In this document: positions 1 through 64,000 of the stretch, piece by piece | How the letters are laid out: each line of letters opens with the position of its first letter | How positions within the stretch are numbered: the first letter of the stretch is position 1 | Assembly (NCBI GenBank): GCA_050084515.1 | Contig: CM114271.1 | Span: forward strand, 35,216,001-35,280,000 | Length of the DNA stretch: 64,000 bases | Direction: 5' to 3' | Source: Blasia pusilla | Lineage: Eukaryota | Made by a program: the position numbers and the translations under genes | Notes under the pieces: model-generated | What the model was told of the DNA's origin: nothing | Databases searched by the model: none | Seen by the model: the letters and a program-made list of their open reading frames with translations, nothing else

Positions 1-1832
1 TCGCTCCTCAGCAACTGCAAATCTCGATCCCAACTCGGTCGTGGAGACAACTCCTCTAATCAGAAAGTCATATTCCTCCCGTATTGACGCTCCTCAAAAC
101 TCCTCGATGGACACTGCAATTCCAGCAGAACGGTGGGGCGTTGCAGGCGGTATAGAACGGCTAGGAACGGCATGGCCCTTGATGGTAGGATCCGACACTC
201 GGCAGCATACCCTCCTCAATCAACAATAAACCCACACTCTGCTCCACAATGACAGTGCAGCTCCACGATCGAGACGGTGCGGTGCAGCCACGAGCAGCAT
301 GGCGCGGCAATCGGCGGCACGTTGCGGCTACGGGCGTCACGGCACAGTACTCAATCGTCATCGAGCAGCAACCAATCATAACATAGCAGCATGAAATCAA
401 AACTCAAACACCATAACCGGAGGTCATCTACCATCACTGGTTGATGACGAAACTGTGATGACGGTGGCGGCCAAACCAAAGTACATGCTGGCGGCGCAAG
501 TCAGAGAATCAACGGTGGTCGTGGAAGACCCTCCACTTCATAATGGCGGAAATGGCAATCAAAGGGTGGAAAACGTCCAAATGCGGCTTTGAGCAACGCT
601 GGACAACGACAACGACCGACGGTGGCCGGTGGATGGTGGATGGTGGACGGTGACGGTTGATCGTTGATGGTGACGACGGACCGTTGACGGTGATAGTTGA
701 CCATTGACGGTGACCGTTGACCGTTGACCGGTGATGGTGACTATGACGGCGACGACCTCCGCCGGCGTGGCGGCTGGTTTAGGGTTTGAACAATTTAACC
801 CTAAAAATTGCCTAGCAATGGCAATTTTGCAAGATTGACCATAACTTTTTACTCGCAACTCAAAATTGCGCACTGTTTGCTGCACAACGTGCATAGCTTC
901 ACGATCTATGACGAAGTCAAAAAATATTTGGAATTGGACATTCCGGTAAAAATTGATGGGGACTGTTGTAAAGCCCAATGTCTATTTCTCCTACACAAAA
1001 TTCGGCAGCACTTCCGTGCTGATTTCTCCCAACGAAAATGTAAAACGTGTGAAAATACAAATCAGCAAGCTACATGGTGCTCCCGAGAGCACCAGCATGG
1101 GGAAACCCGCCCCCATAATCAATTCCTATCAGAAATTGGGTAGTGCTTCCGCGCGCCACTCTTCCACACAAAAAATCGGCAAATGCAAAGAACAATCAAA
1201 GGAGCCCTTGCTCCGGTGAGCACTCCCATGAGCCGCTGAACCGGGAACACGGTCCCCAACCTGAAAAAATAGTGAGTGACGAGCGAGCTCCCCCATGAAG
1301 CTCTCTCACTCTCTCATTCTCTCTTTGTAAATTAAGATCCAATCTCTCTCTACACCATCTCACACCATAGCTCTCAAAGGTGTGCACTCTCTCTCATGTC
1401 AAACCAAACCCACTCTCCTAATGAGAGGCTTGGGTTACACTCATAAGGCAAGGGACCATAGCTCCGCCGCCTCATGCCAAGAGGTTCAACAAAGAGAGAA
1501 TGAGCTTTCAAGCTCCCTCTCTTGGAGGTATATCCCCTTTCCTCTCCCAAGCCCTCTCAACGGTAACCTATGCTCGTAGGTCACCTCCTTGGCTGTTGAC
1601 CCGCTGTAGCGGATCAAGGGCTACTTCCCAAAGTGGAAAGTCAACTATCCCCAACATGGAAACTTATCCGAAATTGTAAGTTTCTCTATATGACCTCTTG
1701 AGGCCCCGGGAAACCTGCTCTCTCAGATTTCCCGGGGCCTCAACAAGTCATTCTCGACCTCCTGGGCTTGTACTCCACTACTCATGCAAACGCTCTACTA
1801 GATCCCACCGATTTATTCTAACAGTTGTGACA
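1..1832 (-). mobile_element. 5' portion of a split-direct-repeat Gypsy-like element (A1 repeat plus 5' internal region); continues off the left edge
   Basis: The minus strand starts TGTCACAAC at 1832. 1329-1832 matches the A repeat of the element at 7543-8108. The whole 500-1832 block matches 55675-56985 in inverted orientation. Confidence 0.8.
1329..1832 (-). repeat. A1 terminal repeat (~500 bp), not followed by a B repeat
   Basis: Colinear with 7543-8108 (shared ORF-track peptide MHSLSCQTKPTLL.RGLGYTHKARDHSS) and with 55675-56165. The B sequence (7422-7542) is absent on its inner side. Confidence 0.85.
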
Positions 1833-3456
1833 AGGATCTCAATTAATGATGGATAGGAGTGGAGCGCGAGTTGTACGTGATTTCCCTTTTCTTAACCCAT
1901 ACCACGTGAAGGTTATCTTTGTAGATAGGCGCTGGTTTACTCGTTATCTAGTCTACCACTTTGGGGAGGCATTCATGAACTAGGTTATGCAATCACCAAC
2001 TCCGGTGATACTTCCTATTGCAATTGTCACGTACGGACTTGGGATGGTATTTTGTTTGTCTTTATTTAGCAAACTATGGATGTAAATAGGACTGCTTGAG
2101 TAGAGTTTTATACTAGTTGTGCTATTTATGATTTCTTCTCTAGAAGCCTAAAGTAGTTTATAGAGACTTCATAATTATGAATTTTGGGGTTAGATGTTAT
2201 GAAGAAGTGATCGCATCGGCACTACCATTTGTGATTCCTATCGTGAGAGAATGAAGAGTGCATGTAAAAATTGTGTACTAAAAGAGAGAACTTCTTAGAG
2301 AGTTCATATTGCATCAACGTCTGTCGTAGCTAGAAGGTCCGCCCTTACTTGAAGGAAAGTTTTCGACACGACAACTTTCCAAATCCAGTTCTTACCTCTT
2401 TGGCAACCACTCTTACTAGACTCGACTCCTCTCAAGTCTTGGTACTTAAGCGTGTTGGTACTCCAACTTGTGACAACTCTTAAGTTTTTCTGCACAATGT
2501 AGTCTCACTACCCATTGTTCTTTTTTTCTAAAAAGTGTTTCCACAACATTTTCCGGTGAACAACATTCTCTTTCGAGTAGCGCACATATTTAGAGCTATT
2601 CTGGGCACAAACTTACGTGCGAACTATGGTTTCATTCATAATGTCAATGTTGTCCGTGTCCGGATAATATCATTGTGTAGCTTTTGTGTAACAATTGCGT
2701 ATGATTTTACATTCCTGTTTCATATTGGAAGATTTTCAGTTTTCCTAGATCCGACTGTGTCTATCTTTTGTGTTGCACATGTTTTCACATTTCAGTTTTA
2801 TATTGCAAAATTCTGAGTTTCCTTTCATATCACACTTTCATAATTTCATGTGCATGCTAATGGTCGAGTCAGCACTCAGGTCCCATGCGCAAAAGAATTC
2901 TACCAGTACTTTATTTTTCATTGCCTCACCCATGTGCTACCTATGTCTGATTGATTCCGTAAACAACAAAGTAAGCAAGTCACCCATGGCACGATCAAGC
3001 GTGCAACGGGAAAATAAGTTTTTTCTCACAATCGTACTTTACATCTTAAACAGAAATCCCACCGGCTTGTTTGAGATTTAACAACACGTCCTGCAGAACA
3101 ATAAAAAAAACACAAACCTCATATCCACACCAGTATAGTACTTCCGACTTATTACATTCTTTCAGGCAGACCACCCCCACCACCACAGACCGTATACCTT
3201 CTTCTTCTTCACAGTTCCCCAGCCTCTACTAGGAGCACACTCCGCGAGTGGCAGTTGTTTCAGGAAACTGTTGTGCCGTTCTTCAACACCCATTCCGTCA
3301 GAAAGGGGCCCACATACTTGTTAGATAGTGTCTTTAGGAATCCGGGATGCAATCATATAGGAATCGGTAGGTGGCTGCCCCGTGGGTTCAGAGCGACTAC
3401 GAATGACACGAGTTCTCTCGTGGATTGAATGTCGACGCGAGCCGTGGAGGCTCAGT

Positions 3457-6007
3457 TCATAGGCTGACGGAGTCGTCGCGTGCGCCGATTGCGTGGGAAG
3501 ACAGGCGCAGAGTTGCGATAGCTTCGCACGGGACCGCTTTGCGGGCCGTGAGTCCATTGGTCTCGTCCATGTTGATATCCGCGGGCTTTATACCCGGGGG
3601 AAGACTCCAGTCGCAGGCGTGGACCATGACGGCGAGCCCGTACTGGACAAGTAGTAGCCCGAGGCTTCGTCCGGGGCAGGAACGGCGACCGGAGCCGAAG
3701 GGGAGAAGGTCGAAATCGTTGCCCAGAGTGTCCTTGGTGCTGTCGACAAATCGTTCCGGCCGGAATTCGAGGGGACTTTCCCAGTACGCCGGGTCTCTGC
3801 CGATGGCCCAGGTGTTGATGAACACGCGACAGTGGGCCGGAATGTGGTAACCGGCGACCTCACAGTTCCTGTTGGACTCGTGCGGCACGAGCAGTGGCGC
3901 GACAGGGTGCAACCGGAAACTCTCCTTGATCACGCAGTCGAGGTACTTCAGCTTCGGAAGGTCGGACTCTTGTACTAACCGATCTCGGCCTACTACTGCG
4001 TCCAGTTCGTCTCGGACCTTTTCCATGATATCCGGGTTACGGAGTAGTTCCGAGAACGCCCACTCCAGCGTGGTGGATGACGTGTCCGTGCCCGCCAGTA
4101 TGACATCCTGCATGTTGTACGTACAACAATCCGACGGTCAGGAAGGATCGATCGTTCACTTGATGTTCGTCCCCTGCTGCCAACTCACCTTCGCTTTCCC
4201 CTCTGCTCATGCGAGGCGCCACAGCGGCCAAGGATTCCGATTGCAGTTCTAAGTTCCGATTGCGTCCAGGAGGGGAGCTAGGTGGACGCACCCAGCTCCC
4301 CTCCAAACTATTTCCTGGACGCAATCGGAACTTAGAACTGCCAGGTCAGTTGTCCAGTCCAGTCTACCTATAACGCCTGCTTTATTTGGACTTAGACCCA
4401 CTAGGTTTCTACAAAAGATTCGTGGCCCGTCAACAGGTCAGACTCTGAGCTGGGTGCTGTGCAGCTCGAGGGTGGAGACAGACTTGTCAAAACTAAAGCT
4501 TACACAGAGCCAGATCGTCCAGGCATGGGCGAGCGAATTTGAAGGGCCGAGTACGCCATTGAGACATAAGGTCACGAGCAAACCTCTGAAAGGGATGGGT
4601 TAGAAAGAGAGCGAGAGATGCAATAATGCATACCATCAATATAGGTTTGATTTGGTCGTCACTTAGGAACTTGCCAGTGGCATCGTTAGGACGCGTCAGC
4701 AACAACTCAACGATATCCTGCTCATGAGCCTCGCTCGAGCCCTGGGTTTGAATCTTCAATCGATGCTCGTCAAGAATGTGCTCGTAAAGTAAATCCATCT
4801 TTTTGAATGCTGCTTTCATTTTCTTCTTGTAGCCTTGCAGGTCGAATTTATCCAGAAAGGGTATGAAGTCCCCGATGTTGAACACGCCGAATAGTGTGAA
4901 GACTTCCTTAATGAACTCCTCGAAATCGAAGGACCCTTTAACGGCCTGTGCCTTCTCTCCCAACACGCTCTTATTCATCAACATCCGACAGACGTTGTTT
5001 GTGGCAAGCTGGGAAAATATTATATCCATTCGCACTGGCTTCTTCCCTTTGCATTTTTCCACCACGCTGCGCACTATGGACCAAACTTCCTCCCTCCGAC
5101 TTTCCTGCGGGTCCCCATGGTCACGAGTAAGGATCCAAACAATTGGTCGGACACTGGCCTCTTATTCCTGACAAGTCAACACATCTCCGAGTTACAATCT
5201 ATTAGAGCCCACATTCCACGTCAAGGTTGTAGAAAAAATCCGTTTCTGATCCACAAAATCTCCAAAAAGCTGTCCAGGAGCCGAGCTTCTAAGACGCAAA
5301 CCCTTGCCCTCGGATCTCGAGTTTTGCGACCCGTGAGAAAGTATAGAAAATTTCAAGGCCTACTATTCCAGCCCTTCACGAGTGCTTGCAGCTCGCACTG
5401 CGACAAAAGTGAACATCACAGCAAACGAAACTTCTGACCCCGAGAAATTGCAATCTTCTAAATGCAAATTCACTCAATGTTACTGAAATTCATTTGAATT
5501 TTGGCATCTTCGATTCTTATCAACAGCCGTGAACAGATAACTGTGGAGATGACTCCAAACCTGAAAGTATTGCAACCGCTTGTGGGTGAACAGCTCTAAT
5601 GTGAAGACCTTACGCACATATCTCCAGTCGCTCCCATATGGCAGAAACGCGATGTTTTGGTTCTTATACGCCAAGATGTGGGTCGCGGCAGTGACCGGCC
5701 TCGACGCGAACACCAAATCTTGAGTTCGGAGAACTTCTTCCGCCAGCTTGGAGGAAGATACAACGATCGTTGGGATTGATCCGAGACGTAGGTATAGGAG
5801 GGGTCCATACGTTTTGGCCAAATCGGTCATACTGCGGTGCGGCAATTCTCCCAGATGAGGAAGATTTCCCAGGATAGGCCATGGCTTCGGGCCAGGAGGC
5901 AAAGGAAGCCTTTTGGGCTTGTTCATGTTCACATATACCGCCACCAAGGCCACGATCGTTGCAACCGCGGCCAGTAGAATTTCTAGCGGTACCCATTGCA
6001 GTTCCAT
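3457..6007 (-). CDS. Cytochrome P450, CYP71 clan (CYP75/92/736-like), ~522 aa; exons 6007-5561, 5104-4634, 4107-3457
   Basis: N-terminal TM anchor, PPGPKPWPILGNL hinge, I-helix AGTDTS, ExxR (ESFR), PERF and heme motif FGSGRRSCPG. Two phase-0 GT-AG introns join the three ORF-track ORFs in frame. Confidence 0.95.
4243..4341. repeat. 99-bp fold-back (MITE-like or hairpin) in P450 intron 2
   Basis: Perfect 29-bp inverted repeats at 4243-4271 and 4313-4341 (GCAGTTCTAAGTTCCGATTGCGTCCAGGA), plus an inner GGGGAGCT/AGCTCCCC stem. Confidence 0.85.
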
Positions 6008-7421
6008 CTCGACGCCCTCTTCTTGTCCTGCTACGATTCCAGATTCCTCCTGATTCTTCTTCCCACCCTCACACTCTCGAATACTCCATCAACCGATCCC
6101 GCTTTCTTTCTTTTTTTCTTCCTACATATACCACCGCTAGCTCGATACGCATCTCAACTCGTGAGAAGCTAAGCAACACTCACTGACATCGATGAAGCTA
6201 TGGAAGTAAGGCGTCCAGTAAAGCAACCAAAGACTATAGCGCCTGTACCCGCACCGCCGCGACTCATGTGCCACGTTCATTCATCGGTTAAGGCGCAGCA
6301 CTTAGTCTGTTTGCGCCACATAATTGTTTCCGATCGTCGAGCTGCCCTCGTGTAGAAATCAGTATAATTACAGACTCTTACTTTTCATTGAGTACTTTTA
6401 CCGATTCTGAAATAAGTATCGGCTACTTACTTTAGATTCCCCGATCCAAACTGCTGAACGTCTTAGACTGAAAATTAAATTTAGACTCAAGACCCTAAAT
6501 TTCAAGATTTTATTAACGGAGCCTTCCTTGCCCAACCAAAGAACTCCAATCGAAACTATTTACTTCCCTTGCCCGGCCTATCCGTCCATCGTGGTTCGAC
6601 TGACCGGTTCTGTTAGGGACAGGACTAGGGATGGTATGGAGAATTCGTATTCCCTGTAGTTATTGAGCGGAGCAGTTGCCTTCGAAACTGGGAAGAAAGA
6701 GGACAATGAAAAATGACCGTGACAGTCCACTTGCGATTATCGGGTCTGGCAGTTCTAAGTTGGGACGGGATGTACGGTCACTGTTCACCTATGACATTTT
6801 GAAAACAGTAAATGTGCCGTCACTATTTAGGCACGACTAAATTATTTGGAAAAGCATGGGACATGAAGACTGTTATTTTGCTCGGAAAGAATTGAAAAGT
6901 TACGAGTGACATCAAAAGTAAGTATAATCGAATCAAATGCAAACAGAAAGTTGTTGATTTTCTCCTAACATACCTTTTTTTAAAGTATTTTCTCATGGTG
7001 TATTTGGTTATGATCATTCTTTTCTTATGTTTGGATTTATTCTAGTCAAACTCTCATATGTCTTTCTCTCTTTTTCAACACTTTACCTAATTATCTAGTC
7101 CTTTCCGGATTCAGATTCTCGAACCACTTCTTTTCATATCGTTGAAGTCATTATTTTTTTCTCAAGTTTCATTTTTAAGTTGATTTTTTCAATCATAAAT
7201 TTACCTTTGTCTTACCTTAATTCTCATTATCTAGATCTACTTTGGATGGATTCCACCCCTTTATTATGCTTGTTATTCCAATAGTTTCACTTTACCACGA
7301 TTTGTTAGATCTACAATTTTCTTGAATGATCTACGTATAGTTCTATGGACATGGATCTATGCAATCCATATGGTTTTACAATTCATGATTTTTTCAATAA
7401 TAAATTCACCTTTTTCTAACC

Positions 7422-8231
7422 TGTCGTGCGCATACACATCGCTACACAACATACATCGCTATCATCGAACACACACGAAGACACACACGATCCCATGCTA
7501 ACTCATGGCATCCATACACAGAGGCCAAAAGTACCAAAATATAAAGTAAGATCTAATCTCTCTTTACACCATCTCATACCATAGCTTTCAAAGGTGTGCA
7601 CTCTCTCTCATGTCAAACCAAACCCACTCTCCTAATAAGAGGCTTGGGTTACACTCACAAGGCAAGGGACCATAGCTCCACTGCCTTATGCCAAGAAGTT
7701 CAACAAAGAGAGAGGGAGCTTGAGAGCTCATTCAATGAGTCAATCAATGAGCTTGAGAGCTCATTGATTGACCTCTCAAGCTCCCTCTCTTGGAGGTATA
7801 CCCCCTTCCCTCTCCCAAGCCCTCTCAACGGTAACCTATGCTTGTAGGTCACCTCCTTGGCTCTTGACCTGCTGTAGCGGGTCAAGGGCCACTTCCCAAA
7901 GTGGAAATTCAACTATCCCCAACATGGAAACTTGCCCGAAATAGTAAATTTCTCTATATGGCTCCAAATGAGTCGAAACAAAGGTGAAACCTGCTCTCTC
8001 AGGTTTCCCGGGGCCTCAACAAGTCATTCTCGACCTCCTGGGCTTGTACTCCACTACTCGTGAAGACATTCTGCTAGATCCCACCGATCTATCCTAATAG
8101 TTGCGACAGCTGTCGTGCGCATACACATCAATACACCACATACATCGCTGTGATCGAACACACACACAAACACTCACGATCCCATGCTAACTCATGGCAT
8201 CCATACACAGAGGCAAGAAGTACCAAAATAT
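7422..8231 (-). repeat. 3' terminal repeat block of element 1: B1 (8231-8111), GC (8110-8109), A2 (8108-7543), B2 (7542-7422)
   Basis: 7422-7542 and 8111-8231 are direct repeats, both starting TGTCGTGCGCATACACATC on +. The junction CGACAGCTGTCG at 8104-8115 is a perfect palindrome. Confidence 0.9.
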
Positions 8232-8429
8232 CTCCAATCGCCCTCCTAGCTAGTGATTAGGTCTCTCTAACTCCAGATAGCCATCTATCCCTATCTACCA
8301 CGATATACATCTCTACAACGCTAAGAGAAGAAAGGCTGGGTGCTCATGTGGCCCCATCGTTAGTCGCCTTCCTGTCATCCATGTCACAGAAAAAGTCGGG
8401 ATCAAAACCTACCTAGTATCTCCTCTACG

Positions 8430-11400
8430 TATATCTGAGACACATCTATCGTCCCTGAGGAACCCTAGTGAGAGGTGGCATCAGATATGCCATATGCCAA
8501 CCTCTTGAACATCCATCATAGACTAGCATCGTGGCCCTACCACGGCCAGAACCACACAACATACAATGCAAGCCTGTAGGAACTACTGCTAATCTTGGAT
8601 CTACTATACCATCAATGTTAGGAAGGTGACATGACGCACAATTACGCACATGGTCCTTCCATACCATATCATTATGTCCCTCCAACAAGAGAATACCGGA
8701 TGGTAAAACGTCACGCACTCTCAAGATAGTGCGTCCTGCAGTCACATCCAACGTCGTCGGTGCCGTCTGCTACAAGTAGACATAATCTTCTTGATGAAAC
8801 CTCCGGATAGTTGGTCGATAACCACCACCCCGAATAGTCGCATACCTCAACGTATCTCGATGTTGCGCAATCGCCAAGTTCTCAAATGCCATGGGCATCA
8901 CTCTCCTAAACAACTCTGCCCTTTGAGAACATGATCGCATCCATACATGTGAGTCATCAAGGTCCAGCATCTTGACGAATGGCCGCAGGTAAATCTGGCT
9001 CTCGGCCATAAATTAGCAAGTACGGTGAAAAAGACGCTAAGGATGCATGCCTGCTGAATCTGTATCCCATCGCCAACTATGGCAACTGGAGGTCCCAATC
9101 TCCTAGGTGACCTCTCTGCAAGCCATACTTGCGTAAACCCCTCTTCACTGTCTGCACAACTCTCTTCGCTAATCCATCTGCCTCGGGATGATCTCGCGAA
9201 GTCGTGCGGTGGTCGATCATCGCCTGATCACACAAGGCCTGGAACTCACCGCAAAATTGGATACCCTAGTTTGTCAACATCTCAGCCGGTACCCCATAAT
9301 GACTTAGCACTCTGTCAAGGAAGGCATAAGCTACTCCCTCACTCGCTCTGTCAGAAAATGCCACCAACTCGATCCACTTCGAGAAGTACTCGACCATCAC
9401 CAACACATAACGACTGTGACGCTCCGTCAAAGGCAAAGGTCCTACAAAATCCAAAATCCATCTATACCCTAAGCCCATGATCGGTTATGGATGAAATTGT
9501 GGAGTCGGAGCATTGAATGATGCTCGGACCCGATCACATACCATGCACCTGGCAACAAACTGCAGAACGTCAGTCTGCATGCCTCGCCACCAATACTAAA
9601 TCTGTATCAAGCTGTACGTCCGCTTCACCCCAAAGTGACCCAACTCCTCGTGGGCATGCTGCACTAGTCGTGTTCTCTGCAAAGGATGCGGCACTACGCG
9701 TACTATGCCATCCTCCCAAACCCTCAAAACATGTGTTCCCTCCCAACGGAACCGTCTGGCCCGTTGTAGGATCCGATCACGCTCTCTAGCACCCACGGTG
9801 CTCGCAACGCTGCCAGTACAAAGGTACTCCAAGACTACTCCATCATCATGACTATCCCAACCACCTGTCGTCTCCTCACTGGCCTCGAGATCCAAGGACT
9901 CTCCACTAGACCTCGCCATCGAAGTCTCCACACTTTGGCTCTCCATAGCCAACATGCCTAAATAGGCTGACGCATGCCATCCTGGCACTAACTCCTCATC
10001 ACTCTCTCCATGCCATAGAGCTCTAGTCGCATCTCGCTGACTCGGGCATGCGTTACGACTCAACCCATCTGCATCCTGGTTGAGTGTCCCAGGTCTATGT
10101 ACCACCTGAAAATCATACTCCTGCAACAACAGAGGCCATCTCGCAAGCTTCCTTGTAAGCTTGTTGGACTCCATCAACCACTTCAGTGGTTGATGATCAG
10201 TGATGATGCTAAAGGGGTTGCCGAATAAGTAACACCTGAAATGCGCGATAGCCCACACCGCAGCCAAGCACTCACCCTCATACGAGCTGTACTTTGCCTC
10301 TGCAGTGTTGTTCGAGAAGCTAGCGTAAGCCACCATGAACTCTCTACCCTCATCATCATGCTGGGTGAGCACCGCTCCAAGCCCCAACATGCTCCAATCT
10401 GTGTGCAACTGGAAAGGACGCCCCCTGATCGGTCTCCTCAAGATGGGTGTGGACGTCAACCTGTTCTTGAGCAATTGAAATGCTTGCTCCTGCTCATTCC
10501 CCCAATGCCACTCGTGATCCACCTTGGTCAGCAAGGTTAGCGGCTTCACAATAGAACTGAATCCCTTGACGTACCGCCGGTAGAAGTTCGCCAACCCCAT
10601 GAATGTGCGAACACGGCTCACATGTGTAGGGCGTGGAATGCGTGAGATAGCCTCTATCTTTGTCTGCTTAACACCAAGGCCCCCAAGGTATATCGTATGA
10701 CCTAAGTACTCAATCTGGTCGTAGAAGAACTTGCACTTGCCTGGATGTAGTTTTAGCCCATGTAATTGCAATCGTCCAAACACCTCCTCTAGATGTCGCT
10801 AAAGCTCCTCAACCGTGGCGCTAAAGACTACGATGTCATCAATATAACATCTAGCAAAATCTGGATGAGGCAAGATCCTATCCATCACCCTCTGAAACTC
10901 ACCCGAGGCGTTCTTTAACCCAAATGGTAAGGACCGCCACTAGTAAAAACAATCCTTCCCGTGAGGATCGATGCCCCAAAATGCCGTCTTCTACTTGTCC
11001 TCCAATCTGATAGGCAGTTGATGGTATCCGGCTCGCAAATCCAATGAAATGAAGACCTTTGCGTAACCAATTGGATCAAATATCTGATGAGGGGTGGGAT
11101 GGCATACCTATCGGACTTTGTCTGCCCATTGATAGGTCGATAATCCCCACCCATTTTCCCATCCGTCCAAGTGCCATGCACATCCTTCTTGGCGGGCATG
11201 ACAGTGGCAGATGCATACTCCCCATGCGACATCTCCACTAGTCCTGGTCCGACCAAGTCCTGGCTCCTACTCTAAATCAGAGCCCTCTCCATATCACTGT
11301 ACGTGTAGGATTGTCTGAAGATCGGCGTATCACTCGACAACTCAATGCGGATCCCTGGTCCCTTCAGCGTACCCAAATCCTCCATGCTAAATGCAAAGCA

Positions 11401-12600
11401 ACTCCAATAACTCATGAGGAACTGATGTATTCGGCGCCGCTCTCCTCTAGTCAACTTAGGGCCCATATGTGGCTCCCAAGTCTTCATCGTGACTACGGTA
11501 GGACTCTCCGGCCCGCATATTGGTTGCTGCTATGGTGCAACCCCGTCTCGAACAACAACACTCGGCCGCTCTTCTGCAGCCAACTGCAAACTCTGATCTC
11601 CTCCATGTGTAGTGCCCAAAACCACTCTCCATGCTGCGGCTATCATCTCTTGGCGTACCTGCAAAATACCCCAAGAAGTCCAAGGGTGTCTCTCCCAATC
11701 TCCCTTGGTGTGTAGATCTCCTCGAGTCTCACCCCAGCCACTGCCTCCACCGTCTCGTTAGGCATGGGGCTCATCAACGCAACCGCTGTGCTAATCCCTT
11801 CAAAGAGATCTAACACTCGAATATCCTCCTACGGGGTATACCACACAATGGGTGTGGTATCCAAGGGTGTCATCCTTGCACTCCCTGCTACCTCGGATTC
11901 CTCAGACCCATCACGCTCCACTGCAAACGCCTCGCTCCACGTGGTCTGCATGTGCTCATCTGCCAATCGTCGAAGCTCCTTAGTCGAGCCCCACAACGGC
12001 ACCTCTCCTCCACGGAATGATGCGGCTACCATAACACTCCTCTCCATAGAAATATCAGGAACGGGAATTTCCTCTGCATGGATATGTCCCTCAATCAAAT
12101 CACTAGGCCAAGTGATTGCACTGCTAAATGCTGCTAAGGTCGCCACCTCTCCTGGCCATCGCTCGATCACTGCACCTGTGAATCGAACGGGTAATGAGCT
12201 AAGGCGCCCATCACCTGACTGCCATCCTGATTTGTAGGATGCAGACTCCTCCTAGTAATCTAGGGAAAATCCCATTGGGTATAACACTGCTCCACCAACC
12301 AAGACGTCGTAGGATAGTGCATCAGCCACTATCGCCTTGGCTCGCACCACGGACTCATTTGTAGGATGTCTCGGGCGAATCCTCACCACAACCTCCTGTT
12401 GGGTGATATACTGTGTGGTACTGGCTCCACCCATGGATGTATGTATCCGAAATGGAAAACGCTCCACATCGGCTCTCGTCAAGCCCAATCCTCTGAATGA
12501 CGCTTTCCCCAACATCAGGGGTTGCGCTCCTGAATCCAACAAGACGCGCCACGGAGTAAAAGCTCTACCTCCAAGACTCACCAAGTGGAAGACCTCTCCT
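8430..12600 (-). pseudogene. Element 1 pol: PR - (DNMT motif I remnant) - RT - RNase H - IN - PHD, with stops and frameshifts
   Basis: ORF-track fragments 12252-12584, 11829-12170, 11272-11487, 10915-11256, 9596-10783, 9266-9478, 8770-9009 and 8446-8751. Confidence 0.9.
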
Positions 12601-13599
12601 CAGTTATCCAGCAACACAACACCAGGAGAAGCCATGGCACGATCTATCACGAGTCTAGCGGGCATCTCCACCATCCTAGCAGCCGCAGCCTGCCATGAAT
12701 CTGACGTGGACGGCCCGAGCATCCGCTCCAAGGGCAGGTCCATCATCTCCTCTGCATTCACCTCTCAACGTGATGCAGGAACTCCAACTCCATGCTCACA
12801 TAGCGTAGCGGCCAGCCAAAAACCCTCGGCGGGCGTACCCCCCAACGTCATAATATCGGAAGCAAAAAATAAAGGATCGCGGTACACAATGGTGGCCGCC
12901 CCCAACAACGAATTTGCAAGTCTCTAAGTTGTATAATAAGTCTTTTGACTAGTGATAGTGGGAGTATTACTGTGATTTCAATTGTACAATAGTTAACAAA
13001 TGAAGAATAAGATATATTGTGGGGACCTTTCTTCTTGTAAGAGAATCCATAGAATAAGAAATTGTATGGTGAGATAATAAAAAACTTCAGCTCATAACCA
13101 AAAAATTTCTATTTTCATTTTAGAAACCAGATTGATGGGATAAGTTTAGATGAGCAAATTTCATGCATCAATGGAGGCACACTAGGGACTCTTGTTTGCC
13201 TTCACTCTGATGGTTAACAACTTGTAAAAAATAGGTAAATCAAGGCAAGAAGGTAAATCATTCATGGAGGGCTCATTGCAAATCGTAAGATCCAATAAAC
13301 AAAAATGTAATGAACCAACTAATCAGCAGATCTGACATGCATCTTTAAAAAATTTCAGAATGGTAGTTGAGAGCCTAAATGTAGGAAAATTGAGAAATAA
13401 GATACAATACAAAGTCCATTGCATTTACTTACAAAGTTCATGAGAACCTGAGTAAAAAACCAAGTTGATAGTGTAATTCTTGGACAACTTTGTCCAACAA
13501 AATTCATTCAAACAGAAAAAAGCAAGAGTTCTACTAAAGACAAGTATAAGGTATCCGGCGTAATGTCAGCAAAAACTGAAGCTTAATGAAACTAACTTT

Positions 13600-15805
13600 C
13601 ACACCATAAACTAATGCGGGCCTACAATCTTTTACACGGATCTCTCGGGCCACAAAATGGAAGAACCTCTTGCATCCTTGAGAAGTATTTGTGGAGGATC
13701 ATCATCGTGGTTGGGAAATGGTAGTTCAGCTTTTGGCTCTTGTACACTAATCAGATCCACCTTGATACACCCTAGGGGAATCAATCTACCATGGTATTGA
13801 TCTCTTCTGCAATGCCAAATATTTGCCCTATTCCCACATGTTGCCATCCTTTGCGATTCTTTGAAAGAAAGACATGATCCCCTACTATCAACTGTATATA
13901 CAATCACATTAACAAAAATCATATTTCAGATATGAACTTATAAATTCTAAAAATACACATAAGCACATGTTCCAATCTTAGTTACCTTCTTAACGCTCCA
14001 ACCATTTTGAGGAATATTGCAAGAATATGTGGGAATCGTAAAATCACCTTCCAAGAATTTCTACAAATCCGATCCACTTTAAATCAATATATATGAAGAA
14101 CTTTGCTCATACAATGAAAGCACAAAAGGAAACAAAACATCATCAATTACTTACAATGTTCTTCTCTTTCCTCTCGTTGAGTGAAGGGTGCTTCTTTTTT
14201 ATCTTTATCTTGGAAGAGCTCCCTTTCCCAACATATGTTGGGTCTTCTTTATACCCATGCCAATAGGTCCCACTAGAACTCCAGAAGATAAGCCCTGAGA
14301 TTCTTTAGGCTTCTTGCTCTCTAAGATTTCTTCTTCCATGTTCTCAATCACTCCCATACCATGATTAGTTTTTGAATTATGAGAAGGTTGTACACCTAAC
14401 ATAGAATTTCCATCTTCATCCACGGTTAAATCTAACACTAGATTATCATTAAGTTTTGATACCATGGGTAAACTCTGATCCTTAAGAACAGATGGGAGAG
14501 AAGGTGTCGGAGTAGGAACTACCACACTTGGATCAAAATTTGTGGTTTCTTGAGGTACCACTTGAGTCATCTTGGATAACATAGCCATGATTTGGCCTAT
14601 GTTTTTCTTGATATCAATAATGTCTGACTTTGTGGATGCACCATCTTTCTCCATATTATCTATTCTGTGGCTTAAGGATATTGTTGCACTCTGTATCAAA
14701 GGGCATGTTCATCAACAAAAACAAGTTAGCTATTTGCAATAGCCTAGAACCAAGATACAATGATGAAAATATCATATTAGTGCAACTATAAGGAGAGTAG
14801 GACTACTATACTTTCCAGCAAACAAAAAATCAGATTGGTGCAACTGAAAGATACAAGATCAAGCAACACAAAAAAGATCCAAAGACAAGAAGAGAAATAT
14901 GAAAGATACCATGGATTTGCAATCTATTGTAGAGGGCTACTCTTATTAAGAAGGATGTCAATAATACCTTATTGCTGATACTTTGTTGGCTTGGATCCAC
15001 TTTAGGAGTGTTGAGGGACTCTTGCATCTCTTGTATTGTAGGAGAAGTTCCACGCTCCTTCTTCTACTTGACAATATCCAAAATTGAAAAACCAGAATCA
15101 AGATTTAGTCATATTCCAAGATGTAAGAACTCCCTATAAAACCTAAATTCTACCAATAAAGAAACTAGGAGGGCTCAATGGATAATAAACTTACAAAATT
15201 TTCTTTTGGCTCGAATATCCTCGTCTCCCATTAGAGTTGGGGTTTTCCACCTTAGATCTATTGGTCTTCATTCGTTCAGATTTCTGTTGTCCCGCGGGTG
15301 ACACCCAATACGACTTCAATGACTGCCATGTTTTTGGATTTACATCTGGAGGACAAGCGCATTCTTCGGATGCCCCTTTTTCTCTCCAATACTTTTTCAA
15401 GCCGGCCCGCTCTCGTTTCATCAGATCTTGGAGAGAAGTACGCCAAAACTTCTCACTCAACTCACCACCCACATACTCGTAATGATTGTCAATCTCTCTA
15501 CGGATGGTTCTCAAGTCTTGCTCGGCTTGTTTACTAACATCAACTATACTAAGGTCCAATTGGTGATGTACACTCGCCTTGACATCATCATGCCATTGGC
15601 TCTTTCCTTCACAACCATAAACAATCTCACCATTTTCTGTCACCTCTATTGTAGGTTTTAGCCCTGCGTGTTCACGAATCGAGTTGGTTGCTTTCCACTT
15701 CTCATAAACTTCTTTGCGGCACATACTCTTAAGAGATGAATCCATCAAAAAATATGTAGTCAAAGTAAGAAAAAAAAACCAAGTTTCACCATGGAAAAAA
15801 ACCAT
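13600..15805 (-). mobile_element. CACTA/En-Spm second-gene (TnpA/Ptta-like) exons, degenerate
   Basis: ORF 15191-15805 contains CPPDVNPKTWQSLKSYWVSPAGQQKSERMKTNRSKVENPNSNGRRGY, typical of plant Ptta/En/Spm proteins. It lies on the same strand as, and downstream of, the CACTA transposase at 28132-31889. Boundaries approximate. Confidence 0.65.
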
Positions 15806-16468
15806 AATTGATAAAACCTGGATGTAATGTCATTTTTCTAATTACCCTACATAGAATTTTAACTTACCAAGTGGATTTTTCTGGTCTTTCCACTCATACG
15901 AAACTTCTATTGGAGTTGTTGATGGTGGTACATAAAAACCATGTGTAGGATGGTGTGGATAAAAGGTCACAGGTGGGACCAACCTCGAGGCATTGAACCT
16001 GCAAAAAAACAAGAGAGCTAATTGCTGAAGAACATATAGCAATGAACTACCATTACGACGATGAAAAAAGAGGAAAAAAATCCTTTGTGAACTAGCATAA
16101 GAACTTAGACCTAAGGATTGAACTTGAAAAGCTAAGCTCCAACCAGGTAATGAAGATGGCCATTGGGATGGCATTTGAAATCCTTGATGATAGCCATGCA
16201 TTGGCCAAGGGTATGCAACATTAGAGCAGGATCCTTGGTTGTCCTTTGATTTCTTTGCCGGACTGTTGCCCTACATAAGACACATATTCAACATGTGTAC
16301 ATACCCAATCAATTTATCAACAAAACCTGATAGGACTATTCCACTCACAGTTTGTTTTGGAAAGCTTACTAACTGAATATTAGACTATGCATTATAATTG
16401 TCGTGCGCCTACTCTCCTTGAACGTTAATCTTGTTTGTTGCGGAAGCGTGCGTTCAGTAGGTCACGCT

Positions 16469-16836
16469 TGTCATGACCATACGGATTATGTCGTAGAGTA
16501 TGGTGTGCTGGTAGAGGCCATTCCTTATGTAGGACCGTAGTGGCTTGGTAGAGATGCGGTTCCATACATAGGGTTGGGGGTTACTCACTTGGGGGTGACT
16601 TTCCCCATAGGGCCCGCTCTTAGGTTGGAGGATATAAGGTGGCTTGCCCTCAAAGAACAGTCAGTTCTTTGAGTTGAGCCTATTGCGTTGGGAGTTAGCC
16701 TTGGTAGTGAGTAGAGCTCTTGGCTATGGTGTTTCCCGCAAGCTTCGACCTAGATTCTCCCATTGTGGAGTGGGTTTGGCTCGATTGTATGTGATTGTAA
16801 ACGTGTTTTATGATAGTAGGTCTTTCACGGATTTCA
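16469..16836 (+). repeat. A1 repeat of element 2
   Basis: Nearly identical to 25729-26066, which lacks ~32 bp near its start. Followed by internal sequence CTCAAAGAAC, not by B. Confidence 0.9.
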
Positions 16837-18559
16837 CTCAAAGAACTGGAGTAGATCGATGGTAGCTTCGATTGTAGATCAGTAGGATCTGGTTAGGGCT
16901 GATTTTGTACTCATCCGTGGATGTTCGCGGCTTGTTGCCTATGTTGGAGGTGTGAATCAGGTACGTGGTTGGTTGGGAAAGAAGCGCCTTGCTGAGAGCT
17001 TTCCAACGCGCTATAGATCGCCGGATTTCGTCAAGGGAGTTGGAATTTATCAAGCATTGAAGATTCTGGTTCGTGTTAAGCGGTTTTTACGATGTGGAGA
17101 GCTTGGAGTGCGGAAGCTCATGAAGTTCATCCAGATCGGGTGAGAGGTTCCTATTGCTACTTGTATTGTGATCTCATGTGAAGCTATCTGCTGGAGTGCG
17201 TGGAGCGTTGGATTTCTCGTGCATGAAACTTGGCGGAAGCGCTAGCCGGATTTGCGGTTCTAGAGGTGTATGGACAAAGCAAGTTTGTCTGATTTTTAGC
17301 ACGGAGTCACGGAGCTCGGTTGTAGCTGAGTTTTTGTGGGGAGATAGCTATGGTGGTCAATTGAATTCTGATCGAAACAGATTTGATTTCGGTCACGTAT
17401 TTGTGAAGTAATTTCTGATCAAAATTTCGCGGACTAGCTCAAGGTCTGGCTATGGTGGACAGCGGATCGGAGGGGCTGGTTGGTTGGTGACTCGTTCATT
17501 TTTGGAGACGCCTATCCCGTTGGGGGCGCCCTGGTTGGACCTCTCTCCATAGCGAAGCATGGCGAAGCATGGCGAACGGGGCATGTCTCGGCGTTTCGAG
17601 GCTTCGAGGCTTCGAGGCAACTCGTGGTAGCTCGGGGCGAGTGGGCGTGAGAGGCGGAGTAAGGAGCAAGGAGCAAGCAAGCAAGCTTGCTTGCTTGGGC
17701 GTGAGGCAATTTTTGCAGGATTTGGGATTTGAGTTTTGCATAACTGGTCACCCATCTTTGGGCTATTCTGCCTGGAGGACGCTTAATTGCCGAGTTCTTA
17801 ACTATGCCGGTGTCATGGTTGTTGTAGCTCATTTGGTCTTTGTTCGGAGATGTGTTAGGCGCTTTATGCATCTCAGGTTTTTGGTTGATGTACCTCTAGC
17901 GCATAGTACGGTGTAGCCTCTCCATGCGGTGATATTTTCAGGTCTTTGCGCGTTCGACTAGCACGCGTCATCGACCCGCGGCGGAGTAGCTATTGCGTTA
18001 GAATTGTGTGGTGGGTTTTGTGGATTCAGAGGGCACCACGCGTTTGGTGGATTTTGTTACCTTGATTTCCATTTGCGATTGGAGGGTTGTCGTTGGATTT
18101 CCTATGTTTGAATCCCCTCCATCGTGCTTTTTTGCTTGCGCCCATTGTTAGGGTTGACGCTGATTTCGAGTAGTGTTACTCTGTGTGCTACCGGTAGTGA
18201 GGTGGAGGGATGACGAGTAGATTGTGGGAGACTTCTTGTGGTGATGACAAGTTAGGTTGCCTACACCCATAACTAGTAGAGCTAGAATAGTATAGCGACA
18301 TCGACGTCACTTGGTAATTTGGTGGTGGTGCGGCATCGGCGTTGGTCATCACGGAGCTGTCGGGTGGTCTCGTTGGGGACCGTGGTGCGGACAGTGGTGG
18401 TTTCACACGGAGTGGATTTAGGTATCGGCTACCTTTTCCACTTCCGACGGTTGATGAAGAGGAGGACGAGGGTGTTCCAAACACCGAGTCTTCTACGTTA
18501 TTATCGAGTGTTGCAGCTCTATTGATTTGGGACATGGACGGTGGATATGGGGCCATGAA

Positions 18560-19700
18560 GGGGCCCACGACGATACTCGGGTGCAGTGGGTACCATTGAG
18601 TTTGAGGACTTCATGCAGGAGTTTGATACGTGGTGTGATATGCAGATGTTGCGGAACGCCACGTTGTTTACACCCTTCTTGGCTTGGAAGGGTTGTTTCA
18701 AAGACTTGGAAGGACCACCCATGGATGATTACCATGAGTTTAGGAAGGACCATGTTGCTGAGATTGAGGCATGGAGACAATATTGGTCTCCAGGCTATGT
18801 GTCTATCACCCATGGTGGTATTGGTAGTAGTGCTCCTACTATGCCCCAGCCCGACGCCTGAGTGGGCAGTACGAGGAGTGGGGGTACTAGTGGAGGTACT
18901 AGTGGGGGTACTAGTGCCCCACCATCGTTTAGCCTTGTTGCAGAGTTCTTCAAGAGGTTGAAGAAGAACTATCAGGAGTGAAGACGGAGAAGTTGAGGAA
19001 TCTTCAGGACTTTGAGCGAAAAGACTGGTGAGAGTCTTCGTGAGGCATACACGCGTATGTGACGCTTGATTTCAGATTACCAGTGTGTGACCGAGGATCA
19101 GCATTCGATTTTGGTATGGGATCTTGGACAGAGATTTGCGCCGTAGGGCGTGATGCTACTCTTATGAGTGATGATTCACCCACATTGACCCATGTGTTTG
19201 CTCTATCCGAGAAGATTGAGCTTAACATGGTGAAGGAGAGAGTGGTGACATCCGCATTCAGTGAGGGATACAACTACTACTTCGTGTTCAACCGCCCACC
19301 TCACGAGTCTCGTAGTAGTGGTGGTGGTAGTAGTAGAAGTGGGAGTCGTGGGGTACACGCGACCTCGTCAAGTCCTAGAGGGACATTTGTGCAGAGACCA
19401 TTGCCTTCTTCATTTTGCCCGGCAGGGCGATCATGTTGGACATGTGGAGGTGATCATGTTAGGAAGTTTTGTCCCCAAGAGGATGGGAGACGGACTTTGG
19501 AGGATGGGCCTCGGTCGGCCCCAACTCGGTGTGATCATTGCGGGAGACTAGGTCATCCTCGAGAGCGTTGCTTTGATCTTCATCCGAGTTGAGATCACGC
19601 CGTGGCCGTGGTGGAGTAGCTCCGAGAGGCCGAGGTGGTAGAGGTGGTAGGGGTGGTAGAGGTGGACCAGTGGTTGGAGAGCCTATGGTGGCTACCCCTA
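18560..19700 (+). pseudogene. gag of element 2 (frameshifted), with two CCHC zinc knuckles
   Basis: CWTCGGDHVRKFC and CDHCGRLGHPRERC in ORF 19059-19592, followed by an RGG-rich tail. Start approximate. Confidence 0.8.
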
Positions 19701-20329
19701 CCACTACGACAGTCAACTATGGCTGCAGTGAGCGATTGGAGCAGAGTTGGCTACTATGGTGGTATCCAAAGATAGATCGGGTTCGGGAGCAGGGGCTTCC
19801 ACCTCTTATGGAGGGGATGATTTCTCTTATATGGCAAGTGCCGCCAAAGTTGAGGCATCACTGCGATTCTGAGAAGAGCCACTCGGCCAGAGCCACGTGG
19901 TGCTCTTGTGGAGTTGGACCCATAGAGGGGTGAGGGTGGGGCTAGGCTTCCCCAATCATTCTTGTTGTCCGAGGTGCTTAGGACTCCATCCATGGTTCCT
20001 CGTTAGCCTATTGAGCCGACAATGGGGATCGAGGCATCTACATCGCGTGTAGTAGACACGGATCAAAGATCAATGCGATGTGCGGATGGCAGCACGGTGT
20101 TGGGATCCCCATTGTTTTCGCCACGGAGTGATGGCTTTAGGAGTTGACTTAGCTCCTGTATTTGATTAGTAGCGACCACGTTGTGTGAACGTGGGGGTGT
20201 TCTTGCTACACGTGTTGAGGTGGATGAGGGTGTTGCGGTGGAGCGACCCTCTATGTCGAGTAGCATTGAGTACCGGTGCTACTTGGCAGGTGCAATGGCG
20301 AAGATGGATGCATTACCGGCCCGCCAGAC

Positions 20330-20800
20330 CATTGATCGTGAGAGGCTTACACCTGGTGTATGTATGTTGGACAACCGGAGTGGGATCTTCCGATTGGTGA
20401 GTCCCTACAGACAGGTGTATAGACCAGATAGAGTCTTGTTAGACTCGGTGCCCAACCTTGATGTTGGGAAAGCGGCATGTATTGGTTTGGGTATTCGGAG
20501 GTCGGACCTTGAGCCTTGCCCATTCCGATTCAAACATCACTTGGAGGAGCCAATGATAGGTCTCAATTCATGACATGGGAGAATTTTTCATGACAGTTGA
20601 GACCAGATCATGCGACCGATAGCTCCCGGTTGGGAATATCTGCGGTAGTCACATCACCGAGTCGTATGATGTACTAGTTGGAGGAGAAGATTGATTGTAC
20701 CCGATGGGTTTTCAGATGGATTCTTGGGTCGAGACAGCGTCTTATAGACCAGGTTGGCGATCGAGGGATGGACGTATGAGCCAAGTTCTGTGAGATTTAT
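20330..20800 (+). pseudogene. Aspartic protease of element 2
   Basis: RVLLDS(G/V)... and YDVLVGG motifs, colinear with element 1 ORF 12252-12584. Confidence 0.8.
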
Positions 20801-21160
20801 TTCGGGGCTCGACCAGGAGGATCTTCCCCAAGAGTGTTAGCATCTGTGGGTGGTTTTAGTGGAGTAGTCACTTGGCCAGAGACTTTTTGGAGGGTAATGT
20901 TTACGCTATGGATTCTCTGCGCATGAGGAGGAAGAGGAGGTCCCTATTTTTGCAGCATGGCATCCTCATCGTTGGATGTGCCACTTTGGAGTTCAGCGGT
21001 GCACTACGGCAGAGGCGTCGCCTAGTGTGAGGAGGCTTGGTGTGAGGTGTTATACCTCACGAGGAAGAGGAGGCCCACGGCGGACTCCTACTTACAGCAT
21101 TTTGATTAGGTTATCCCCTTTGGATACTACACCCATTGTATGGCAAAGTATCCGCCGGAG

Positions 21161-22110
21161 GGCATTTGTGTGTTAGATCTCTTTGGTGGGATTAGCACTT
21201 TGGTTTGGTCTGCATGTTGCGGCCGGTATTCTGTCTTGCGGAGATACGTATATGTGGAGCGAGATGAGACGGCCGAGAGAGTCTCATCCCGACATATGGT
21301 CGATTGATGCGAGATATCTGAGTTGTTGCCGCCATCGGCTATTCGTGGGTACCAGCGTGCTTTACCATCACACATTGCATTGTTGGGGCGCAGGACCTTG
21401 AGAGAATTGGTCCTGTGGATTTGGTGATTCTTTGGATGGCCATGTCGGGTCATACACGTCTTTGGTCGTGGTGAGGGATTACATGACCCTAGGTCTCGAT
21501 TGTTTTGGGAGATGTTACGGGTGTTACGACATCTTCACGTTCATCGCACACGTGCTCTAGCTTACATTCTGGAGAATGTTCCATTGTTGGGTGACACTCG
21601 GACCGGATGATGGCGAGTGTTCATGAGGTGCGGTCTTGGATTGAACCAGCGGTGTTGTTGGATGCTGGATGAAGTTGGCTCAGCGTGCACATCGTCCACA
21701 CTTGTGGTGGACAAACTTGTTGCCTAGGAGGTTCTCGTCGAGCATATGATGCGAAGGTGGGATCCTCGCCTTATAGTGGATAGTATCTTGAATCTTTGGC
21801 GACTTTCTCAAGTGGTGAGGGTTATTGATCGGTCACCCATGGCAGTGGTGAACCGTGTGGGCCAACCTAGGATGGCACTACCCACATTTGTGAGTTTTCC
21901 GCGTCACATGCCTACGAGGGAAGGTGGTCCGGGGCTTGTATGGGATTCTCATGCGGCAGTTGGTGGAGCCTAACGCTGATGAGAGAGCGTGCGATGGGAT
22001 TTACTCTTTGGCGTGGCATGACGGTTGCTTCTATTTACGAGGCTTCACGACGTCATGTGTTGGGTCAGGCCATGGACCTGAATTGTTTGATTTGGATTTT
22101 GAGTCTTGGT
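21161..22110 (+). pseudogene. DNMT3-like C5 cytosine DNA methyltransferase domain inside pol (frameshifted in this assembly)
   Basis: Motifs in canonical order: I GICVLDLFGGIST (21161); II RYVYVERDETA; IV GPVDLVI.GWPC (PC at ~21440) then GEGLHDPRSRLFWEMLRVL; VI YILENV (21563-21580); VIII VLLDA...AHRPHLWWTNL (~21652-21719); IX EPNADERE.AMGF (~21966); X RRHVLGQAMDLNCL (~22048). Confidence 0.88.
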
Positions 22111-22459
22111 ATGGCGAAATCGGCGTCGACTTTTGTGGGTCTTCCACCCCTTGTAATGAGCTCGATGGCTACCGGGACGGTAGAGGCATCGGCTAGGGGC
22201 GAGGAGAGTAGTATTTTGCATCCTTGGAGTAAATAGGATGTAATGGTGGGCATGTGGAGTTGGTTGCTCATCTTTGGTGGAGGAGTTATTTGCTCGATGA
22301 TGATGGTGTAGCTAAGGGTGTATCATCTTGTGAGGGGGTTGCGTGCGACCAATGGCATCGTCCTCTCCCTCTAGTATGCCAATGGAGGAGACTTGGGAGC
22401 CATTACTTGGGCCCAAGCTACGGGAGGTGAGAAACGACGCTGACACGGTTCCTACGTGC

Positions 22460-23830
22460 TTATAGGAGTTGTTTTGCCTTTAGCATGAAGGAGTTGGGTT
22501 CTCTGGTTGGACCCGGTATACGGATTGATTTGGCTAGTGATACGCCAATCTTCCGTCGTCCCTACCGATATAGTGATATGGAGAGGGACCTGATTGAGTA
22601 GGACGTTGGACCTTTTGGAGGCTGGATTAGTGGAGTTGTCGCATGGAGAGTATGCATCGCCTTTGTCATGCTGCTAAAAAAGGATATGCATGGCAACTAC
22701 ACGGATAGGCGGATGTGTGGAGATTACCGTCCTATCAATCGGCAAACCAAGGCCGATAGGTATGCCATGCCTACACTTGAGGAGATCTTTGATGTGGTGG
22801 GACAGGCAAAGATTTTCAAGTACTTTGATCTTGAGCGAGGATACCATCAATTGCCAATTCGAGAGTGACAAGGCCAAGACAAAGCATTTTGGGGTGTCAA
22901 CTCTCATGGCAAGGATTGTTTGTACCAAAGTGGAAATTCTTACCCTTTGGGTTGAAGAATGCACTGCTGAGTTTCAAAGAGTGATGGACAGGATCCTAGC
23001 AGGTTGGATTTTGTTTGGTGTTACATTGATGATATCTTGGTGTTCAAGAACACGGTGGAGGAGCATCGATACATTTGCAGATGGTGTTTGAGCGGTTGAA
23101 AGCTCATGGTCTACGTTTGCATCCAGGAAAGTGTAAGTTCTTCCATGAGGATGTTGAGTACTTGGGTCATGTGATCTATCCGGTGGTTTGGGAGTTCAAA
23201 GCAAGCAAAGGTGGAGGCTATTGCACTTATTCGCGTCCGATAGATGTGAGTAGAGTTCGAGCATTCATGGGATTGGCGAACCATGTCGGAGGTATGTGAA
23301 GGGATTTAGTGCTATGGCAAAGCCTTTGAACCAATTGCTGAAATCAGATCAAGAGTGGCATTGGGGAGATGATCGGGAGAGAGCTTTTGTGGAGCTTAAG
23401 GCCCGGTTGGTGGCGGCGCCTATCTTGAGGAGACTGTCGAGGGCGCCCATTTCGATTACACACTCGATTGGAGTAGGTTGGGACTTGAGCGGTGTTGACA
23501 CAACATGATGATGAGCACATGGAGTTTGTGGTGGCCTATGCAAGTCATTCGAATAATGCAATGGAGTCGCGCTATAGTTCATATGAGGGAGAGTGCTTGG
23601 CAAGAGTGTGGGTGGCACACTTTAGGTGTTACTTGTTTGGCACACAATTTACCCTTGTATCGATCACCGTCGCTCAAGTGGTTGATGGAGTCGGACAAGC
23701 TTACAGGGAAGCTTGCACGGTGGGCTCTTATCTTACAGAGTATGACTTCCAGGTGGTACATAGACCTGGAGTTGCCAACCTTGATCTTGATGGGTTGAGT
23801 AGGAACCCATGTACTAGCCAAGAGGATACA
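22460..23830 (+). pseudogene. Reverse transcriptase and RNase H of element 2
   Basis: RMCGDYRPINRQT, GYHQLPI, YIDDI, LHPGKCKF, EYLGHVI, VVAYAS, SYEGECLA, RWAL...YDFQVVHRPG. Confidence 0.92.
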
Positions 23831-24169
23831 ATCGGGGCTAGATGGCATGGCGAGGTTGATGAGGAGATGGTGCCAGGTTGGCATGCATCCGCCTTTTATG
23901 TTGGTTAGGGATGGACTCTAGTATGGAGGACCACATGATATCTTACTCTAGTTAGAGGGTAGATGGCCAGCCTTCAGATCCTAAGGTTGGAGATGGTGGT
24001 ACGGATCAGCGTGATATTCATGATGATGCGTTGGTGTTGGAGTTCCTACGGACCAGTAGGGTGCCAGGCATAGTGAGTGCAAGGAGCGAGACCGTGTTCT
24101 TTATCGTGCTAAGAGGTATCGATTGAGGGAACACATATTCTCCGCGTGTGGGAGGATGGTAGAGTACGA

Positions 24170-25445
24170 GTAGTGCCACATTTGGCTCGAGAGAGCGCAT
24201 TTTGCGACATGCCCATGAGGAGTTGGGACATTTTGGGGTAAAGCGACGTATAGCTTACTCCTTGGCGATATTGGTGGCGTGGCATGCATACTCAGTGCGG
24301 CAGATTGGTGTCATGTTGTATGGTTTGTGACCGGGTGAGGGCATCATTTAATGCCCCTACACCACAATTACACCCTTGCCTATTATGGGGTTGGGTTACC
24401 GTTGGAGTGTGGACTTTTGCGGGACCGTTACCGTTGGATGCACGACATCATCGATATGTGTTGGTGATGGTGGAGCACTTCTCCAAGTGGATTGAGTTGG
24501 TGGCATTACCGGACAAGGCAAGTGAGGGAACGGCGTATGCGTTTCTGGATAGAGTGCTTAGTCATTTTGGTGCACCAGCTGAAGTGCTGACCGACCAGGG
24601 TACAGAGTTTCAGGGTGAGTTTCAGGTCTTGTGTGACAAGGCGTTGATTGATCATCGGACCACGTCTCGAGATCATCCAGAGGCGGATGGTTTGGCTGAG
24701 CGTGTGGTTCAGACGGTGAAGAGGGCATTGCGCAAGTATGGCCCTCTGAAGGGCATCTTGAGACCAGGATATTCAGTTGCCATGGTTAGCCATGGGGTAT
24801 AGGTTCAGTCGCCAAGCATCCTTGGCTTCCTTCTCACCTTATTTTCTGTTATACGGCCGAGATCCAGACTTGCCAGCAGCAATTCGTCGGGAGTCTAGTG
24901 AGGTGGTGAACCTTGATGACCCAGAGATGTGGATGAGGGTGTGTTCTCAGCGGGCGGAGCTCTTTCGGAGAGTTATGCCAATAGCCTTTGAGAATCTTGC
25001 CATTGCTCAACACAGGATACGTTGCGGTATGCAACCATTTGGGGTGGAGGTTATCAACCATCGATTCATAGGTTCCATGTGGGGACTATATCTATTTGCA
25101 GCAGATTGCCCGACAACGTTGGATGTGACGGCAGCGCACTATTTTTTACGAGTGCGTGAGGTGTTAGCTTCTGGAGTTCTCATGTTGGAGGGTCGTGATG
25201 GAGTTGTTTGGAAGGACCATGTGCGTAATTGTGCGCCATGTCATCTTCCAAATGTGGATGGTACTGTTGACCCAAGCTTAGCCATGATACGTGCTAGCTT
25301 GAGGTGCATGTTGTGTGGGTCTCTTGCTGTAACGCAGCCCGTATGTTGGTGTGTGATCGGTGTTCTAGGGGTTGGCACATGATGTGTTTGACTCCACGTT
25401 TGGATGTTGTTCCTCTTTGGAAGGTGGGTTTGTCCTCGATGTACT
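24170..25445 (+). pseudogene. DDE integrase with C-terminal PHD finger (element 2)
   Basis: HHCC (HAHEELGHFG...CMVC); D-D-E core (DFAGP, LTDQGTEF, DGLAERVV); terminal CMLC...CDRC...WHMMC...CPRC at ~25303-25442. Confidence 0.9.
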
Positions 25446-25622
25446 TAGGAGAGGTAGATGACTTGATCTTTGCATGATATGGATTACTGGATGTGCGACT
25501 AACGATGGGGCAACCTAGCACCCGGCCTTCGATTTGGGCACCCAAGAAGGTGTATAGCATGTAGTAGATGTATAGGGGCTACCCGGGAGTTAGAGGACCT
25601 AACCGCCTTGATTAGGGGGCGA

Positions 25623-26172
25623 GTTGTGGTACACTTGCATTTGTGGATACTCGTCTATGTTATGTATGTATGTGCGTATGGTATGTCAGCGATGTATGTT
25701 GTATGACGATGTGGATTCGCACGACAGCTGTCATGCTGGTAGAGGCCATTCCTTATGTAGGACCGTAGTGGCTTGGTAGAGATGCGGTTCCATACATAGG
25801 GTTGGGGGTTACTCACTTGGGGTGACTTTCCCCATAGGGCCCGCTCTTAGGTTGGAGGATATAAGGTGGCTTGCCCTCAAAGAACAAATCAATTCTTTGA
25901 GTTGAGCACATTATGCGTTGGGAGTTAGCCTTGGTAGTGAGTAGAGCTCTTGGCTATGGTGTTTCCCGCAAGCTTCGACCTAGATTCTCCCATCGTGGAG
26001 TGGGTTTGGCTCGATTGTATATGATTGTAAACGTGTTTTATGATAGTAGGTCTTTCACGGATTTCAGTTGTGGTACACTTGCGTTTGTGGATACTCTCGT
26101 CTATGTTATGTATGTATGTGCGTATGGTATGTCAACGATGTATGTTGTATGACGATGTGGATTCGCACGACA
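25623..26172 (+). repeat. 3' terminal block of element 2: B1 (25623-25726), GC, A2 (25729-26066), B2 (26067-26172)
   Basis: B1 and B2 are near-identical (GTTGTGGTACACTTGC...GATTCGCACGACA). The junction GCACGACA-GC-TGTCATGC is a near-perfect palindrome. Confidence 0.92.
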
Positions 26173-28131
26173 CGCTCTCAACGCTGATCTGCATCCAAAC
26201 ACGCACTCTGGTTAGTCGGGTCTTGGATCAATCAGCGGGCTAACTTTCCGAGTTCTTGTCTCAGACTCTCATCAAGCTTAACCTTCCTAGTTTCGCGGTT
26301 TACAACATGGGCAAATCTCGAAAGACTTGGGACAGACTATCTGCTCGGTTCAGGAAACCTAAACGGCGTTTCGCGCCTGGCGGTTCCAACTGTCCTATGG
26401 ACATCCAATGAGTTCCTCACCAAAACTTGCACGAAGTGAATCTCGGGTTGGGATCCAAGTGTGGCGTATAAATTCCACTCCCTTGGATCAGGATTGGGTT
26501 TCGAGTTCCAACGCCAAACTCCCGTTCCATCCCGTGCCTCTGAAACGCCGTTTGGCGCCCAAAGTGGGGATTCGTATTCCGAGACATCTTAGAGAGACTC
26601 CTCCCTTACTAGTACTTCAAGGGATCTCCGGGGGCCCCCTACATTTAGGGAAAGACACCCGGGCCTCTCCAATTGGCCCTCAACCCGATTGCTCTCTCAA
26701 TCATTTTTGGCCGATATCTCAGCCTGTACTTTTGCGTTTGCTAAGATCTTTGGTGCGTTGGAAGCATCTCAAGATCAGCTTTCTAACTCACCCTTACTTG
26801 TCTTGAACGCATCTTGGAGCTCAACGTTATGGTCCTAAACACAATCAGATTCTCCCAAACGCTAGTCGTGTTTCAAACTGGTTCTCACCTCTTTGGCAAC
26901 CAACCTCCCAAGACTCAACTCATCTCAAGTCTTGTCTTGCGTTTGGTCTAGGTTTCCTGGTCGCAACCACTAACGCATGAAATGCACAACTCTGTGCTGC
27001 GTTTCGTCTCTTAGACTTTTCCAAGAGACCTTTTCCAAACACCACTCCAAAGCGCAAACCTCGCAGCGTGAGTTCACTTGAGTTTTGATGTTTCGCTTGG
27101 CGCCTATTTGGTGTTGTTTGGTTATGAGGGTCGTGAAAATAATCTAGATAAGCATGAAATGAAAAAGGTAAGGATAAGGATAGAATCTAACTTTTTGTTC
27201 TCCATGTTTAGGACGGCTGTTGATCTTGAATGGAAACTTCGAGGTGCTTTCTCTAAGAAATTGTGAAGGCTCTGGACTTGATTGCTCCAGATTAACATCA
27301 AATTTGGGATGTGACTCCAAAGCATCACTATTGAATTTTTCCTCGTCATGTGAAGAGCGTAGCTTGGTCGTCCATCTTCAATTTATAGCATCGTTGACGA
27401 GTAAGATGTACTTTGGGCGTGGATGGTTGTTGTGTCTTTCTAGTATGCTCTCTCGGTACCTTAGCTATGCGTGATTCCTCTGGAAAAACTGACCTACAAA
27501 CCAGCATGTAACATAATAATATGTAAGTTCCATACAAGTTACGGAATATGACCTCAAAGTACACCTCTGTATAATATCTTCCACATCTCTTCAAAGCAAG
27601 GATCTTTAAGAGCCTTAATTGGAAATTGGAAAATATGAGGAAGAGCAAAGATGGCCATTGAGAAGCAAGGAGACGTATTGCTGCCCTCACTCTTGCACGA
27701 CGCTCCTCTCGTAATCTGAAATACTCTGTGTTCGCCTCCTTTGTGGATAGTTTTGTCCCTACATCAACAAGCGGAACTCCTTTTTCCGAAGTCGTTAGGG
27801 TAACTCCACTATTAGATTGAAAATGGTTTTTGGACTCTTGAATCTGCATCCTGAAATCAAACACATATTGCAAAACCAAGGAATGTATTTAGCCACAAAT
27901 CTTTGGCACAGTCAAAGATGTGCCAATGTCTTGAGTTTAACATTTTACAAGTTAAACACTCTCTGATTGGCATAATCAGACCTTGCACCAGATTTGGAAC
28001 TTTCATAAAATAAAAAAATTGTAACAAAAAGTGTCCAAATAGGAATCAACACACTATTGCAATACCTGGATATTACATTGAAGTCCATTACAATAGCTTT
28101 TCATTACTCCTCTATTACAAAGTAGTACACC

Positions 28132-31100
28132 TTACTCACTATCAGAACTAGTCCTCATTTCACAACTATCTTTGGAACTTTCACCATGTTCTTCATCGGG
28201 TACAAACTCTATTGTTGCTAAAGCTAATTCTGCATCGGATAGGTGGATGGCACCAAGCAATGAGATGTCTTGCACTTCATTGTCCAAGTGTGATTGTGCC
28301 CTCAAGTCTCCCAAGTTGATATGATCAGTAATACAAATGTCTGGTCTACCCCCCTACAACTCTTCTAGAACGGGTTTCTTTTTGCATAAATACCTTCCAA
28401 CCTATACGTTCCTCAACTGGAGCATAGAATACATGTTCAACTTGGCTGGGAAAAACAAAGGGATCTGAATTAAGTGGTAGTAGTTTTCTGAAATCTACTA
28501 GGAGAAACCCATTTTCATCATGCATCATTGTAGCATCAATCCCATTCCATGAGGATTTTACCCACTTGCCTCTCATAAGAACTATATGCTCATCCAATGT
28601 GCCATAATCTAATTGCAAAATATCTACTAGAATGCCAACATAAGGGATTTGGCTAAGATGATTCACTTGGTTAGCTGTTTGTGAAAGAAATATACTTGTT
28701 ATACCTGAGTTGTATGTAGAGAATGAACTATCGTCATCCACCCTAAAGTGATTTCCATATGCTTTCATTTTCTTAAAAGAGAGGTATGAAAGTGATGGAG
28801 GCACTGAAAACTTCAAGACTAATTCATCAAGCTGGTTTCCTTTAGCATTTTCTTCTCTAATTTTAAGACGTATCCACTCAGCAAATGTGTATTCACACTC
28901 GCCAGAAAGTCTATAAATTCTACACAACAAAAGTACATCAGAATCTGATATTTGTGAGACCAATGATACAATAGTAGCAATGGCAAAGTTAAGACCTAAA
29001 ATCAAGGTTGGACCAATGGCTTACTTACTTGATTCAGCTAGTGAAACACTCACTATTTTCCAATACATATTGATGGACCACAACTGCCATTTCAGCTGTT
29101 AACTGGCGCTTAGTGCCTACTCCTTCCAAAACCTCACCGATAATACCTTCCTCCTCAGAAGCATCCCAAATCCTAGTTTGCACCACTGTGTAATCTTGCA
29201 TGTACTCTATGGTGAATCCTACAGCTTCATCAAGGATACACCCTTCAGCCATACATCCCTCAAGTTGAGCTCGAGATTGCACATAACCTTTTAGAACTCC
29301 CAAGTATCGTTCTATCGTATACATCCCATCGACAACCAACTAGACCTTATATGTCAATCTCTTCCACCAAGTGTACCATAGGTGAGTCATGACATCAAAG
29401 AAAGATGGGGGGAAGTGTACTTCCATGAGGCACAAGGTAGTTGCCACATCCTCTTTCAATGAAGCAAAATAGGCTGGATTCCAAGTTTTCACACAAAGCT
29501 TCCAAAATACTCATGACATACGCATTACTACCATTCTCACAGGACCCTTCAAGAGACCCCATAAGAAATAAAGGCATCAATTGTTGCATGAATACATGCA
29601 GGTCATGAGACTTCAAGCTACCTAATTTCTTGCATAAGAGGTGCTTCTGTAATGCACCTGCATACCCACTCGGAACCTTAAGTGCTTCTACCCTTAAGTG
29701 GAAGACTTTTATTTCCTCAAGACTCAACACATAGTCTGCTCTGGGTTTGAACTTAGCCCCATCTCTCTTAGGATGGGCTTGCAACCAAAAATGTTTTCGA
29801 ATACCTCTTACCTCCATGTCTTGCCTTACCTGTATAGAGTCCTTCTTCTTAGAACCAAAAGGGTCTTAAGGGTATTATCAGCAACATTCTTTTCACGATG
29901 CATCACGTCCAAAATATGCCAAATTAGTAAGCCTTGGAAAAAGCCAACACACAAAGAGAGATTAGTTGAGAGGAAGTCTAAAAAATACAAGGATAAATAT
30001 TTAATCGGGTTACATAATAAAGTAAGCCTTTGAAAATAAGATACTATTTGAAGATGAACAATAATTTGAAAGGTGAGAACCTGGAAAATATTGGTTGTAA
30101 GATATTACCTTCCAATAAGGCAGGTCAAATAGTATGCTCCGTCGTGAAACTCCAGTTTGCTTGTAGGGATCAATACGCATCGGTACACCTCTCCTTGGCG
30201 GTGCCTTGGGTTCACTATAATAAACTCTTTTCAATTCAGCCTACTCAAGTATCTCATCACTTCATACCCACCTTGGTATTTCTCGGGTCTCCACTTTACA
30301 ATCAAAATGATGGGCCACTTGGCGCATCCTATATGGGTGATTTCTCTCCTTCTAACGCCGATGGCCTTGAAATGCAGTTTTGTGCAATGGTTTGGAGTAG
30401 TGTGAATCCACATTAGGTCCACACACTACACACCCCAACTTGCCTTTTTGTGGCTTGGCCAAAGACAATACCCAAACCTTGGTAGTCAATTATGGTCCAT
30501 ATGACCATTGCTCGAAGCTAGAACTTAGCAATGCCTTCTACACTACTACTCTCAAAAGCTGTGACCCCTTTCCAAAGTATTTGCAACTCCTCAACAAGTG
30601 GAGCTAAGTATATATCTAGATTTTTAGAAGTCATTGATTCCTTCCCCGGAATTATAAGAGCCAATTGGAGAAATAACTTTTTAGTACATAACCAAGGGGG
30701 TAAGTTATAATTGACCAAAAGCACTGGCCAAGTAGACCACACATTTTTTTTCACTAAATGGATTGACCCCATCTAATGCCAAACCAAGCCTACAATTTCT
30801 GGGCTCATTCATGAACTCTGGCCATTGAAGATCAATTTCTCTCCATTGCTTAGAATCCCCAGTGTGCCTCACCAATCCATCTGTACTCTTGTTCTTGGAT
30901 GTCCATGTCATAAGTTCAGCAATGGATGTACATCTATACATACGCTTCAACCTTGGAATAATAGGGAAGTGTCGTAACACCTTCATGGGCACTTTACCCT
31001 TCCCCATTTGCTTATACCTTTGTGACATGCACTTGGAACATGTGTCCAAATCCTTGTGAGCACCTCGAAACAACATGCAACCATTTGGACACTCATGAAT

Positions 31101-31889
31101 CTGAATGTAATTCAGTCCAAGCTTTGTGACAAGTTTTTTGCTTGCATAATGGTTTTTAGGGATATGGTTGTCATCAGGTAGGACTTGTAAGCTAAATAAT
31201 TTCAAGAACTCATCAACATCCACATTTGGGATGTTATGAGCTCCACAAATATTCAGAAAAACCATTGTGAATGTTAGTTTACTAATCCTACTTCCAGGGA
31301 CCTAAGGGCAACATGCTTCTCTCAATGCTGCCCAATCTTCCTCACCACATCCTAATCCAGAATCTTCGTCTCCTATCTCAAAAGGACTATCATCAACATC
31401 TTCTTGTGGAGCCCTTTGATCCTAAGCAAAGGGTTCCTCATTGTCTCTCTGGTCAAATCTATGAAAGGCTTCATTGATCATTCTATGAACATTTATATCT
31501 TCATCAATGTCTGTCACACCTAACGTAGGATTTCTTATATTACATTCAATCCCTTTGGTAGGACTGTCCACATGCACAATTCTATTTTCAGATCTTGACC
31601 TCCACTCATCATCTGATGAATTATACTCATCAGTATTTCTCAAAATTCTTTTTGAAGGAAACGTATTATACATAATGAGATGTTTCTCTATGACATGCAA
31701 AACACTCAATTTCATCTCTTTGCATTCATTACATGGACATCTAAGCTTCTTCAACCCTAAGTTCCTTGCTGTCTCTTTTTCTCTTCGCCACAACTCTTCA
31801 TCATGTGATGCAATTTGTTGTGGGTGATCAAGATTCAACTTTGGGTTGGTCTCATGATGCTGCTCACAAATTCTTCCTGCGGCTTGCAT
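28132..31889 (-). mobile_element. CACTA (En/Spm) TnpD-type transposase pseudogene
   Basis: LRCPCNECK; IHECPNGCMLFRG...VLRHFPIIPRLKRMY; RNCRLGLALDGVNPF; STWPVLLVNYNLPPWLC; LKSHDLHVFMQQL; MYTIERYLGVLKGYV; DPFVFPSQVEHVFY. Confidence 0.92.
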
Positions 31890-32570
31890 TCTTTTTTGTT
31901 TGAGGTATCCTTAACTAGAAAGGTAATGTACCTGCTTGTGATGATTACCAAATTATGATAATACTTTTTGAAGCATTTTCTCACGTTGACTGTCCCTTTC
32001 TTGAAGTCCACTACTTGAACTTGTTCTACCCATAATCAGCCCCAAGGAAAGTTTCCAACAACACCCGACATGAACACACATTAAATGAGATAATAAGATT
32101 AAACAAAATGCTATGATTGCTCCGTATGTTATCCACAATATGGAAGGGATCAACGAGTGAAATCTTGGGAGGCACAAGTGGGAAGAGAAGAGAACTTACG
32201 AGTCCATCAATTTGAACAACAAGATAGAAGGAGTGATATGGTAAAAAGACGGTAGCCTTCTACTACATATGGGTAGATTATGCAGAGGCAAGAGAGAGAA
32301 ACACAATAGGTTGGAATTACCCTAACAACTAAGCAATAGAGACGAATTCTAAGGAATTGAGGAGAGAGGCACTTTTGCAAATTTTCAACAAGAGGAAAGT
32401 GCAGGTCAGAGTGCATGTCAGAGGAGACAAAAATAGTGCCCAAAGTATTTTACGAGTTCAACTTGTGAGAAATCCACTACTAATCTTCACCTTAGATAAA
32501 AAATACATGGAATCATCGAAGTACCAAGTGAGACCAATTTGAAAGAAGATAAGCCAAAAAATCTATAGAG

Positions 32571-32688
<118 letters not shown>

Positions 32689-32699
32689 TGTGTGTACTC

Positions 32700-35600
32700 A
32701 TTAAGTAGTGCTCATTCATAGCCTTTCATAGCCATAGACCCCATACTGGTTGGACGGTGCTTGAGACTAGGATGGGTGTAGAGAGAGAAGCAAGTGAAGA
32801 AGGTACCATATGAGAGGAGGGAGACACTCTCGTATAGTGTGAGTGCTGACCAAACAACATGTTTGTGCGGAGCTTCCAAGTGTCAACCAAGAAACTCTTC
32901 ACCACACCATCTACTTTACGTGATTGGGATCCCCAATAGACATTACTTACCAGTGCAGCAGCTTTGGGCAATGAATCAAGGCTATTGAATGTGTTGAAAA
33001 ATTCTGGTGCTACCACCTTAGCAATATCAATATATGCTCTTGCTCTGTGAGTTGTGAATTTTGCGCAGGAGACCAAGAAATGACTAGAGGTTTCATCCCC
33101 ATTGTCACACAAGGCACAAGAGTTTAGTTGTGTTCCCATCCTGCTTTTCTTATGGTTCAAGGGGATTGCTCCTGTTTTGAACTTGAACTTGAGCCGGGTT
33201 CCCAAGCAAGGGATTCCCCGCAAATAGTTCTTCAGTTCTACCTCAGGATATATTGTCAAGAGAGAGAGGTCAAAAATTTTCATGGCTTCCTCCATGTTGT
33301 TCTACTGTGAGCGTTTGCCCATTGCTTTGGTTATGGTATCCACAAATGTTTTTTCATCTTGCTCCCACACTTCAGGCCCTGCTGGGAGCTTGGAAGCTTG
33401 CACATCTCTTGAACCTTTTTCGTCCAAGATTTGGCCTGCTTTACGGGTCTTCTTTGGGTCCATGTTTTCACCATCACCTCTTTAGGATAGCGATTGGAGT
33501 CCATTGTCTCCCGCTGCCTCTGCCATTTCAACTTGGCAATGTCACGTCTATCCTCCCCCGTGTGGCTACATACACCTCTTTGGGCATAGAATTCTCGAAA
33601 GATTTCATGTGGGATGCACACATTAAGAAGACTACTGAGAAAGGCCACAAGAAGGTGAAAGGTCTGTCCAGATTCCTACACTGCCGGGATATCACATCAG
33701 AAGTAAAGCGCTCTGTCATTTTGCATACCATTCGTCCCTCGCTGGAATACGGGGCAGCAGTGTGGGATGCCAACATCAAAAAAAGGGATAGGCTTGAAGT
33801 TGTGCAGCTGAAGGCGTTTCGGGGTATGATGTCAACCTCATCACGAATAGCCGAGTTGGTGTGAGATTAGAACTAGGTGTGGAACCCTTGGAGGATAGAC
33901 GTGACATTGCCAAGTTGAAATGGCGGAGGCAGCGGGAGACAATGGACTCCCATCGCTATCCTAAACAGGTGATGCTGAAAACATGGACCCAAAGTACCAC
34001 TGTTTGCCCGAGTACCACTATTGGTCTTGGTCCTCCTCCTTGCCATTGAAAATCATCACACCGCACTTCAGTTCATTTGGCTCCATGCCCCACATGTCAC
34101 ACCAGATTTTGGTCAGGGAGATCATCTCTTGGAGTTTCTCTCCTCTTTCCTCGAGGCCATCAAAGTCATGAACAAACATGAGGGCAACAAGAGAGCTGTT
34201 GCCCACCCGTATGCCTAGTCCACTATCCTCCATTTCTTCCAATAGGGAATCTACGAAAATGTTTAAGAGAGTGGGGGAGAGCGGGCATCCTTGAGCCACT
34301 CCTTGCTTGATGACGAATGTCCCACTCTTTTGGCCATTCTCCAGAACTCTACTCCTTGTGTTCTGGTACATCTTCTCCACCACCCTCCACATTTTCCCTT
34401 TCAACCCCGCCTATCATGCCATACAATGTTGTATGCCTTCTTGAGGTCCAAGAAGAAGCAATAGGTGGGTTGACCCTCTTTTTTCCTACCCTAGATAATC
34501 TGACTGAAGGTGAAGATGTGATCCATGCATCCTCGGGCTTGCTGGAAGCCAGCCTGGCCTTCCTTGATGATAGAATTCTCCTCTAGGTACACAAAGATCC
34601 TATTTTTGAGTATACGGCAAAGGAGCTTCCCGACTACACTCAACAATGTAATACCCCTGTAGTTTCTAGGGTCTTCTCGCTCACCCTTCTTGAAAAGGTT
34701 TACGATGACTCCCACCCGCCATCTTTGTGGGATGACTTCTGCCCGCCAGACCAGGTTGAAGGGACTCACTAGAGAACGAGCCATAGCACCATCGCCATAC
34801 TTCAACAGCTCATTCACAAGCTCATCACCACCCACCTTATGCCTATCATTCAGTGCCATCAGTTGAAGTTCCCTCAACATCGTGATCAGCCGTGTGCCAT
34901 TTTCATTCACTCTCACATCTCCAAAAATCCTCATCTCCGCTTGGGAATCGGTGCCTTTCCCCACCCAGCTATTGAAGTCTCCGTGCAAGACTATGTTCCC
35001 CTTTGTCTCGAACCCAAGGCAATCAGTTTTCACACTATCAAAAGTTGCCTCTGTTACAGCAGCAGATTCACCGTTTGTAGGCATATAAATACACCCAATA
35101 TACATATCCCATGAGTTGCACTCTGCTCGGACTTTGACCCATATGTTGTGTTCATACTCGAGCCCTCTACTGATGATCTCACACCTGTCCACCATGAAGT
35201 CTCTAATGAAGAACCCAACACCCTTCATACCTCTATTGTTGTCCGCCTGGGTGCTGCACATCTTTCCAAACCATGCATAGTGTGGTACATGGGGTATCTC
35301 CATTAACTTGGTTTCCCAAGTTTCCTGACCACCTCATATGTGTATTTGATTTTTCAGCAAAACTTCAGCAACCTCTAGCTGCTTCATTGCATGGGTCAGT
35401 CCCAGAAGTTCCAGGTACCCAAACAGAGACCTGTCACTAAGTGGGTTGGGGGTCGGCGGGCATGCTTTTGGCGTAGGTGTAGCTGCTTGCAACATGGAAC
35501 CTCTTCATGTGCAGGCTCTTCATTTCTGGTTCCTTGGAGAGCACTAAAGATATTAGGTGTGTAGATCACCAACGGTTTTGTGGAGATGGGCCTTTCCTTC

Positions 35601-36560
35601 AAGATGGAACCACCCTCGACTACCATAGCCCTCCAATTGTAGGCACGTCTCAGTTCTTGAGATACTTGGTTTTTGTGGCAAGCCAAGTATTGGCCTCCTC
35701 TGCCCTTGATGGACGCCTTGAAGATACATTGACAGCCATTCATCATCTGAATAACTCCAGTAGTAGCGAGGAATTCAAAGCCCAAAGTCGCGCACATGAT
35801 CTTAAATGAGAAGAAGTCTATTGTGGGACGTACACCAAAAATGATCATGTGGAATTTTGGTCTCCTCCTATAGACCAGATTGAACTCTCTGCCCACATCT
35901 GAACTGTAGGGGACCTTTGATCGTCTCAGATAAACATGCCGGTATTCCCCGCCCTACTTGGGGATGATGAGCTTTGGTATGCGCCTTTGATAGGTGAACT
36001 GATACTCCTCACAAGCTTGGGAGGATGGAGATATATTGGGCTCAAGGCCGCTGATTATATATAGAGGTTTGGCAAACATCTGATTTAGGATCTGGGGAGG
36101 ATGTTTAAGCTCCCAGCCCGAGAGTCCAGACAGGGACTCGCTGTCCTATTTGTGCGAAGGGGCTGCCTCCAAGCGGCAAGGTGCCCAAAGAGATCCCGTT
36201 TGTTACCCCCATATATTATCACTACCTACCAAGGTGAACAATCCTGGCATTAAGCTGCAGAGGAGAGCCCGTGAATCGAGCTTCAAAAGAAGGAGAGGTC
36301 TCCATTTCTCCAACCAAGTCCACTGGACACCTTACTTGTGGCACAACTGCCAAAAGTCACATGGATTACATGACACACTAATCCACACCTACCAACCAGG
36401 GGAACGACATGGCAAGCTCACTACAGGTTCCAACTACAGCAATGGGCAACTCGATAGAGAGTATTGCTATATTGCTTGCACGCGGTTCACTCATTATAAG
36501 CTACCCACGAGCAGTGCTTTAGAACATGTCATCCCAACATACCAGGCCTGTCAGGACTTG
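32700..36560 (-). mobile_element. Degenerate LINE (APE endonuclease, RT, C-terminal Cys/His motif) with an internal inversion and deletion
   Basis: LGTWNF, GVGFFI, LHGDFNS (endonuclease); NYRGITLLS, QAGFQ, GVAQGCPLSPTL (RT); CALC...HFLVSC C-terminus. 5' boundary approximate. Confidence 0.88.
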
Positions 36561-38103
36561 TAGTTTTGGGGTTTAAACCCAACCATGAGAGAGAGAGATT
36601 GGTGGTGCTCATGTGAATGCGAAACCTGAAACTTGGGCAACAGATTTGCATGACTTTGATCGCTTGGTGCATCCCAGGGCTACCTTGCATTGGCGCTCAC
36701 TTGAACCAATCCTCCTCTTTGTAGCAGAGGTAATCTGAATATTGAGAGCCTTAGTGACAAACCTGCGTTGAACACGCACATTACTCTGTAAGATTCAATG
36801 ATTCAAAGTGGCTAGGTAGTCTTGCCGTTAATGCACTAGAAAATAAATATTACATGGTATCGTAAGTGAGATCATCATCGCTTCTACGCACGATTTTGGG
36901 AGAACTGAGTCAGGATTGAGTAGCCTTGAGAAGGGGATTCATGACAGTGATATCAATTTTCAACACAGCCTAGGAGTAATGGTCGGGGATGATCATTAAA
37001 CATTGAATAAAAATTCCAAGTAGGAGACATTACACGTTCAGCCAATGGAAAGCCAAAAACCCTTGAGACCTAAAGACATAACACTAGAGCATTCCAACAG
37101 ACTGGAAAGAATGGGATGCCATCTAAAAGGTGGAATTAAAAAAGTGAGGGCAATTACAAACACTCCATTAGAGGCATTCTTCGAGGATCAACGACAAGAC
37201 ATAGGAAGATCACATGTCCATCATTCCTTTCCATCCCAAAATCCTCAACATAACTAAACTAGAGACGTAGCTAACCACCGTTTCATGATGTACAAACCAC
37301 TATTGCAAGATAATGAGGAGCTTCCGAGATAGTAGTTATCTAGAGATCCATCAATCCCATCGGCAAGGAGGAGTTCCCAAAAAAAACCAAAGCAAATTTT
37401 CGAGGACCGGCGCCCAGACACAGAAAGTCAAACACTCCAAGTTTGGTACGTGCAACTCCAACCCTTGCAAAATCCAAAATCTGGAGACGGCACACCTTAA
37501 AGGAGACAAAGAAAGGCTACACGCACCGTGGTATCCATATGGGAAAATCACAACGGAGCACTACCAATGCACATTTACCAAGACCAGCCAGAGCCAAGAC
37601 TCAGAGTGGCCCTATGTGTGTTGCACTCTTTGTTTCGAAGCTTTTTTTATACACCTTGTGCTTACCACACTCTGGTGCCGTTACTTAGTGTGCTATCTTG
37701 TTGGGTGCTTGCATGCGCGGGTGGGTGGATTGAAGAAAGGAGGAAGCTATCGCCCTTTGTGGCGATCTGAACTTGGTTCTTACCAGCCAAGGAATCAGCA
37801 ATAACACTACGGCAAGGCTCTAGAACACAACAGGAAATGCCAATCCAATGGCACCATGGTAGTTGCAATTTTGAGAGAGCGGGTTAAAGAGGGAGGGACA
37901 GAGGAAGGAAGGAAGGAAGGAAGGAGGGAAGGGAACAGAAGGGCACTAGTGATTGATTGAGTAATTGAAGTGACTCAATAAGAGAGAGAGAGAGAGAGAG
38001 AGAGAATTCCAGATTGGGAGGATTGAGGAGGGCATCCTCATAGGGTACAAGTGCAAGCTATGTAGGCTGAGCATGGAGTGTGGGCAGGCGGAAGGAGGAA
38101 GCA

Positions 38104-38258
38104 ATGTCGGTGGTCTGCTTTGAGATCCAAAACGAGAAAATCATTGCAAATCCACTGTTGTACCGCACTTCATCCAATGATGATCCCGAAGGACTTCTAG
38201 AGGGAGTGGCGATGGACGCATTAGTCGGCATCGTGAGACAGCTAGGTTACCTAGTTGA
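38104..38258 (+). pseudogene. Orphan first exon of a SCAR/WAVE-family gene (SCAR homology domain N-terminus)
   Basis: MSVVCFEIQNEKIIANPLLYRTSSNDDPEGLLEGVAMDALVGIVRQLGYLVE resembles the plant SCAR N-terminus (...[27 protein letters not shown]). It is followed by GT. No downstream exon was recognised. Confidence 0.75.
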
Positions 38259-39177
38259 GTGTGTGTTTCTTCACCCTTCAAGTTCAGTTGTGATCATCCC
38301 TCCCTCCCTTCCTTCGAACGATGGAGATCTCTTAAGCTTGGACTGCCCAACACTTCTTCGTCCATACAAAGCATTGCCCAAGCTTTCAAACTAGAGCCCA
38401 AAATCTCCAGATGTGGATCTCCAAAAGGGATTCATACGTCTACTTCATAGCAATAGTTATGGTCTGTAGAGATTGTTCGCAGATTATTTTGTGGAGGTTG
38501 TGCTCTTGGTTTGTTGGAATCATGAATGAATCCACTCCGATTTCCAGCTTGGGATTTCCATCGCAAACAAATTATCCCAGCAATCTACCTAGCTATATTC
38601 AACAGAGGCGCAAATCCTTCACAATAACACTCATTCACAAAAATGTTCATAAAAATAAGCATTTGCATCCCGCCGCCTTCCTTTCGCGTTCTTGAGTTTC
38701 AGGTCCACTTGAAGAAAATCAACCTGTGGATGGTCGAGTGATTTGAGGACAAGATCACAACAATAAAACCTCCTTGCATTCCTCTCTCTCTCTCTCCTGA
38801 CTCTATTGCAGCCTCTCCAATCATGTGGGTGCCAGTTAGTTGTCTTGATTACTCCCGTTCTTAAAGTCACCCCTTCTTTCCATTTTGCACTACTGCCGAG
38901 TTCTTACACTTGCCAAAACTATGCTTGCACAAATCATTAATCTTTAATCTATCTATCTACACCTTCTTCGACCCCCTAGGGACCAAATTGAAACCCGAGA
39001 ATCGCTTCATAACAACCCCACTCATACCACTGTGGACTGTTCACTATGTCATAGTGACAGCTTATAAAACACGCATGTTTGCTTAACTGTGCAAAAATTT
39101 GTTCCCTCTCTTCGTGTTGGTCAAAGCGGGATTGGCTCATTGCAATGCTTTTGTTTCCGAAAGCATGTTGTCATTCA

Positions 39178-39457
<280 letters not shown>

Positions 39458-42374
39458 CTCATAACTTTACAAAAACGCACGCTTTCATCCGCATTAGAGT
39501 CGCTCCAATCGGTTATATTTCAATGCAAATCCGATGAGCATACCTCCAACAACAGGATCATAGTGTCGGGAAAACAAGGCATTGGAATAAATGAGCAGAG
39601 CTCTCCGCTTGTGACACTATGATTTAGCACATTGTTGTAAATGCGGGAGCATCAAAGAGATAAACAGAAAGAGACACACATAAGGAGGAAGGAGTCATGC
39701 TCCCTCACCACCAGTTGTAGGCGAAATTGACGATGTTGTTGCCACGTGAGCTACACCAAGAGAGGTAAAAAATGCAATGAATTCCGATGATCGGAAGACG
39801 AAAATTTTCTGGACTTGAGAGGGTGGATGAAGGAGACTCACATTAGATGCTAGAGCTTACTCGCACATGTATCGTTTTCAAACTTCATTGATCACATCCA
39901 CCCTCCTTAATACAAATAAATACCTCACTTTTGAAAAATGAATTAGGGTAGCCAAATTGTTGAAGCAGCATGAGAGTAGACAAGTGAGAGTTCATGAGAG
40001 TAGGCAAGGAGAGGGAACCTATGGACCCCGGAGATGTTCCTATGGACACGCGGGGTTTTGTTTGGGCGGTCACGGTAAGCCTCTTATTTGAAACTTGTGT
40101 ATTTGCACATATGTGGCTTCCGCGTATTTTTACAAGGCATCAGCCACCTGGATCTTCTCTTCTTTCTCTTCTCTTCTCTTCTTTCTAGTTATATTTTCTT
40201 CAGTTTCATATTGGGACTATGACTACAACTAGTACTTTTATTTCCACCTAATTTATGTACTTATTAATCAAATATTAACCTATTTATCATTATTCTTAGT
40301 TTTAACACATCATATACTTACTAGTTAGTCTATTTGTTATTAAAAATTAACTACATTTAGTTAAGAGGACTAGATCTAGTTAACTTCATTTCCACATCAT
40401 AAAATATAATATAAAATAATGGAAATTTTAATTATTTTATTCCTAATTAAAAAATTTAAATTACATGTCATACTTAGTGACTATGTTTAGTGACATACTA
40501 CGACTAGATGATTACATGTTAGTAATCCTATGATTTATAGTTGTAAAACTAGTGCCATAGGACCTAGTTGTAAATACTCTAGTTCTAAAATCACATATTT
40601 CCTTCTTGTGTCTATAGAATGCATCAAGAGATCAAAATAAGATGAACATAGACATGTACATGACAAGGTTAAGTTCAGGAAAATGAAGAGACACAAATAT
40701 AGATCGAATACACAGTAAAATTGAACATTATTATCATTGAATGTTAAGGCAAGTTGATGCTTGCATTAGAAGATATTAAAATGGAATGAAATATGAAACA
40801 CATGTTAGTAAAGGCATTCAAGTATTTGAAGTGATCTAATATGGAATCATTCACAAATATTATAAAGGAGAATGCATAACATAAATGGATTGGAAAAATC
40901 TAATGTGAAGAAACAACGCATAAATATGTGGAGGACCCAGTTATTCATAATAAGAAAAATTATAATTCCCAATGCGAATATTCTGAGTTTCACATTATAA
41001 AAGTGTAGAATTCTGGTGGGAAAAGATACTTTTAGTGGTAGATGCAGCATAGTAATACTTTTACAAAACGGGATTAGATAAAATGCCTAAGGAATTTAGG
41101 AAGTCATTGCAATATATGCAATAGAGAAAATTTATCATATGGTAGTTATTGCAGCAAAATAGGCTGACTAGCGAGAATCAAAATTAGGTACCTGCAAATG
41201 ACAATACATAGGGAAGTGAAGTAGGATGGATGAATCACTTAGAGAATCACTGGTAATTGAAGTCAAGACCAAAATTGAAAATACTACAAAAACTTACTAG
41301 ACGAAAATCTACCGCTCAGGTACATTTCCTTTTGCTTGGACATTATCATGTAGAGTTAAAGTCACTGCTCTGGGCAATGGTAGAAATGCCAATGATTTCA
41401 TTGAGTTGTGCATTGGATCAGATGGCAAGATGACGACATCATCGAATTCTAGAAGCATGAGAAAGTGAGAAGGATTGTCAATATCAATGGAAATAGGCTC
41501 AAAGTCTGGTAATTGCCCATTATCTTGGGTTGTTTTCATTCAGTCAATAAGGTGTGTGGCCTTAGTGGAAGTCAAGTCTATCAACATGCTAAGAGGCAAG
41601 TGCATCTGATGCCTCAAGACATGTAGTTAATTAAGCCTGATATCACCAGACACGAGGTTGAAGAGCCTAGCTGCATCCTTCCTTGTCAAGGATGTCTTCT
41701 TGAAATCAACATTCTTAAATTTTAGAACTTCTTTCTGGATGCTTGGAATTGAAAGTACCATAATTAGTAACAATCTTCATACAAGCAATAATGGAAATAT
41801 TACTTTACCGAAGGTGAGAAGAAGATAAGTAAAATACGACCTAATGTTGGTGCATCTTTGTTGAGTCGGCGGAACTTAGAATCCCATTGCTACCCTTGGC
41901 TAATAAGTGTTTGTATTTGCTTTCCTGTTACACCATGTTCCCAGAAAGTAGGAGCCATCCCTAAATTGTCCATATATTTTATCTCGTTCTCAGTGGGGAA
42001 TATGAAGCACGGCCTAAACTCCTCAAGTTGTGCATGGATGTTTGACATAATCATGCTAGCGAAGTTCAAGTAGCTTGAGGAAACCGATGGATGAGGTGTT
42101 AGGTGAAAATAAAGCAATAGAAGATAAGGAATAACATAGTAGAGTTGTAGGAAGCAACCTGTGTTGGTGGTTGAGTGCTATGTTGTTGCTGCCACTTAGA
42201 TTGAGCATCAGCCACATTTATGGGATTCGTCTCATGCTCATACATTGGCAAATTCTCACTTTTTGAAGTTTGAGCGATGGGTCTAATTCTTTAACCCTTG
42301 CTTGAGTTACCTCGTGAAGACATACCTGAATAAGCATTGGCATTAAGAGTGGGAATTCTGTAGAGAAACAATGG

Positions 42375-44200
42375 CTATTCTTGACCAAAAACAACAAAGT
42401 CTGGTGGTGAGAGTGACCCTAGAATTTTGAGTTGGTCTCTCCTCTTGACTCTAGATAGCATCACGTAGACTAGTCCTAAAGCAAAGACTGATTTCATAAT
42501 CGATAGGCAAGGACCATGAACTTTGGATCCTTGGCTCTTATGTGCAGTCATGGCATAACCCGACATGAGCGGAAATGATTTTTTTGTAAATTTTTTATCG
42601 GAGTCATACTTGAGAATAGAGAAATTCATTCATCTAATTTTGATGGATTTTTCATTAGAGTCAAGAGTAACAATAATATGAACTAGCTCATCATCTTCAT
42701 AACAAGATTAATAACAATTGCCAAGGATCCATTGGTTGCTTGGCATTTTAGATTTACATTAGGTGTAGTCATGACTGGGCAATGAAGTGCAACAAATGGT
42801 AGTTGATGGAAAGCCTCATCATTTAACCATGCACTAAATTATGGTCTTGAAGATATATGTGATATAACATTTACTTTGATAGTTGAAGCATCTCCAAAAA
42901 TCCTTTTAAGGGCTAGAAGATTGAATGGAGCATCATCTTCACAATGAGTGCAAATGATTGTTGTGTCTGAGCTAGAGAAGTCTGCTACTTCATCCTCAAT
43001 CACAAAGTAGTCATTTAAGCACTCATCAATTTGTGCTTGAGTAGGAATCCTACACTAGATTGATATGAGGAATTGATGATAGAATGGATCATCAGATTGC
43101 CGGACACGTGTTACCAAGTCATATTCCAATACATCTTGAAGGAATGTAGAAGAGCTAATATGGCAACCATGACAGATTTTAGAAACTTTATGTTACAAAC
43201 AAGTGGCAAGATCTCCCACAAGAATGAGCAACTTATCACCAAGTATATTTTGGCCACTTCATCTTGCTACTTCATTAATCCGCATCATCACTATCTAAAG
43301 GAGTTTGGTTGTTAACATGCAGCACTCATCGATTATTTTTACGTGGGCAGCCTTGGGGTTCATATAGCAATCAAATGTTGCATGCATAAATGGTAGGTTG
43401 CCTCTAAGGGGAATGCTAAAAGCTGAGGGAACTATACTTACGTCCTTATGCAGACGCACAACACCTATATCAGTGGTGGCAATGAGCAGAGGTGACATTT
43501 TCCTTGACTTCCAATAGTTGTACATGAAGGAAATAAAGAAAGACTTACCACAACCCAAGACCCCTTTAAGAAGCACTTGTCATGATTTTTTTCTTTGTGA
43601 GTTGAATGAACAAATAAAGCTGCTCTACATTCAAGACGCCTATGTCTGGTTCAGGAGATGGTTTATCGTTACATGCATGGTCAATTTCATATTGTTGTGA
43701 GTTGAGAGTAATCATTGAGTTCAGATCTAAGCTCAACTCAGGTTGAAGAATGGTAGTTACCTTGGCAAGTATCTTACCTTCATAGACACGTCTCCACAAG
43801 TTTATTAGGGCATGCACTTTTATTAGACTTTGAATATCACCCATATCCTTAACTATACCTCTATGCACACACTCATGGAGATACGTCCATTGCTAAGCAT
43901 GAAAGGACAAAATTGAATCTTCTTATGTTAAAGACACATTGTGAAGAAGAATGAAGAAGAACTAAGTAGAAAAATTCATTCCACTAATGAAGTGGATGAA
44001 ATTCACTAAATCTAACAAGTCTAGAAGTCTTGCTTACAATGTTGCCTAGGTTATCCAAGCCAATAACTTTATCACTTGCAGCTTTTGGACAAGCTTTCAA
44101 CAACTCATAAGTAGACCAATACGAGAAAAATGAGAGGGGATGTAGACTAGTTGGTCTATTAGCGCACAGAGTGATAGGATGAATACACGGAATGGAAGCG
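42375..44200 (-). mobile_element. Degenerate PIF1-family helicase (Helitron-like remnant)
   Basis: Walker A LKGVLGCGKS, motif Ia LIATT, Walker B IIDEC, motifs V/VI YAMTAHKSQG and GLVYVMLSRV; many stops. Confidence 0.8.
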
Positions 44201-45093
44201 GATTTGTAGAGGTAACAGCACAACCAAAGCAAAAGATCGACACAGTAACAGCAGAACCAGAGGAAAGCTGAAGTCCGCGAGTAGAATGAAGGGAGATGGA
44301 AAGGAAAAGCACATCCAGCGGCGAAACTCTCTAACGCAACTGTCATGTAAAACGTCAGAGCGGGAGATTGAAGGTTCAGTGCGGAGCCTGCCATTGCACG
44401 AACAAAAGAGTCCTGCCGTCGACCCAAGCTTGCCTAGCTACGCGCGATTTTATGAGGCAGAGGGGAGCGAGCGTGAGAGAGTTGGAAAGACAGCTTCTGT
44501 AGTCTCCACACGCGGCGTCATAGAGCGCAGCCGCAAGACTTGTCTTAGGATGCTCGGCAACAAGGATACCTAGTACCCGGAAAGCTCATCCGCCTGACGA
44601 CACATGGCAACAAGCCATCGCTGGATGCCGAGTTCTCTGTTTCTAGTGCATCCAGCACTAGAAACAGCGACGTAGAGCCGCCAACGGCGAGAATTTATAA
44701 CACACGACACTTGTAGAGACCATCTCTTGTGGGATTACCGCACATGCACGGAATACCTCATTTTTTAATTGAATTCCTCTCTCATATCCTCTCCTCATGA
44801 AACCATACATTCCTATCGTACCTACCGTGGTTTGAGACGGATGTGAAGAAAAAAATTGCTAGATGGAGAGAAAAAGGGAAAAAAAACTTCGAAGAGAAGG
44901 AATAATTAGCTAAAAGTGTGGACCGGAAAGAACTTGCAAAATGAAGTTTTCAAAACTAATCTTCATTGGATAATTGGATTTTTTCCATAGCCTCAACTGA
45001 CGAGTGTCACTCGTACACATAGCCGTGTGTCCATGTACAAAGCAACAAAATCCGAAAGACATCCTTAGTCTATTGTCTTGCGAAGTTCAAAAT

Positions 45094-48000
45094 TCATACG
45101 TCATGATTCCACCATCCCAAATTTGCGACCTGGTGAGGGGGATTCTCCGAGCCCGGATGACGTTCAAAACTGGAGCCGTGGCTGCAAGAGGAGACTACGT
45201 TAGCCGAATTAGCTTGGAAACCAAGCATGGTTGGCTGGAGCCTCGACACTCCGTGATCAGGGTGAGAGAGATCATCCAGCTGACCTTGTGACAAATTTCT
45301 CAGACCCATGGAAGCGTAGATTTTGTGCAAGCTCTCAATCCACGGTTGAGGAGCGGTTGGAACCCACGCTAGCTGAGCACAAGTGCCTCTTGCTTTCGAC
45401 AACTTGAGAAATGTTTGACAGAGCTCTGGGTCCTCCGAGAAGTGAGTGTTCATAGACGGTGTCAGCAGTGCAATCATATCCCTAACACCATCATTACCAG
45501 CAGCATTGGTCCTGGTCGGTACTCTTGCTATCCTCAAAAAGTGGGCCCTCAAAACAGCAGTGCACTCGGACCATTCTGAGCATATTCGCCCCCACACATG
45601 CAAGCAAGTGTCGCTGGATATCAATGGATCCATCTTTCCCGGCGCCTGAGAATTCGAGCTCCATTGCATCCATAGCTTGAAATACTTTTCCACTTGGGGA
45701 TGCTTGGGAACGTTAAGGCTGTCGGTGAAAAAGGACAGGACAATGGAGTCATAAAAGCTGTCGAGAGAAGTCACGGAGTCAGCAAAGAGGTTTCCTTCAT
45801 CATGGCATACACAGTCAAGAGCGTCCCTCCATGAAGGAGATGAGCGCTTGCAAGAATCAGGAGGAATCCAGAGTTTGATCATAATGTCGGTGTCCACTTT
45901 GGATGCGTTACCAGCTTTCCATCCACACATGTGAAGGAATGAGTACAATCGAGCCACACCGGAGAGACTGAGTTCTTGGGCAGGGCTGGTGCAGAGATTG
46001 GAGAAACTCATAGCGACAGCGTTGGAGAGAACGTTGAGCAAAGGGAGGGAAGCGAAGCTGTGAAGAAACTCCAAAAGCTTGTTATACACTCGCTCGCTCA
46101 GCCTCATCAGCCAGTCCGTTTCCTGGATGATTTCCACGTACTCTGGCCATGTCATGTGAGGAACCCCGAGGACCTTCAGCGTCTTAGAGAACCTCCTTTG
46201 AACGTCCCCGTCCACGATGTAAAAAGGGCTCGACCCCGAAGCAAGTATGCTAGACGCGATCACTCCTTCTTCCCGAGCACTCTCCAAAATGTCCCGGAAC
46301 AAGGATCGAAGAGTGCGCCCCATCTTTGCTTTGCAAAAGAAGCTTCCTGGGGTGCGAGGTAAGAGATGCCCAACTCGTGCAGAAACAAGAATCACATTCC
46401 TGGTTTTCAGATTATCCACCAGTCTGATTCTCACCTTCTCCAAGTCCTGGATATGTTCAAGGTCCTTAACCATATCTACGTTGACATCATGAATTGACTG
46501 TTCCACGCATTTCACCGGTATGTAATCATATGGATCTCTTCTCAAAATAGTTTGGGCATCGACATTGACGCTGCAATCCAATTCCCCTTCCCAGATTCCG
46601 CAACTGGATTTGCAGAGCAAGAGAGTTTCGAAGGCTTCTTGAAAGGCTGTCGGAATATACTCTAGTATGCTTTTGTTCCAGATATTCCGGAAATCGACCA
46701 AGACATAGTCTTCACTTTGACTGCACATGAAATCCGCACTCACGAGAAACGGGAATCCGGACTTCATCTTCGAGGGCAACTGAGCGAAAACGTCCGGGGA
46801 ATAATGGAAATTGTGAGTTCCCGTCGACAAGCCAAAACTCTTGCTGGGAAACGCGACAGTGATGGTGATACAGCTTTCGCTGCGGGGGCTTTCCTGTATG
46901 ACTTCCAGAGGTAATTTGAATCTCTGCTGAGAAATCCTGTACACCGTCTGATACAAGATTTCATCCCGAGCCACAAGACCTAGAATCGCAATCTGAACAC
47001 GATGAGGTCGAGGGCTTGGCAAGTCTACAGGTTGTAGCGTGGAGGCCTGTAACGACCAGTTCTCTGTCATATGATCGTCTCTGAGATGCACTTTGTTTTG
47101 TCGACTGGATAACAAGAGCAGGCTCTCCGGGCAGAACCGTCGGAGCAATTGTTGGGCTACCTGCATTTGTTGGCCTTTCCTGAGAGGAATCATAATGTAT
47201 GTTTCTGGCGGTGTCAAGAGCTCATGCAGGCCTTGCAGATTACCCACGAGCTGGAAGTGGACATAGTCAGTAGTCCTTCTCCACCTAAGAGTGATGATAC
47301 CCTCTTTGGCTTCCCCTTCAAATTCGAATTGAATGCAATAGCCATTGCTGATCACATACAGCTCATGCACTGTCCTTGGATTATTTGTGAAACGAATTCC
47401 TGCAGGCCCAGGTGCATTCATGAATAAGAAAATCACCAGTAGCCATCATCATTAGACACATCAATCTACAAACTAGTATTTTGTTTTAATGTGTCCCACT
47501 ACACCCAATTCGTAAGAATTTCGGGTTGCCAACACATGAAGAGCGAATTATATTTAAAGACACAGTTGTGACACGGGGGGAAATGATTGGATTTGATTCA
47601 TCATGGGTACTAAGAGCACGTCCACGAAATAAACGCAATCAAATCACAACAGTTACTGCACAGTACATATTAGTTACTATACGTAGTGACAGCCCAATGA
47701 ACAGCTGCAGGTTTGATAGATCTGAGAAGTCGATTATAATGAAGTTCATAGATTGAAAGCGCTTGCTTCACAGCGTCAAGATTCTATCAGAAGAGGAAAG
47801 GAATACCTTTCTTGTCTACGGAGAATTTCATCCAATATGATGATCGCTTCTTGGTGGTGGTCTTCAAGGACTCCACTAACACATTTAAATCCACCTTGGG
47901 ATGAAGGCCCGATTCAGTACTGAATACGCAGAGTGTGGCAGGCACACAGCTATTGGTGACATCCTTTCTCGTCAAGAGTATGTCCAGCTCTGGACTAACA

Positions 48001-50358
48001 CTGCTGTGATGGGACGCAGTTTTCTGCACATTCTGGTAGAGATCCAACATCATGGAAGCACATGGAAGCCGTTAGCTCAAAATTCACAAATTTCTTATCG
48101 CATTATGATTCTTGAAATCCTAGATTTGCTCCCGATTGAGATGTAATGGTTCCTAGGGCTAAGGATTTAAGTGGTAATTGAGAAAACAAAACCTTTCAAG
48201 TGTCTACTCATGAATGACGTACACAACGTTAACGGGTTGACTAGAACTTACTCCACTCTACATGCATACGGAATCTGATCGACGTGGACACCATCCACAG
48301 CACCTGGAATTATTTGCAGAGCAACCCCAAGGTCTATGTACCAACTCTGGAATCAAATTCTTCCTTCAGCATCCAATTCTAGACAAAGCTTGAGACTACG
48401 AAGTTCTTTCGAACATCAAAATTAGTCCAATGGCTAGAGCCTACGCAGCATCCATATTATTCCCAATCCCAATCGCTGCTCCATGCTTTCATTACTTTGA
48501 CACAAAATGCTACTCTAGAAATAGAAATCTGAGCTGTACTCTCCTTGAATAGAGGCCTGCTCACGATCTATCGGCTTCATGTACCGGATCCGTTTATGAT
48601 CTTTAAGTTCAGCGATTTGGTACTTCACCTAGACAACACATTGCTGAACTACTGGCGACCTTTATAACATCAACGCCAGAACATGCAAGGACTGCTTGAC
48701 TCGGGTGCAGAAAACAAGACGAAAATTGAACTAATGTGACCTAGAGCTTGAACTGGAACCTTAGCCTCGAAGCCGCTCATTCCTGATAGTAATAGGAGAT
48801 TAATGAAAGGTTTGCGGTGCCTGCACTGTCTTCATCGAGACATTGACAGACCCATCAGATTCTTTATGACAAGCAAAAGGAGCACTATTGTGATCGCATT
48901 AAGAACGCACTCTAAGTGATGGACCCGGCTAGACGGCCCCGTAAAGCGCGAGATCTTCGTCCCTAACTACCTACGTGAGCAGCTTCTTCGGTTCAAAATG
49001 TAAGACTCGAGAGAGATTCTCATCAATCGTCTAGCGATAAAGTGGCAAGGGGAGATCTCCAGTTAGACACCGATGAAATACCGGTGATTCAAAAACTGGT
49101 TAAGGTATTGATCCAAATCGATAGCAACATAGATCGACTTACGTATCGATCGTAAAACACTATCTGAGAAATCCCATGTAAGAATATCTGCCGGTGATTA
49201 ACATGTAAGAATGTCGTAGACATTTCGGCTGTCTAAAACAGTAAGATAAAAGCTCCTGGAGCCCGGGAGATTCAAGACGTCACTAACTATGCGTGAAGGC
49301 AAGTTCTGAATAGAAGAGCTCGAGCCACGACACGGAAGCACACCATTGTTTGGTCACCGAACCCCGTGCACCTTCCTCTTAAACTTCAATTGCCACCGAT
49401 TTTCCATTCGAAGTATATCTATCTTACTATGGCTATTCTGGAGCTCTCTTGCCACATCGATCACGTATATTAGATCGCTAGCGCGAGTTCTGTGTATGAA
49501 TCCAGGATAGGAGACCTCAAACGGTACACGGGAACACGACTAACTGAAAATCCTTGAGATTAAGGTTTAGTTTAAAATTTCCCCGCCCGAAACAGTGATT
49601 CAGAATTGGGGACGCTCCCACCCGGGCATGTACAACGCACGCAGACGAGAGTTACGGGTACACTTAACACTTGACTGCGCGAAAGCTCCAGGGGCTCCAC
49701 CGGTGGGCACCCTGAGCTCTACATTTACATATATCTATGGTAAATAAATAACTTCTGAAATGGGAAGATCAAAGAATCGAGAGCGAAACCATTTAAGACT
49801 TACTGAGATTCAGGTTCTTTCTGTGGACTGGAAAGAAATGGACCCTGAATTTTTGGCGGGTGACGATGTATATTTTGAACCAAGAGGGAAGCGCAAATAA
49901 TCTATGGCTGCCGTCCATAGATTCAGGATTAGACTTCAGGATCAAAGCTTGAAACATGTAGAGAACTGAACTCTGCGCCCTTGGAAAATAAAACTGTTCA
50001 GAACTCAAATCAGACTCCATGCTCGGGGACTGTGAGCATTGTGATACGTACGCCGCACCTGAATGAAGCTGTAAATTGTGTGCGCTTCTTCCCGATGTAG
50101 ATCTACGAACAATTGCGTCACGGGATGGTCAGGCTGTCCTGCGAATATACTTTTTGCAGCAAGAGGATTCAACCTCTTGAGTTTCCTACGGAAGGAAGTG
50201 TCCTGCTCGAATATGGACGCAAGACTCAAGAACTTCCTCTTCCGGGCTGACGTTTCTTTGGGCTTGCTCGCAGGTGATTCGCTAATCTTCTTCGAGTCAA
50301 TTGTAGAACTCGCTTGTACCATCGGCAGAAGAGGGCTCTCCTCCTCTTCCATAACCAT
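45094..50358 (-). CDS. NO VEIN/sacsin-like protein with a degenerate GHKL (HSP90-like) ATPase region; exons 50358-50059, 48032-47807, 47399-45094 (start codon uncertain)
   Basis: GT-AG junctions join YSFIQ|NVQK...LLTRKDVTNSCVPATLCVFSTESG...DKK|GIRF in frame. Also YVISNGYCIQF and SGFPFLVSADF...NIWNKSILEYIPTAFQEAF, which match plant NOV-like proteins. The last exon is a long open frame. Confidence 0.72.
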
Positions 50359-51599
50359 CTTAGTTCGAATTCCAGAACGGCTCCACAAATCGAACGTCCT
50401 TCTCAATCCTTCCCTTAACACTCAACAGTCTGGAACACTGAGGAGACGACGACGATGAGCTCCAAGAGCTCCTCGCAGTGCCATCAATGGTAATGGTTGG
50501 ATCGGTGACGCTGGCTAACGCTACTCGGATCATGCTCCCCGGCCAAGATCCGGACTTCTAATACCTATGAAGGAAAGAAAAATTAAGTTCCTGTCTGTCA
50601 GGGGAGTCGGCCAATCCCTGTGAAAACTCCAGCGAAATCGCCGTGGAGATCGGGACCCCAGACTCCGCGAATGTACCGCTCCCGCAGGCGTGAGGTGCAT
50701 TGCATGCAGCTACGATGACCTCTGCTACTGCTGCGACCATCGCACTCACGCTGGGATCCGGAAGCGGACGGCTTCGTTTGATTCGGATCGTCTCCATTGG
50801 CTGCAATGCGCGACAGTGAAAATGAAATGAACTGCAAGTACTCCCCGGCGACGCCTCCACCATTTTCTTGACTTTTCGGGGAGGCCACATCGAACACCTG
50901 TCGTCTCTCCCTCTCTCTTCCCGCGTATGTAAATGCGAACTGGAAACTGACATGGAAAGCTAACTGTACCCGATGGGGACACTCGATCCGTCCGTCCGAT
51001 CCACATTCGAGCACTCTGGGAGAGACGCACAAGTCAGCATGCCTGCACTACGGATACGGATTAGCTAACACTTGGTATAGCTACCGGGAGTAGTCAATCA
51101 CAAGAAAATAAAAATATTTTTGCTTTTTCCAAGCAACATCTTCATTTTAATCCTCTCTTCACTCCTCGTATCATCTTTCAGTCAAAAACTTAATTAAACC
51201 TCCCCTGCCTCATCTCGTTTCAACGATAAAATGTCAGGATGTGATTATAAATTTATTTTACTACTCCTTATTCGATTTGAAAAAATTACTGTCTTTTTTT
51301 TCCTCAGTCAAACGACAAAAAAAGGTGCTATTTTTTTAAATTCACCTCTCCTTCCTGTAGAAATAGCGTCTACTCAAATGAATACCGTATAAGAGACGCT
51401 AGCCCAACGTCACTCAGATCATCGCCAATTGAAAACGCGCGCGTTCGTCTTTGGAAGCTCCGGGCACGGCGAACCGGGTCTGTCTGTTCGTACCTCCTAA
51501 TGATCGCGCTATCGCATTGAATGTTGCAGGTTGCGAAACTCGTCTCAGTGAGAAGTTAGAAGTTAGAACTGAGAAGCTGAGCACATGAACGCGGCGGCC

Positions 51600-52030
51600 A
51601 CGCATTTAGGGAGCGTCCGCCGCATGTGACCACACGGACATCACATGATTCTTCCAGAGGACACGCGGAAATGACCTTCAACCAGTCGACGGATCGGTGG
51701 ATGATCGATCTGGAGAAGCGAAGATCACGTCGCGGAACCGCGGTCAGTATTCTCGTTGTATGCTGCTGATCGCGAGAGTCGACTCGGAGAGAAGCCAAGC
51801 ACCGAGCGCCGCATGTGACCACACGTACATCGTCCGATTCTCCCCGAGGAGACGAGGGAAATGACCCTTCATCAAGTCGATGGATCGGTGATGGTCGACT
51901 TGTAGGAGCGACGATCACGGCGCGCTCAGTATTTGCGTCGACTGTTGCTGGTGAGAAGCCAAGCCAAGCTCGCTCGCATGAGCGCCCGCCGCATTTGACA
52001 ACACGTCCATCGCCCGATTCTTCCCGAGGA
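51600..52030. repeat. Three degenerate tandem units (~175-195 bp)
   Basis: The motif GAGCG..CGCCGCAT(G/T)TGAC(C/A)ACACG...GATTCT.CC.GAGGA recurs at ~51611, ~51804 and ~51980. Confidence 0.8.
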
Positions 52031-53351
52031 GTGTTCAAAAAACGAAGTCTTAGGAAAGAAGCATATGGTTTTGTTTGAAAATCAAAAAAATTACAAAATG
52101 CCAACGAAAATGTGACTAGGGGAAAAATACTATGTGAGGCTTGAGGTAGATAGTGGGCTACTACTACATTAATATTCCATTCCTGTCCTCCGTGTAAAAG
52201 GGCATGATATGATACTTTCCCTTTCCATTCTTGTCCCTCATTTTTTTCTTTCTACATTTAATAGGGGTTCCTTTACATTCAATAGGTTTGTATTTTGCTT
52301 ATCTAGCCATCCCTTGATATTTTTGTAGGATTTATCAAGAAGTATACCTTAATGGGAAATATTCAAATGCATTTTCTTTCCTACAAATGGAAACTACCGC
52401 ATATGAAGCATAGTGATTTACGATCACACTCATTACTTGGAGGATCGCTTTCATATGTAGACTAGATACAATTGCACTATATGCATAGATTATATAATTA
52501 TATAATATCAATTCAAGTAGATCAAAGTTTGGTCATGGATACGTGTAGAATTTTGATTAAGAATCTTTCTTCTCTTTAGACTAACACCCTACCAAATGTA
52601 AGGTGTTTTTAGCCTATTTTCTTAACCTAAACTTTTTAAGGGGGGATAGCTTCCTCATTTGTACCTCTTTGTTTCACATATGGCCACAAAATGGTCTCAT
52701 GCAAGATAAGACTTATCTTGCATCTTAGTTAGATAGGTAGGTAGGAGTGTGGGTTTTTCAAAATGAAAAAAAGGGAAGAAAAAATAGACTTGAACTAAGA
52801 TGGTGAGAAGTATGGAATAGAGGAGAAAATAGAGGAAGATAAGGGTGATCGAGACTTTTTCAATTCAAATCTAAATTATAATGGGACAATGCATGTTTAC
52901 TTATAGGACAATATGGGATTAGGAAAGAGGATTGAAGGTTTTTTTTAATAGAAAGATGAAGTTGGGGATCCTCGAAATTCAATGAAGAGATGGAGAAAGA
53001 GATTTTAAAATAAAAGATAGTTGAACAAGGAAGAGAAAGTGTGTGAATATGACTAAAAAGAAGGAAGTCAAGATTTGTTTCCAATCATGCATTGTACAAG
53101 TATGCCGACTAGGAATAAGAAGGAGGAACTTAATCATCTTAACAATGTGACCAATGTCATTGGCTTGGCACATCTTTATAATTAAAAGAGGATGGGGTTA
53201 GAGAAACCCTTCTCTGATGTTGACACATGTCCTTTTAAGGTTCTTCTATTGTCAGCACATGTATTTTTAAGGCTCTTCTATTGTTGATGTTTGTCATTCA
53301 ATGGTAATTAAACTTAGTCTAAGAGGAAAAAGAAAGTTATCACCGTGTCAT

Positions 53352-53383
53352 CTGTGCATCGCACGGGCAATATATATACAAGT
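53352..53383 (+). mobile_element. Probable Helitron 3' terminus
   Basis: Hairpin CTGTGCATCGCACGG followed ~12 nt later by CAAG|T, a degenerate CTAG|T. Confidence 0.45.
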
Positions 53384-54051
53384 ATCAAGATATGCCAAGA
53401 CGTATTAAGAGCCTCAATGAAGACACTTAAGGGTTTAAGGAAATTAAAATAGGATTAAATAATACAGTAGAGAAGCTTATGGAGTCTTGAATCGTGACAA
53501 GTTTGTTTTCTCACATTGACTTGAAATTATAGGTTGAGCAAAGATGCATATCCAATGTGTAAATTTAAAGAAAAATAATTGCTTCGATCAAGATTTTACC
53601 ATAGATATAGAAAACCAAAATTGGTTAAAATTATAAGACTATTGATGTCAAAAATACAAGTTCTTACTTTCTACGGTTCTTTTCTCTTTGCCAAAAATTC
53701 CAATTATGACTAAGAGTATTTTTTGGAAGGTGTATATTTGAAATAGACTTTTTCCTATCCAACTTTCATACTTAGAAATTAACTAAAGTCTTTATTTCTA
53801 AAATATAAACAAGAAAGCTTTGAAAAGTGAGGGCAAGAAAACCTCGCACTTGGTTTTGTGATACTCGACATAAACCTAGTGTGCATAAATAGAACCCACA
53901 TTTCAAGTTTGACATTATTAGTAATTAATCCATGTATTTCATTTTTCATACAACATGACACCTAAAATTTATATTGTAGGAGAATAGTTTTAAAACCACA
54001 AAGGGGAGGCATAAGATACTACATTAAAGTAGTGGTACTCTTGATATTTCT

Positions 54052-55480
54052 TCATTCCCAATATGGGGAAGAGTCAAAAGCTATAGGATAGCCTTTGGTA
54101 CACTTTTTAGTATGTTTATCCATATATGGTGCATTTGGATTTAACGGTCCATATGGACCGTGAACCATGCAATTAGCAATAGTAGTATACAACCTTGGGT
54201 GAGTAGCCTGATCTAGAATTTCTGCTGAAATGATACGATCGTAATCAGAAGTGGTACGTGGTTTATCATCATGACCTAAAATACTAAGAATGTGCACATG
54301 TGGCAAACCTCTTTTTTGAATTCCATCACATGGATGCATCGAACAACTCTACCCAATATTTTCTTGTCGATGATAAGTCGCAATAACTCCTTCTTTTTCT
54401 TCTCAAAGACCCGCACACCCAAATCAGGTCGATCAGCAACTGATTGACCAAGTAATAAGGCTGAAGTAATTTCCTCCCACTTAGGATTGCATGTCATGGT
54501 CAAAAAATAGTTGGGCTTCCCCAAGTGTCTCACAATTACCATTTCATCTTGATACAATTGATGCAAATGAAGTGGCCCTCCGGTAAAAGAAGACGGTAAT
54601 ACAACGCGTCTCCCAAATCTCCTACTATCCACATCACGTCGATGCATGGCATCCTTCAAACCTTGGTATAATTCAGCTCTTAACTCCTTTTGATATAAGC
54701 GGATCCATAATAATCTTTGTATTTCTATAGTAGCATAAAGATCAACCATATATTCTTGAGTAAGTGGACCAAATCGCAATAAGCGATTGTCATTTTCACC
54801 TCCAATCCACGTTTGAAGTCGAAAACATCCAAACTACAAGGCCGTAATACTCTTTGACCTTCTTTCCTCAATATTATCACCATCAAATCTTCCCTCATGG
54901 TTACAATCATCTGAAGGTTCAATATGTCCATCCTTCCCATGAATAGCACGACCTAGTCGTTCGGGTCTTTGAGTCCCTTCAAGTCTTCCAAATGGTATTC
55001 CCGGATGCCAACCTGCTTCACCATAGACAAATAATAGAACAAAGTGTAATGGAATATATGCTCCATTCAAATCAGATATGTGTCTTACTCCTCCTCCACG
55101 TAGTCGTACAATGATATCATGATGGTCAACGTGTTCACTCCCATCACCTGGTAAAATAGCCGCAACCTCGGAAGTAGTCAATAAATTCTAATGCTTTGCA
55201 TTGAGACCTCTCTTACTTGCCTTGAGAATGATCCGCATATTTAGATCAATTGCTTCATATGCCATATGACGAAAGATCTTCACATATAGATTACAGTCAT
55301 GCAACATGTCTTGTAGCCCTTCCAAGATGTATATGTTAAGATCAATGGATCTAGACATAACTCTTCCACGATTCTCCAATACATTAGCGATATCATGAAT
55401 AAAAATTTGAGCAAATTGGGGATGCCCCCCAATATCAGGGTGTAAGGGTCCAATAGAATGATAGTTTGGTTCCCCTCGGC
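54052..55480 (-). mobile_element. Helitron Rep (HUH) pseudogene fragment
   Basis: SEVAAILPG, YIPLHFVLLF.YGEAGWH, VVLPSSFTGGP, FLTMTCNPKWEEI and QKRGLPHVHIL. Confidence 0.92.
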
Positions 55481-55674
55481 ATATTTTAGGGTTTCACTAT
55501 GATCGTCTGATTATGAAGGTTTTTCTTAGAGCCATATATTTCAAATTATGTACTCGAGGCTATTACGATCGTGAAGAGACATCCGATCCCTTGAAGGCTC
55601 ATTGAAACGTTGTTTTGAGCCTCCTCGCCATTGTGTTTAAATGCTTCCAAATTTAAAACCTCTGATCAGACAGA

Positions 55675-56985
55675 TGTCACATCTTTTAGGATAGATCAGT
55701 GAGATCTAGTAGAGCGCCTTCGTGAGTAGTGGAGGACAAACTCAGTAGGTTGAGGATGACCAACTAAGGCCCCGGAAAACATGAGAGAGCAGGTTTCCCG
55801 TTCATTTCGGCTCATTTGGAGCCATATTGAGAAACTTACTATTTTAGGTAAGTACCATTTTGCATATATGATCAACTTTCTATTTTTATAAGTGGCCTTT
55901 GACCTCCTACATCAAGTCAAGAGCCAAGGAGGTGACTTGGGAGCATAGGTTACCATGGAGAGAGCTTGGAAGAGGGGAGGGGTATACCTCAAGGAGAGAG
56001 AGCTTGAGAGCTCATTCTCTCTTTGTTGAACCTCTTGGCATGAGGCGACGGAGCTATGGTCTTGCTTGACATTAGAAGAGTGGGTTTGGTTTGACATTGA
56101 GAGAGACATGTGAGAGTGCACACATGGGAGAACTATGATGTTGTATGAGAGATGGGATCTTATTTTACAAAGAGAGAATGAGTGAGTGAGAGAGCTTCAT
56201 GGGGGAGCTCGTTGGTCACTCGCTGGTTTCGCAGGATGGGGATTGTATTCCCCATTTAGCGGTTGATGGGAGTGCTTATCGGAGCAAGAGCCGCTTACTT
56301 GTGATGTTTCCTTTGCCGATTTTTCGTGTGGACAAGTGGCGCGCGGAAGCGCCTCCCAATTTTTGATAGGGATTGAGTATGGGGGTGGGTTGCCCCATGC
56401 CGGTGCTCTTGGGAGCACGATGTAACTTGCTGATTTGTATTTTTATAGGTTTTATATTCTCGTTGGGAGAAATCAGCACGGAAGCGTTGCCGAATTTTGT
56501 GTAGGAGAAAGAGATATTGGGCTTTACAACAATCCCCGTCACTTTTTACTAGAATGTCCGATTCAAAATATTTTTTGACATTATCGTAGATTGTGAAGCT
56601 TTGCACGCTATGCAATAGATGGTGCACAATTTGAAGTTGTGAGCAAAAATTTATGGTCATCTTGCAAAACTGCCATTGCTAGGAATTTTTTAGGGTTAAA
56701 TTGTTCAAACCCTAAACCATCCGCCATGCCGGCGGCGGCCGTCGCCGTCATAGTCACCGTCAACGGTCCGCCATCGAGAGTCAACCGTCATTGTCAACGG
56801 TCAACCATCACCATCACCGGTGGGCTGTCACCATCAACGGTCAACGGTCACCGTCCAGTGTCCACCATCGGCCGCTGCCGCCGCCTAGCGGTGATCAGAG
56901 CCGCGTTCGTCCGTTGTCCACCTTTTGGTTGCCATTGCCACCCATTACGGAGTGGAGGGTCTTCCACGACCCTCCACTCTTTGTC
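55675..56985 (+). mobile_element. Truncated 5' end of another copy of the element-1 family (A1 55675-~56165 plus 5' internal region)
   Basis: Starts TGTCACATC. It is a diverged reverse-complement match to 500-1832, and no B follows A. Confidence 0.85.
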
Positions 56986-58434
56986 GTCGCACTCTCGTAC
57001 GTGAAAGTTTTACCCCTTTTTCATGTTTACACTACTACATTCCTATCCGTTTTGCAAATTGCACAAGGTGCAATAAACTTGCATTGAAATCCCAATGAAC
57101 CAAAAATTATTATTGTAAAAGTATGGATTTCAAACTCTTGCAATTTAGTCGCAAGATGCTCATAAGTGACTCACAAAATTTTCAAAAATTTGCTAGTCAT
57201 TTTCAGGTGATTGCGAGTTGAAATCGTTTCAAAAAATATGTGAGAAAATTCTCCATAAAAAAACTCAAGACTTAACTCCACAATATAAAGAAACCAATTG
57301 CAACGAGAGGTAGTCTCGGAAAGTTGGGAGGAAAAGTGAAAATATAGTGATTTAGAGGCTAAAGGGAAATTTATTGGCAAAGTTTAGTCGTTCGCAAGTG
57401 TCACAAACGTAGAAAAAAGATTCACTAGGTGATGAACATGCGTCTCTCATTCCTAGTTATATTAGTATCTTTTCCTTCGTCCTTGCAAATCAAAAAGTGG
57501 AAGAGTAGTTGATGGTATGATTCTTGTGTTTTATGAAATATTTTTTACCTTTTTTCTTTGAGTAGCTTTTTTGTGTTTCAATTGGCTAAAGAGACAATGA
57601 TAAATAATAATGTAATAACTAAATAGCTCTTTTGGTTTTGGAAGATTTCCCATTTTTGGTGTTGGAAGCCTTTCCTCAATCCCAACTAGTAATATAATAA
57701 ATTGTATAGTTTCCATGAGATCCTGCCCTAAGTGCAAATGGAAGTGATGTGAATGGGCACTTGTGACAAGTGTCAACTATTACAAATGCCTATTGGTATT
57801 AAATGGTGAAAATGGATTGCTGAAATTCAACCATTTGTTATAAGAAATAATTAATCTATATGTATAACACTAGGGAAAGTGATATAATTAGATGATAGAG
57901 CTCTTGATTGGGAATTAAGGCGGTCCACGTTTGAATATGCTAGTTAGAGTCAATTTTGTTAAAATATGTTAGAGTGCTATTTGCACAAACCTTGCCCATT
58001 AAATGTTTACATAAGGCCGCTTATCTATATTATTCTTATAGAGTTCCTTCTTGATTTGCCAACACCTGTTTGGTTGACACATAGCAAATGGGCAGCAAGA
58101 AAAAATATTTTCCATACTATGAGCAACATGAAAGAAATTTTGAATTTGTGTGAGCATACTTAGTTCCTTCACTCCTAAGCATGGCACAACCTATACACCA
58201 GCATCTTGTTATAATGGGAACTAGTATAATACCCGTTTGTTAATTTGAACTCAACGACGGCTTGTTCCAATGTCATCGCGGGAACATCCCATGATGTATA
58301 CGTGTCATCACCTCAAACCCCGTCCTCTTTTAATTATATAGATGGGAGATCTCTTTTTGTAAATGATACAATAAAATTTTTCCAAGAACAAATTATCCCT
58401 CCTATGTAATGCATATAAAATGAGAAATTTCTAC

Positions 58435-58620
58435 ATTAGACTTTCTTCAAAATCTGTGGGAATATGATTATTTGTATACTACAACTACAAAATGAGAGAT
58501 TTTTCTTCAAAATCTGTGGGAATATGATTATTCGTATACAAGTTACTAACAAATGAAAGTGAGTTTTCTTCAAATTTTGAGGGAACATGAGTTTTGGTGC
58601 ACTAGTTACTACCAAATGTG
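58435..58620. repeat. ~60-bp tandem repeat, three units
   Basis: TTTCTTCAAAATCTGTGGGAATATGATTATT occurs twice exactly, plus one diverged copy. Confidence 0.85.
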
Positions 58621-59151
58621 AGTGGACGGCTCCCAATTGGAAGTTTCCACAACCCTATAAATATATCTTGAGACGCAGAATTCTAAGTGACGTGATGGAT
58701 TTGTGAGCGCCGGAGGAATTACGAATTCGTTCCACATGAATGAGAGCGAGCAATCTAAAAATCAAGCAAGCGATATCAATCACTGACGCTGCGGGGAGGA
58801 GGTAGATCAAAGCAAGCAAGTGTGTGAAGCTAATATGACGCAGTGGGGAAGAGGTGAATCAAACAAAGCAAACGAGCTCTGTCAATCAACGACGCAGTGG
58901 ACTGGGGGTTCAGGACAGTGTGAGCGAGAAAAGATGTCGATCGCAGACTTGAGGAAGCCTGTAATTTAATTTCTCGGATAAGCCTTAAATTTCTGCTAGG
59001 TTTAGGACATGGCGGACAGGTGAGAGAGAGCGAGAGCGGGCTGGTGCTGGTGCTTGAGGAGGTGGTGTACGGAGCGCAATTGGAAGTGGTAAGGAGCGAG
59101 GAGAGGGGAAGAGTGTGTGGATGCGTGGTTGGCAGAGGATGTGCGTGTGGG

Positions 59152-61077
59152 ATGAAGAAAGGGAAGAATTTCGACAAGCAAGAGGTGGAGTATAAGCAGA
59201 AAGCCGGCACAGCATGGAGTCATTCGTATCTGAATCAGAAACCGTGGCATCCGCTGTCCTATCCCAACCAGCGGCGCAAATGGATAGCAGAGCAGTCTCA
59301 TGCTCAACGCCAGCAGCAAGCAGCAGAAGTTGCCCACGAGGTTGGTTCTCGCCGTCTACTTTCTCAGCCGGGTCTGCTTTCCGCTCTGTCCTATCTCCTA
59401 TGTAGCAATGAGAAAAATACTGGAGTCCAGAGTGTGTGTGGACAAGAACGGATTTGGTGGGAATTTTGATTTGCACTATTCAATCCTTAGTCTAGTTATA
59501 CTCACAGTATCTCTTCCGGGCAGTCAAGAAGGTCTCCGAAACAAATTCAAACAAATCCTCGGCTTACTTGGTCCATTAATGATGATGGTCTTTCCTCCCA
59601 AGTCAAAGGGACTCAGCAAGAACTTCTAATGCCGTTGAGAGCATTCCCGTTCGAAGAACCAAAGGGCTAACTTAATATTTTCTTTTGGTTTCGCCGCAGT
59701 TCGCCAAGGAGCAGGAATTCTTCCGTCAGACGTCCCAAATGACGAAGAAGGAGAAAGAGAAGGTACTTCTCGTTGTTCCTTTCTTCTTGTAGTTCTGAAT
59801 TTCAATTAGCTCCTTCTTATCGTTTCTCTCTGTGTTTGTCGCTCTTTCCTTCCCGCATGCGTCTTGTTTACTATTTAGGGCAGATGGTTTAGGTACTTCC
59901 GAAATGTGCAATCCCGGGATGGAATAGTCCATCTCCGTCAGAGACGTCAAATGGTATGTTTCATTCATGGGGGTGTATTTTCATAAGCAAATGTCAGAGT
60001 AGCACTCGTTTACTATTGTTGAAGACTGGTGTATATTTTGGTTACACCCTGGGGCCTGTGCATGCTAGATGGAAGCAATGCAAGCAGTGAGCTTTATGTA
60101 CATACGACCCCCAGGCTACAATGCAGAGGCTGCACGAGCAGCAGAAATTGCAGATGAGAAGAAGAGGCTGGCTCTAACAGCTACCACTCCTACTGACAGC
60201 AATGCTGAACAGGGAGCTCCTCAAGGGTTTGTTGTCTCAATTCCGGTTGCACTCAAAGCTCATACTGTCGTGCATCTTGAAATAAGATGTGCATATGTTT
60301 GTACTCATTCACTGTCCAACTTGTGGATTATTTCAGAGACACTAGCACAAGTGGGCAAGAGACTCGGAAGGCCCGTGTGAAAGATGTGTTTGGCAGGACT
60401 CTGCCCACTGCAGAAGAATTTCCAGCTTTGAAAAACGCTCCAAGGCAAGTTTTTCTGTGAAATGATCTTTTTCATGGAAAGATGTGCACCTACATTGAAT
60501 TTTGCGAGTCAATTTGTGGGATGTTTCAATCATACTTCAGGTCATACTTTTTAACTTCTTCGGTTAATGCACATGATTTCTTGTTATAGAGTTGTAACTT
60601 CATGCAATGCTCCTTGAAGTTGGTATTCGGATCTTCATGTCGTAGAGTTGCTTGCCAAAGTTTTTCACTTGGCCTGCTCTAGTACCTCTGATTTTGCTAC
60701 TTGAAAGTCTCATTCAGAGGTTCAAGTCAATGTTGGCAGTCTGTTCACAGGATTGTAAAGTAGCATCATTACACGTGATGCATGGAGTTCACTCAAGGCA
60801 GAAAGTGTAGCTTTGTGGGTGCGTTTTCACCAGCAATCACTCTGATGAGAGATAGCTGTTCGTGCAAACTTGCAGGCTAGATACTGGTGCTCCAGTCAGA
60901 GTGAAGCCCTTTGCCATAGAAATTAGAAATGTGAAGTGTGCAAGGTGTGGAGCTTTCGGCCATCAAAGTGGAGACCGAGAGTGCCCTTTGAAGGATGTGA
61001 TGATGCCTAATGAAGAGGCTCGTTTAAAAAGAGATGATCCTCTCAATGTGATTCTGGCTCAGACTGCTACTGATGAG
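59152..61077 (+). CDS. CIR_N (CBF1-interacting co-repressor N-terminal)/CCHC zinc-knuckle protein, 5' part; exons 59152-59340, 59700-59762, 60069-60226, 60337-60444, 60876-61077; continues beyond the window
   Basis: AWSHSYLNQKPWHPLSYPNQRRKWIAEQ, VSFMYIRPPGYN, KDVFGRTLPT.EEF..LKNAPR, IRNVKCARCGAFGHQSGDRECP. Splice phases are consistent; intron 4 is GC-AG. Confidence 0.9.
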
Positions 61078-61295
61078 GTAACTAGTCTCCCACTCACACT
61101 TGACTTCTGTTCAATATGAACTGTTGCAAGCTAGGAACCTGGCTGATTTCCTGGAATGGCTGAGCTTTCAACCAGTTAATCGGTATGGTGCGTGAGTCCA
61201 AGTGACAAGGCTCTTGAACTTCTAGCTGGTAGTGATATTGCCAAACAAGACTAATTGGTCACAGGGCTTCACTTTTCTGGATTGTATACTCTGCA

Positions 61296-61622
61296 TGTGA
61301 GAATTGCGGAATGAATTGAAATTGCGTTTGTACTCTCTGTGTTCTCTGTATTGATAGATTGAAAAGCTGATACATAAGTAGTAAAGTCTGCTCTAAACTA
61401 AGAGCCCTAATCAAAAGACGTGACGGTAACTGTGTCACTTCAGAAATGTCTCATAGCTATGTATCATTTCGCAAGATGAAACGTTACTAGCAGTAATCAA
61501 TGGTCATAAACAGAACATTGATCCCAATCTAATCTAGATCGTTTGTATGGATTGATCCGTGTGATCAATTCTTGGATCAGTACTCCGATGATTTGTTTCG
61601 CTGGACTAATTGATTTCCTACA
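61296..61622 (-). repeat. 3' LTR of the Copia element
   Basis: On the minus strand, the PPT TGAGTGGGAG is followed by TGTAGGAA (61622), and the repeat ends TTCTCACA (61296). The partner LTR is outside the window, so the left boundary is inferred. Confidence 0.65.
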
Positions 61623-64000
61623 CTCCCACTCAGGGGAACAAATCAGCCATTTTCATTACTAGTTAACCCTAGAGATTTAGTATGTTTCTGATGAGGTCCT
61701 TTCTGTAAACCCTTAGTAAAACTGTCTGCAGTCATCTCTGCAGTTGAAATATAGGTCAAAATAATTTCGCCACTTGATACTTGATCTTTGATATAGTGGT
61801 ATTGAATGTCGATGTGTTTGGTGCGGTCGTGATGTTTTGTAGAACTGACCAAAGCAATAGCACTTTGGTTGTCACAGAAGATCTCAGTTATCTTCTGAGC
61901 AAAACCAATTTAGTAAAGTAATCTTCTGATCCAAATAGCTTCAGTGCTAGTTTTAGTCATTGCAATGTACTCAGACTCGGTACTTGAAAGAGCAACTGAC
62001 TTTTATTTTAGCTTCACCAAGATCAGTCATTTCAAACTCCTGGCGGAGCTTCGTTTTGACAAAATGAAGCAGCGCAGAACTGGAGCTTGCGATGACAGTG
62101 TCATCCACGTAGAGAGCAAGGATCAGAAAATTGGAGTCCTTGTTCAGAATGTAAATATTAGAGTCAGCAGTGGTGCTGACAAAACCAATGTCTAGTAAAA
62201 CATAGTGACAGCGTTCATACCACATACGGGCTGATTGCTTCAAACCATAAATGGACCTTTCGAGAAAGCAGACCAAGTTATTATGGGGAACTGGCAAGCC
62301 TGGAGGAAGGGCCATGTAGATCTTGTGTTGCAGGAATCCATATAGAAAAGCAGCGATTACATCTAATTGATGTAAGTCCAGGTTGAAATAAGCAGTGATA
62401 GCAATTAGAATACGAAGAGATTGAAGTTTAACAGTAGGAGAAAAGGTCTCGACGTAATCAAGATCAGGAACTTGAGTAAATCCTTTAGCAACCAGACGGG
62501 CTTTGTACTTGTGGATCGTGCCATCCACATGAGGTTTAATTTTAAAAACCCAACGGCGGCCAACTGTGCTTTGATTAGGAGGAAGGGGAACCAAAGTCCA
62601 AGCCTTCATTCTAGCCATATTCTGAAGTTCAGCAGAAATGGCAGCCTTCCAATGTGAAGAGTCAGGTCCAGAGATAGCCTCTTCATAAGATTGGGGTTCA
62701 AGAAAAGAACTAGTAGAAGAGAGCAAGACCCAACGCTTCTCTGCAGCTCGCTTCTTGTTCTTCTCAGCTTCAATAAGTGCATCGTAATGCTCAACAGCCC
62801 GAGTAATGCGAGGACTTTTTCTTTGAGCAAGAGGAGTAGGAGCTCGTTGTCTTCTTTCATAGTAAAGATGGGTATGCCCATGACCAGGTACGGGGTGTGC
62901 AGTGGAAAAGACCGTTGGTGAAGGCATATCCTCTGGCTGTGGCGGACTTGAAAGAGGTTGAACTCCCACTGAAGATGACATGGAAGGAGAGGAGTTCCCA
63001 CTGAGGGAATAATCGGGGAATAGTAGCAGGAATAGGCAAGGAAGTTTGAGGATTAGGGGATGAGCGGAAAAATAGAGGATCAGATCTGATAGCCAGATCT
63101 TCTGCATCAGAAGAAGCGAAAGCTGGAGTGGTCTGAGCAGTCTAATCTTCAAGAACTACAGCATCACAGGAAAGAATGATAGTTTTGTCTCTCAGCCTCT
63201 CAAGACGCAAGGCTTTGCTTTGGTCACTGTAACCAAGGAAAATGCATTCCTCAGTGCGAAAATCCAACTTTGAATGAGGATCATTGATTTTAGCAAATGC
63301 AGGGCTTCCAAAAATACGAAGATGAGATAACACAGGTTTACGATTAAACCATAACTCATAGGGTGTTGTGGAAAGTGGCAATGCTTTGCTCGGAAGACGA
63401 TTTTGCAAATAAGTAGCAGTGACCATAGCTTCACCCCAATAAGTCTTGGGGAGAGCAGAATGGAAAAGCATAGAACGGACAGAATTAGCAAGAGTTCTGT
63501 TCTTACGTTCTGAAACACCATTTTGCTGTGGTGTGTGGGGAACAGTGAACTGCCTGGAGATTCCTCGAGAAGGGCAGAAGTCTAAGAAAGCAGATGACTT
63601 AAATTCCCCACCATTGTCAGATCGCAATGTCTGAATGCGTCGAGGTTGATGTTGTGTCTCTACATTAGCCACAAATTGAGTGATACGGGAAAAACCTTCG
63701 GATTTGTAATGGAGGAGGTAAACAGTAGTATACCGGGAGAAATCGTCAATAAAGACCATGAAATAACGAAAACCCAAATGAGTAGGGGGAAATAGGCCCG
63801 CAAATATCTGTATGAATTAATTCTAAAACAGTGAGAGCTCTATAGACTGGAGAAGTGTTAGAAAAAGGTTTGCGAGTCTGCTTGCCATGTAGGCAGGCAC
63901 GACATGAAGAAATCTGAGAGGGATTATGCTGTGGAAGTCCGTCAGCCATTTGCTGATTTTGAAGTTGAGAAACATGAGCGGCGCTGATGTGACCCAAACG
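61296..64000 (-). mobile_element. Ty1/Copia retrotransposon in an intron of the CIR_N gene, antisense, degenerate
   Basis: GAG-pre-integrase, integrase (IHTDICGP, LRSDNGGEF, QNGVSERKNR), RT (YKARLVAKG, YGLKQSAR, LYVDD) and RNase H (RTKHIDIQYH), in Copia order. The RT end is fused to RNase H by a deletion near 62010. Confidence 0.95.

Follow-up and report, generated by a model that had tools for sequence, protein, structure and literature searches.

How can a retrotransposon with a Gypsy-type DDE integrase be bounded by split direct repeats? In the textbook scheme split direct repeats go with tyrosine recombinases and pairs of complete LTRs go with DDE integrases, and the element at positions 16469-26172 (plus strand) of the 64,000-nucleotide stretch of DNA analysed here (the window), to be called E1, does not fit either half of it. 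The order of the parts in E1 is A1, internal region, B1, GC, A2, B2. Comparison of the repeats placed A1, which begins with TGTCATG, at 16469-16836, B1 at 25623-25726 (start at 25622/3), A2 at 25729-26066 and B2, ending in CGCACGACA, at 26067-26172 (start at 26066/7), all on the plus strand, with the GC spacer at 25727-25728; all coordinates given for E1 in the initial annotation were reproduced to within 1 nt. Identity is 97% between A1 and A2 (over 334 nt) and 96% between B1 and B2 (over 107 nt), and comparison with the raw reads showed that A2 is without 30 nt present in A1 and in most copies of the family. Ty3/Gypsy LTR elements have two complete, identical LTRs, whereas E1 has only A at its 5' end and B-GC-A-B at its 3' end. 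The termini of E1 are TGTC...GACA, i.e. of the TG...CA type, and the 4-bp target site duplication (CGCT) noted earlier does bracket the whole unit, with copies at 16465-16468 and 26173-26176 (plus strand). The empty site was found in raw Illumina reads carrying the same species label: the consensus of 781 loose read ends at 26171 is the left flank of E1, thus these reads join the left flank to 26173 onward.

The coding region bears out the earlier description of the integrase as a Gypsy-type DDE enzyme. Pfam matches in E1 and in E2, a copy of a second family in the window, followed the order of a Gypsy pol (RVT_1, RT_RNaseH/RT_RNaseH_2, Integrase_H2C2, rve), and PHD and DNA_methylase were found in addition. 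On the plus strand of E1 the reverse transcriptase (RVT_1) lies at 22430-23300 in several frames, the Gypsy-type RNase H at 23250-23910 (RT_RNaseH, E = 7e-13), the integrase at 24160-24800, with an H2C2 zinc finger read as a motif in the translation and a DDE core (rve, E = 9e-14, on 24254-24799), and a PHD finger at the C-terminal end of pol at 25331-25405 (PF00628, E = 1.4e-5). Further upstream there is a frameshifted C5 cytosine DNA methyltransferase (DNMT) domain at 21110-21610 (PF00145, E = 3e-5, on 21428-21607; its upstream motif was recognized by eye), and a gag-like region with broken frames at 18560-19592, which gave no Pfam match and has a CX2CX4HX4C zinc knuckle, also seen by eye, near 19450-19490. 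Many indels interrupt the reading frames of E1, and at several of them the majority of the family, as seen in the reads, differs from E1. Read depth on the element was roughly 800-1,800 with about 1 in 100 of the WGS run sampled, showing that the family is abundant. E1 itself is dead and decayed; it represents a very abundant Ty3/Gypsy-type retrotransposon whose host is a land plant, probably a liverwort.

The split layout had been proposed to be a lineage trait rather than a one-off duplication, and our survey of copies, which comprised the 64-kb window, 80 metagenome loci and one raw-read mapping, agrees with this: the layout recurs in the second family of the window and in independent metagenome contigs. 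The window also carries plant-type genes and transposons, which together with the protein matches given below rule out a dinoflagellate host, a possibility that the DNMT had raised. The 3' end of E2 (8247-7422, minus strand) has the organization reported earlier: a polypurine-tract-like stretch (8247-8238) is followed by B1' (about 8231-8111), GC (8110-8109), A2' (8108-7541) and B2' (7540-7422). Its internal region (8332-11867, minus strand) contains a DNMT fragment, reverse transcriptase, RNase H and integrase, is truncated on the 5' side, and has an open frame of 400 amino acids at 9599-10798. Two 5' ends of the second family, E3 (1832-517, minus strand) and E4 (55675-56971, plus strand), start with TGTCAC and, as was reported for them, have no B, A' (1832-1327 and 55675-56168, respectively) leading straight into internal sequence.

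Outside the window the split layout was found in the complete copies L052 and L070 (L071 is the L070 element from a different sample) and in at least nine further independent 3' ends. The initial annotation had suggested counting split against canonical copies; a canonical AB...AB pair was present in 0 of the 43 loci examined, and B stood upstream of A in none of 12 independent 5' ends. Five of the six complete copies are flanked by a perfect 4-bp target duplication (CGCT in E1, AAGG in L052, AGAA in L070, TACA in L008, TGTG in L014), and in L042 three of the four positions match. The A|B, B-GC-A and A|internal junctions were each crossed by raw reads at a depth of several hundred. Relative to the internal region the depth was about 1.5x for A and about 1.7x for B1 plus B2, and the junction and depth ratios, which are rough and not a count, are compatible with many copies carrying A2-B2. 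Copies of the form A-internal-B, which have no B-GC-A repeat, were also found, in short-read metagenome assemblies. These could be assembly skips of the B-A-B loop or B1/B2 recombinants, therefore they are no proof of a second integration product. The circularly permuted contigs L074 and L076 were discounted as real circles; collapsed repeats assemble alike.

The positions at which A ends and B begins suggest how such elements might be copied. In 6/6 copies A ends exactly where a predicted self-priming site of the Tf1 type begins. Five 5' ends with four different sequences were tested, and in all of them the first 12-16 nt that follow A find their complement inside A, 125-178 nt upstream and just downstream (about 30 nt) of a TATA-like box; in each of the five cases none of 2000 shuffles reached the observed length (12 nt in E1). 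The TATA-like box of A1 is at 16633-16637; the transcript is predicted to begin with the 12 nt CAGTTCTTTGAG at 16662-16673, 29 nt after TATAA, which are complementary to CTCAAAGAACTG at 16837-16848, the predicted primer-binding site (PBS), which starts with the first base after A1 (all on the plus strand). The corresponding candidate sites are AAAGAGAGAATGAG at 1326-1313 in E3, complementary to 1504-1491, and 56169-56182 in E4, complementary to 56011-56024. The contig L074, representing a sixth, distant family, has a 12-nt pair with a distance of 211 nt, the sole pair of at least 11 nt in the 1160 nt scanned. In minimum-energy folds the 5' end was paired with the PBS in 6/6 cases. A tRNA-type PBS (TGGTAGC, about 16860) was also considered and dropped, the self-priming site starting at the first base after A. 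At the other end, the polypurine-tract (PPT)-like AGGGGGCGA (25614-25622, plus strand) stands immediately 5' of B1, and a PPT-like G run precedes B1 in 11 tabulated copies. E2 has it as well, with B starting 7-8 nt after the G run and not directly after it as in the other copies.

The PBS and PPT signals thus bracket B-GC-A and not the integrated ends. The joint between B1 and A2 is the palindrome GACA-GC-TGTC (25723-25732, plus strand), in which the last bases of B and the first bases of A, with a 2-bp spacer between them, bring the two integrated termini side by side. The spacer is GC in E1, E2, L052, L018, L033, L059, L079 and L074, AC in L009, AT in L031 and GT in L070. The A2|B2 joint of E1, in turn, consists of the end of the pre-PBS region and the start of the post-PPT region. 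As the self-priming PBS and the PPT look ordinary, the unusual part is, judged from these sequence signals, probably the choice of ends by the integrase and not reverse transcription.

It is useful to compare this organization with that of known self-priming elements. In Tf1/sushi elements and in the plant element Tcn1, as predicted for E1, the PBS follows the 5' repeat directly and has its complement at the beginning of the transcript; Neumann et al. 2019 (PMC6317226) predicted self-priming in plants for no elements other than Tcn1 and TAR. Compared by features, Tf1/sushi and Tcn1 differ from the E1 lineage in having two complete LTRs and a chromodomain, whereas the E1 lineage has a PHD finger, a DNMT and split repeats.

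The combination of Gypsy domains and split repeats had been thought to be undescribed, which turned out not to be the case. KnitGypsy-Dnmt3 of Klebsormidium nitens was described as having DIRS-type repeats and Gypsy domains (de Mendoza et al. 2018, PMC5890265, Fig. 4c legend). Like E1 it combines a Gypsy-type pol whose polyprotein includes a DNMT with a DIRS-like arrangement of the repeats; its host is a charophyte alga and not a land plant. The account consists of one legend sentence, and the main text of that paper does not describe target duplications, priming sites, a junction palindrome or a mechanism. Apart from KnitGypsy-Dnmt3, no Gypsy element with split direct repeats was found in the literature searched, the search covering titles, the beginnings of abstracts and selected passages. 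The present analysis adds the predicted self-priming PBS at the end of A, the PPT at the start of B, and the palindromic B-GC-A joint. The best protein matches of the element were from Calypogeia fissa (67%) and Marchantia, the Marchantia relatives P0008 and P0010 carrying PF00145, followed by Closterium and Klebsormidium, the latter with 34-39% identity. A phylogeny had been proposed as a check; in a quick tree the Calypogeia, Marchantia, Closterium and Klebsormidium proteins grouped with the window element in a single clade (99% SH-aLRT support) that was separate from insect Gypsy elements (the row L079_locus matches another element off target and is to be ignored). PF00145 was found in 0/3 of the Klebsormidium proteins in the clade, which may not be KnitGypsy-Dnmt3 itself. 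By this comparison of sequences E1 probably belongs to the same broad lineage as the Marchantia, Calypogeia, Closterium and Klebsormidium elements.

The initial annotation spoke of a non-canonical replication cycle, and the anatomy agrees that some step must differ from the cycle of a canonical LTR element. The reading that we favour, and consider probable with considerable reservation, is that of a Gypsy lineage in which B-GC-A is the repeat generated by reverse transcription, the tips of the product become joined, and the integrase opens the DNA at the internal palindrome. Transcription would start inside A1, so that R, present in both A1 and A2, would stand at either end of the RNA. Since A ends at the PBS and B begins at the PPT, ordinary minus- and plus-strand priming should then yield linear DNA with the terminal repeat B-GC-A, not A-B. 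The integrase would bypass the tips of this linear DNA and cut at the internal palindrome, and the A2|B2 joint would be the place where the tips of the reverse-transcription product have been connected to each other, either as in a 2-LTR circle or via repair after integration. Opening of the palindrome in the left repeat would give exactly A-internal-B-GC-A-B, while use of the left A start and the right B end would give the repeat-less A-internal-B copies; lacking a 3' R, the latter should be dead ends. We infer from the sequence where transcription starts, where poly(A) is added and that an intermediate with joined tips is formed.

A plain circle model is incomplete. A 2-LTR circle of this kind has two identical palindromes, and their random opening should produce A-B-GC-A-internal-B half of the time; this mirror arrangement was seen in 0/12 5' ends, and random opening was therefore rejected as a complete explanation. 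A more specific version, that in this streptophyte Gypsy lineage the integrase sites have moved from the tips to the internal palindrome and the joined-tip product is an obligatory, on-pathway substrate of integration, can be put forward only tentatively. In this version B2 might also provide a signal, downstream of A2, through which poly(A) is added at the 3' copy of A alone.

There are precedents for parts of this route. The integrase of the foamy virus PFV was reported to cut 2-LTR circles at the palindrome where the two LTRs meet (PMC1180852), and the same cleavage was reported for HIV-1 integrase (PMC1905944). Common to these systems and, as proposed, to the E1 lineage is a retroviral-type integrase that converts an abutted CA..TG palindrome into two processed ends. 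The difference is that in the retroviral circle the palindrome is the joint of the LTR tips, whereas in E1 it lies inside the primer-defined repeat and the A|B tip joint is not palindromic. Abutted ends separated by a short spacer (2-3 bp) are also the substrate of the transposase in the circle junctions of bacterial IS3/IS30-type elements; these are, however, DNA transposons, which form the junction by copy-out, without reverse transcription.

It is possible, though we regard it as unlikely, that the ends are regenerated in the manner of DIRS/PAT-like elements and a DDE integrase is used for insertion. The RNA, copied into a full-length cDNA, would lack the outer parts of A1 and B2, which would be restored with the internal B1-A2 serving only as template, and the integrase would trim at TG and CA, with no B-GC-A repeat and no joining of ends. 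The split-direct-repeat DIRS type (PAT-like, Ngaro; SymbioDIRS-Dnmt3) was described with the same layout, A1-internal-B1-A2-B2 (PMC8969392; PMC5890265, Fig. 1e legend), has Gypsy-related reverse transcriptase and RNase H, and tyrosine-recombinase elements of this layout evidently replicate without canonical LTRs. This scheme gives, however, no reason why A should end exactly at the predicted self-priming PBS in 6/6 copies or why B should start at the PPT, coincidences that mark A|B as the joint of primer-defined ends. Moreover, these DIRS elements encode a tyrosine recombinase and were described as making no target duplication (PMC8969392), unlike E1 with its DDE integrase, TG...CA ends, 4-bp duplications and palindrome-forming 2-bp spacer.

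Much less probable is the insertion of a circular copy by a tyrosine recombinase, either cryptic or acting in trans from true DIRS elements, with the DDE integrase as a relic, even if split direct repeats are otherwise tied to elements with such enzymes. An HMM search for a tyrosine recombinase, suggested earlier as a check, found no Phage_integrase in the six read-through frames (stop codons read as X, E up to 0.01), nor any other Pfam family beyond Gypsy-element domains, with the reservation that Pfam can miss a divergent recombinase. The relatives have kept the integrase and its zinc finger, and the exact empty site and the 4-bp duplication in five of six complete copies do not fit the description of DIRS elements as having no target duplications (PMC8969392). 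Rearrangement of an ordinary AB...AB Gypsy element after insertion, or misassembly of the window, might be suspected from the decay of E1 and from the many indels of the assembly relative to the reads, yet it is hardly credible for a layout that is repeated in the second family, in L052, L070 and the further independent 3' ends, has its target duplications around A1 and B2, is crossed by reads at every junction, and has no canonical counterpart in the 43 loci.

The lineage breaks the link of split repeats with tyrosine recombinases and of LTR pairs with DDE integrases, and it is abundant and apparently spread from algae to liverworts. LTR finders that demand two full LTRs will miss or misclassify such elements, and in short-read assemblies they show up as apparent circles or as copies without the repeat. 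They are a concrete example, open to experiment, of a retroviral-type integrase that appears to act on a palindrome inside the repeat and on an intermediate with joined ends, and they bear on the old question of whether LTR-LTR junctions are substrates for integration. If the tentative version with an obligatory joined-tip substrate is true, this would be the first case of a retrotransposon that normally takes the long-dismissed 'circle junction' route.

The repeat search and blastn placed the repeats of E1, the Gypsy-type element at 16469-26172 (+), where the initial annotation had put them: A1 at 16469-16836, B1 at 25622/3-25726, A2 at 25729-26066 and B2 at 26066/7-26172, all on the plus strand. 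By blastn, A1 and A2 are 97% identical over 334 nt, and B1 and B2 96% identical over 107 nt. The left end reads CGCT, then TGTCATG...(A1)...GGATTTCA, then CTCAAAGAACTG. The right end reads AGGGGGCGA, then GTTGTGG...(B1)...CGCACGACA, the GC spacer and TGTCATG...(A2)...GGATTTCA, and finishes with GTTGTGG...(B2)...CGCACGACA followed by CGCT. Near the start of A2 (25735) 30 nt are missing relative to A1 16476-16505; in the reads these 30 nt are present in most family copies, as they are in A1. The plus strand of E1 carries a frameshifted gag-pol (stop-to-stop frames) with Pfam matches to DNA_methylase (21428-21607), RVT_1, RT_RNaseH, rve (E = 9e-14) and a PHD finger. When the frames were read through, with X at stops, the three plus frames contained no further Pfam families and the three minus frames had no Pfam matches at all. 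The Gypsy-type DDE integrase proposed initially was thus confirmed by the rve match, accompanied by RVT_1 and RT_RNaseH, and the proposed lack of a tyrosine recombinase also held, none being detected by the Pfam HMM search of the six read-through frames. The coding strand of E1 (16000-26000) is G/T-rich, with a GC skew of +0.22 to +0.28 and an AT skew of -0.10 to -0.17; the skews of the E2 region, on the opposite strand, have mirror sign.

The second family recognized earlier in the window, represented by the 3' end and internal region of E2 (-), does have the same layout as E1: B1' ~8231-8111, GC, A2' 8108-7541 and B2' 7540-7422. The two 5' ends of this family, at 1832 (-) and 55675 (+), start with TGTCAC, and A' runs directly into internal sequence, in agreement with the claim that they carry A without B. 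E2 has an intact 400-aa frame (9599-10798, -) with RT_RNaseH and Integrase_H2C2 (Pfam). Its best matches are proteins of Calypogeia fissa (67%) and Marchantia polymorpha that also contain PF00145, followed by many DNMT + PHD proteins, then by Closterium and Klebsormidium. The neighbouring features include a cytochrome P450 gene with several exon-like frames (3457-6088, -; PF00067, E = 2e-64 on 3460-4137), a Copia-type element (61971-63816, -) with RVT_2, rve and an SH3-like domain, a Helitron helicase-like N-terminal fragment (54276-54833), a tnp2-family (Transposase_21)/DUF4216 transposase region (28346-31301) and a weak En/Spm-type match (15191-15829); the transposases are of plant type. The host is a land plant, in all likelihood a liverwort. 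A 783-aa open frame at 45094-47445 (-) had no Pfam match, and part of a long dinucleotide (CT/GA-type) array at 39185-39457 recurs in inverted orientation at 32567-32688, at a distance of 6.5 kb.

Raw Illumina reads with the same species label (run X18, ~1 in 100 of the run) were mapped on 25300-26500. Even at this sampling the summed depth over the element was ~800-1,800, hence the family must be very abundant. At 26171 there were 781 loose read ends, whose consensus is the left flank of E1; they represent the uninterrupted target (empty site) of E1, and therefore both termini and the duplication are fixed. Another 640 loose ends, at 26066, run on into the sequence CTCAAAGAACTGGAG; this is the junction between A and internal sequence found at 5' ends. 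The B-GC-A junction was also crossed by reads, most of which (197 joint reads and 473 loose ends) have the 30 nt absent from A2 of E1. Depth was ~1.5x internal on the 3' part of A and ~1.7x internal on B1 plus B2, a rough sign that the extra A and B are carried by many copies. Relative to the family majority in the reads, E1 has several 1-2 nt indels, in line with its many frameshifts and broken frames. E1 is inserted in another highly repeated sequence, the flanks (16380-16468 and 26173-26500) having depths of ~500-1300.

A metagenome scan yielded 80 loci with relatives (34-77% protein identity), and the repeat layout was examined in 43. Complete split-repeat elements were found in L052 (A1 1679-2017, B1 10238-10350, GC, A2, B2 to 10805; duplication AAGG) and L070 (layout as in E1, spacer GT, duplication AGAA); L071 is the L070 element from another sample. 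B1/B2 pairs stand at the expected place in L009, L031, L032, L033, L040, L066, L068, L075 and L079, B-GC-A is present in L018 and L059, and a canonical pair of complete repeats is absent from all 43 loci. With the second family and these loci, the earlier claim that split repeats are a lineage trait holds and has become much better supported. A lengths range from 283 to 567 bp and B lengths from 58 to 122 bp. The more distant L043, L055, L060 and L064 showed no terminal repeats; their single-frame matches contain 13-21 in-frame stops, and we regard them as old for this reason. Decay differs between copies: indels dominate in E1, whereas L043, L060, L070, L014 and other loci have 9-21 in-frame stops without frameshifts in single-frame protein matches, thus mostly substitutions, possibly through deamination of methylated cytosines. 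L074 and L076 are circular permutations of one ~13.6 kb sequence encoding a 2106-aa frame, with one GACAGCTGTC behind a PPT-like run; the permutation could be due to collapsed-repeat assembly or to a real circle.

In all five tested 5' ends (E1, the second-family ends at 1832 and 55675, L052 and L070; four different sequences) the first 12-16 nt after A, the predicted primer-binding site (PBS), are perfectly complementary to a segment of A located 125-178 nt before the A end and shortly after a TATA-like box (in E1, 29 nt past TATAA). For each of the five, 0 of 2000 shuffles reached the observed length. In the distant, GC-rich L074 the sole inverted pair of at least 11 nt in the 1160 nt scanned has the same arrangement. 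Minimum-energy folds of the predicted leader paired its 5' end with the PBS in 6/6 cases (for E1 10/12 pairs, with an input beginning 2 nt late). The complementarity is of the predicted Tf1 type of self-priming, an arrangement that the E1 lineage would share with Tf1; according to passages of PMC6317226, Tcn1 and TAR are the only plant lineages for which self-priming has been predicted. A G-rich run resembling a polypurine tract (AGGGGGCGA and variants) precedes B1 in the 11 copies tabulated; in E2 it lies 7-8 nt further upstream of B1'.

The B end, the 2-bp spacer and the A start form the palindrome GACA-GC-TGTC, that is, the two integrated termini abutted. The spacer is GC in E1, E2, L052, L018, L033, L059, L079 and L074, AC in L009, AT in L031 and GT in L070. 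Unlike B-GC-A, the A|B joint has neither TG/CA nor a palindrome. In the route that we propose, transcription would begin at the PBS-complementary site (16662 in E1) and stop at or shortly behind the A2 end; the minus strand would be primed after A1 and the plus strand at the tract before B1, giving B-GC-A as terminal repeat; the A2|B2 joint would be the right tip of the reverse-transcription product joined to its left tip (an LTR-LTR joint). None of 12 independent 5' ends starts with B, from which we infer that the integrase must use internal sites. Cutting of the left-repeat palindrome and insertion of the two freed CA ends would produce A-internal-B-GC-A-B with a 4-bp duplication, and palindromic LTR-LTR junctions are reported to be cut by retroviral integrases (PMC1180852, PMC1905944). 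If the left A start were paired with the right B end, the product would be A-internal-B, which would have no 3' R (the repeat at both RNA ends) and would be replication-incompetent.

Copies of the latter shape may exist. In the L052 family nine loci (L004, L006, L008, L010, L014, L034, L039, L042, L051) have a single B end without A2-B2, and three of the nine are complete A-internal-B units with duplications TACA (L008), TGTG (L014) and GGTA/AGTA (L042, 3/4 match). In the tree they are scattered among split-repeat members of this young family. It is possible that they are second integration products, but this is unproven, because they come from short-read assemblies, in which the B-A-B loop can be left out, and because recombination between B1 and B2 would yield an identical structure.

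The weak point of the proposed mechanism is direction. The mirror form, A-B-GC-A-internal-B, was seen at none of the 12 5' ends, though a circle would offer two identical palindromes. In linear DNA the distance to an end is much shorter for the left palindrome than for the right (B 58-122 bp, A 283-567 bp), and we speculate that this nearness might bias the choice of the integrase. It is likewise speculation that the GT-rich B2 could supply A2 alone with a downstream poly(A) element.

The combination of features had been believed undescribed, which proved incorrect. KnitGypsy-Dnmt3 of Klebsormidium, described by de Mendoza et al. 2018 (PMC5890265), belongs to Gypsy and has Dnmt3 within pol, and the legend of Fig. 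4c describes repeats arranged as in DIRS with the domains of Gypsy. It thus shares with E1 DIRS-like repeats, Gypsy domains and a DNA methyltransferase; in its main text that paper mentions neither target duplications nor priming sites, and it proposes no mechanism. We found no literature on KnitGypsy beyond PMC5890265, and no Gypsy case in titles, abstract openings and two passages among the papers listed on split-direct-repeat retrotransposons. According to a curation guide (PMC8969392), DIRS elements have no target duplications, and their common split-repeat form is A1-internal-B1-A2-B2. The E1 element is a new, liverwort-side case of a kind noted once before, and with its anatomy now established in detail, what was a one-line curiosity becomes a specific, testable mechanism.

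What the first reader, a model, noticed from the sequence alone, without database searches (positions are those of the whole stretch)
21161..22110. Retrotransposon-encoded DNMT3-like cytosine methyltransferase between protease and RT
Seen: across frameshifts, C5-MTase motifs I (VLDLFGGIST), II (RYVYVERD), IV (GPVDLVI.GWPC, the catalytic PC), VI (YILENV), VIII (AHRPHLWWTNL), IX (ERE.AMGF) and X (RRHVLGQAM) occur in order inside pol. The ORF track fragments this region and misses it. Established: these match the DNMT3 catalytic domain (VLSLFDGI, GPFDLVIGGSPC, ENV, AHRARYFWGNL). DNMT-carrying retrotransposons have been reported from dinoflagellates and charophyte algae. Inference: a land-plant Gypsy packaging its own de novo methyltransferase, possibly to methylate its cDNA or integration site. 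I am not aware of this being a described feature of embryophyte Gypsy lineages.
Basis: partly seen in the sequence, partly recalled or inferred. Interest (0 to 1): 0.9.

Follow-up and report, generated by a model that had tools for sequence, protein, structure and literature searches.

The report
Decayed retrotransposon-borne DNMT3-like methyltransferase domain
A broken copy of a jumping gene in a land-plant genome carries the remains of its own DNA-methylating enzyme, a design so far described in print only for an alga, and intact relatives exist in liverworts and peat mosses.

Summary
Window 21052-22344 holds a complete but frameshifted C5-cytosine methyltransferase domain. All motifs (I, II, IV, VI, VIII, IX, X) are present in order, and the domain is 64-70% identical to intact relatives.

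It is DNMT3-like. By sequence, 25 of 27 solved-structure hits are DNMT3A/B/C. By fold, the best match is 6f57 at E 2.6e-19.

It sits after Gag-CCHC-protease in a ~9.7 kb Gypsy-type element (16506-26180), followed by RT, RNase H, integrase and a PHD finger.

Intact relatives occur in Marchantia, Sphagnum and 128 metagenome stretches. In them:
- Gag-PR-DNMT is ORF1, separated from RT-RH-INT by one conserved in-frame stop (61 of 61 loci).
- The DNMT is under purifying selection, with Ka/Ks 0.10-0.24 between lineages.

The Klebsormidium nitens protein GAQ93235.1 has the same CCHC-PR-DNMT order. The element also has the DIRS-like split repeats reported for KnitGypsy-Dnmt3.

This is therefore a new, land-plant member of a known kind. 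This particular copy is dead. What the enzyme does for the element is untested.

The parts
16506..16836 (+). Left terminal repeat A1 (TG...CA)
   Evidence: It is 97.0% identical to 25734-26066, with 6 mismatches and 3 gap openings.
18550..19592 (+). Gag region with a CCHC knuckle (CDHCGRLGHPRERC at 19530-19571), frameshifted
   Evidence: tblastn with Marchantia P0028 residues 6-352. The knuckle was located. No Pfam hit on the pieces.
19863..20543 (+). Protease region. The relatives' LLDSG active-site stretch is at 20436-20447 and is broken after LLDS.
   Evidence: tblastn with P0028 residues 442-672. The K. nitens and other relatives hit Asp_protease_2 or gag-asp_proteas at the same position.
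21052..22344 (+). DNMT3-like C5-cytosine methyltransferase domain with linker and C-terminal tail. It has about 10 frameshifts and stops at 21305 and 22234.
22344..22345 (+). Homologous position of the ORF1/ORF2 stop codon, lost here through a 1-nt gap
   Evidence: DNA alignment with L004 and L006. The stop is present in 61 of 61 aligned loci.
22431..23299 (+). Reverse transcriptase (YIDD near 23010-23040), frameshifted
   Evidence: tblastn with P0040 residues 712-1133, a weak RVT_1 hit.
23489..23905 (+). RNase H
   Evidence: PF17917 at E 2e-11 and PF17919 at E 3.1e-11.
24254..24799 (+). Integrase core, preceded by the end of the H2C2 zinc domain
   Evidence: PF00665 at E 8.9e-14. 74% identical to the integrase of Sphagnum fallax P0078.
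25298..25474 (+). PHD finger at the C-terminus of the integrase ORF
   Evidence: PF00628 at E 1.4e-5, 25.4 bits against a cut-off of 24. A PHD finger is also present in 15 of 23 distant DNMT-carrying relatives.
25622..25733 (+). Repeat B1, directly upstream of A2
   Evidence: 94.8% identical to 26066-26180.
25734..26066 (+). Right terminal repeat A2
26066..26180 (+). Repeat B2, which completes the split direct repeat A1...B1-A2-B2
   Evidence: The same layout occurs in metagenome locus L070.

Best explanation
Shown: window 21052-22344 is the decayed copy of a DNMT3-type C5-cytosine methyltransferase domain. The domain belongs to a Ty3/Gypsy-type retrotransposon spanning 16506-26180. Its order is A1 repeat, Gag-CCHC, protease, DNMT, RT, RNase H, integrase, PHD finger, then B1-A2-B2 repeats.

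Shown in intact relatives: Gag-PR-DNMT is one ORF of about 1280-1370 aa. RT-RH-INT follows in the same frame after a single conserved stop codon (TAG or TAA, always followed by CAA or CAG). The DNMT keeps all catalytic motifs and evolves under purifying selection.

Inferred: active family members translate the methyltransferase as part of the abundant Gag-PR-DNMT product. Occasional stop-codon readthrough would give a longer fusion with RT-RH-INT-PHD. The element's protease would then release the methyltransferase. The enzyme would methylate cytosines de novo on the element's own new DNA or at its landing site, tuning how the host's silencing machinery sees the element. The PHD finger on the integrase would choose the chromatin context.

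The element is a land-plant member of the kind described as KnitGypsy-Dnmt3 in the charophyte Klebsormidium nitens. The copy in this window cannot make the enzyme.

The confidence figure applies to the identity and anatomy. The biological role is only an inference, at roughly one in three for self- or landing-site methylation.
For: Identity:
- PF00145 hit on the window piece.
- Frameshift-aware alignment at 64-70% identity over 347-453 residues.
- 25 of 27 PDB sequence hits of relative P0028 are DNMT3A/B/C (best E 1.7e-8). M.HaeIII scores 1e-3 and a plant DRM (4onj) 2.6e-3.
- An AlphaFold model of relative P0007 has pLDDT 88.4. Its top Foldseek hits are all DNMT3A/B/C (6f57_D at E 2.6e-19, TM 0.84 on the target).
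- The first non-transposon hit of the family profile is an ant DNMT3 at E 3.4e-15.

Place in the element:
- Pfam and tblastn map of the window.
- Marchantia P0040 carries PF00145 ahead of RVT_1 and RNase H.

Intact relatives:
- L069 has ORF1 at 976-5082 (Gag-PR-DNMT, 1369 aa), one stop, then ORF2 at 5086-8226 (RT-RH-INT) in the same frame.
- L067, L073, L033 and L006 show the same junction.
- The junction codon is a stop in 61 of 61 aligned loci (TAG 43, TAA 18), followed by CAR in 61 of 61.

Selection on the DNMT:
- Ka/Ks is 0.129 for L073-L069 (Ks 0.26), 0.102 for L073-L067 and 0.125 for L067-L069.
- It is 0.14-0.18 for L004, L006 and L070 against L033.

Same kind as K. nitens:
- GAQ93235.1 (P0144) hits the bryophyte DNMT profile at E 1.2e-52.
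- It has zf-CCHC, then Asp protease, then PF00145.
- The window and L070 have the A1...B1-A2-B2 repeat layout.
- The paper's Fig. 4 legend says the K. nitens repeats are DIRS-like while the domains are Gypsy-like.
Against: - No enzymatic, expression or methylome evidence was obtained for any family member, so the role is inference only.
- This copy is broken by about 10 frameshifts and 2 stops in the DNMT, and the readthrough stop is lost.
- Close pairs of copies give Ka/Ks of 0.64-0.97. Of 48 metagenome copies, 41 carry 1-8 in-frame stops in the DNMT. Most copies are therefore decaying.
- Only 5 of 61 junctions match the full CARYYA leaky-stop context that I recall from plant viruses.
- No target-site duplication was found at either candidate right end.
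- The tree backbone does not resolve whether the bryophyte and K. nitens lineages are sisters.
- Placement in DNMT3 against a full set of DNMT1, CMT and DRM references was not done here.
Confidence: 0.9

Rival explanations
1. The bryophyte elements acquired their DNMT3 domain independently of the Klebsormidium elements. This would be a separate capture from a land-plant host DNMT3, so the window would represent a new variant rather than a member of the known kind.
For: The backbone of the DNMT tree is an unresolved polytomy. K. nitens groups with two unnamed proteins (100/100), apart from the bryophyte group (91/77). De Mendoza 2018 documents repeated independent captures in other lineages (abstract and section 9).
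Against: Both share the CCHC-PR-DNMT order and the split-repeat layout. The K. nitens DNMT matches the bryophyte profile at E 1.2e-52, whereas an animal DNMT3 scores 3.4e-15. In the tree, all transposon DNMTs sit together on one side of a very long branch to the DNMT3 outgroup.
Confidence: 0.1
2. The frameshifts are assembly or base-calling errors, and the copy in the organism is really intact and possibly active.
For: The terminal repeats show 3 gap openings against only 6 mismatches. The hexamer CTTTGG occurs 13 times in the element, 9 of them in 20984-22272. At three of these places some other copies read GC where the window reads CT. Most metagenome relatives carry stops but no frameshifts (48 single-HSP copies).
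Against: 60% of the window's sampled 31-mers are present in contigs of run X1. At 21430 only 3505 of 61290 depth units disagree with the window, but X1 may be the source sample. The neighbouring P450 exons are free of frameshifts. The copy also has in-frame stops and a degraded junction.
Confidence: 0.1
3. This is a fragment of a host DNMT3 or DRM gene that landed in this one element by nested insertion or transduplication, with no role in the family.
For: Nothing beyond the general frequency of gene-fragment capture by plant transposons. A second related element in the window lacks most of the domain.
Against: The domain lies at the same position in Marchantia, Sphagnum, K. nitens and 128 metagenome stretches. 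It is in frame with Gag-PR and under purifying selection. The second element still keeps the linker and motif I, so it is a deletion derivative.
Confidence: 0.02

Closest known systems
KnitGypsy-Dnmt3 of Klebsormidium nitens (de Mendoza et al. 2018, PMC5890265; abstract, section 9 and passages read)
   Same: Both have a DNMT3-like, non-rearranged domain inside the polyprotein of a Gypsy-type element. The K. nitens protein GAQ93235.1 has the same CCHC-protease-DNMT order. Both have DIRS-like split repeats. The paper reports Ka/Ks below 0.2, and I measured 0.10-0.24 between lineages.
   Different: The host here is a land plant, with named relatives in Marchantia and Sphagnum. The DNMT lineage is distinct within an unresolved backbone. 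The paper text I read does not give the ORF junction, so the conserved stop codon cannot be compared. Its supplements were not available.
Green-algal Gypsy-type polyproteins ordered RT-RNase H-DNMT-integrase-PHD, for example 'pol [Scenedesmus sp. PABB004]' KAF8056149.1 and Haematococcus lacustris QJQ45_005506. These were found here; I know of no printed description.
   Same: The DNMT domain is homologous, with E<1e-44 to the bryophyte profile. They have the same PHD finger after the integrase and the same Gypsy-type RT, RNase H and integrase.
   Different: Their DNMT sits between RNase H and integrase, not after the protease: 69 of 148 representatives against 14. These DNMTs form their own clade, with support 99/97.
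SymbioDIRS-DNMT3 and SymbioLINE-DNMT of dinoflagellates (de Mendoza 2018; abstract and passages)
   Same: They are retrotransposons that encode a cytosine methyltransferase.
   Different: They belong to different element classes (DIRS, LINE) and different hosts. The authors regard them as independent captures.
Host DNMT3 enzymes (animal DNMT3A/B/C; bryophyte DNMT3)
   Same: They share the catalytic fold and motif order and are the best sequence and structure matches.
   Different: Identity is about 20-22%. The transposon domain has no PWWP or ADD domains and is instead fused to Gag-protease.
Leaky stop codons of plant RNA viruses and gag-pol readthrough of gammaretroviruses (recalled; no call)
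   Same: A single in-frame stop separates an abundant upstream product from the polymerase, followed by CAA or CAG.
   Different: Readthrough was not demonstrated here. Only 5 of 61 junctions match the full recalled CARYYA context.

Membership tests
C5 cytosine DNA methyltransferase (Pfam PF00145) | Profile match above the curated cut-off | tested here: met
   Window piece 21428-21607 scores 24 bits against a cut-off of 22. Intact relatives score 27.7-58.4 bits.
C5 cytosine DNA methyltransferase (Pfam PF00145) | Motifs I (FxGxG), IV (PC), VI (ENV), VIII, IX and X in linear order | tested here: met
   All are present in the window across frameshifts. In 18 diverse relatives the C and Q of motif IV, the E of ENV and AHR.R of motif VIII are invariant, and the N of ENV is in at least 90%. 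Motif names are recalled.
C5 cytosine DNA methyltransferase (Pfam PF00145) | Methyl transfer to cytosine C5 | not testable with these tools
   This needs expression of a natural intact domain followed by bisulfite or enzymatic methyl sequencing.
DNMT3 subfamily | Closest to DNMT3 among characterised methyltransferases, by sequence and by fold | tested here: met
   25 of 27 PDB sequence hits are DNMT3A/B/C. All listed top Foldseek hits are DNMT3A/B/C. An ant DNMT3 is the first non-transposon hit.
DNMT3 subfamily | Motif order not rearranged (unlike DRM) | tested here: met
   The order I-II-IV-VI-VIII-IX-X holds in the window and in relatives.
DNMT3 subfamily | Placement inside the DNMT3 clade in a tree with DNMT1, CMT, DRM, DNMT2/4/5/6 | not tested
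   Only one DNMT3 outgroup was available. De Mendoza 2018 places the K. nitens transposon copies in a divergent Dnmt3-related clade.
DNMT3 subfamily | PWWP or ADD reader domains N-terminal of the catalytic domain (typical of host enzymes) | tested here: not met
   The upstream part is Gag-CCHC-protease. This excludes it from being a host-type DNMT3 enzyme, but not from the catalytic-domain clade.
KnitGypsy-Dnmt3-type retrotransposon | DNMT3-like domain in the polyprotein of an element with Gypsy-type RT, RNase H and DDE integrase | tested here: met
KnitGypsy-Dnmt3-type retrotransposon | Domain order CCHC-protease-DNMT, as in K. nitens GAQ93235.1 | tested here: met
   for K. nitens. for the window and intact relatives.
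KnitGypsy-Dnmt3-type retrotransposon | DIRS-like repeat structure | tested here: met
   A1...B1-A2-B2 in the window and in L070. The paper's Fig. 4 legend is. Equating its 'DIRS-like' with the split-direct-repeat layout is my reading, as the figure was not seen.
KnitGypsy-Dnmt3-type retrotransposon | DNMT under purifying selection across copies (Ka/Ks below 0.2 in the paper) | tested here: met
   Ka/Ks is 0.10-0.24 between intact lineages. Close pairs give 0.64-0.97, and this copy is decayed.
KnitGypsy-Dnmt3-type retrotransposon | Common descent with the K. nitens elements | tested here: inconclusive
   The homology is strong (E 1.2e-52), but the tree backbone is unresolved. No RT tree was made.
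Ty3/Gypsy LTR retrotransposon | RT-RNase H-integrase order and terminal direct repeats TG...CA | tested here: met
Ty3/Gypsy LTR retrotransposon | Target-site duplication flanking the element | tested here: not met
   The flanks are TGGTG on the left against GTTGT (after A2) or CGCTC (after B2) on the right. The boundaries may be off, or the flanks mutated.

The most novel reading that the evidence does not exclude
Non-vascular land plants, including the genetic model Marchantia polymorpha, maintain a lineage of Gypsy-type elements that make a working DNMT3-type enzyme in Gag-like amounts, upstream of a leaky stop. Transposon-encoded de novo methylation would then measurably shape, or manipulate, bryophyte methylomes. 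This runs against the printed view that transposon-encoded methylases were lost in land plants.
Probability: 0.25. Interest if true: 0.75.

Novelty: new member of a known kind. Interest (0 to 1): 0.55.

Why it matters
Why retrotransposons carry their own cytosine methyltransferase is an open question. It was raised by the dinoflagellate and Klebsormidium cases.

The family turns out to have intact, selected members in liverworts and peat mosses. That moves the question into land plants and into Marchantia, a host with good genetics and methylome tools. There the enzyme's activity, sequence context and effect on silencing could be tested directly.

It also corrects the stated range of such elements. 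A 2019 paper says they are absent from land plants 'such as tracheophytes' (PMC6338049).

Three features are concrete handles on mechanism:
- the conserved stop codon between the DNMT and RT;
- the PHD finger on the integrase;
- a large green-algal sister group with the DNMT at another position in the polyprotein.

Tried and rejected
- The genome search 'own': no genome is held for this window. A census of copies in the source genome was therefore impossible.
- One search failed on a coordinate slip and was corrected.
- Pfam on five of the six stop-free DNMT pieces, and on the Gag and protease pieces of the window, gave nothing.
- Expression: no RNA holder listed. Runs X5 and X9 are only guessed to be RNA. 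Their few contigs over the stretch are not used as evidence.
- I considered that the frameshifts are long-read artefacts at a recurring CTTTGG. Most contig depth in run X1 agrees with the window at those places. I therefore keep this only as a 0.1 rival.
- No target-site duplication was found.
- My recollection that the algal 'Chlamyvir' clade carries a PHD finger was not borne out. Neumann 2019 (PMC6317226) mentions PHD 0 times and methyltransferase 0 times.
- The protein atlas search with P0007 only returned generic PF00145 clusters.
- The P450 exon search did not resolve the host lineage. The best identities are 56-59% to mosses and a liverwort, but also 57% to grasses.
- The sister relation of the bryophyte and K. 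nitens DNMTs is unresolved.
- Literature searches for a printed description of bryophyte or embryophyte DNMT-carrying retrotransposons found none (passages in 17, 21, 22, 49, 52, 53, 82, 83). Supplements were closed and may list such copies. Subscription journals are not covered.

Full report
**1. The observation**

The + strand of 21100-22240 contains no long open frame.

Of six stop-free pieces, one (21428-21607, motifs IV to VI) hits Pfam PF00145 by itself: E 3e-5, 24 bits against a cut-off of 22. The other five gave no hit.

That 60-residue piece finds 84 proteins at E<=1e-3 among 120 candidates, the best at 1.6e-21 and 73% identity. Fourteen carry organism names: 11 Marchantia polymorpha, 1 M. 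paleacea, 1 Sphagnum troendelagicum and 1 S. fallax.

I wrote a protein-to-DNA alignment that allows frameshifts. It runs through the whole domain:
- 243 of 347 residues identical to P0007;
- 250 of 391 to Marchantia P0028;
- 293 of 453 to P0041.

Against P0007 or P0028 it needs about 10 frameshifts between 21076 and 21981. In-frame stops lie at 21305 and 22234. The domain with its linker and tail spans about 21052-22344.

**2. What kind of methyltransferase**

The intact Marchantia relative P0028 was searched against all PDB sequences and gave 27 hits. Twenty-five are DNMT3A, 3B or 3C (best 1.7e-8). The other two are M.HaeIII (1e-3) and a plant DRM, 4onj (2.6e-3).

An AlphaFold model of relative P0007, built on an 18-sequence alignment, has mean pLDDT 88.4 and pTM 0.88. 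Its best Foldseek matches in the PDB are all DNMT3A/B/C. The top hit is 6f57_D at E 2.6e-19, with TM 0.84 on the target and about 22% identity.

The motif order is not rearranged, unlike DRM. The first non-transposon protein found with a family profile is an ant DNMT3 at E 3.4e-15. I did not build a tree with the other DNMT classes.

**3. The element**

Direct repeats at 16506-16836 and 25734-26066 are 97.0% identical (6 mismatches, 3 gap openings). They begin with TG and end with CA. Between them, tblastn and Pfam place the following:
- Gag with a CCHC knuckle (18550-19592);
- protease (19863-20543);
- the DNMT;
- RT (22431-23299);
- RNase H (PF17917 at 2e-11);
- integrase (PF00665 at 8.9e-14);
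- a PHD finger (PF00628 at 1.4e-5).

A 112-115 nt segment just upstream of the right repeat (25622-25733) recurs just downstream of it (26066-26180) at 94.8% identity. This gives the layout A1 ... B1-A2-B2. Metagenome locus L070 has the same layout. I found no target-site duplication.

The whole element is frameshifted. Its coding strand has a strong excess of G over C, with skew +0.22 to +0.28.

**4. Intact relatives and the reading frame**

A scan of metagenome contigs found 128 stretches encoding a relative, and 80 were kept.

In L069, one ORF of 1369 aa (976-5082) holds Gag, protease and DNMT. A single stop follows. A 1047-aa ORF (5086-8226) with RT, RNase H and integrase then continues in the same frame. 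L067, L073, L033 and L006 show the same junction. The Marchantia models P0028 and P0039, and the metagenome proteins P0014, P0052 and P0058, end at the same point.

The junction could be aligned in 61 loci. In all 61 the codon is a stop (TAG 43, TAA 18), followed by CAA or CAG. Five match the fuller CARYYA context that I recall from leaky stops of plant viruses.

The DNMT is therefore the C-terminal domain of the Gag-protease ORF. It is in frame with pol through one stop.

In the window the stop is lost through a 1-nt gap at 22344/22345.

**5. Selection and decay**

Of 48 loci with a single full-length match, 7 have no stop in the DNMT and 41 have 1-8 stops.

Ka/Ks:

| Pair | Ka/Ks | Note |
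|---|---|---|
| L073-L069 | 0.129 | Ks 0.26 |
| L073-L067 | 0.102 | |
| L067-L069 | 0.125 | |
| L004, L006, L070 vs L033 | 0.14-0.18 | Ks near saturation |
| L004, L006, L070 vs L073 or L067 | 0.19-0.24 | Ks near saturation |
| Close pairs | 0.64-0.97 | |

This is the pattern of a domain conserved while elements replicate and decaying after insertion.

Of 97 in-frame stops compared with the nearest copy, 67 are single C>T or G>A changes. CGA>TGA is the commonest, with 32. That is what deamination of methylated CpG would give.

**6. Range of the family**

A profile search of 1.84 billion cluster representatives gave 3060 proteins at E<=1e-3, 899 at E<=1e-10 and 269 at E<=1e-30.

Architectures of the 148 new representatives among the 150 listed:
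- 69 have the DNMT after RNase H and/or before the integrase, in full RT-RH-DNMT-INT-PHD;
- 14 have it after the protease or before RT, like the window;
- 65 showed the DNMT alone.

Of 23 long representatives, 20 have RVT_1, 18 have rve and 15 have a PHD finger.

Named members with the first architecture are green algae: Scenedesmus, Haematococcus and Chromochloris. Named members with the second architecture are Marchantia and Sphagnum.

The first group forms one DNMT clade, with support 97 in the quick tree and 99/97 in the careful tree. It sits among unresolved lineages of the second type.

**7. Relation to the published case**

One representative, P0144, is Klebsormidium nitens GAQ93235.1. 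It matches the bryophyte profile at E 1.2e-52. It has zf-CCHC (297-313), an aspartyl protease (598-691) and PF00145 (from 833), which is the window's order.

De Mendoza et al. 2018 describe K. nitens Gypsy elements with the following features (section 9 and Fig. 4 legend):
- a Dnmt3-related, non-rearranged domain in the Pol polyprotein;
- Ka/Ks below 0.2;
- repeats 'the same as that of a DIRS retrotransposon'.

Their text mentions Marchantia and Sphagnum 0 times.

A 2026 preprint still cites only that work for 'streptophytes (Gypsy-DNMT3)'. [quoted passage not shown]

My searches found no description of such elements in bryophytes or other embryophytes. Supplements and subscription journals were out of reach.

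The window's element is therefore a land-plant member of a known kind. The public databases already hold unremarked gene models of it.

**8. Host and state of this copy**

The window also holds:
- a three-exon P450 gene without frameshifts (3457-6085, PF00067 at 2e-64);
- plant En/Spm-type remains;
- a Copia element.

The P450 exon is at most 59% identical to any named protein, with mosses and a liverwort among the best. The host is a land plant, probably a bryophyte, but not identified.

The window's exact words are abundant in contigs of coded run X1 (share 0.60). The laid contigs are short and carry high word depth. This suggests a high-copy, already defective subfamily. X1 may be the source sample, however, and depth is not copy number. 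An assembly artefact remains a minor rival.

**9. Mechanism**

Shown:
- the anatomy;
- the conserved stop;
- the conserved catalytic motifs;
- purifying selection.

Inferred:
- Gag-PR-DNMT is the main translation product and a readthrough fusion the minor one.
- The protease frees the enzyme.
- The enzyme methylates the element's new DNA or its landing site.
- The PHD finger guides integration.

None of this was tested.

Natural intact copies served instead.

Noticed in passing
window 9100-12930, minus strand: A second, related Gypsy-type element with protease, RT, RNase H and integrase (46-74% identical to Marchantia and Sphagnum relatives). It keeps the linker and motif I of the DNMT (about 11850-11780), then lacks motifs II-X. 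RT starts about 11520. It still has a stop followed by glutamine codons before RT. It looks like a deletion derivative of the DNMT-carrying family.
   Followed up: partly
window 1328-1832 and 7421-8231: Repeats of 91-92% identity at 1328-1832 and 7542-8108 bracket the P450 gene. In addition, 7421-7542 and 8110-8231 repeat each other on either side of 7542-8108. Parts of these short flanking repeats resemble the B repeat of the main element on the opposite strand. This is probably the B-A-B end of the second element plus a further A-type repeat.
   Followed up: partly
window 3457-6085, minus strand: A three-exon cytochrome P450 gene (PF00067, up to E 2e-64) with no frameshifts. It is at most 59% identical to named land-plant P450s of the CYP71/CYP736 type.
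   Followed up: partly
window 16000-26000: The coding strand of the element is G-rich and C-poor (GC skew +0.22 to +0.28) and T-rich (AT skew -0.10 to -0.17). The second element shows the mirror image on the other strand. The cause is unknown.
   Followed up: no
window 20984-22272: The hexamer CTTTGG occurs 9 times in 1.3 kb and 13 times in the element (about 4 expected from base composition). At 21430, 21460 and 22272 some other copies in public runs read GC where the window reads CT. Unexplained.
   Followed up: partly
window 45094-47445, minus strand: An open frame of 783 aa with no Pfam family. The protein atlas gives only weak leads: unnamed clusters, with SACS in 11-15% of members.
   Followed up: partly
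window 15191-15826, 28346-29865 and 61971-63813: Remains of plant En/Spm-type transposases (PF03004 weak, DUF4216) and a Ty1/Copia element (RVT_2 at 1.9e-55, rve).
   Followed up: no
metagenome loci L001-L080: Decayed copies of the family carry many in-frame stops but few frameshifts. Of 97 stops, 67 are single C>T or G>A changes relative to the nearest copy, with CGA>TGA the commonest. This is consistent with CpG methylation of the elements in their hosts.
   Followed up: yes

Follow-up and report, generated by a model that had tools for sequence, protein, structure and literature searches.

Joined termini inside Gypsy-DNMT3 type retroelements of a probable liverwort genome, and a tentative route of integration through an internal palindrome

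The repeat arrangement analyzed here has a described counterpart in KnitGypsy-Dnmt3 of Klebsormidium nitens, whose repeat order A-coding-B-A-B is said, in the part of the account available, to be the same as in a DIRS retrotransposon (de Mendoza et al. 2018, PMC5890265). That part of the account is silent on termini, spacer, target duplication, priming sites and integration mechanism (PMC5890265), and a 2026 preprint contributes only the name 'streptophytes (Gypsy-DNMT3)'. A literature search for a gypsy element with an integration route such as that considered below returned only this layout note of 2018 and the name in the 2026 preprint. Likened to KnitGypsy-Dnmt3 by domains and by the layout description in the available part of the source, the present elements share the gypsy domain set, a C5 DNA methyltransferase (hereafter DNMT) inside pol and the A-coding-B-A-B order, but they are bryophyte relatives and one of them, element 1, has no DNMT stretch.

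DIRS-order elements (Ngaro, PAT-like) are likewise laid out as A1-B1A2-B2 and carry their joined termini a second time in the interior; however, they encode a tyrosine recombinase, whereas here only a DDE integrase of the rve type is found, together with 4-bp target duplications. In the textbook view, LTR retroelements integrate from linear cDNA ending at the LTR ends, while circles are dead ends. The retroviral palindrome coincides with the LTR-LTR joint, and the circle of retroviruses is for the most part a dead end; the older circle-junction model of retroviral integration, reportedly that of Panganiban and Temin, has been abandoned for these viruses. The junction described below resembles that of retroviral 2-LTR circles in being a palindrome of abutted ends (...CA-NN..NN-TG...) in which nicks 3' of CA give processed ends, but it would lie inside each LTR (between B and A), has a spacer of 2 bp and leaves the joint between A2 and B2 unopened in the integrated copy. 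Bacterial insertion sequences of the IS3/IS30 type integrate from circles with abutted ends; by analogy, a DDE enzyme would here act on abutted inverted ends a few bp apart, even if the bacterial circles are excised DNA and not reverse transcripts.

The window, by which we mean the whole stretch of 64,000 nucleotides analyzed, carries two diverged Ty3/gypsy elements with such a junction, element 2 on the + strand and element 1 on the - strand. Positions 25719-25736 of element 2 read GCACGACAGCTGTCATGC, namely GCACGACA-GC-TGTCATGC, and positions 8104-8115 of element 1 read CGACAGCTGTCG, a perfect 12-bp palindrome; both sequences, which a first-pass annotation of this DNA had pointed out, were found as described when checked against the letters of the window. 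Repeat finding and self-BLAST of the window place both palindromes exactly at the end of repeat B1 and the start of repeat A2. The motif GACANNTGTC occurs five times in the window against 1.31 expected (five or more in 1 of 100 shuffles), and its GC-spacer versions in the window are the two B1/A2 junctions. Element 2 (16469-26172, 9704 bp, + strand) has the layout A1-internal-B1-NN-A2-B2, with the following features:

16465-16468, unstranded: left copy of the 4-bp target-site duplication, CGCT (flank comparison, empty-site-like contig joint)
16469-16836, + strand: A1, left terminal repeat, starting TGTCATGACC and ending GATTTCA (comparison with A2, contig joint from 26172 to 16469)
16662-16673, + strand: CAGTTCTTTGAG within A1, complementary to the bases directly 3' of A1 (12-nt exact reverse-complement match, offset 0)
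16837-16848, + strand: primer-binding-site-like CTCAAAGAACTG, directly 3' of A1 (complementarity, co-variation in three families)
20226-20775, + strand: aspartic protease remnant (tblastn with ORF1 of the related locus L021, Pfam on L021)
21152-22218, + strand: C5 cytosine DNA methyltransferase remnant (35-43% identity to L021 ORF1 aa 935-1292)
22392-25445, + strand: remnants of RT, RNase H, H2C2/rve DDE integrase and PHD finger, with many stops (Pfam, tblastn)
25613-25622, + strand: polypurine-tract-like TAGGGGGCGA, adjoining B1 upstream (window letters, tract common to 16 related loci)
25623-25726, + strand: B1, internal copy of the right terminal repeat, ending ...CGCACGACA (repeat finding, self-BLAST)
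25727-25728, unstranded: 2-bp spacer GC, centre of GACA-GC-TGTC (window letters, junctions of relatives, shuffle count)
25729-26066, + strand: A2, internal copy of the left terminal repeat, TGTCA followed by a 32-bp deletion relative to A1 (self-BLAST)
26067-26172, + strand: B2, right terminal repeat, ending ...CGCACGACA (repeat finding, self-BLAST)
26173-26176, unstranded: right copy of the 4-bp target-site duplication, CGCT (flank comparison)

The left terminus of this element, TGTCATGACC (TGTCA) at 16469, and its right terminus, CGCACGACA (...CGACA) at 26172, were mapped with contigs of four public sequencing runs aligned to the element at a minimum likeness of 90; the runs X12, X14 and X18 consist of contigs whose RNA origin is a guess only. 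A contig of the same family in X18 passes from the last base of B through two letters to window position 16469 (107 letters on the shorter side), and a contig in X12 joins the flanks from 16462 to 26171 (six ambiguous letters, 37 letters on the shorter side), skipping 9708 bases that equal element 2 plus one copy of the duplication. The latter contig may represent a paralogous repeat copy rather than an empty allele. The left end is hard to see because A2 has its 32-bp deletion directly 3' of TGTCA; outside this deletion, A1 and A2 are ~97% identical. Other placements were rejected: a left end at 16506 has no target duplication, and the contig joint together with the A2 deletion leads to 16469; an extension of B to 26180 adds only letters of the target duplication plus chance; and a nesting of element 2 in a like element, with TGTCGTGCGCC at 16399, finds neither a partner repeat nor a palindrome. 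The right flank of element 2 carries remnants of a CACTA-type transposase.

Element 1 belongs to a second family (family 1), two further copies of which lie in the window as 5' parts running from 1832 to 517 on the - strand (element 4) and from 55675 to 56971 on the + strand (element 3). The features of the family are:

7422-7541, - strand: B2 of element 1, right end, terminal ...GCGCACGACA (self-BLAST)
7542-8108, - strand: A2 of element 1, starting TGTCGCAAC on the minus strand (self-BLAST)
8109-8110, unstranded: GC spacer (2 bp) in the middle of the palindrome 8104-8115 of element 1 (window letters, shuffle count)
8111-8230, - strand: B1 of element 1, 91% identical to B2 (self-BLAST)
8238-8248, - strand: polypurine-tract-like TAGGAGGGCGA, upstream of B1 of element 1 (window letters)
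8428-11478, - strand: RT, RNase H, integrase and PHD region of element 1 (Pfam, tblastn)
1328-1832, - strand: A1 of element 4, starting TGTCACAAC and followed by primer-site-like CAAAGAGAGAATGAG at 1313-1327 (self-BLAST, complementarity)
55675-56167, + strand: A1 of element 3, starting TGTCACATC and followed by CAAAGAGAGAATGAG at 56168-56182 (self-BLAST, complementarity)

The A1 repeat of element 1 was not found in the window; homology to element 2 ends near 12690-12920, and the 5' part of element 1 beyond ~12920 is missing or unrecognisable. The start TGTC(A/G)CA is common to all three A copies of family 1. Both 3' ends in the window are of the long form, B1-NN-A2-B2, and none of the three 5' ends in the window has a B upstream of A1.

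Pfam scans identify RT_RNaseH, RVT_1, Integrase_H2C2 and rve in both window elements. In one protein search the window pol comes closest to liverwort proteins (Calypogeia 69%, Riccia, Marchantia) and to those of Closterium, which makes a liverwort the probable source of the window; Marchantia is the only organism named among the 42 matches of a second search. A related locus, L021, is nearly intact, having two long frames with one in-frame stop between them. A C5 DNA methyltransferase (PF00145, E 1.8e-13) is encoded in the first frame together with an aspartic protease, and the second frame contains RT (RVT_1), RNase H, H2C2, rve and a PHD finger. The methyltransferase remnant of element 2 gives a weak match to PF00145 (E 0.0094), and tblastn with L021 ORF1 detects no methyltransferase stretch in element 1. 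Alignments of the L021 integrase with that of PFV (E 7.4e-22) and with the Ty3 enzyme 7Q5B (E 8.5e-22) place acidic residues at the aligned motifs LDFAGPL, TDQG and AER, which we take to be the D,D,E triad. Tyrosine recombinase (PF00589) has zero matches in the Pfam scans of the window elements and L021; the retroviral-type enzyme assumed in the first-pass annotation is indeed the sole integrase domain found in these scans.

The domain order PR-RT-RNase H-integrase, with its H2C2 zinc domain and rve DDE core, is that of Ty3/gypsy pol. Likewise of Ty3/gypsy character are the TG...CA termini with a short target duplication of the usual 4-6 bp (here TGTC...GACA and 4 bp), as well as a primer-binding-site-like sequence next to A1 and a polypurine tract, the tract adjoining B1 and not A2. 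The identical LTRs of Ty3/gypsy elements are missing from the termini, the left being A and the right B. The split direct repeats A1-B1A2-B2 are those of the DIRS order, whose tyrosine recombinase is missing here, with an rve domain instead; a C5 DNMT in a gypsy polyprotein (L021 and the remnant of element 2) and the A-coding-B-A-B order are both features of Gypsy-DNMT3. The window elements thus belong to the streptophyte Ty3/gypsy lineage with C5 DNA methyltransferase and PHD finger, the 'Gypsy-DNMT3' type, with DIRS-like repeats. They are bryophyte additions to a kind whose layout was already known, and the integration route proposed for them is a hypothesis to which their anatomy gives definite form.

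Relatives of these elements, 80 loci on metagenome contigs, were collected by a scan with an alignment of nine integrase proteins. A first pass on the 50 loci whose sequence extends 1200 bp or more beyond the integrase on the downstream side revealed a B1/B2 pair 170-260 bp past the gene in 16 of them. We then listed 23 junctions, from 15 main-family loci, 6 loci of other families and the 2 window elements (L006/L033 and L038/L039, both within this count, are probably the same elements sampled twice). The pattern ...ACA-NN-TG... with exactly 2 bases is present in 22 of the 23, L032 being deleted through the site. Among these 22 junctions the spacer is GC in 13, AC in 4, AT in 4 and GT in 1; both window elements have GC. 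Each of the other three spacers can be reached from GC by transitions, and the copies are full of C-to-T and G-to-A changes. The 'invariant 2-bp GC spacer' of the first-pass annotation therefore holds for length, which does not vary randomly between copies, but not for sequence. Families with ~50% integrase identity retain long perfect palindromes, as in L046 (GTGACAGCTGTCAC, GTGACA-GC-TGTCAC) and L066 (CCCGACAGCTGTCGGG, CCCGACA-GC-TGTCGGG). Eight divergent loci (L043, L044, L052, L063, L069, L076, L078 and L080), in which no purine tract, junction or LTR pair is recognisable, stay unclassified.

Integrated copies in these families read A1-primer site-gag/PR/DNMT/RT/RH/IN/PHD-purine tract-B1-NN-A2-B2 and have the termini 5'-TGTC(A/G)... 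and ...(C/T)GACA-3'. A perfect 4-bp target duplication flanks seven of the nine complete elements, which comprise eight related loci and element 2: besides the latter, these are L001 (TACA), L002 (AAGG), L022 (TGTG), L041 (TACA), L047 (CATA) and L056 (AATC). The duplication matches in three of four bases in L040 and in two of four in L067. With the ends of element 2 mapped, its junction is the right end of the element (...GACA) followed by exactly 2 bp and the left end (TGTC...), as had been claimed for it; the palindrome almost certainly represents the joined termini of a gypsy element with DDE integrase.

The B repeat matches between B1 and B2 within each family and differs between families, with no fixed B1-versus-B2 difference in 114 columns of 10 elements; hence B behaves as a replicated repeat, like an LTR. 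Identity of B in the main family is 0.95 between B1 and B2 of the same element versus 0.94 between elements, i.e. not higher within elements.

The location of the priming sites bears upon what is reverse transcribed. A G-rich purine tract (e.g., CTAGGGGGGCGAG) adjoins B1, and not A2, in 16 of 16 listed loci and in both window elements. At the other side, the bases just past A1 pair without mismatch with a mid-A segment, over 12-16 nt and with an offset of 0-2, in six of the 12 elements tested; in the other six the site is mutated. The longest matches in shuffled controls are 8-12 nt across the 12 elements, and shuffles of element 2 have a mean of 4.6 and a maximum of 10. The paired sequences are:

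Element 2: 12 nt, CTCAAAGAACTG
L002 and L015: 16 nt, CTCAAAGAACTATGTT
Family 1 (elements 3 and 4): 15 nt, CAAAGAGAGAATGAG, which in element 3 lies at 56168-56182 and is complementary to 56011-56025
L021: 16 nt, ACTTGACAAGAATGTC

The pairing co-varies, in that three families present it with different sequences, and this is indicative of self-priming as in Tf1. Self-priming Ty3/gypsy elements of the Tf1/sushi type show such complementarity between the bases past their 5' repeat and a stretch within it; the likeness to our elements concerns sequence pairing only. In element 2, CAGTTCTTTGAG would presumably be the transcript 5' end serving as self-primer. Given the purine tract at B1 and the primer site at A1, the reverse-transcribed LTR would therefore be B-NN-A.

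The joint between A2 and B2 of element 2 reads GATTTCA followed by GTTGTGG, while A1 continues from GATTTCA into CTCAAAG and B1 is entered from GGGGGCGA into GTTGTGG; the joint thus sits where the two priming sites of the element predict. Two related loci have irregular joints at the same position, L007 with an insertion of 17 nt plus CGAG, the latter as at the end of the purine tract, and L011 with one extra base. These cases, too few in number, are suggestive of a joint made anew in each cycle.

The following route would lead to copies of this structure. Minus-strand DNA would start at the self-priming site adjoining A1 and plus-strand DNA at the purine tract adjoining B1, ordinary strand transfers then yielding a linear cDNA of the form [B-NN-A]-internal-[B-NN-A]. 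Its ends would be joined, the end of A to the start of B, to give tandem LTRs as in a 2-LTR circle, and this joint would be the A2/B2 boundary kept in every long copy. At the B-NN-A palindrome beside the primer site, that is, at a B-NN-A copy within the tandem-LTR or circle molecule, the DDE integrase would nick 3' of CA on both strands. With the nicks 2 bp apart, the circle would open to a linear molecule having recessed CA-3'OH ends and 2-nt 5' overhangs, which would insert with a 4-bp stagger, one NN being lost. The bookkeeping fits exactly, since a 2-LTR circle contains two A, two B and two NN while the integrated copy contains two A, two B and one NN. Retroviral integrases have been reported to cleave the palindromic LTR-LTR junction in the case of HIV-1 (PMC1905944) and PFV (PMC1180852), according to the parts of these accounts available.

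It is quite probable that some molecule with joined ends is opened at the palindrome, whereas we give about even chances to the opened molecule being specifically an intermediate of the 2-LTR type. On balance, we lean slightly towards the full reading, in which the genomic copy would be a circular permutation of the cDNA, its ends joined as in a 2-LTR circle and the internal palindrome opened by the integrase. Such dependence on end joining would be unusual for an LTR element. A 2-LTR circle would have two identical palindromes; the product of the other opening, A-B-NN-A-...-B, is seen at none of the 12 5' ends. Short-read assembly may collapse this form. Reads do not separate circles from chromosomal copies, because the B-NN-A junction, the A/B joint and the boundaries of A with the primer site and of the purine tract with B are all present in the long copy.

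The same layout could be produced along a DIRS/PAT-like route served by a DDE enzyme, in which the cDNA, possibly single-stranded, is circularised on the internal B1-NN-A2 as splint and the integrase opens the circle junction. Such a route would explain why the split direct repeats are as in DIRS-order elements, a likeness already drawn for KnitGypsy-Dnmt3 in the available part of its description (PMC5890265), and why the junction is conserved among relatives; a contig of 506 nt that reads B-NN-A-B may also speak for it, its run being only guessed to be RNA. Yet the purine tract lies at B1 and the co-varying self-primer site at A1, LTR-type strand transfers account for both repeats without any splint, the A2/B2 joint is found where the priming sites predict, and the scan of L021 is devoid of tyrosine recombinase. 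We consequently consider this route unlikely. That the element may template its own circle junction was also the interpretation offered in the first-pass annotation; as a DIRS-style template the junction is not convincing, since the two priming sites would put B-NN-A inside each reverse-transcribed LTR. The annotation is therefore confirmed in what it observed and partly supported in how it interpreted it.

Short copies raise another alternative to the opening of a joined-ends molecule. In the main family, each of the 12 5' ends that are visible passes from the flank into the A-leader, without upstream B. At the 3' side, mapping with A and B of L002 gives 12 long ends in this family, while ~21 of 36 informative ends are short, passing from purine tract and B into the flank without A2-B2; a perfect duplication flanks three of the five complete copies of this form. 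Such copies may have arisen by B1/B2 recombination, by collapse of the B-A-B loop in short-read assembly, or as primary products of a different route that starts from linear or 1-LTR-circle cDNA. On the last reading, such cDNA would be cut at the internal palindrome of each B-NN-A LTR, the short A-internal-B copy being the primary product and the long form a minority by-product that is nevertheless the sole one to replicate. The excess of short over long 3' ends (~21 against 12) and the duplications of the complete short copies are in its favour. However, a short copy without 3' A, and so without 3' R, is unable to support the first strand transfer and therefore should not replicate; both 3' ends in the window have the long form; the metagenome contigs that yield the short forms are assembled from short reads, a setting where the B-A-B loop can collapse; and B1/B2 recombination yields the identical product. 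It seems improbable to us that this route generated the copies.

Integration by a tyrosine recombinase that DIRS-type elements provide in trans, with the DDE integrase irrelevant to the layout, has in its favour only the layout likeness to DIRS-order elements; it is very hard to reconcile with the 4-bp duplications in seven of nine complete elements, the TG...CA-type termini, the rve integrase retained with its conserved acidic motifs in near-intact L021 and the zero PF00589 matches in the scans. An ordinary LTR element with a chance palindrome, local rearrangement or assembly artefact, a thought invited by the ends of element 2 being initially obscured by the 32-bp A2 deletion, can practically be dismissed, given that layout, 2-bp junction and duplications recur in the two window families and at least six further families on independent contigs, and that GACANNTGTC is enriched in the window.

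Returning to the opening of joined-ends cDNA at the palindrome, the integrated copies could not be made by the textbook linear route, for the ends used in insertion would fall within the repeat made by reverse transcription, and each copy would retain the point at which the cDNA ends were joined. We tentatively propose, at somewhat less than even confidence, that this is a natural LTR lineage with DDE integrase that is obliged to integrate from a tandem-LTR molecule via a palindrome inside the LTR, so that the DIRS-like layout would have evolved without tyrosine recombinase and the circle-junction model would here be the normal route. The proposed route is open to direct testing in model liverworts of the Marchantia type. 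If true, it would provide a natural system of a retroviral-type integrase acting on an internal palindrome, and would account for the repeat layout that was recorded unexplained in 2018. Split direct repeats would then not be diagnostic of tyrosine-recombinase elements, which bears on the automatic classification of transposons.

The internal junction of element 2, the plus-strand Ty3/gypsy copy at 16469-26172 with the layout A1-internal-B1-NN-A2-B2, is intact despite a 32-bp deletion in the adjacent A2 (at 25734), which lies immediately 3' of the terminal TGTCA and is recognized by comparison with A1 (16474-16505) and the contigs of the family. The A repeat of this element also contains a hairpin at the DNA level (16649-16673), in which a copy of the primer site, CTCAAAGAAC, lies five bases upstream of its complement, GTTCTTTGAG; the same arrangement, with a different sequence, is present at 8823-8865 of L021, a nearly intact related locus on a metagenome contig.

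The joint between A2 and B2 is exact in all long copies other than two of the related metagenomic loci. L011 has one extra base (3050-3054), and L007 carries an insertion of 17 nt that repeats part of the 3' end of A, plus CGAG, with which the purine tract also ends (2669-2695). In two further loci an inverted partial A follows A2 where B2 would be expected (L038, 3699-3878; L039, 1750-1929), which may be an artefact of assembly or have arisen by nested insertion. The L021 contig (1-9317) is circularly permuted: B1-GT-A is followed without a break by the primer site and the leader, and the sequence at the contig's end continues into its start. Either A1 and A2 were collapsed when the contig was assembled, or the form is a circular or tandem one.

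Several of the target duplications are TACA- or CATA-like. The left end of element 3, the 5' part of a plus-strand copy of element 1's family, forms together with its flank the sequence GACA-GA-TGTC (55669-55678), a mimic of the internal junction that may be due to chance or hint at a target preference. The window has TGTCGTGCGCC at 16399, and immediately to the left of this point several contigs of sequencing run X12 diverge. The position resembles the edge of a further multi-copy element, with element 2 inserted into it 70 bp past that edge. Other features of the window are the following:

28349-31910, minus strand: CACTA/EnSpm-type DNA transposon remnants, right of element 2 (Transposase_21, E 4.7e-14; Transpos_assoc; DUF4216)
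32567-32690 and 39180-39340: long (AG)n microsatellite and its inverted (CT)n partner, 6.5 kb apart
32729-33301, minus strand: zf-RVT match
63328-63804, minus strand: integrase-like match, weak and distant (26% to that of L021)

The last match points to another retroelement fragment. GC skew is strong at 16001-26000 (+0.22 to +0.28 on the coding strand of element 2) and negative across element 1, the related minus-strand copy of another family (6001-16000), the sense strand being G-rich and C-poor in both elements.

The pol region of element 2 includes a C5 DNA methyltransferase part of approximately 1.2 kb (21152-22218), which is present also in L021, where one in-frame stop (5083-5085) separates it from the reverse transcriptase part. 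The corresponding place in element 1 (11478-11778) spans only about 300 bp, and the methyltransferase part is missing. The split-repeat layout therefore exists also in a copy or family without methyltransferase.
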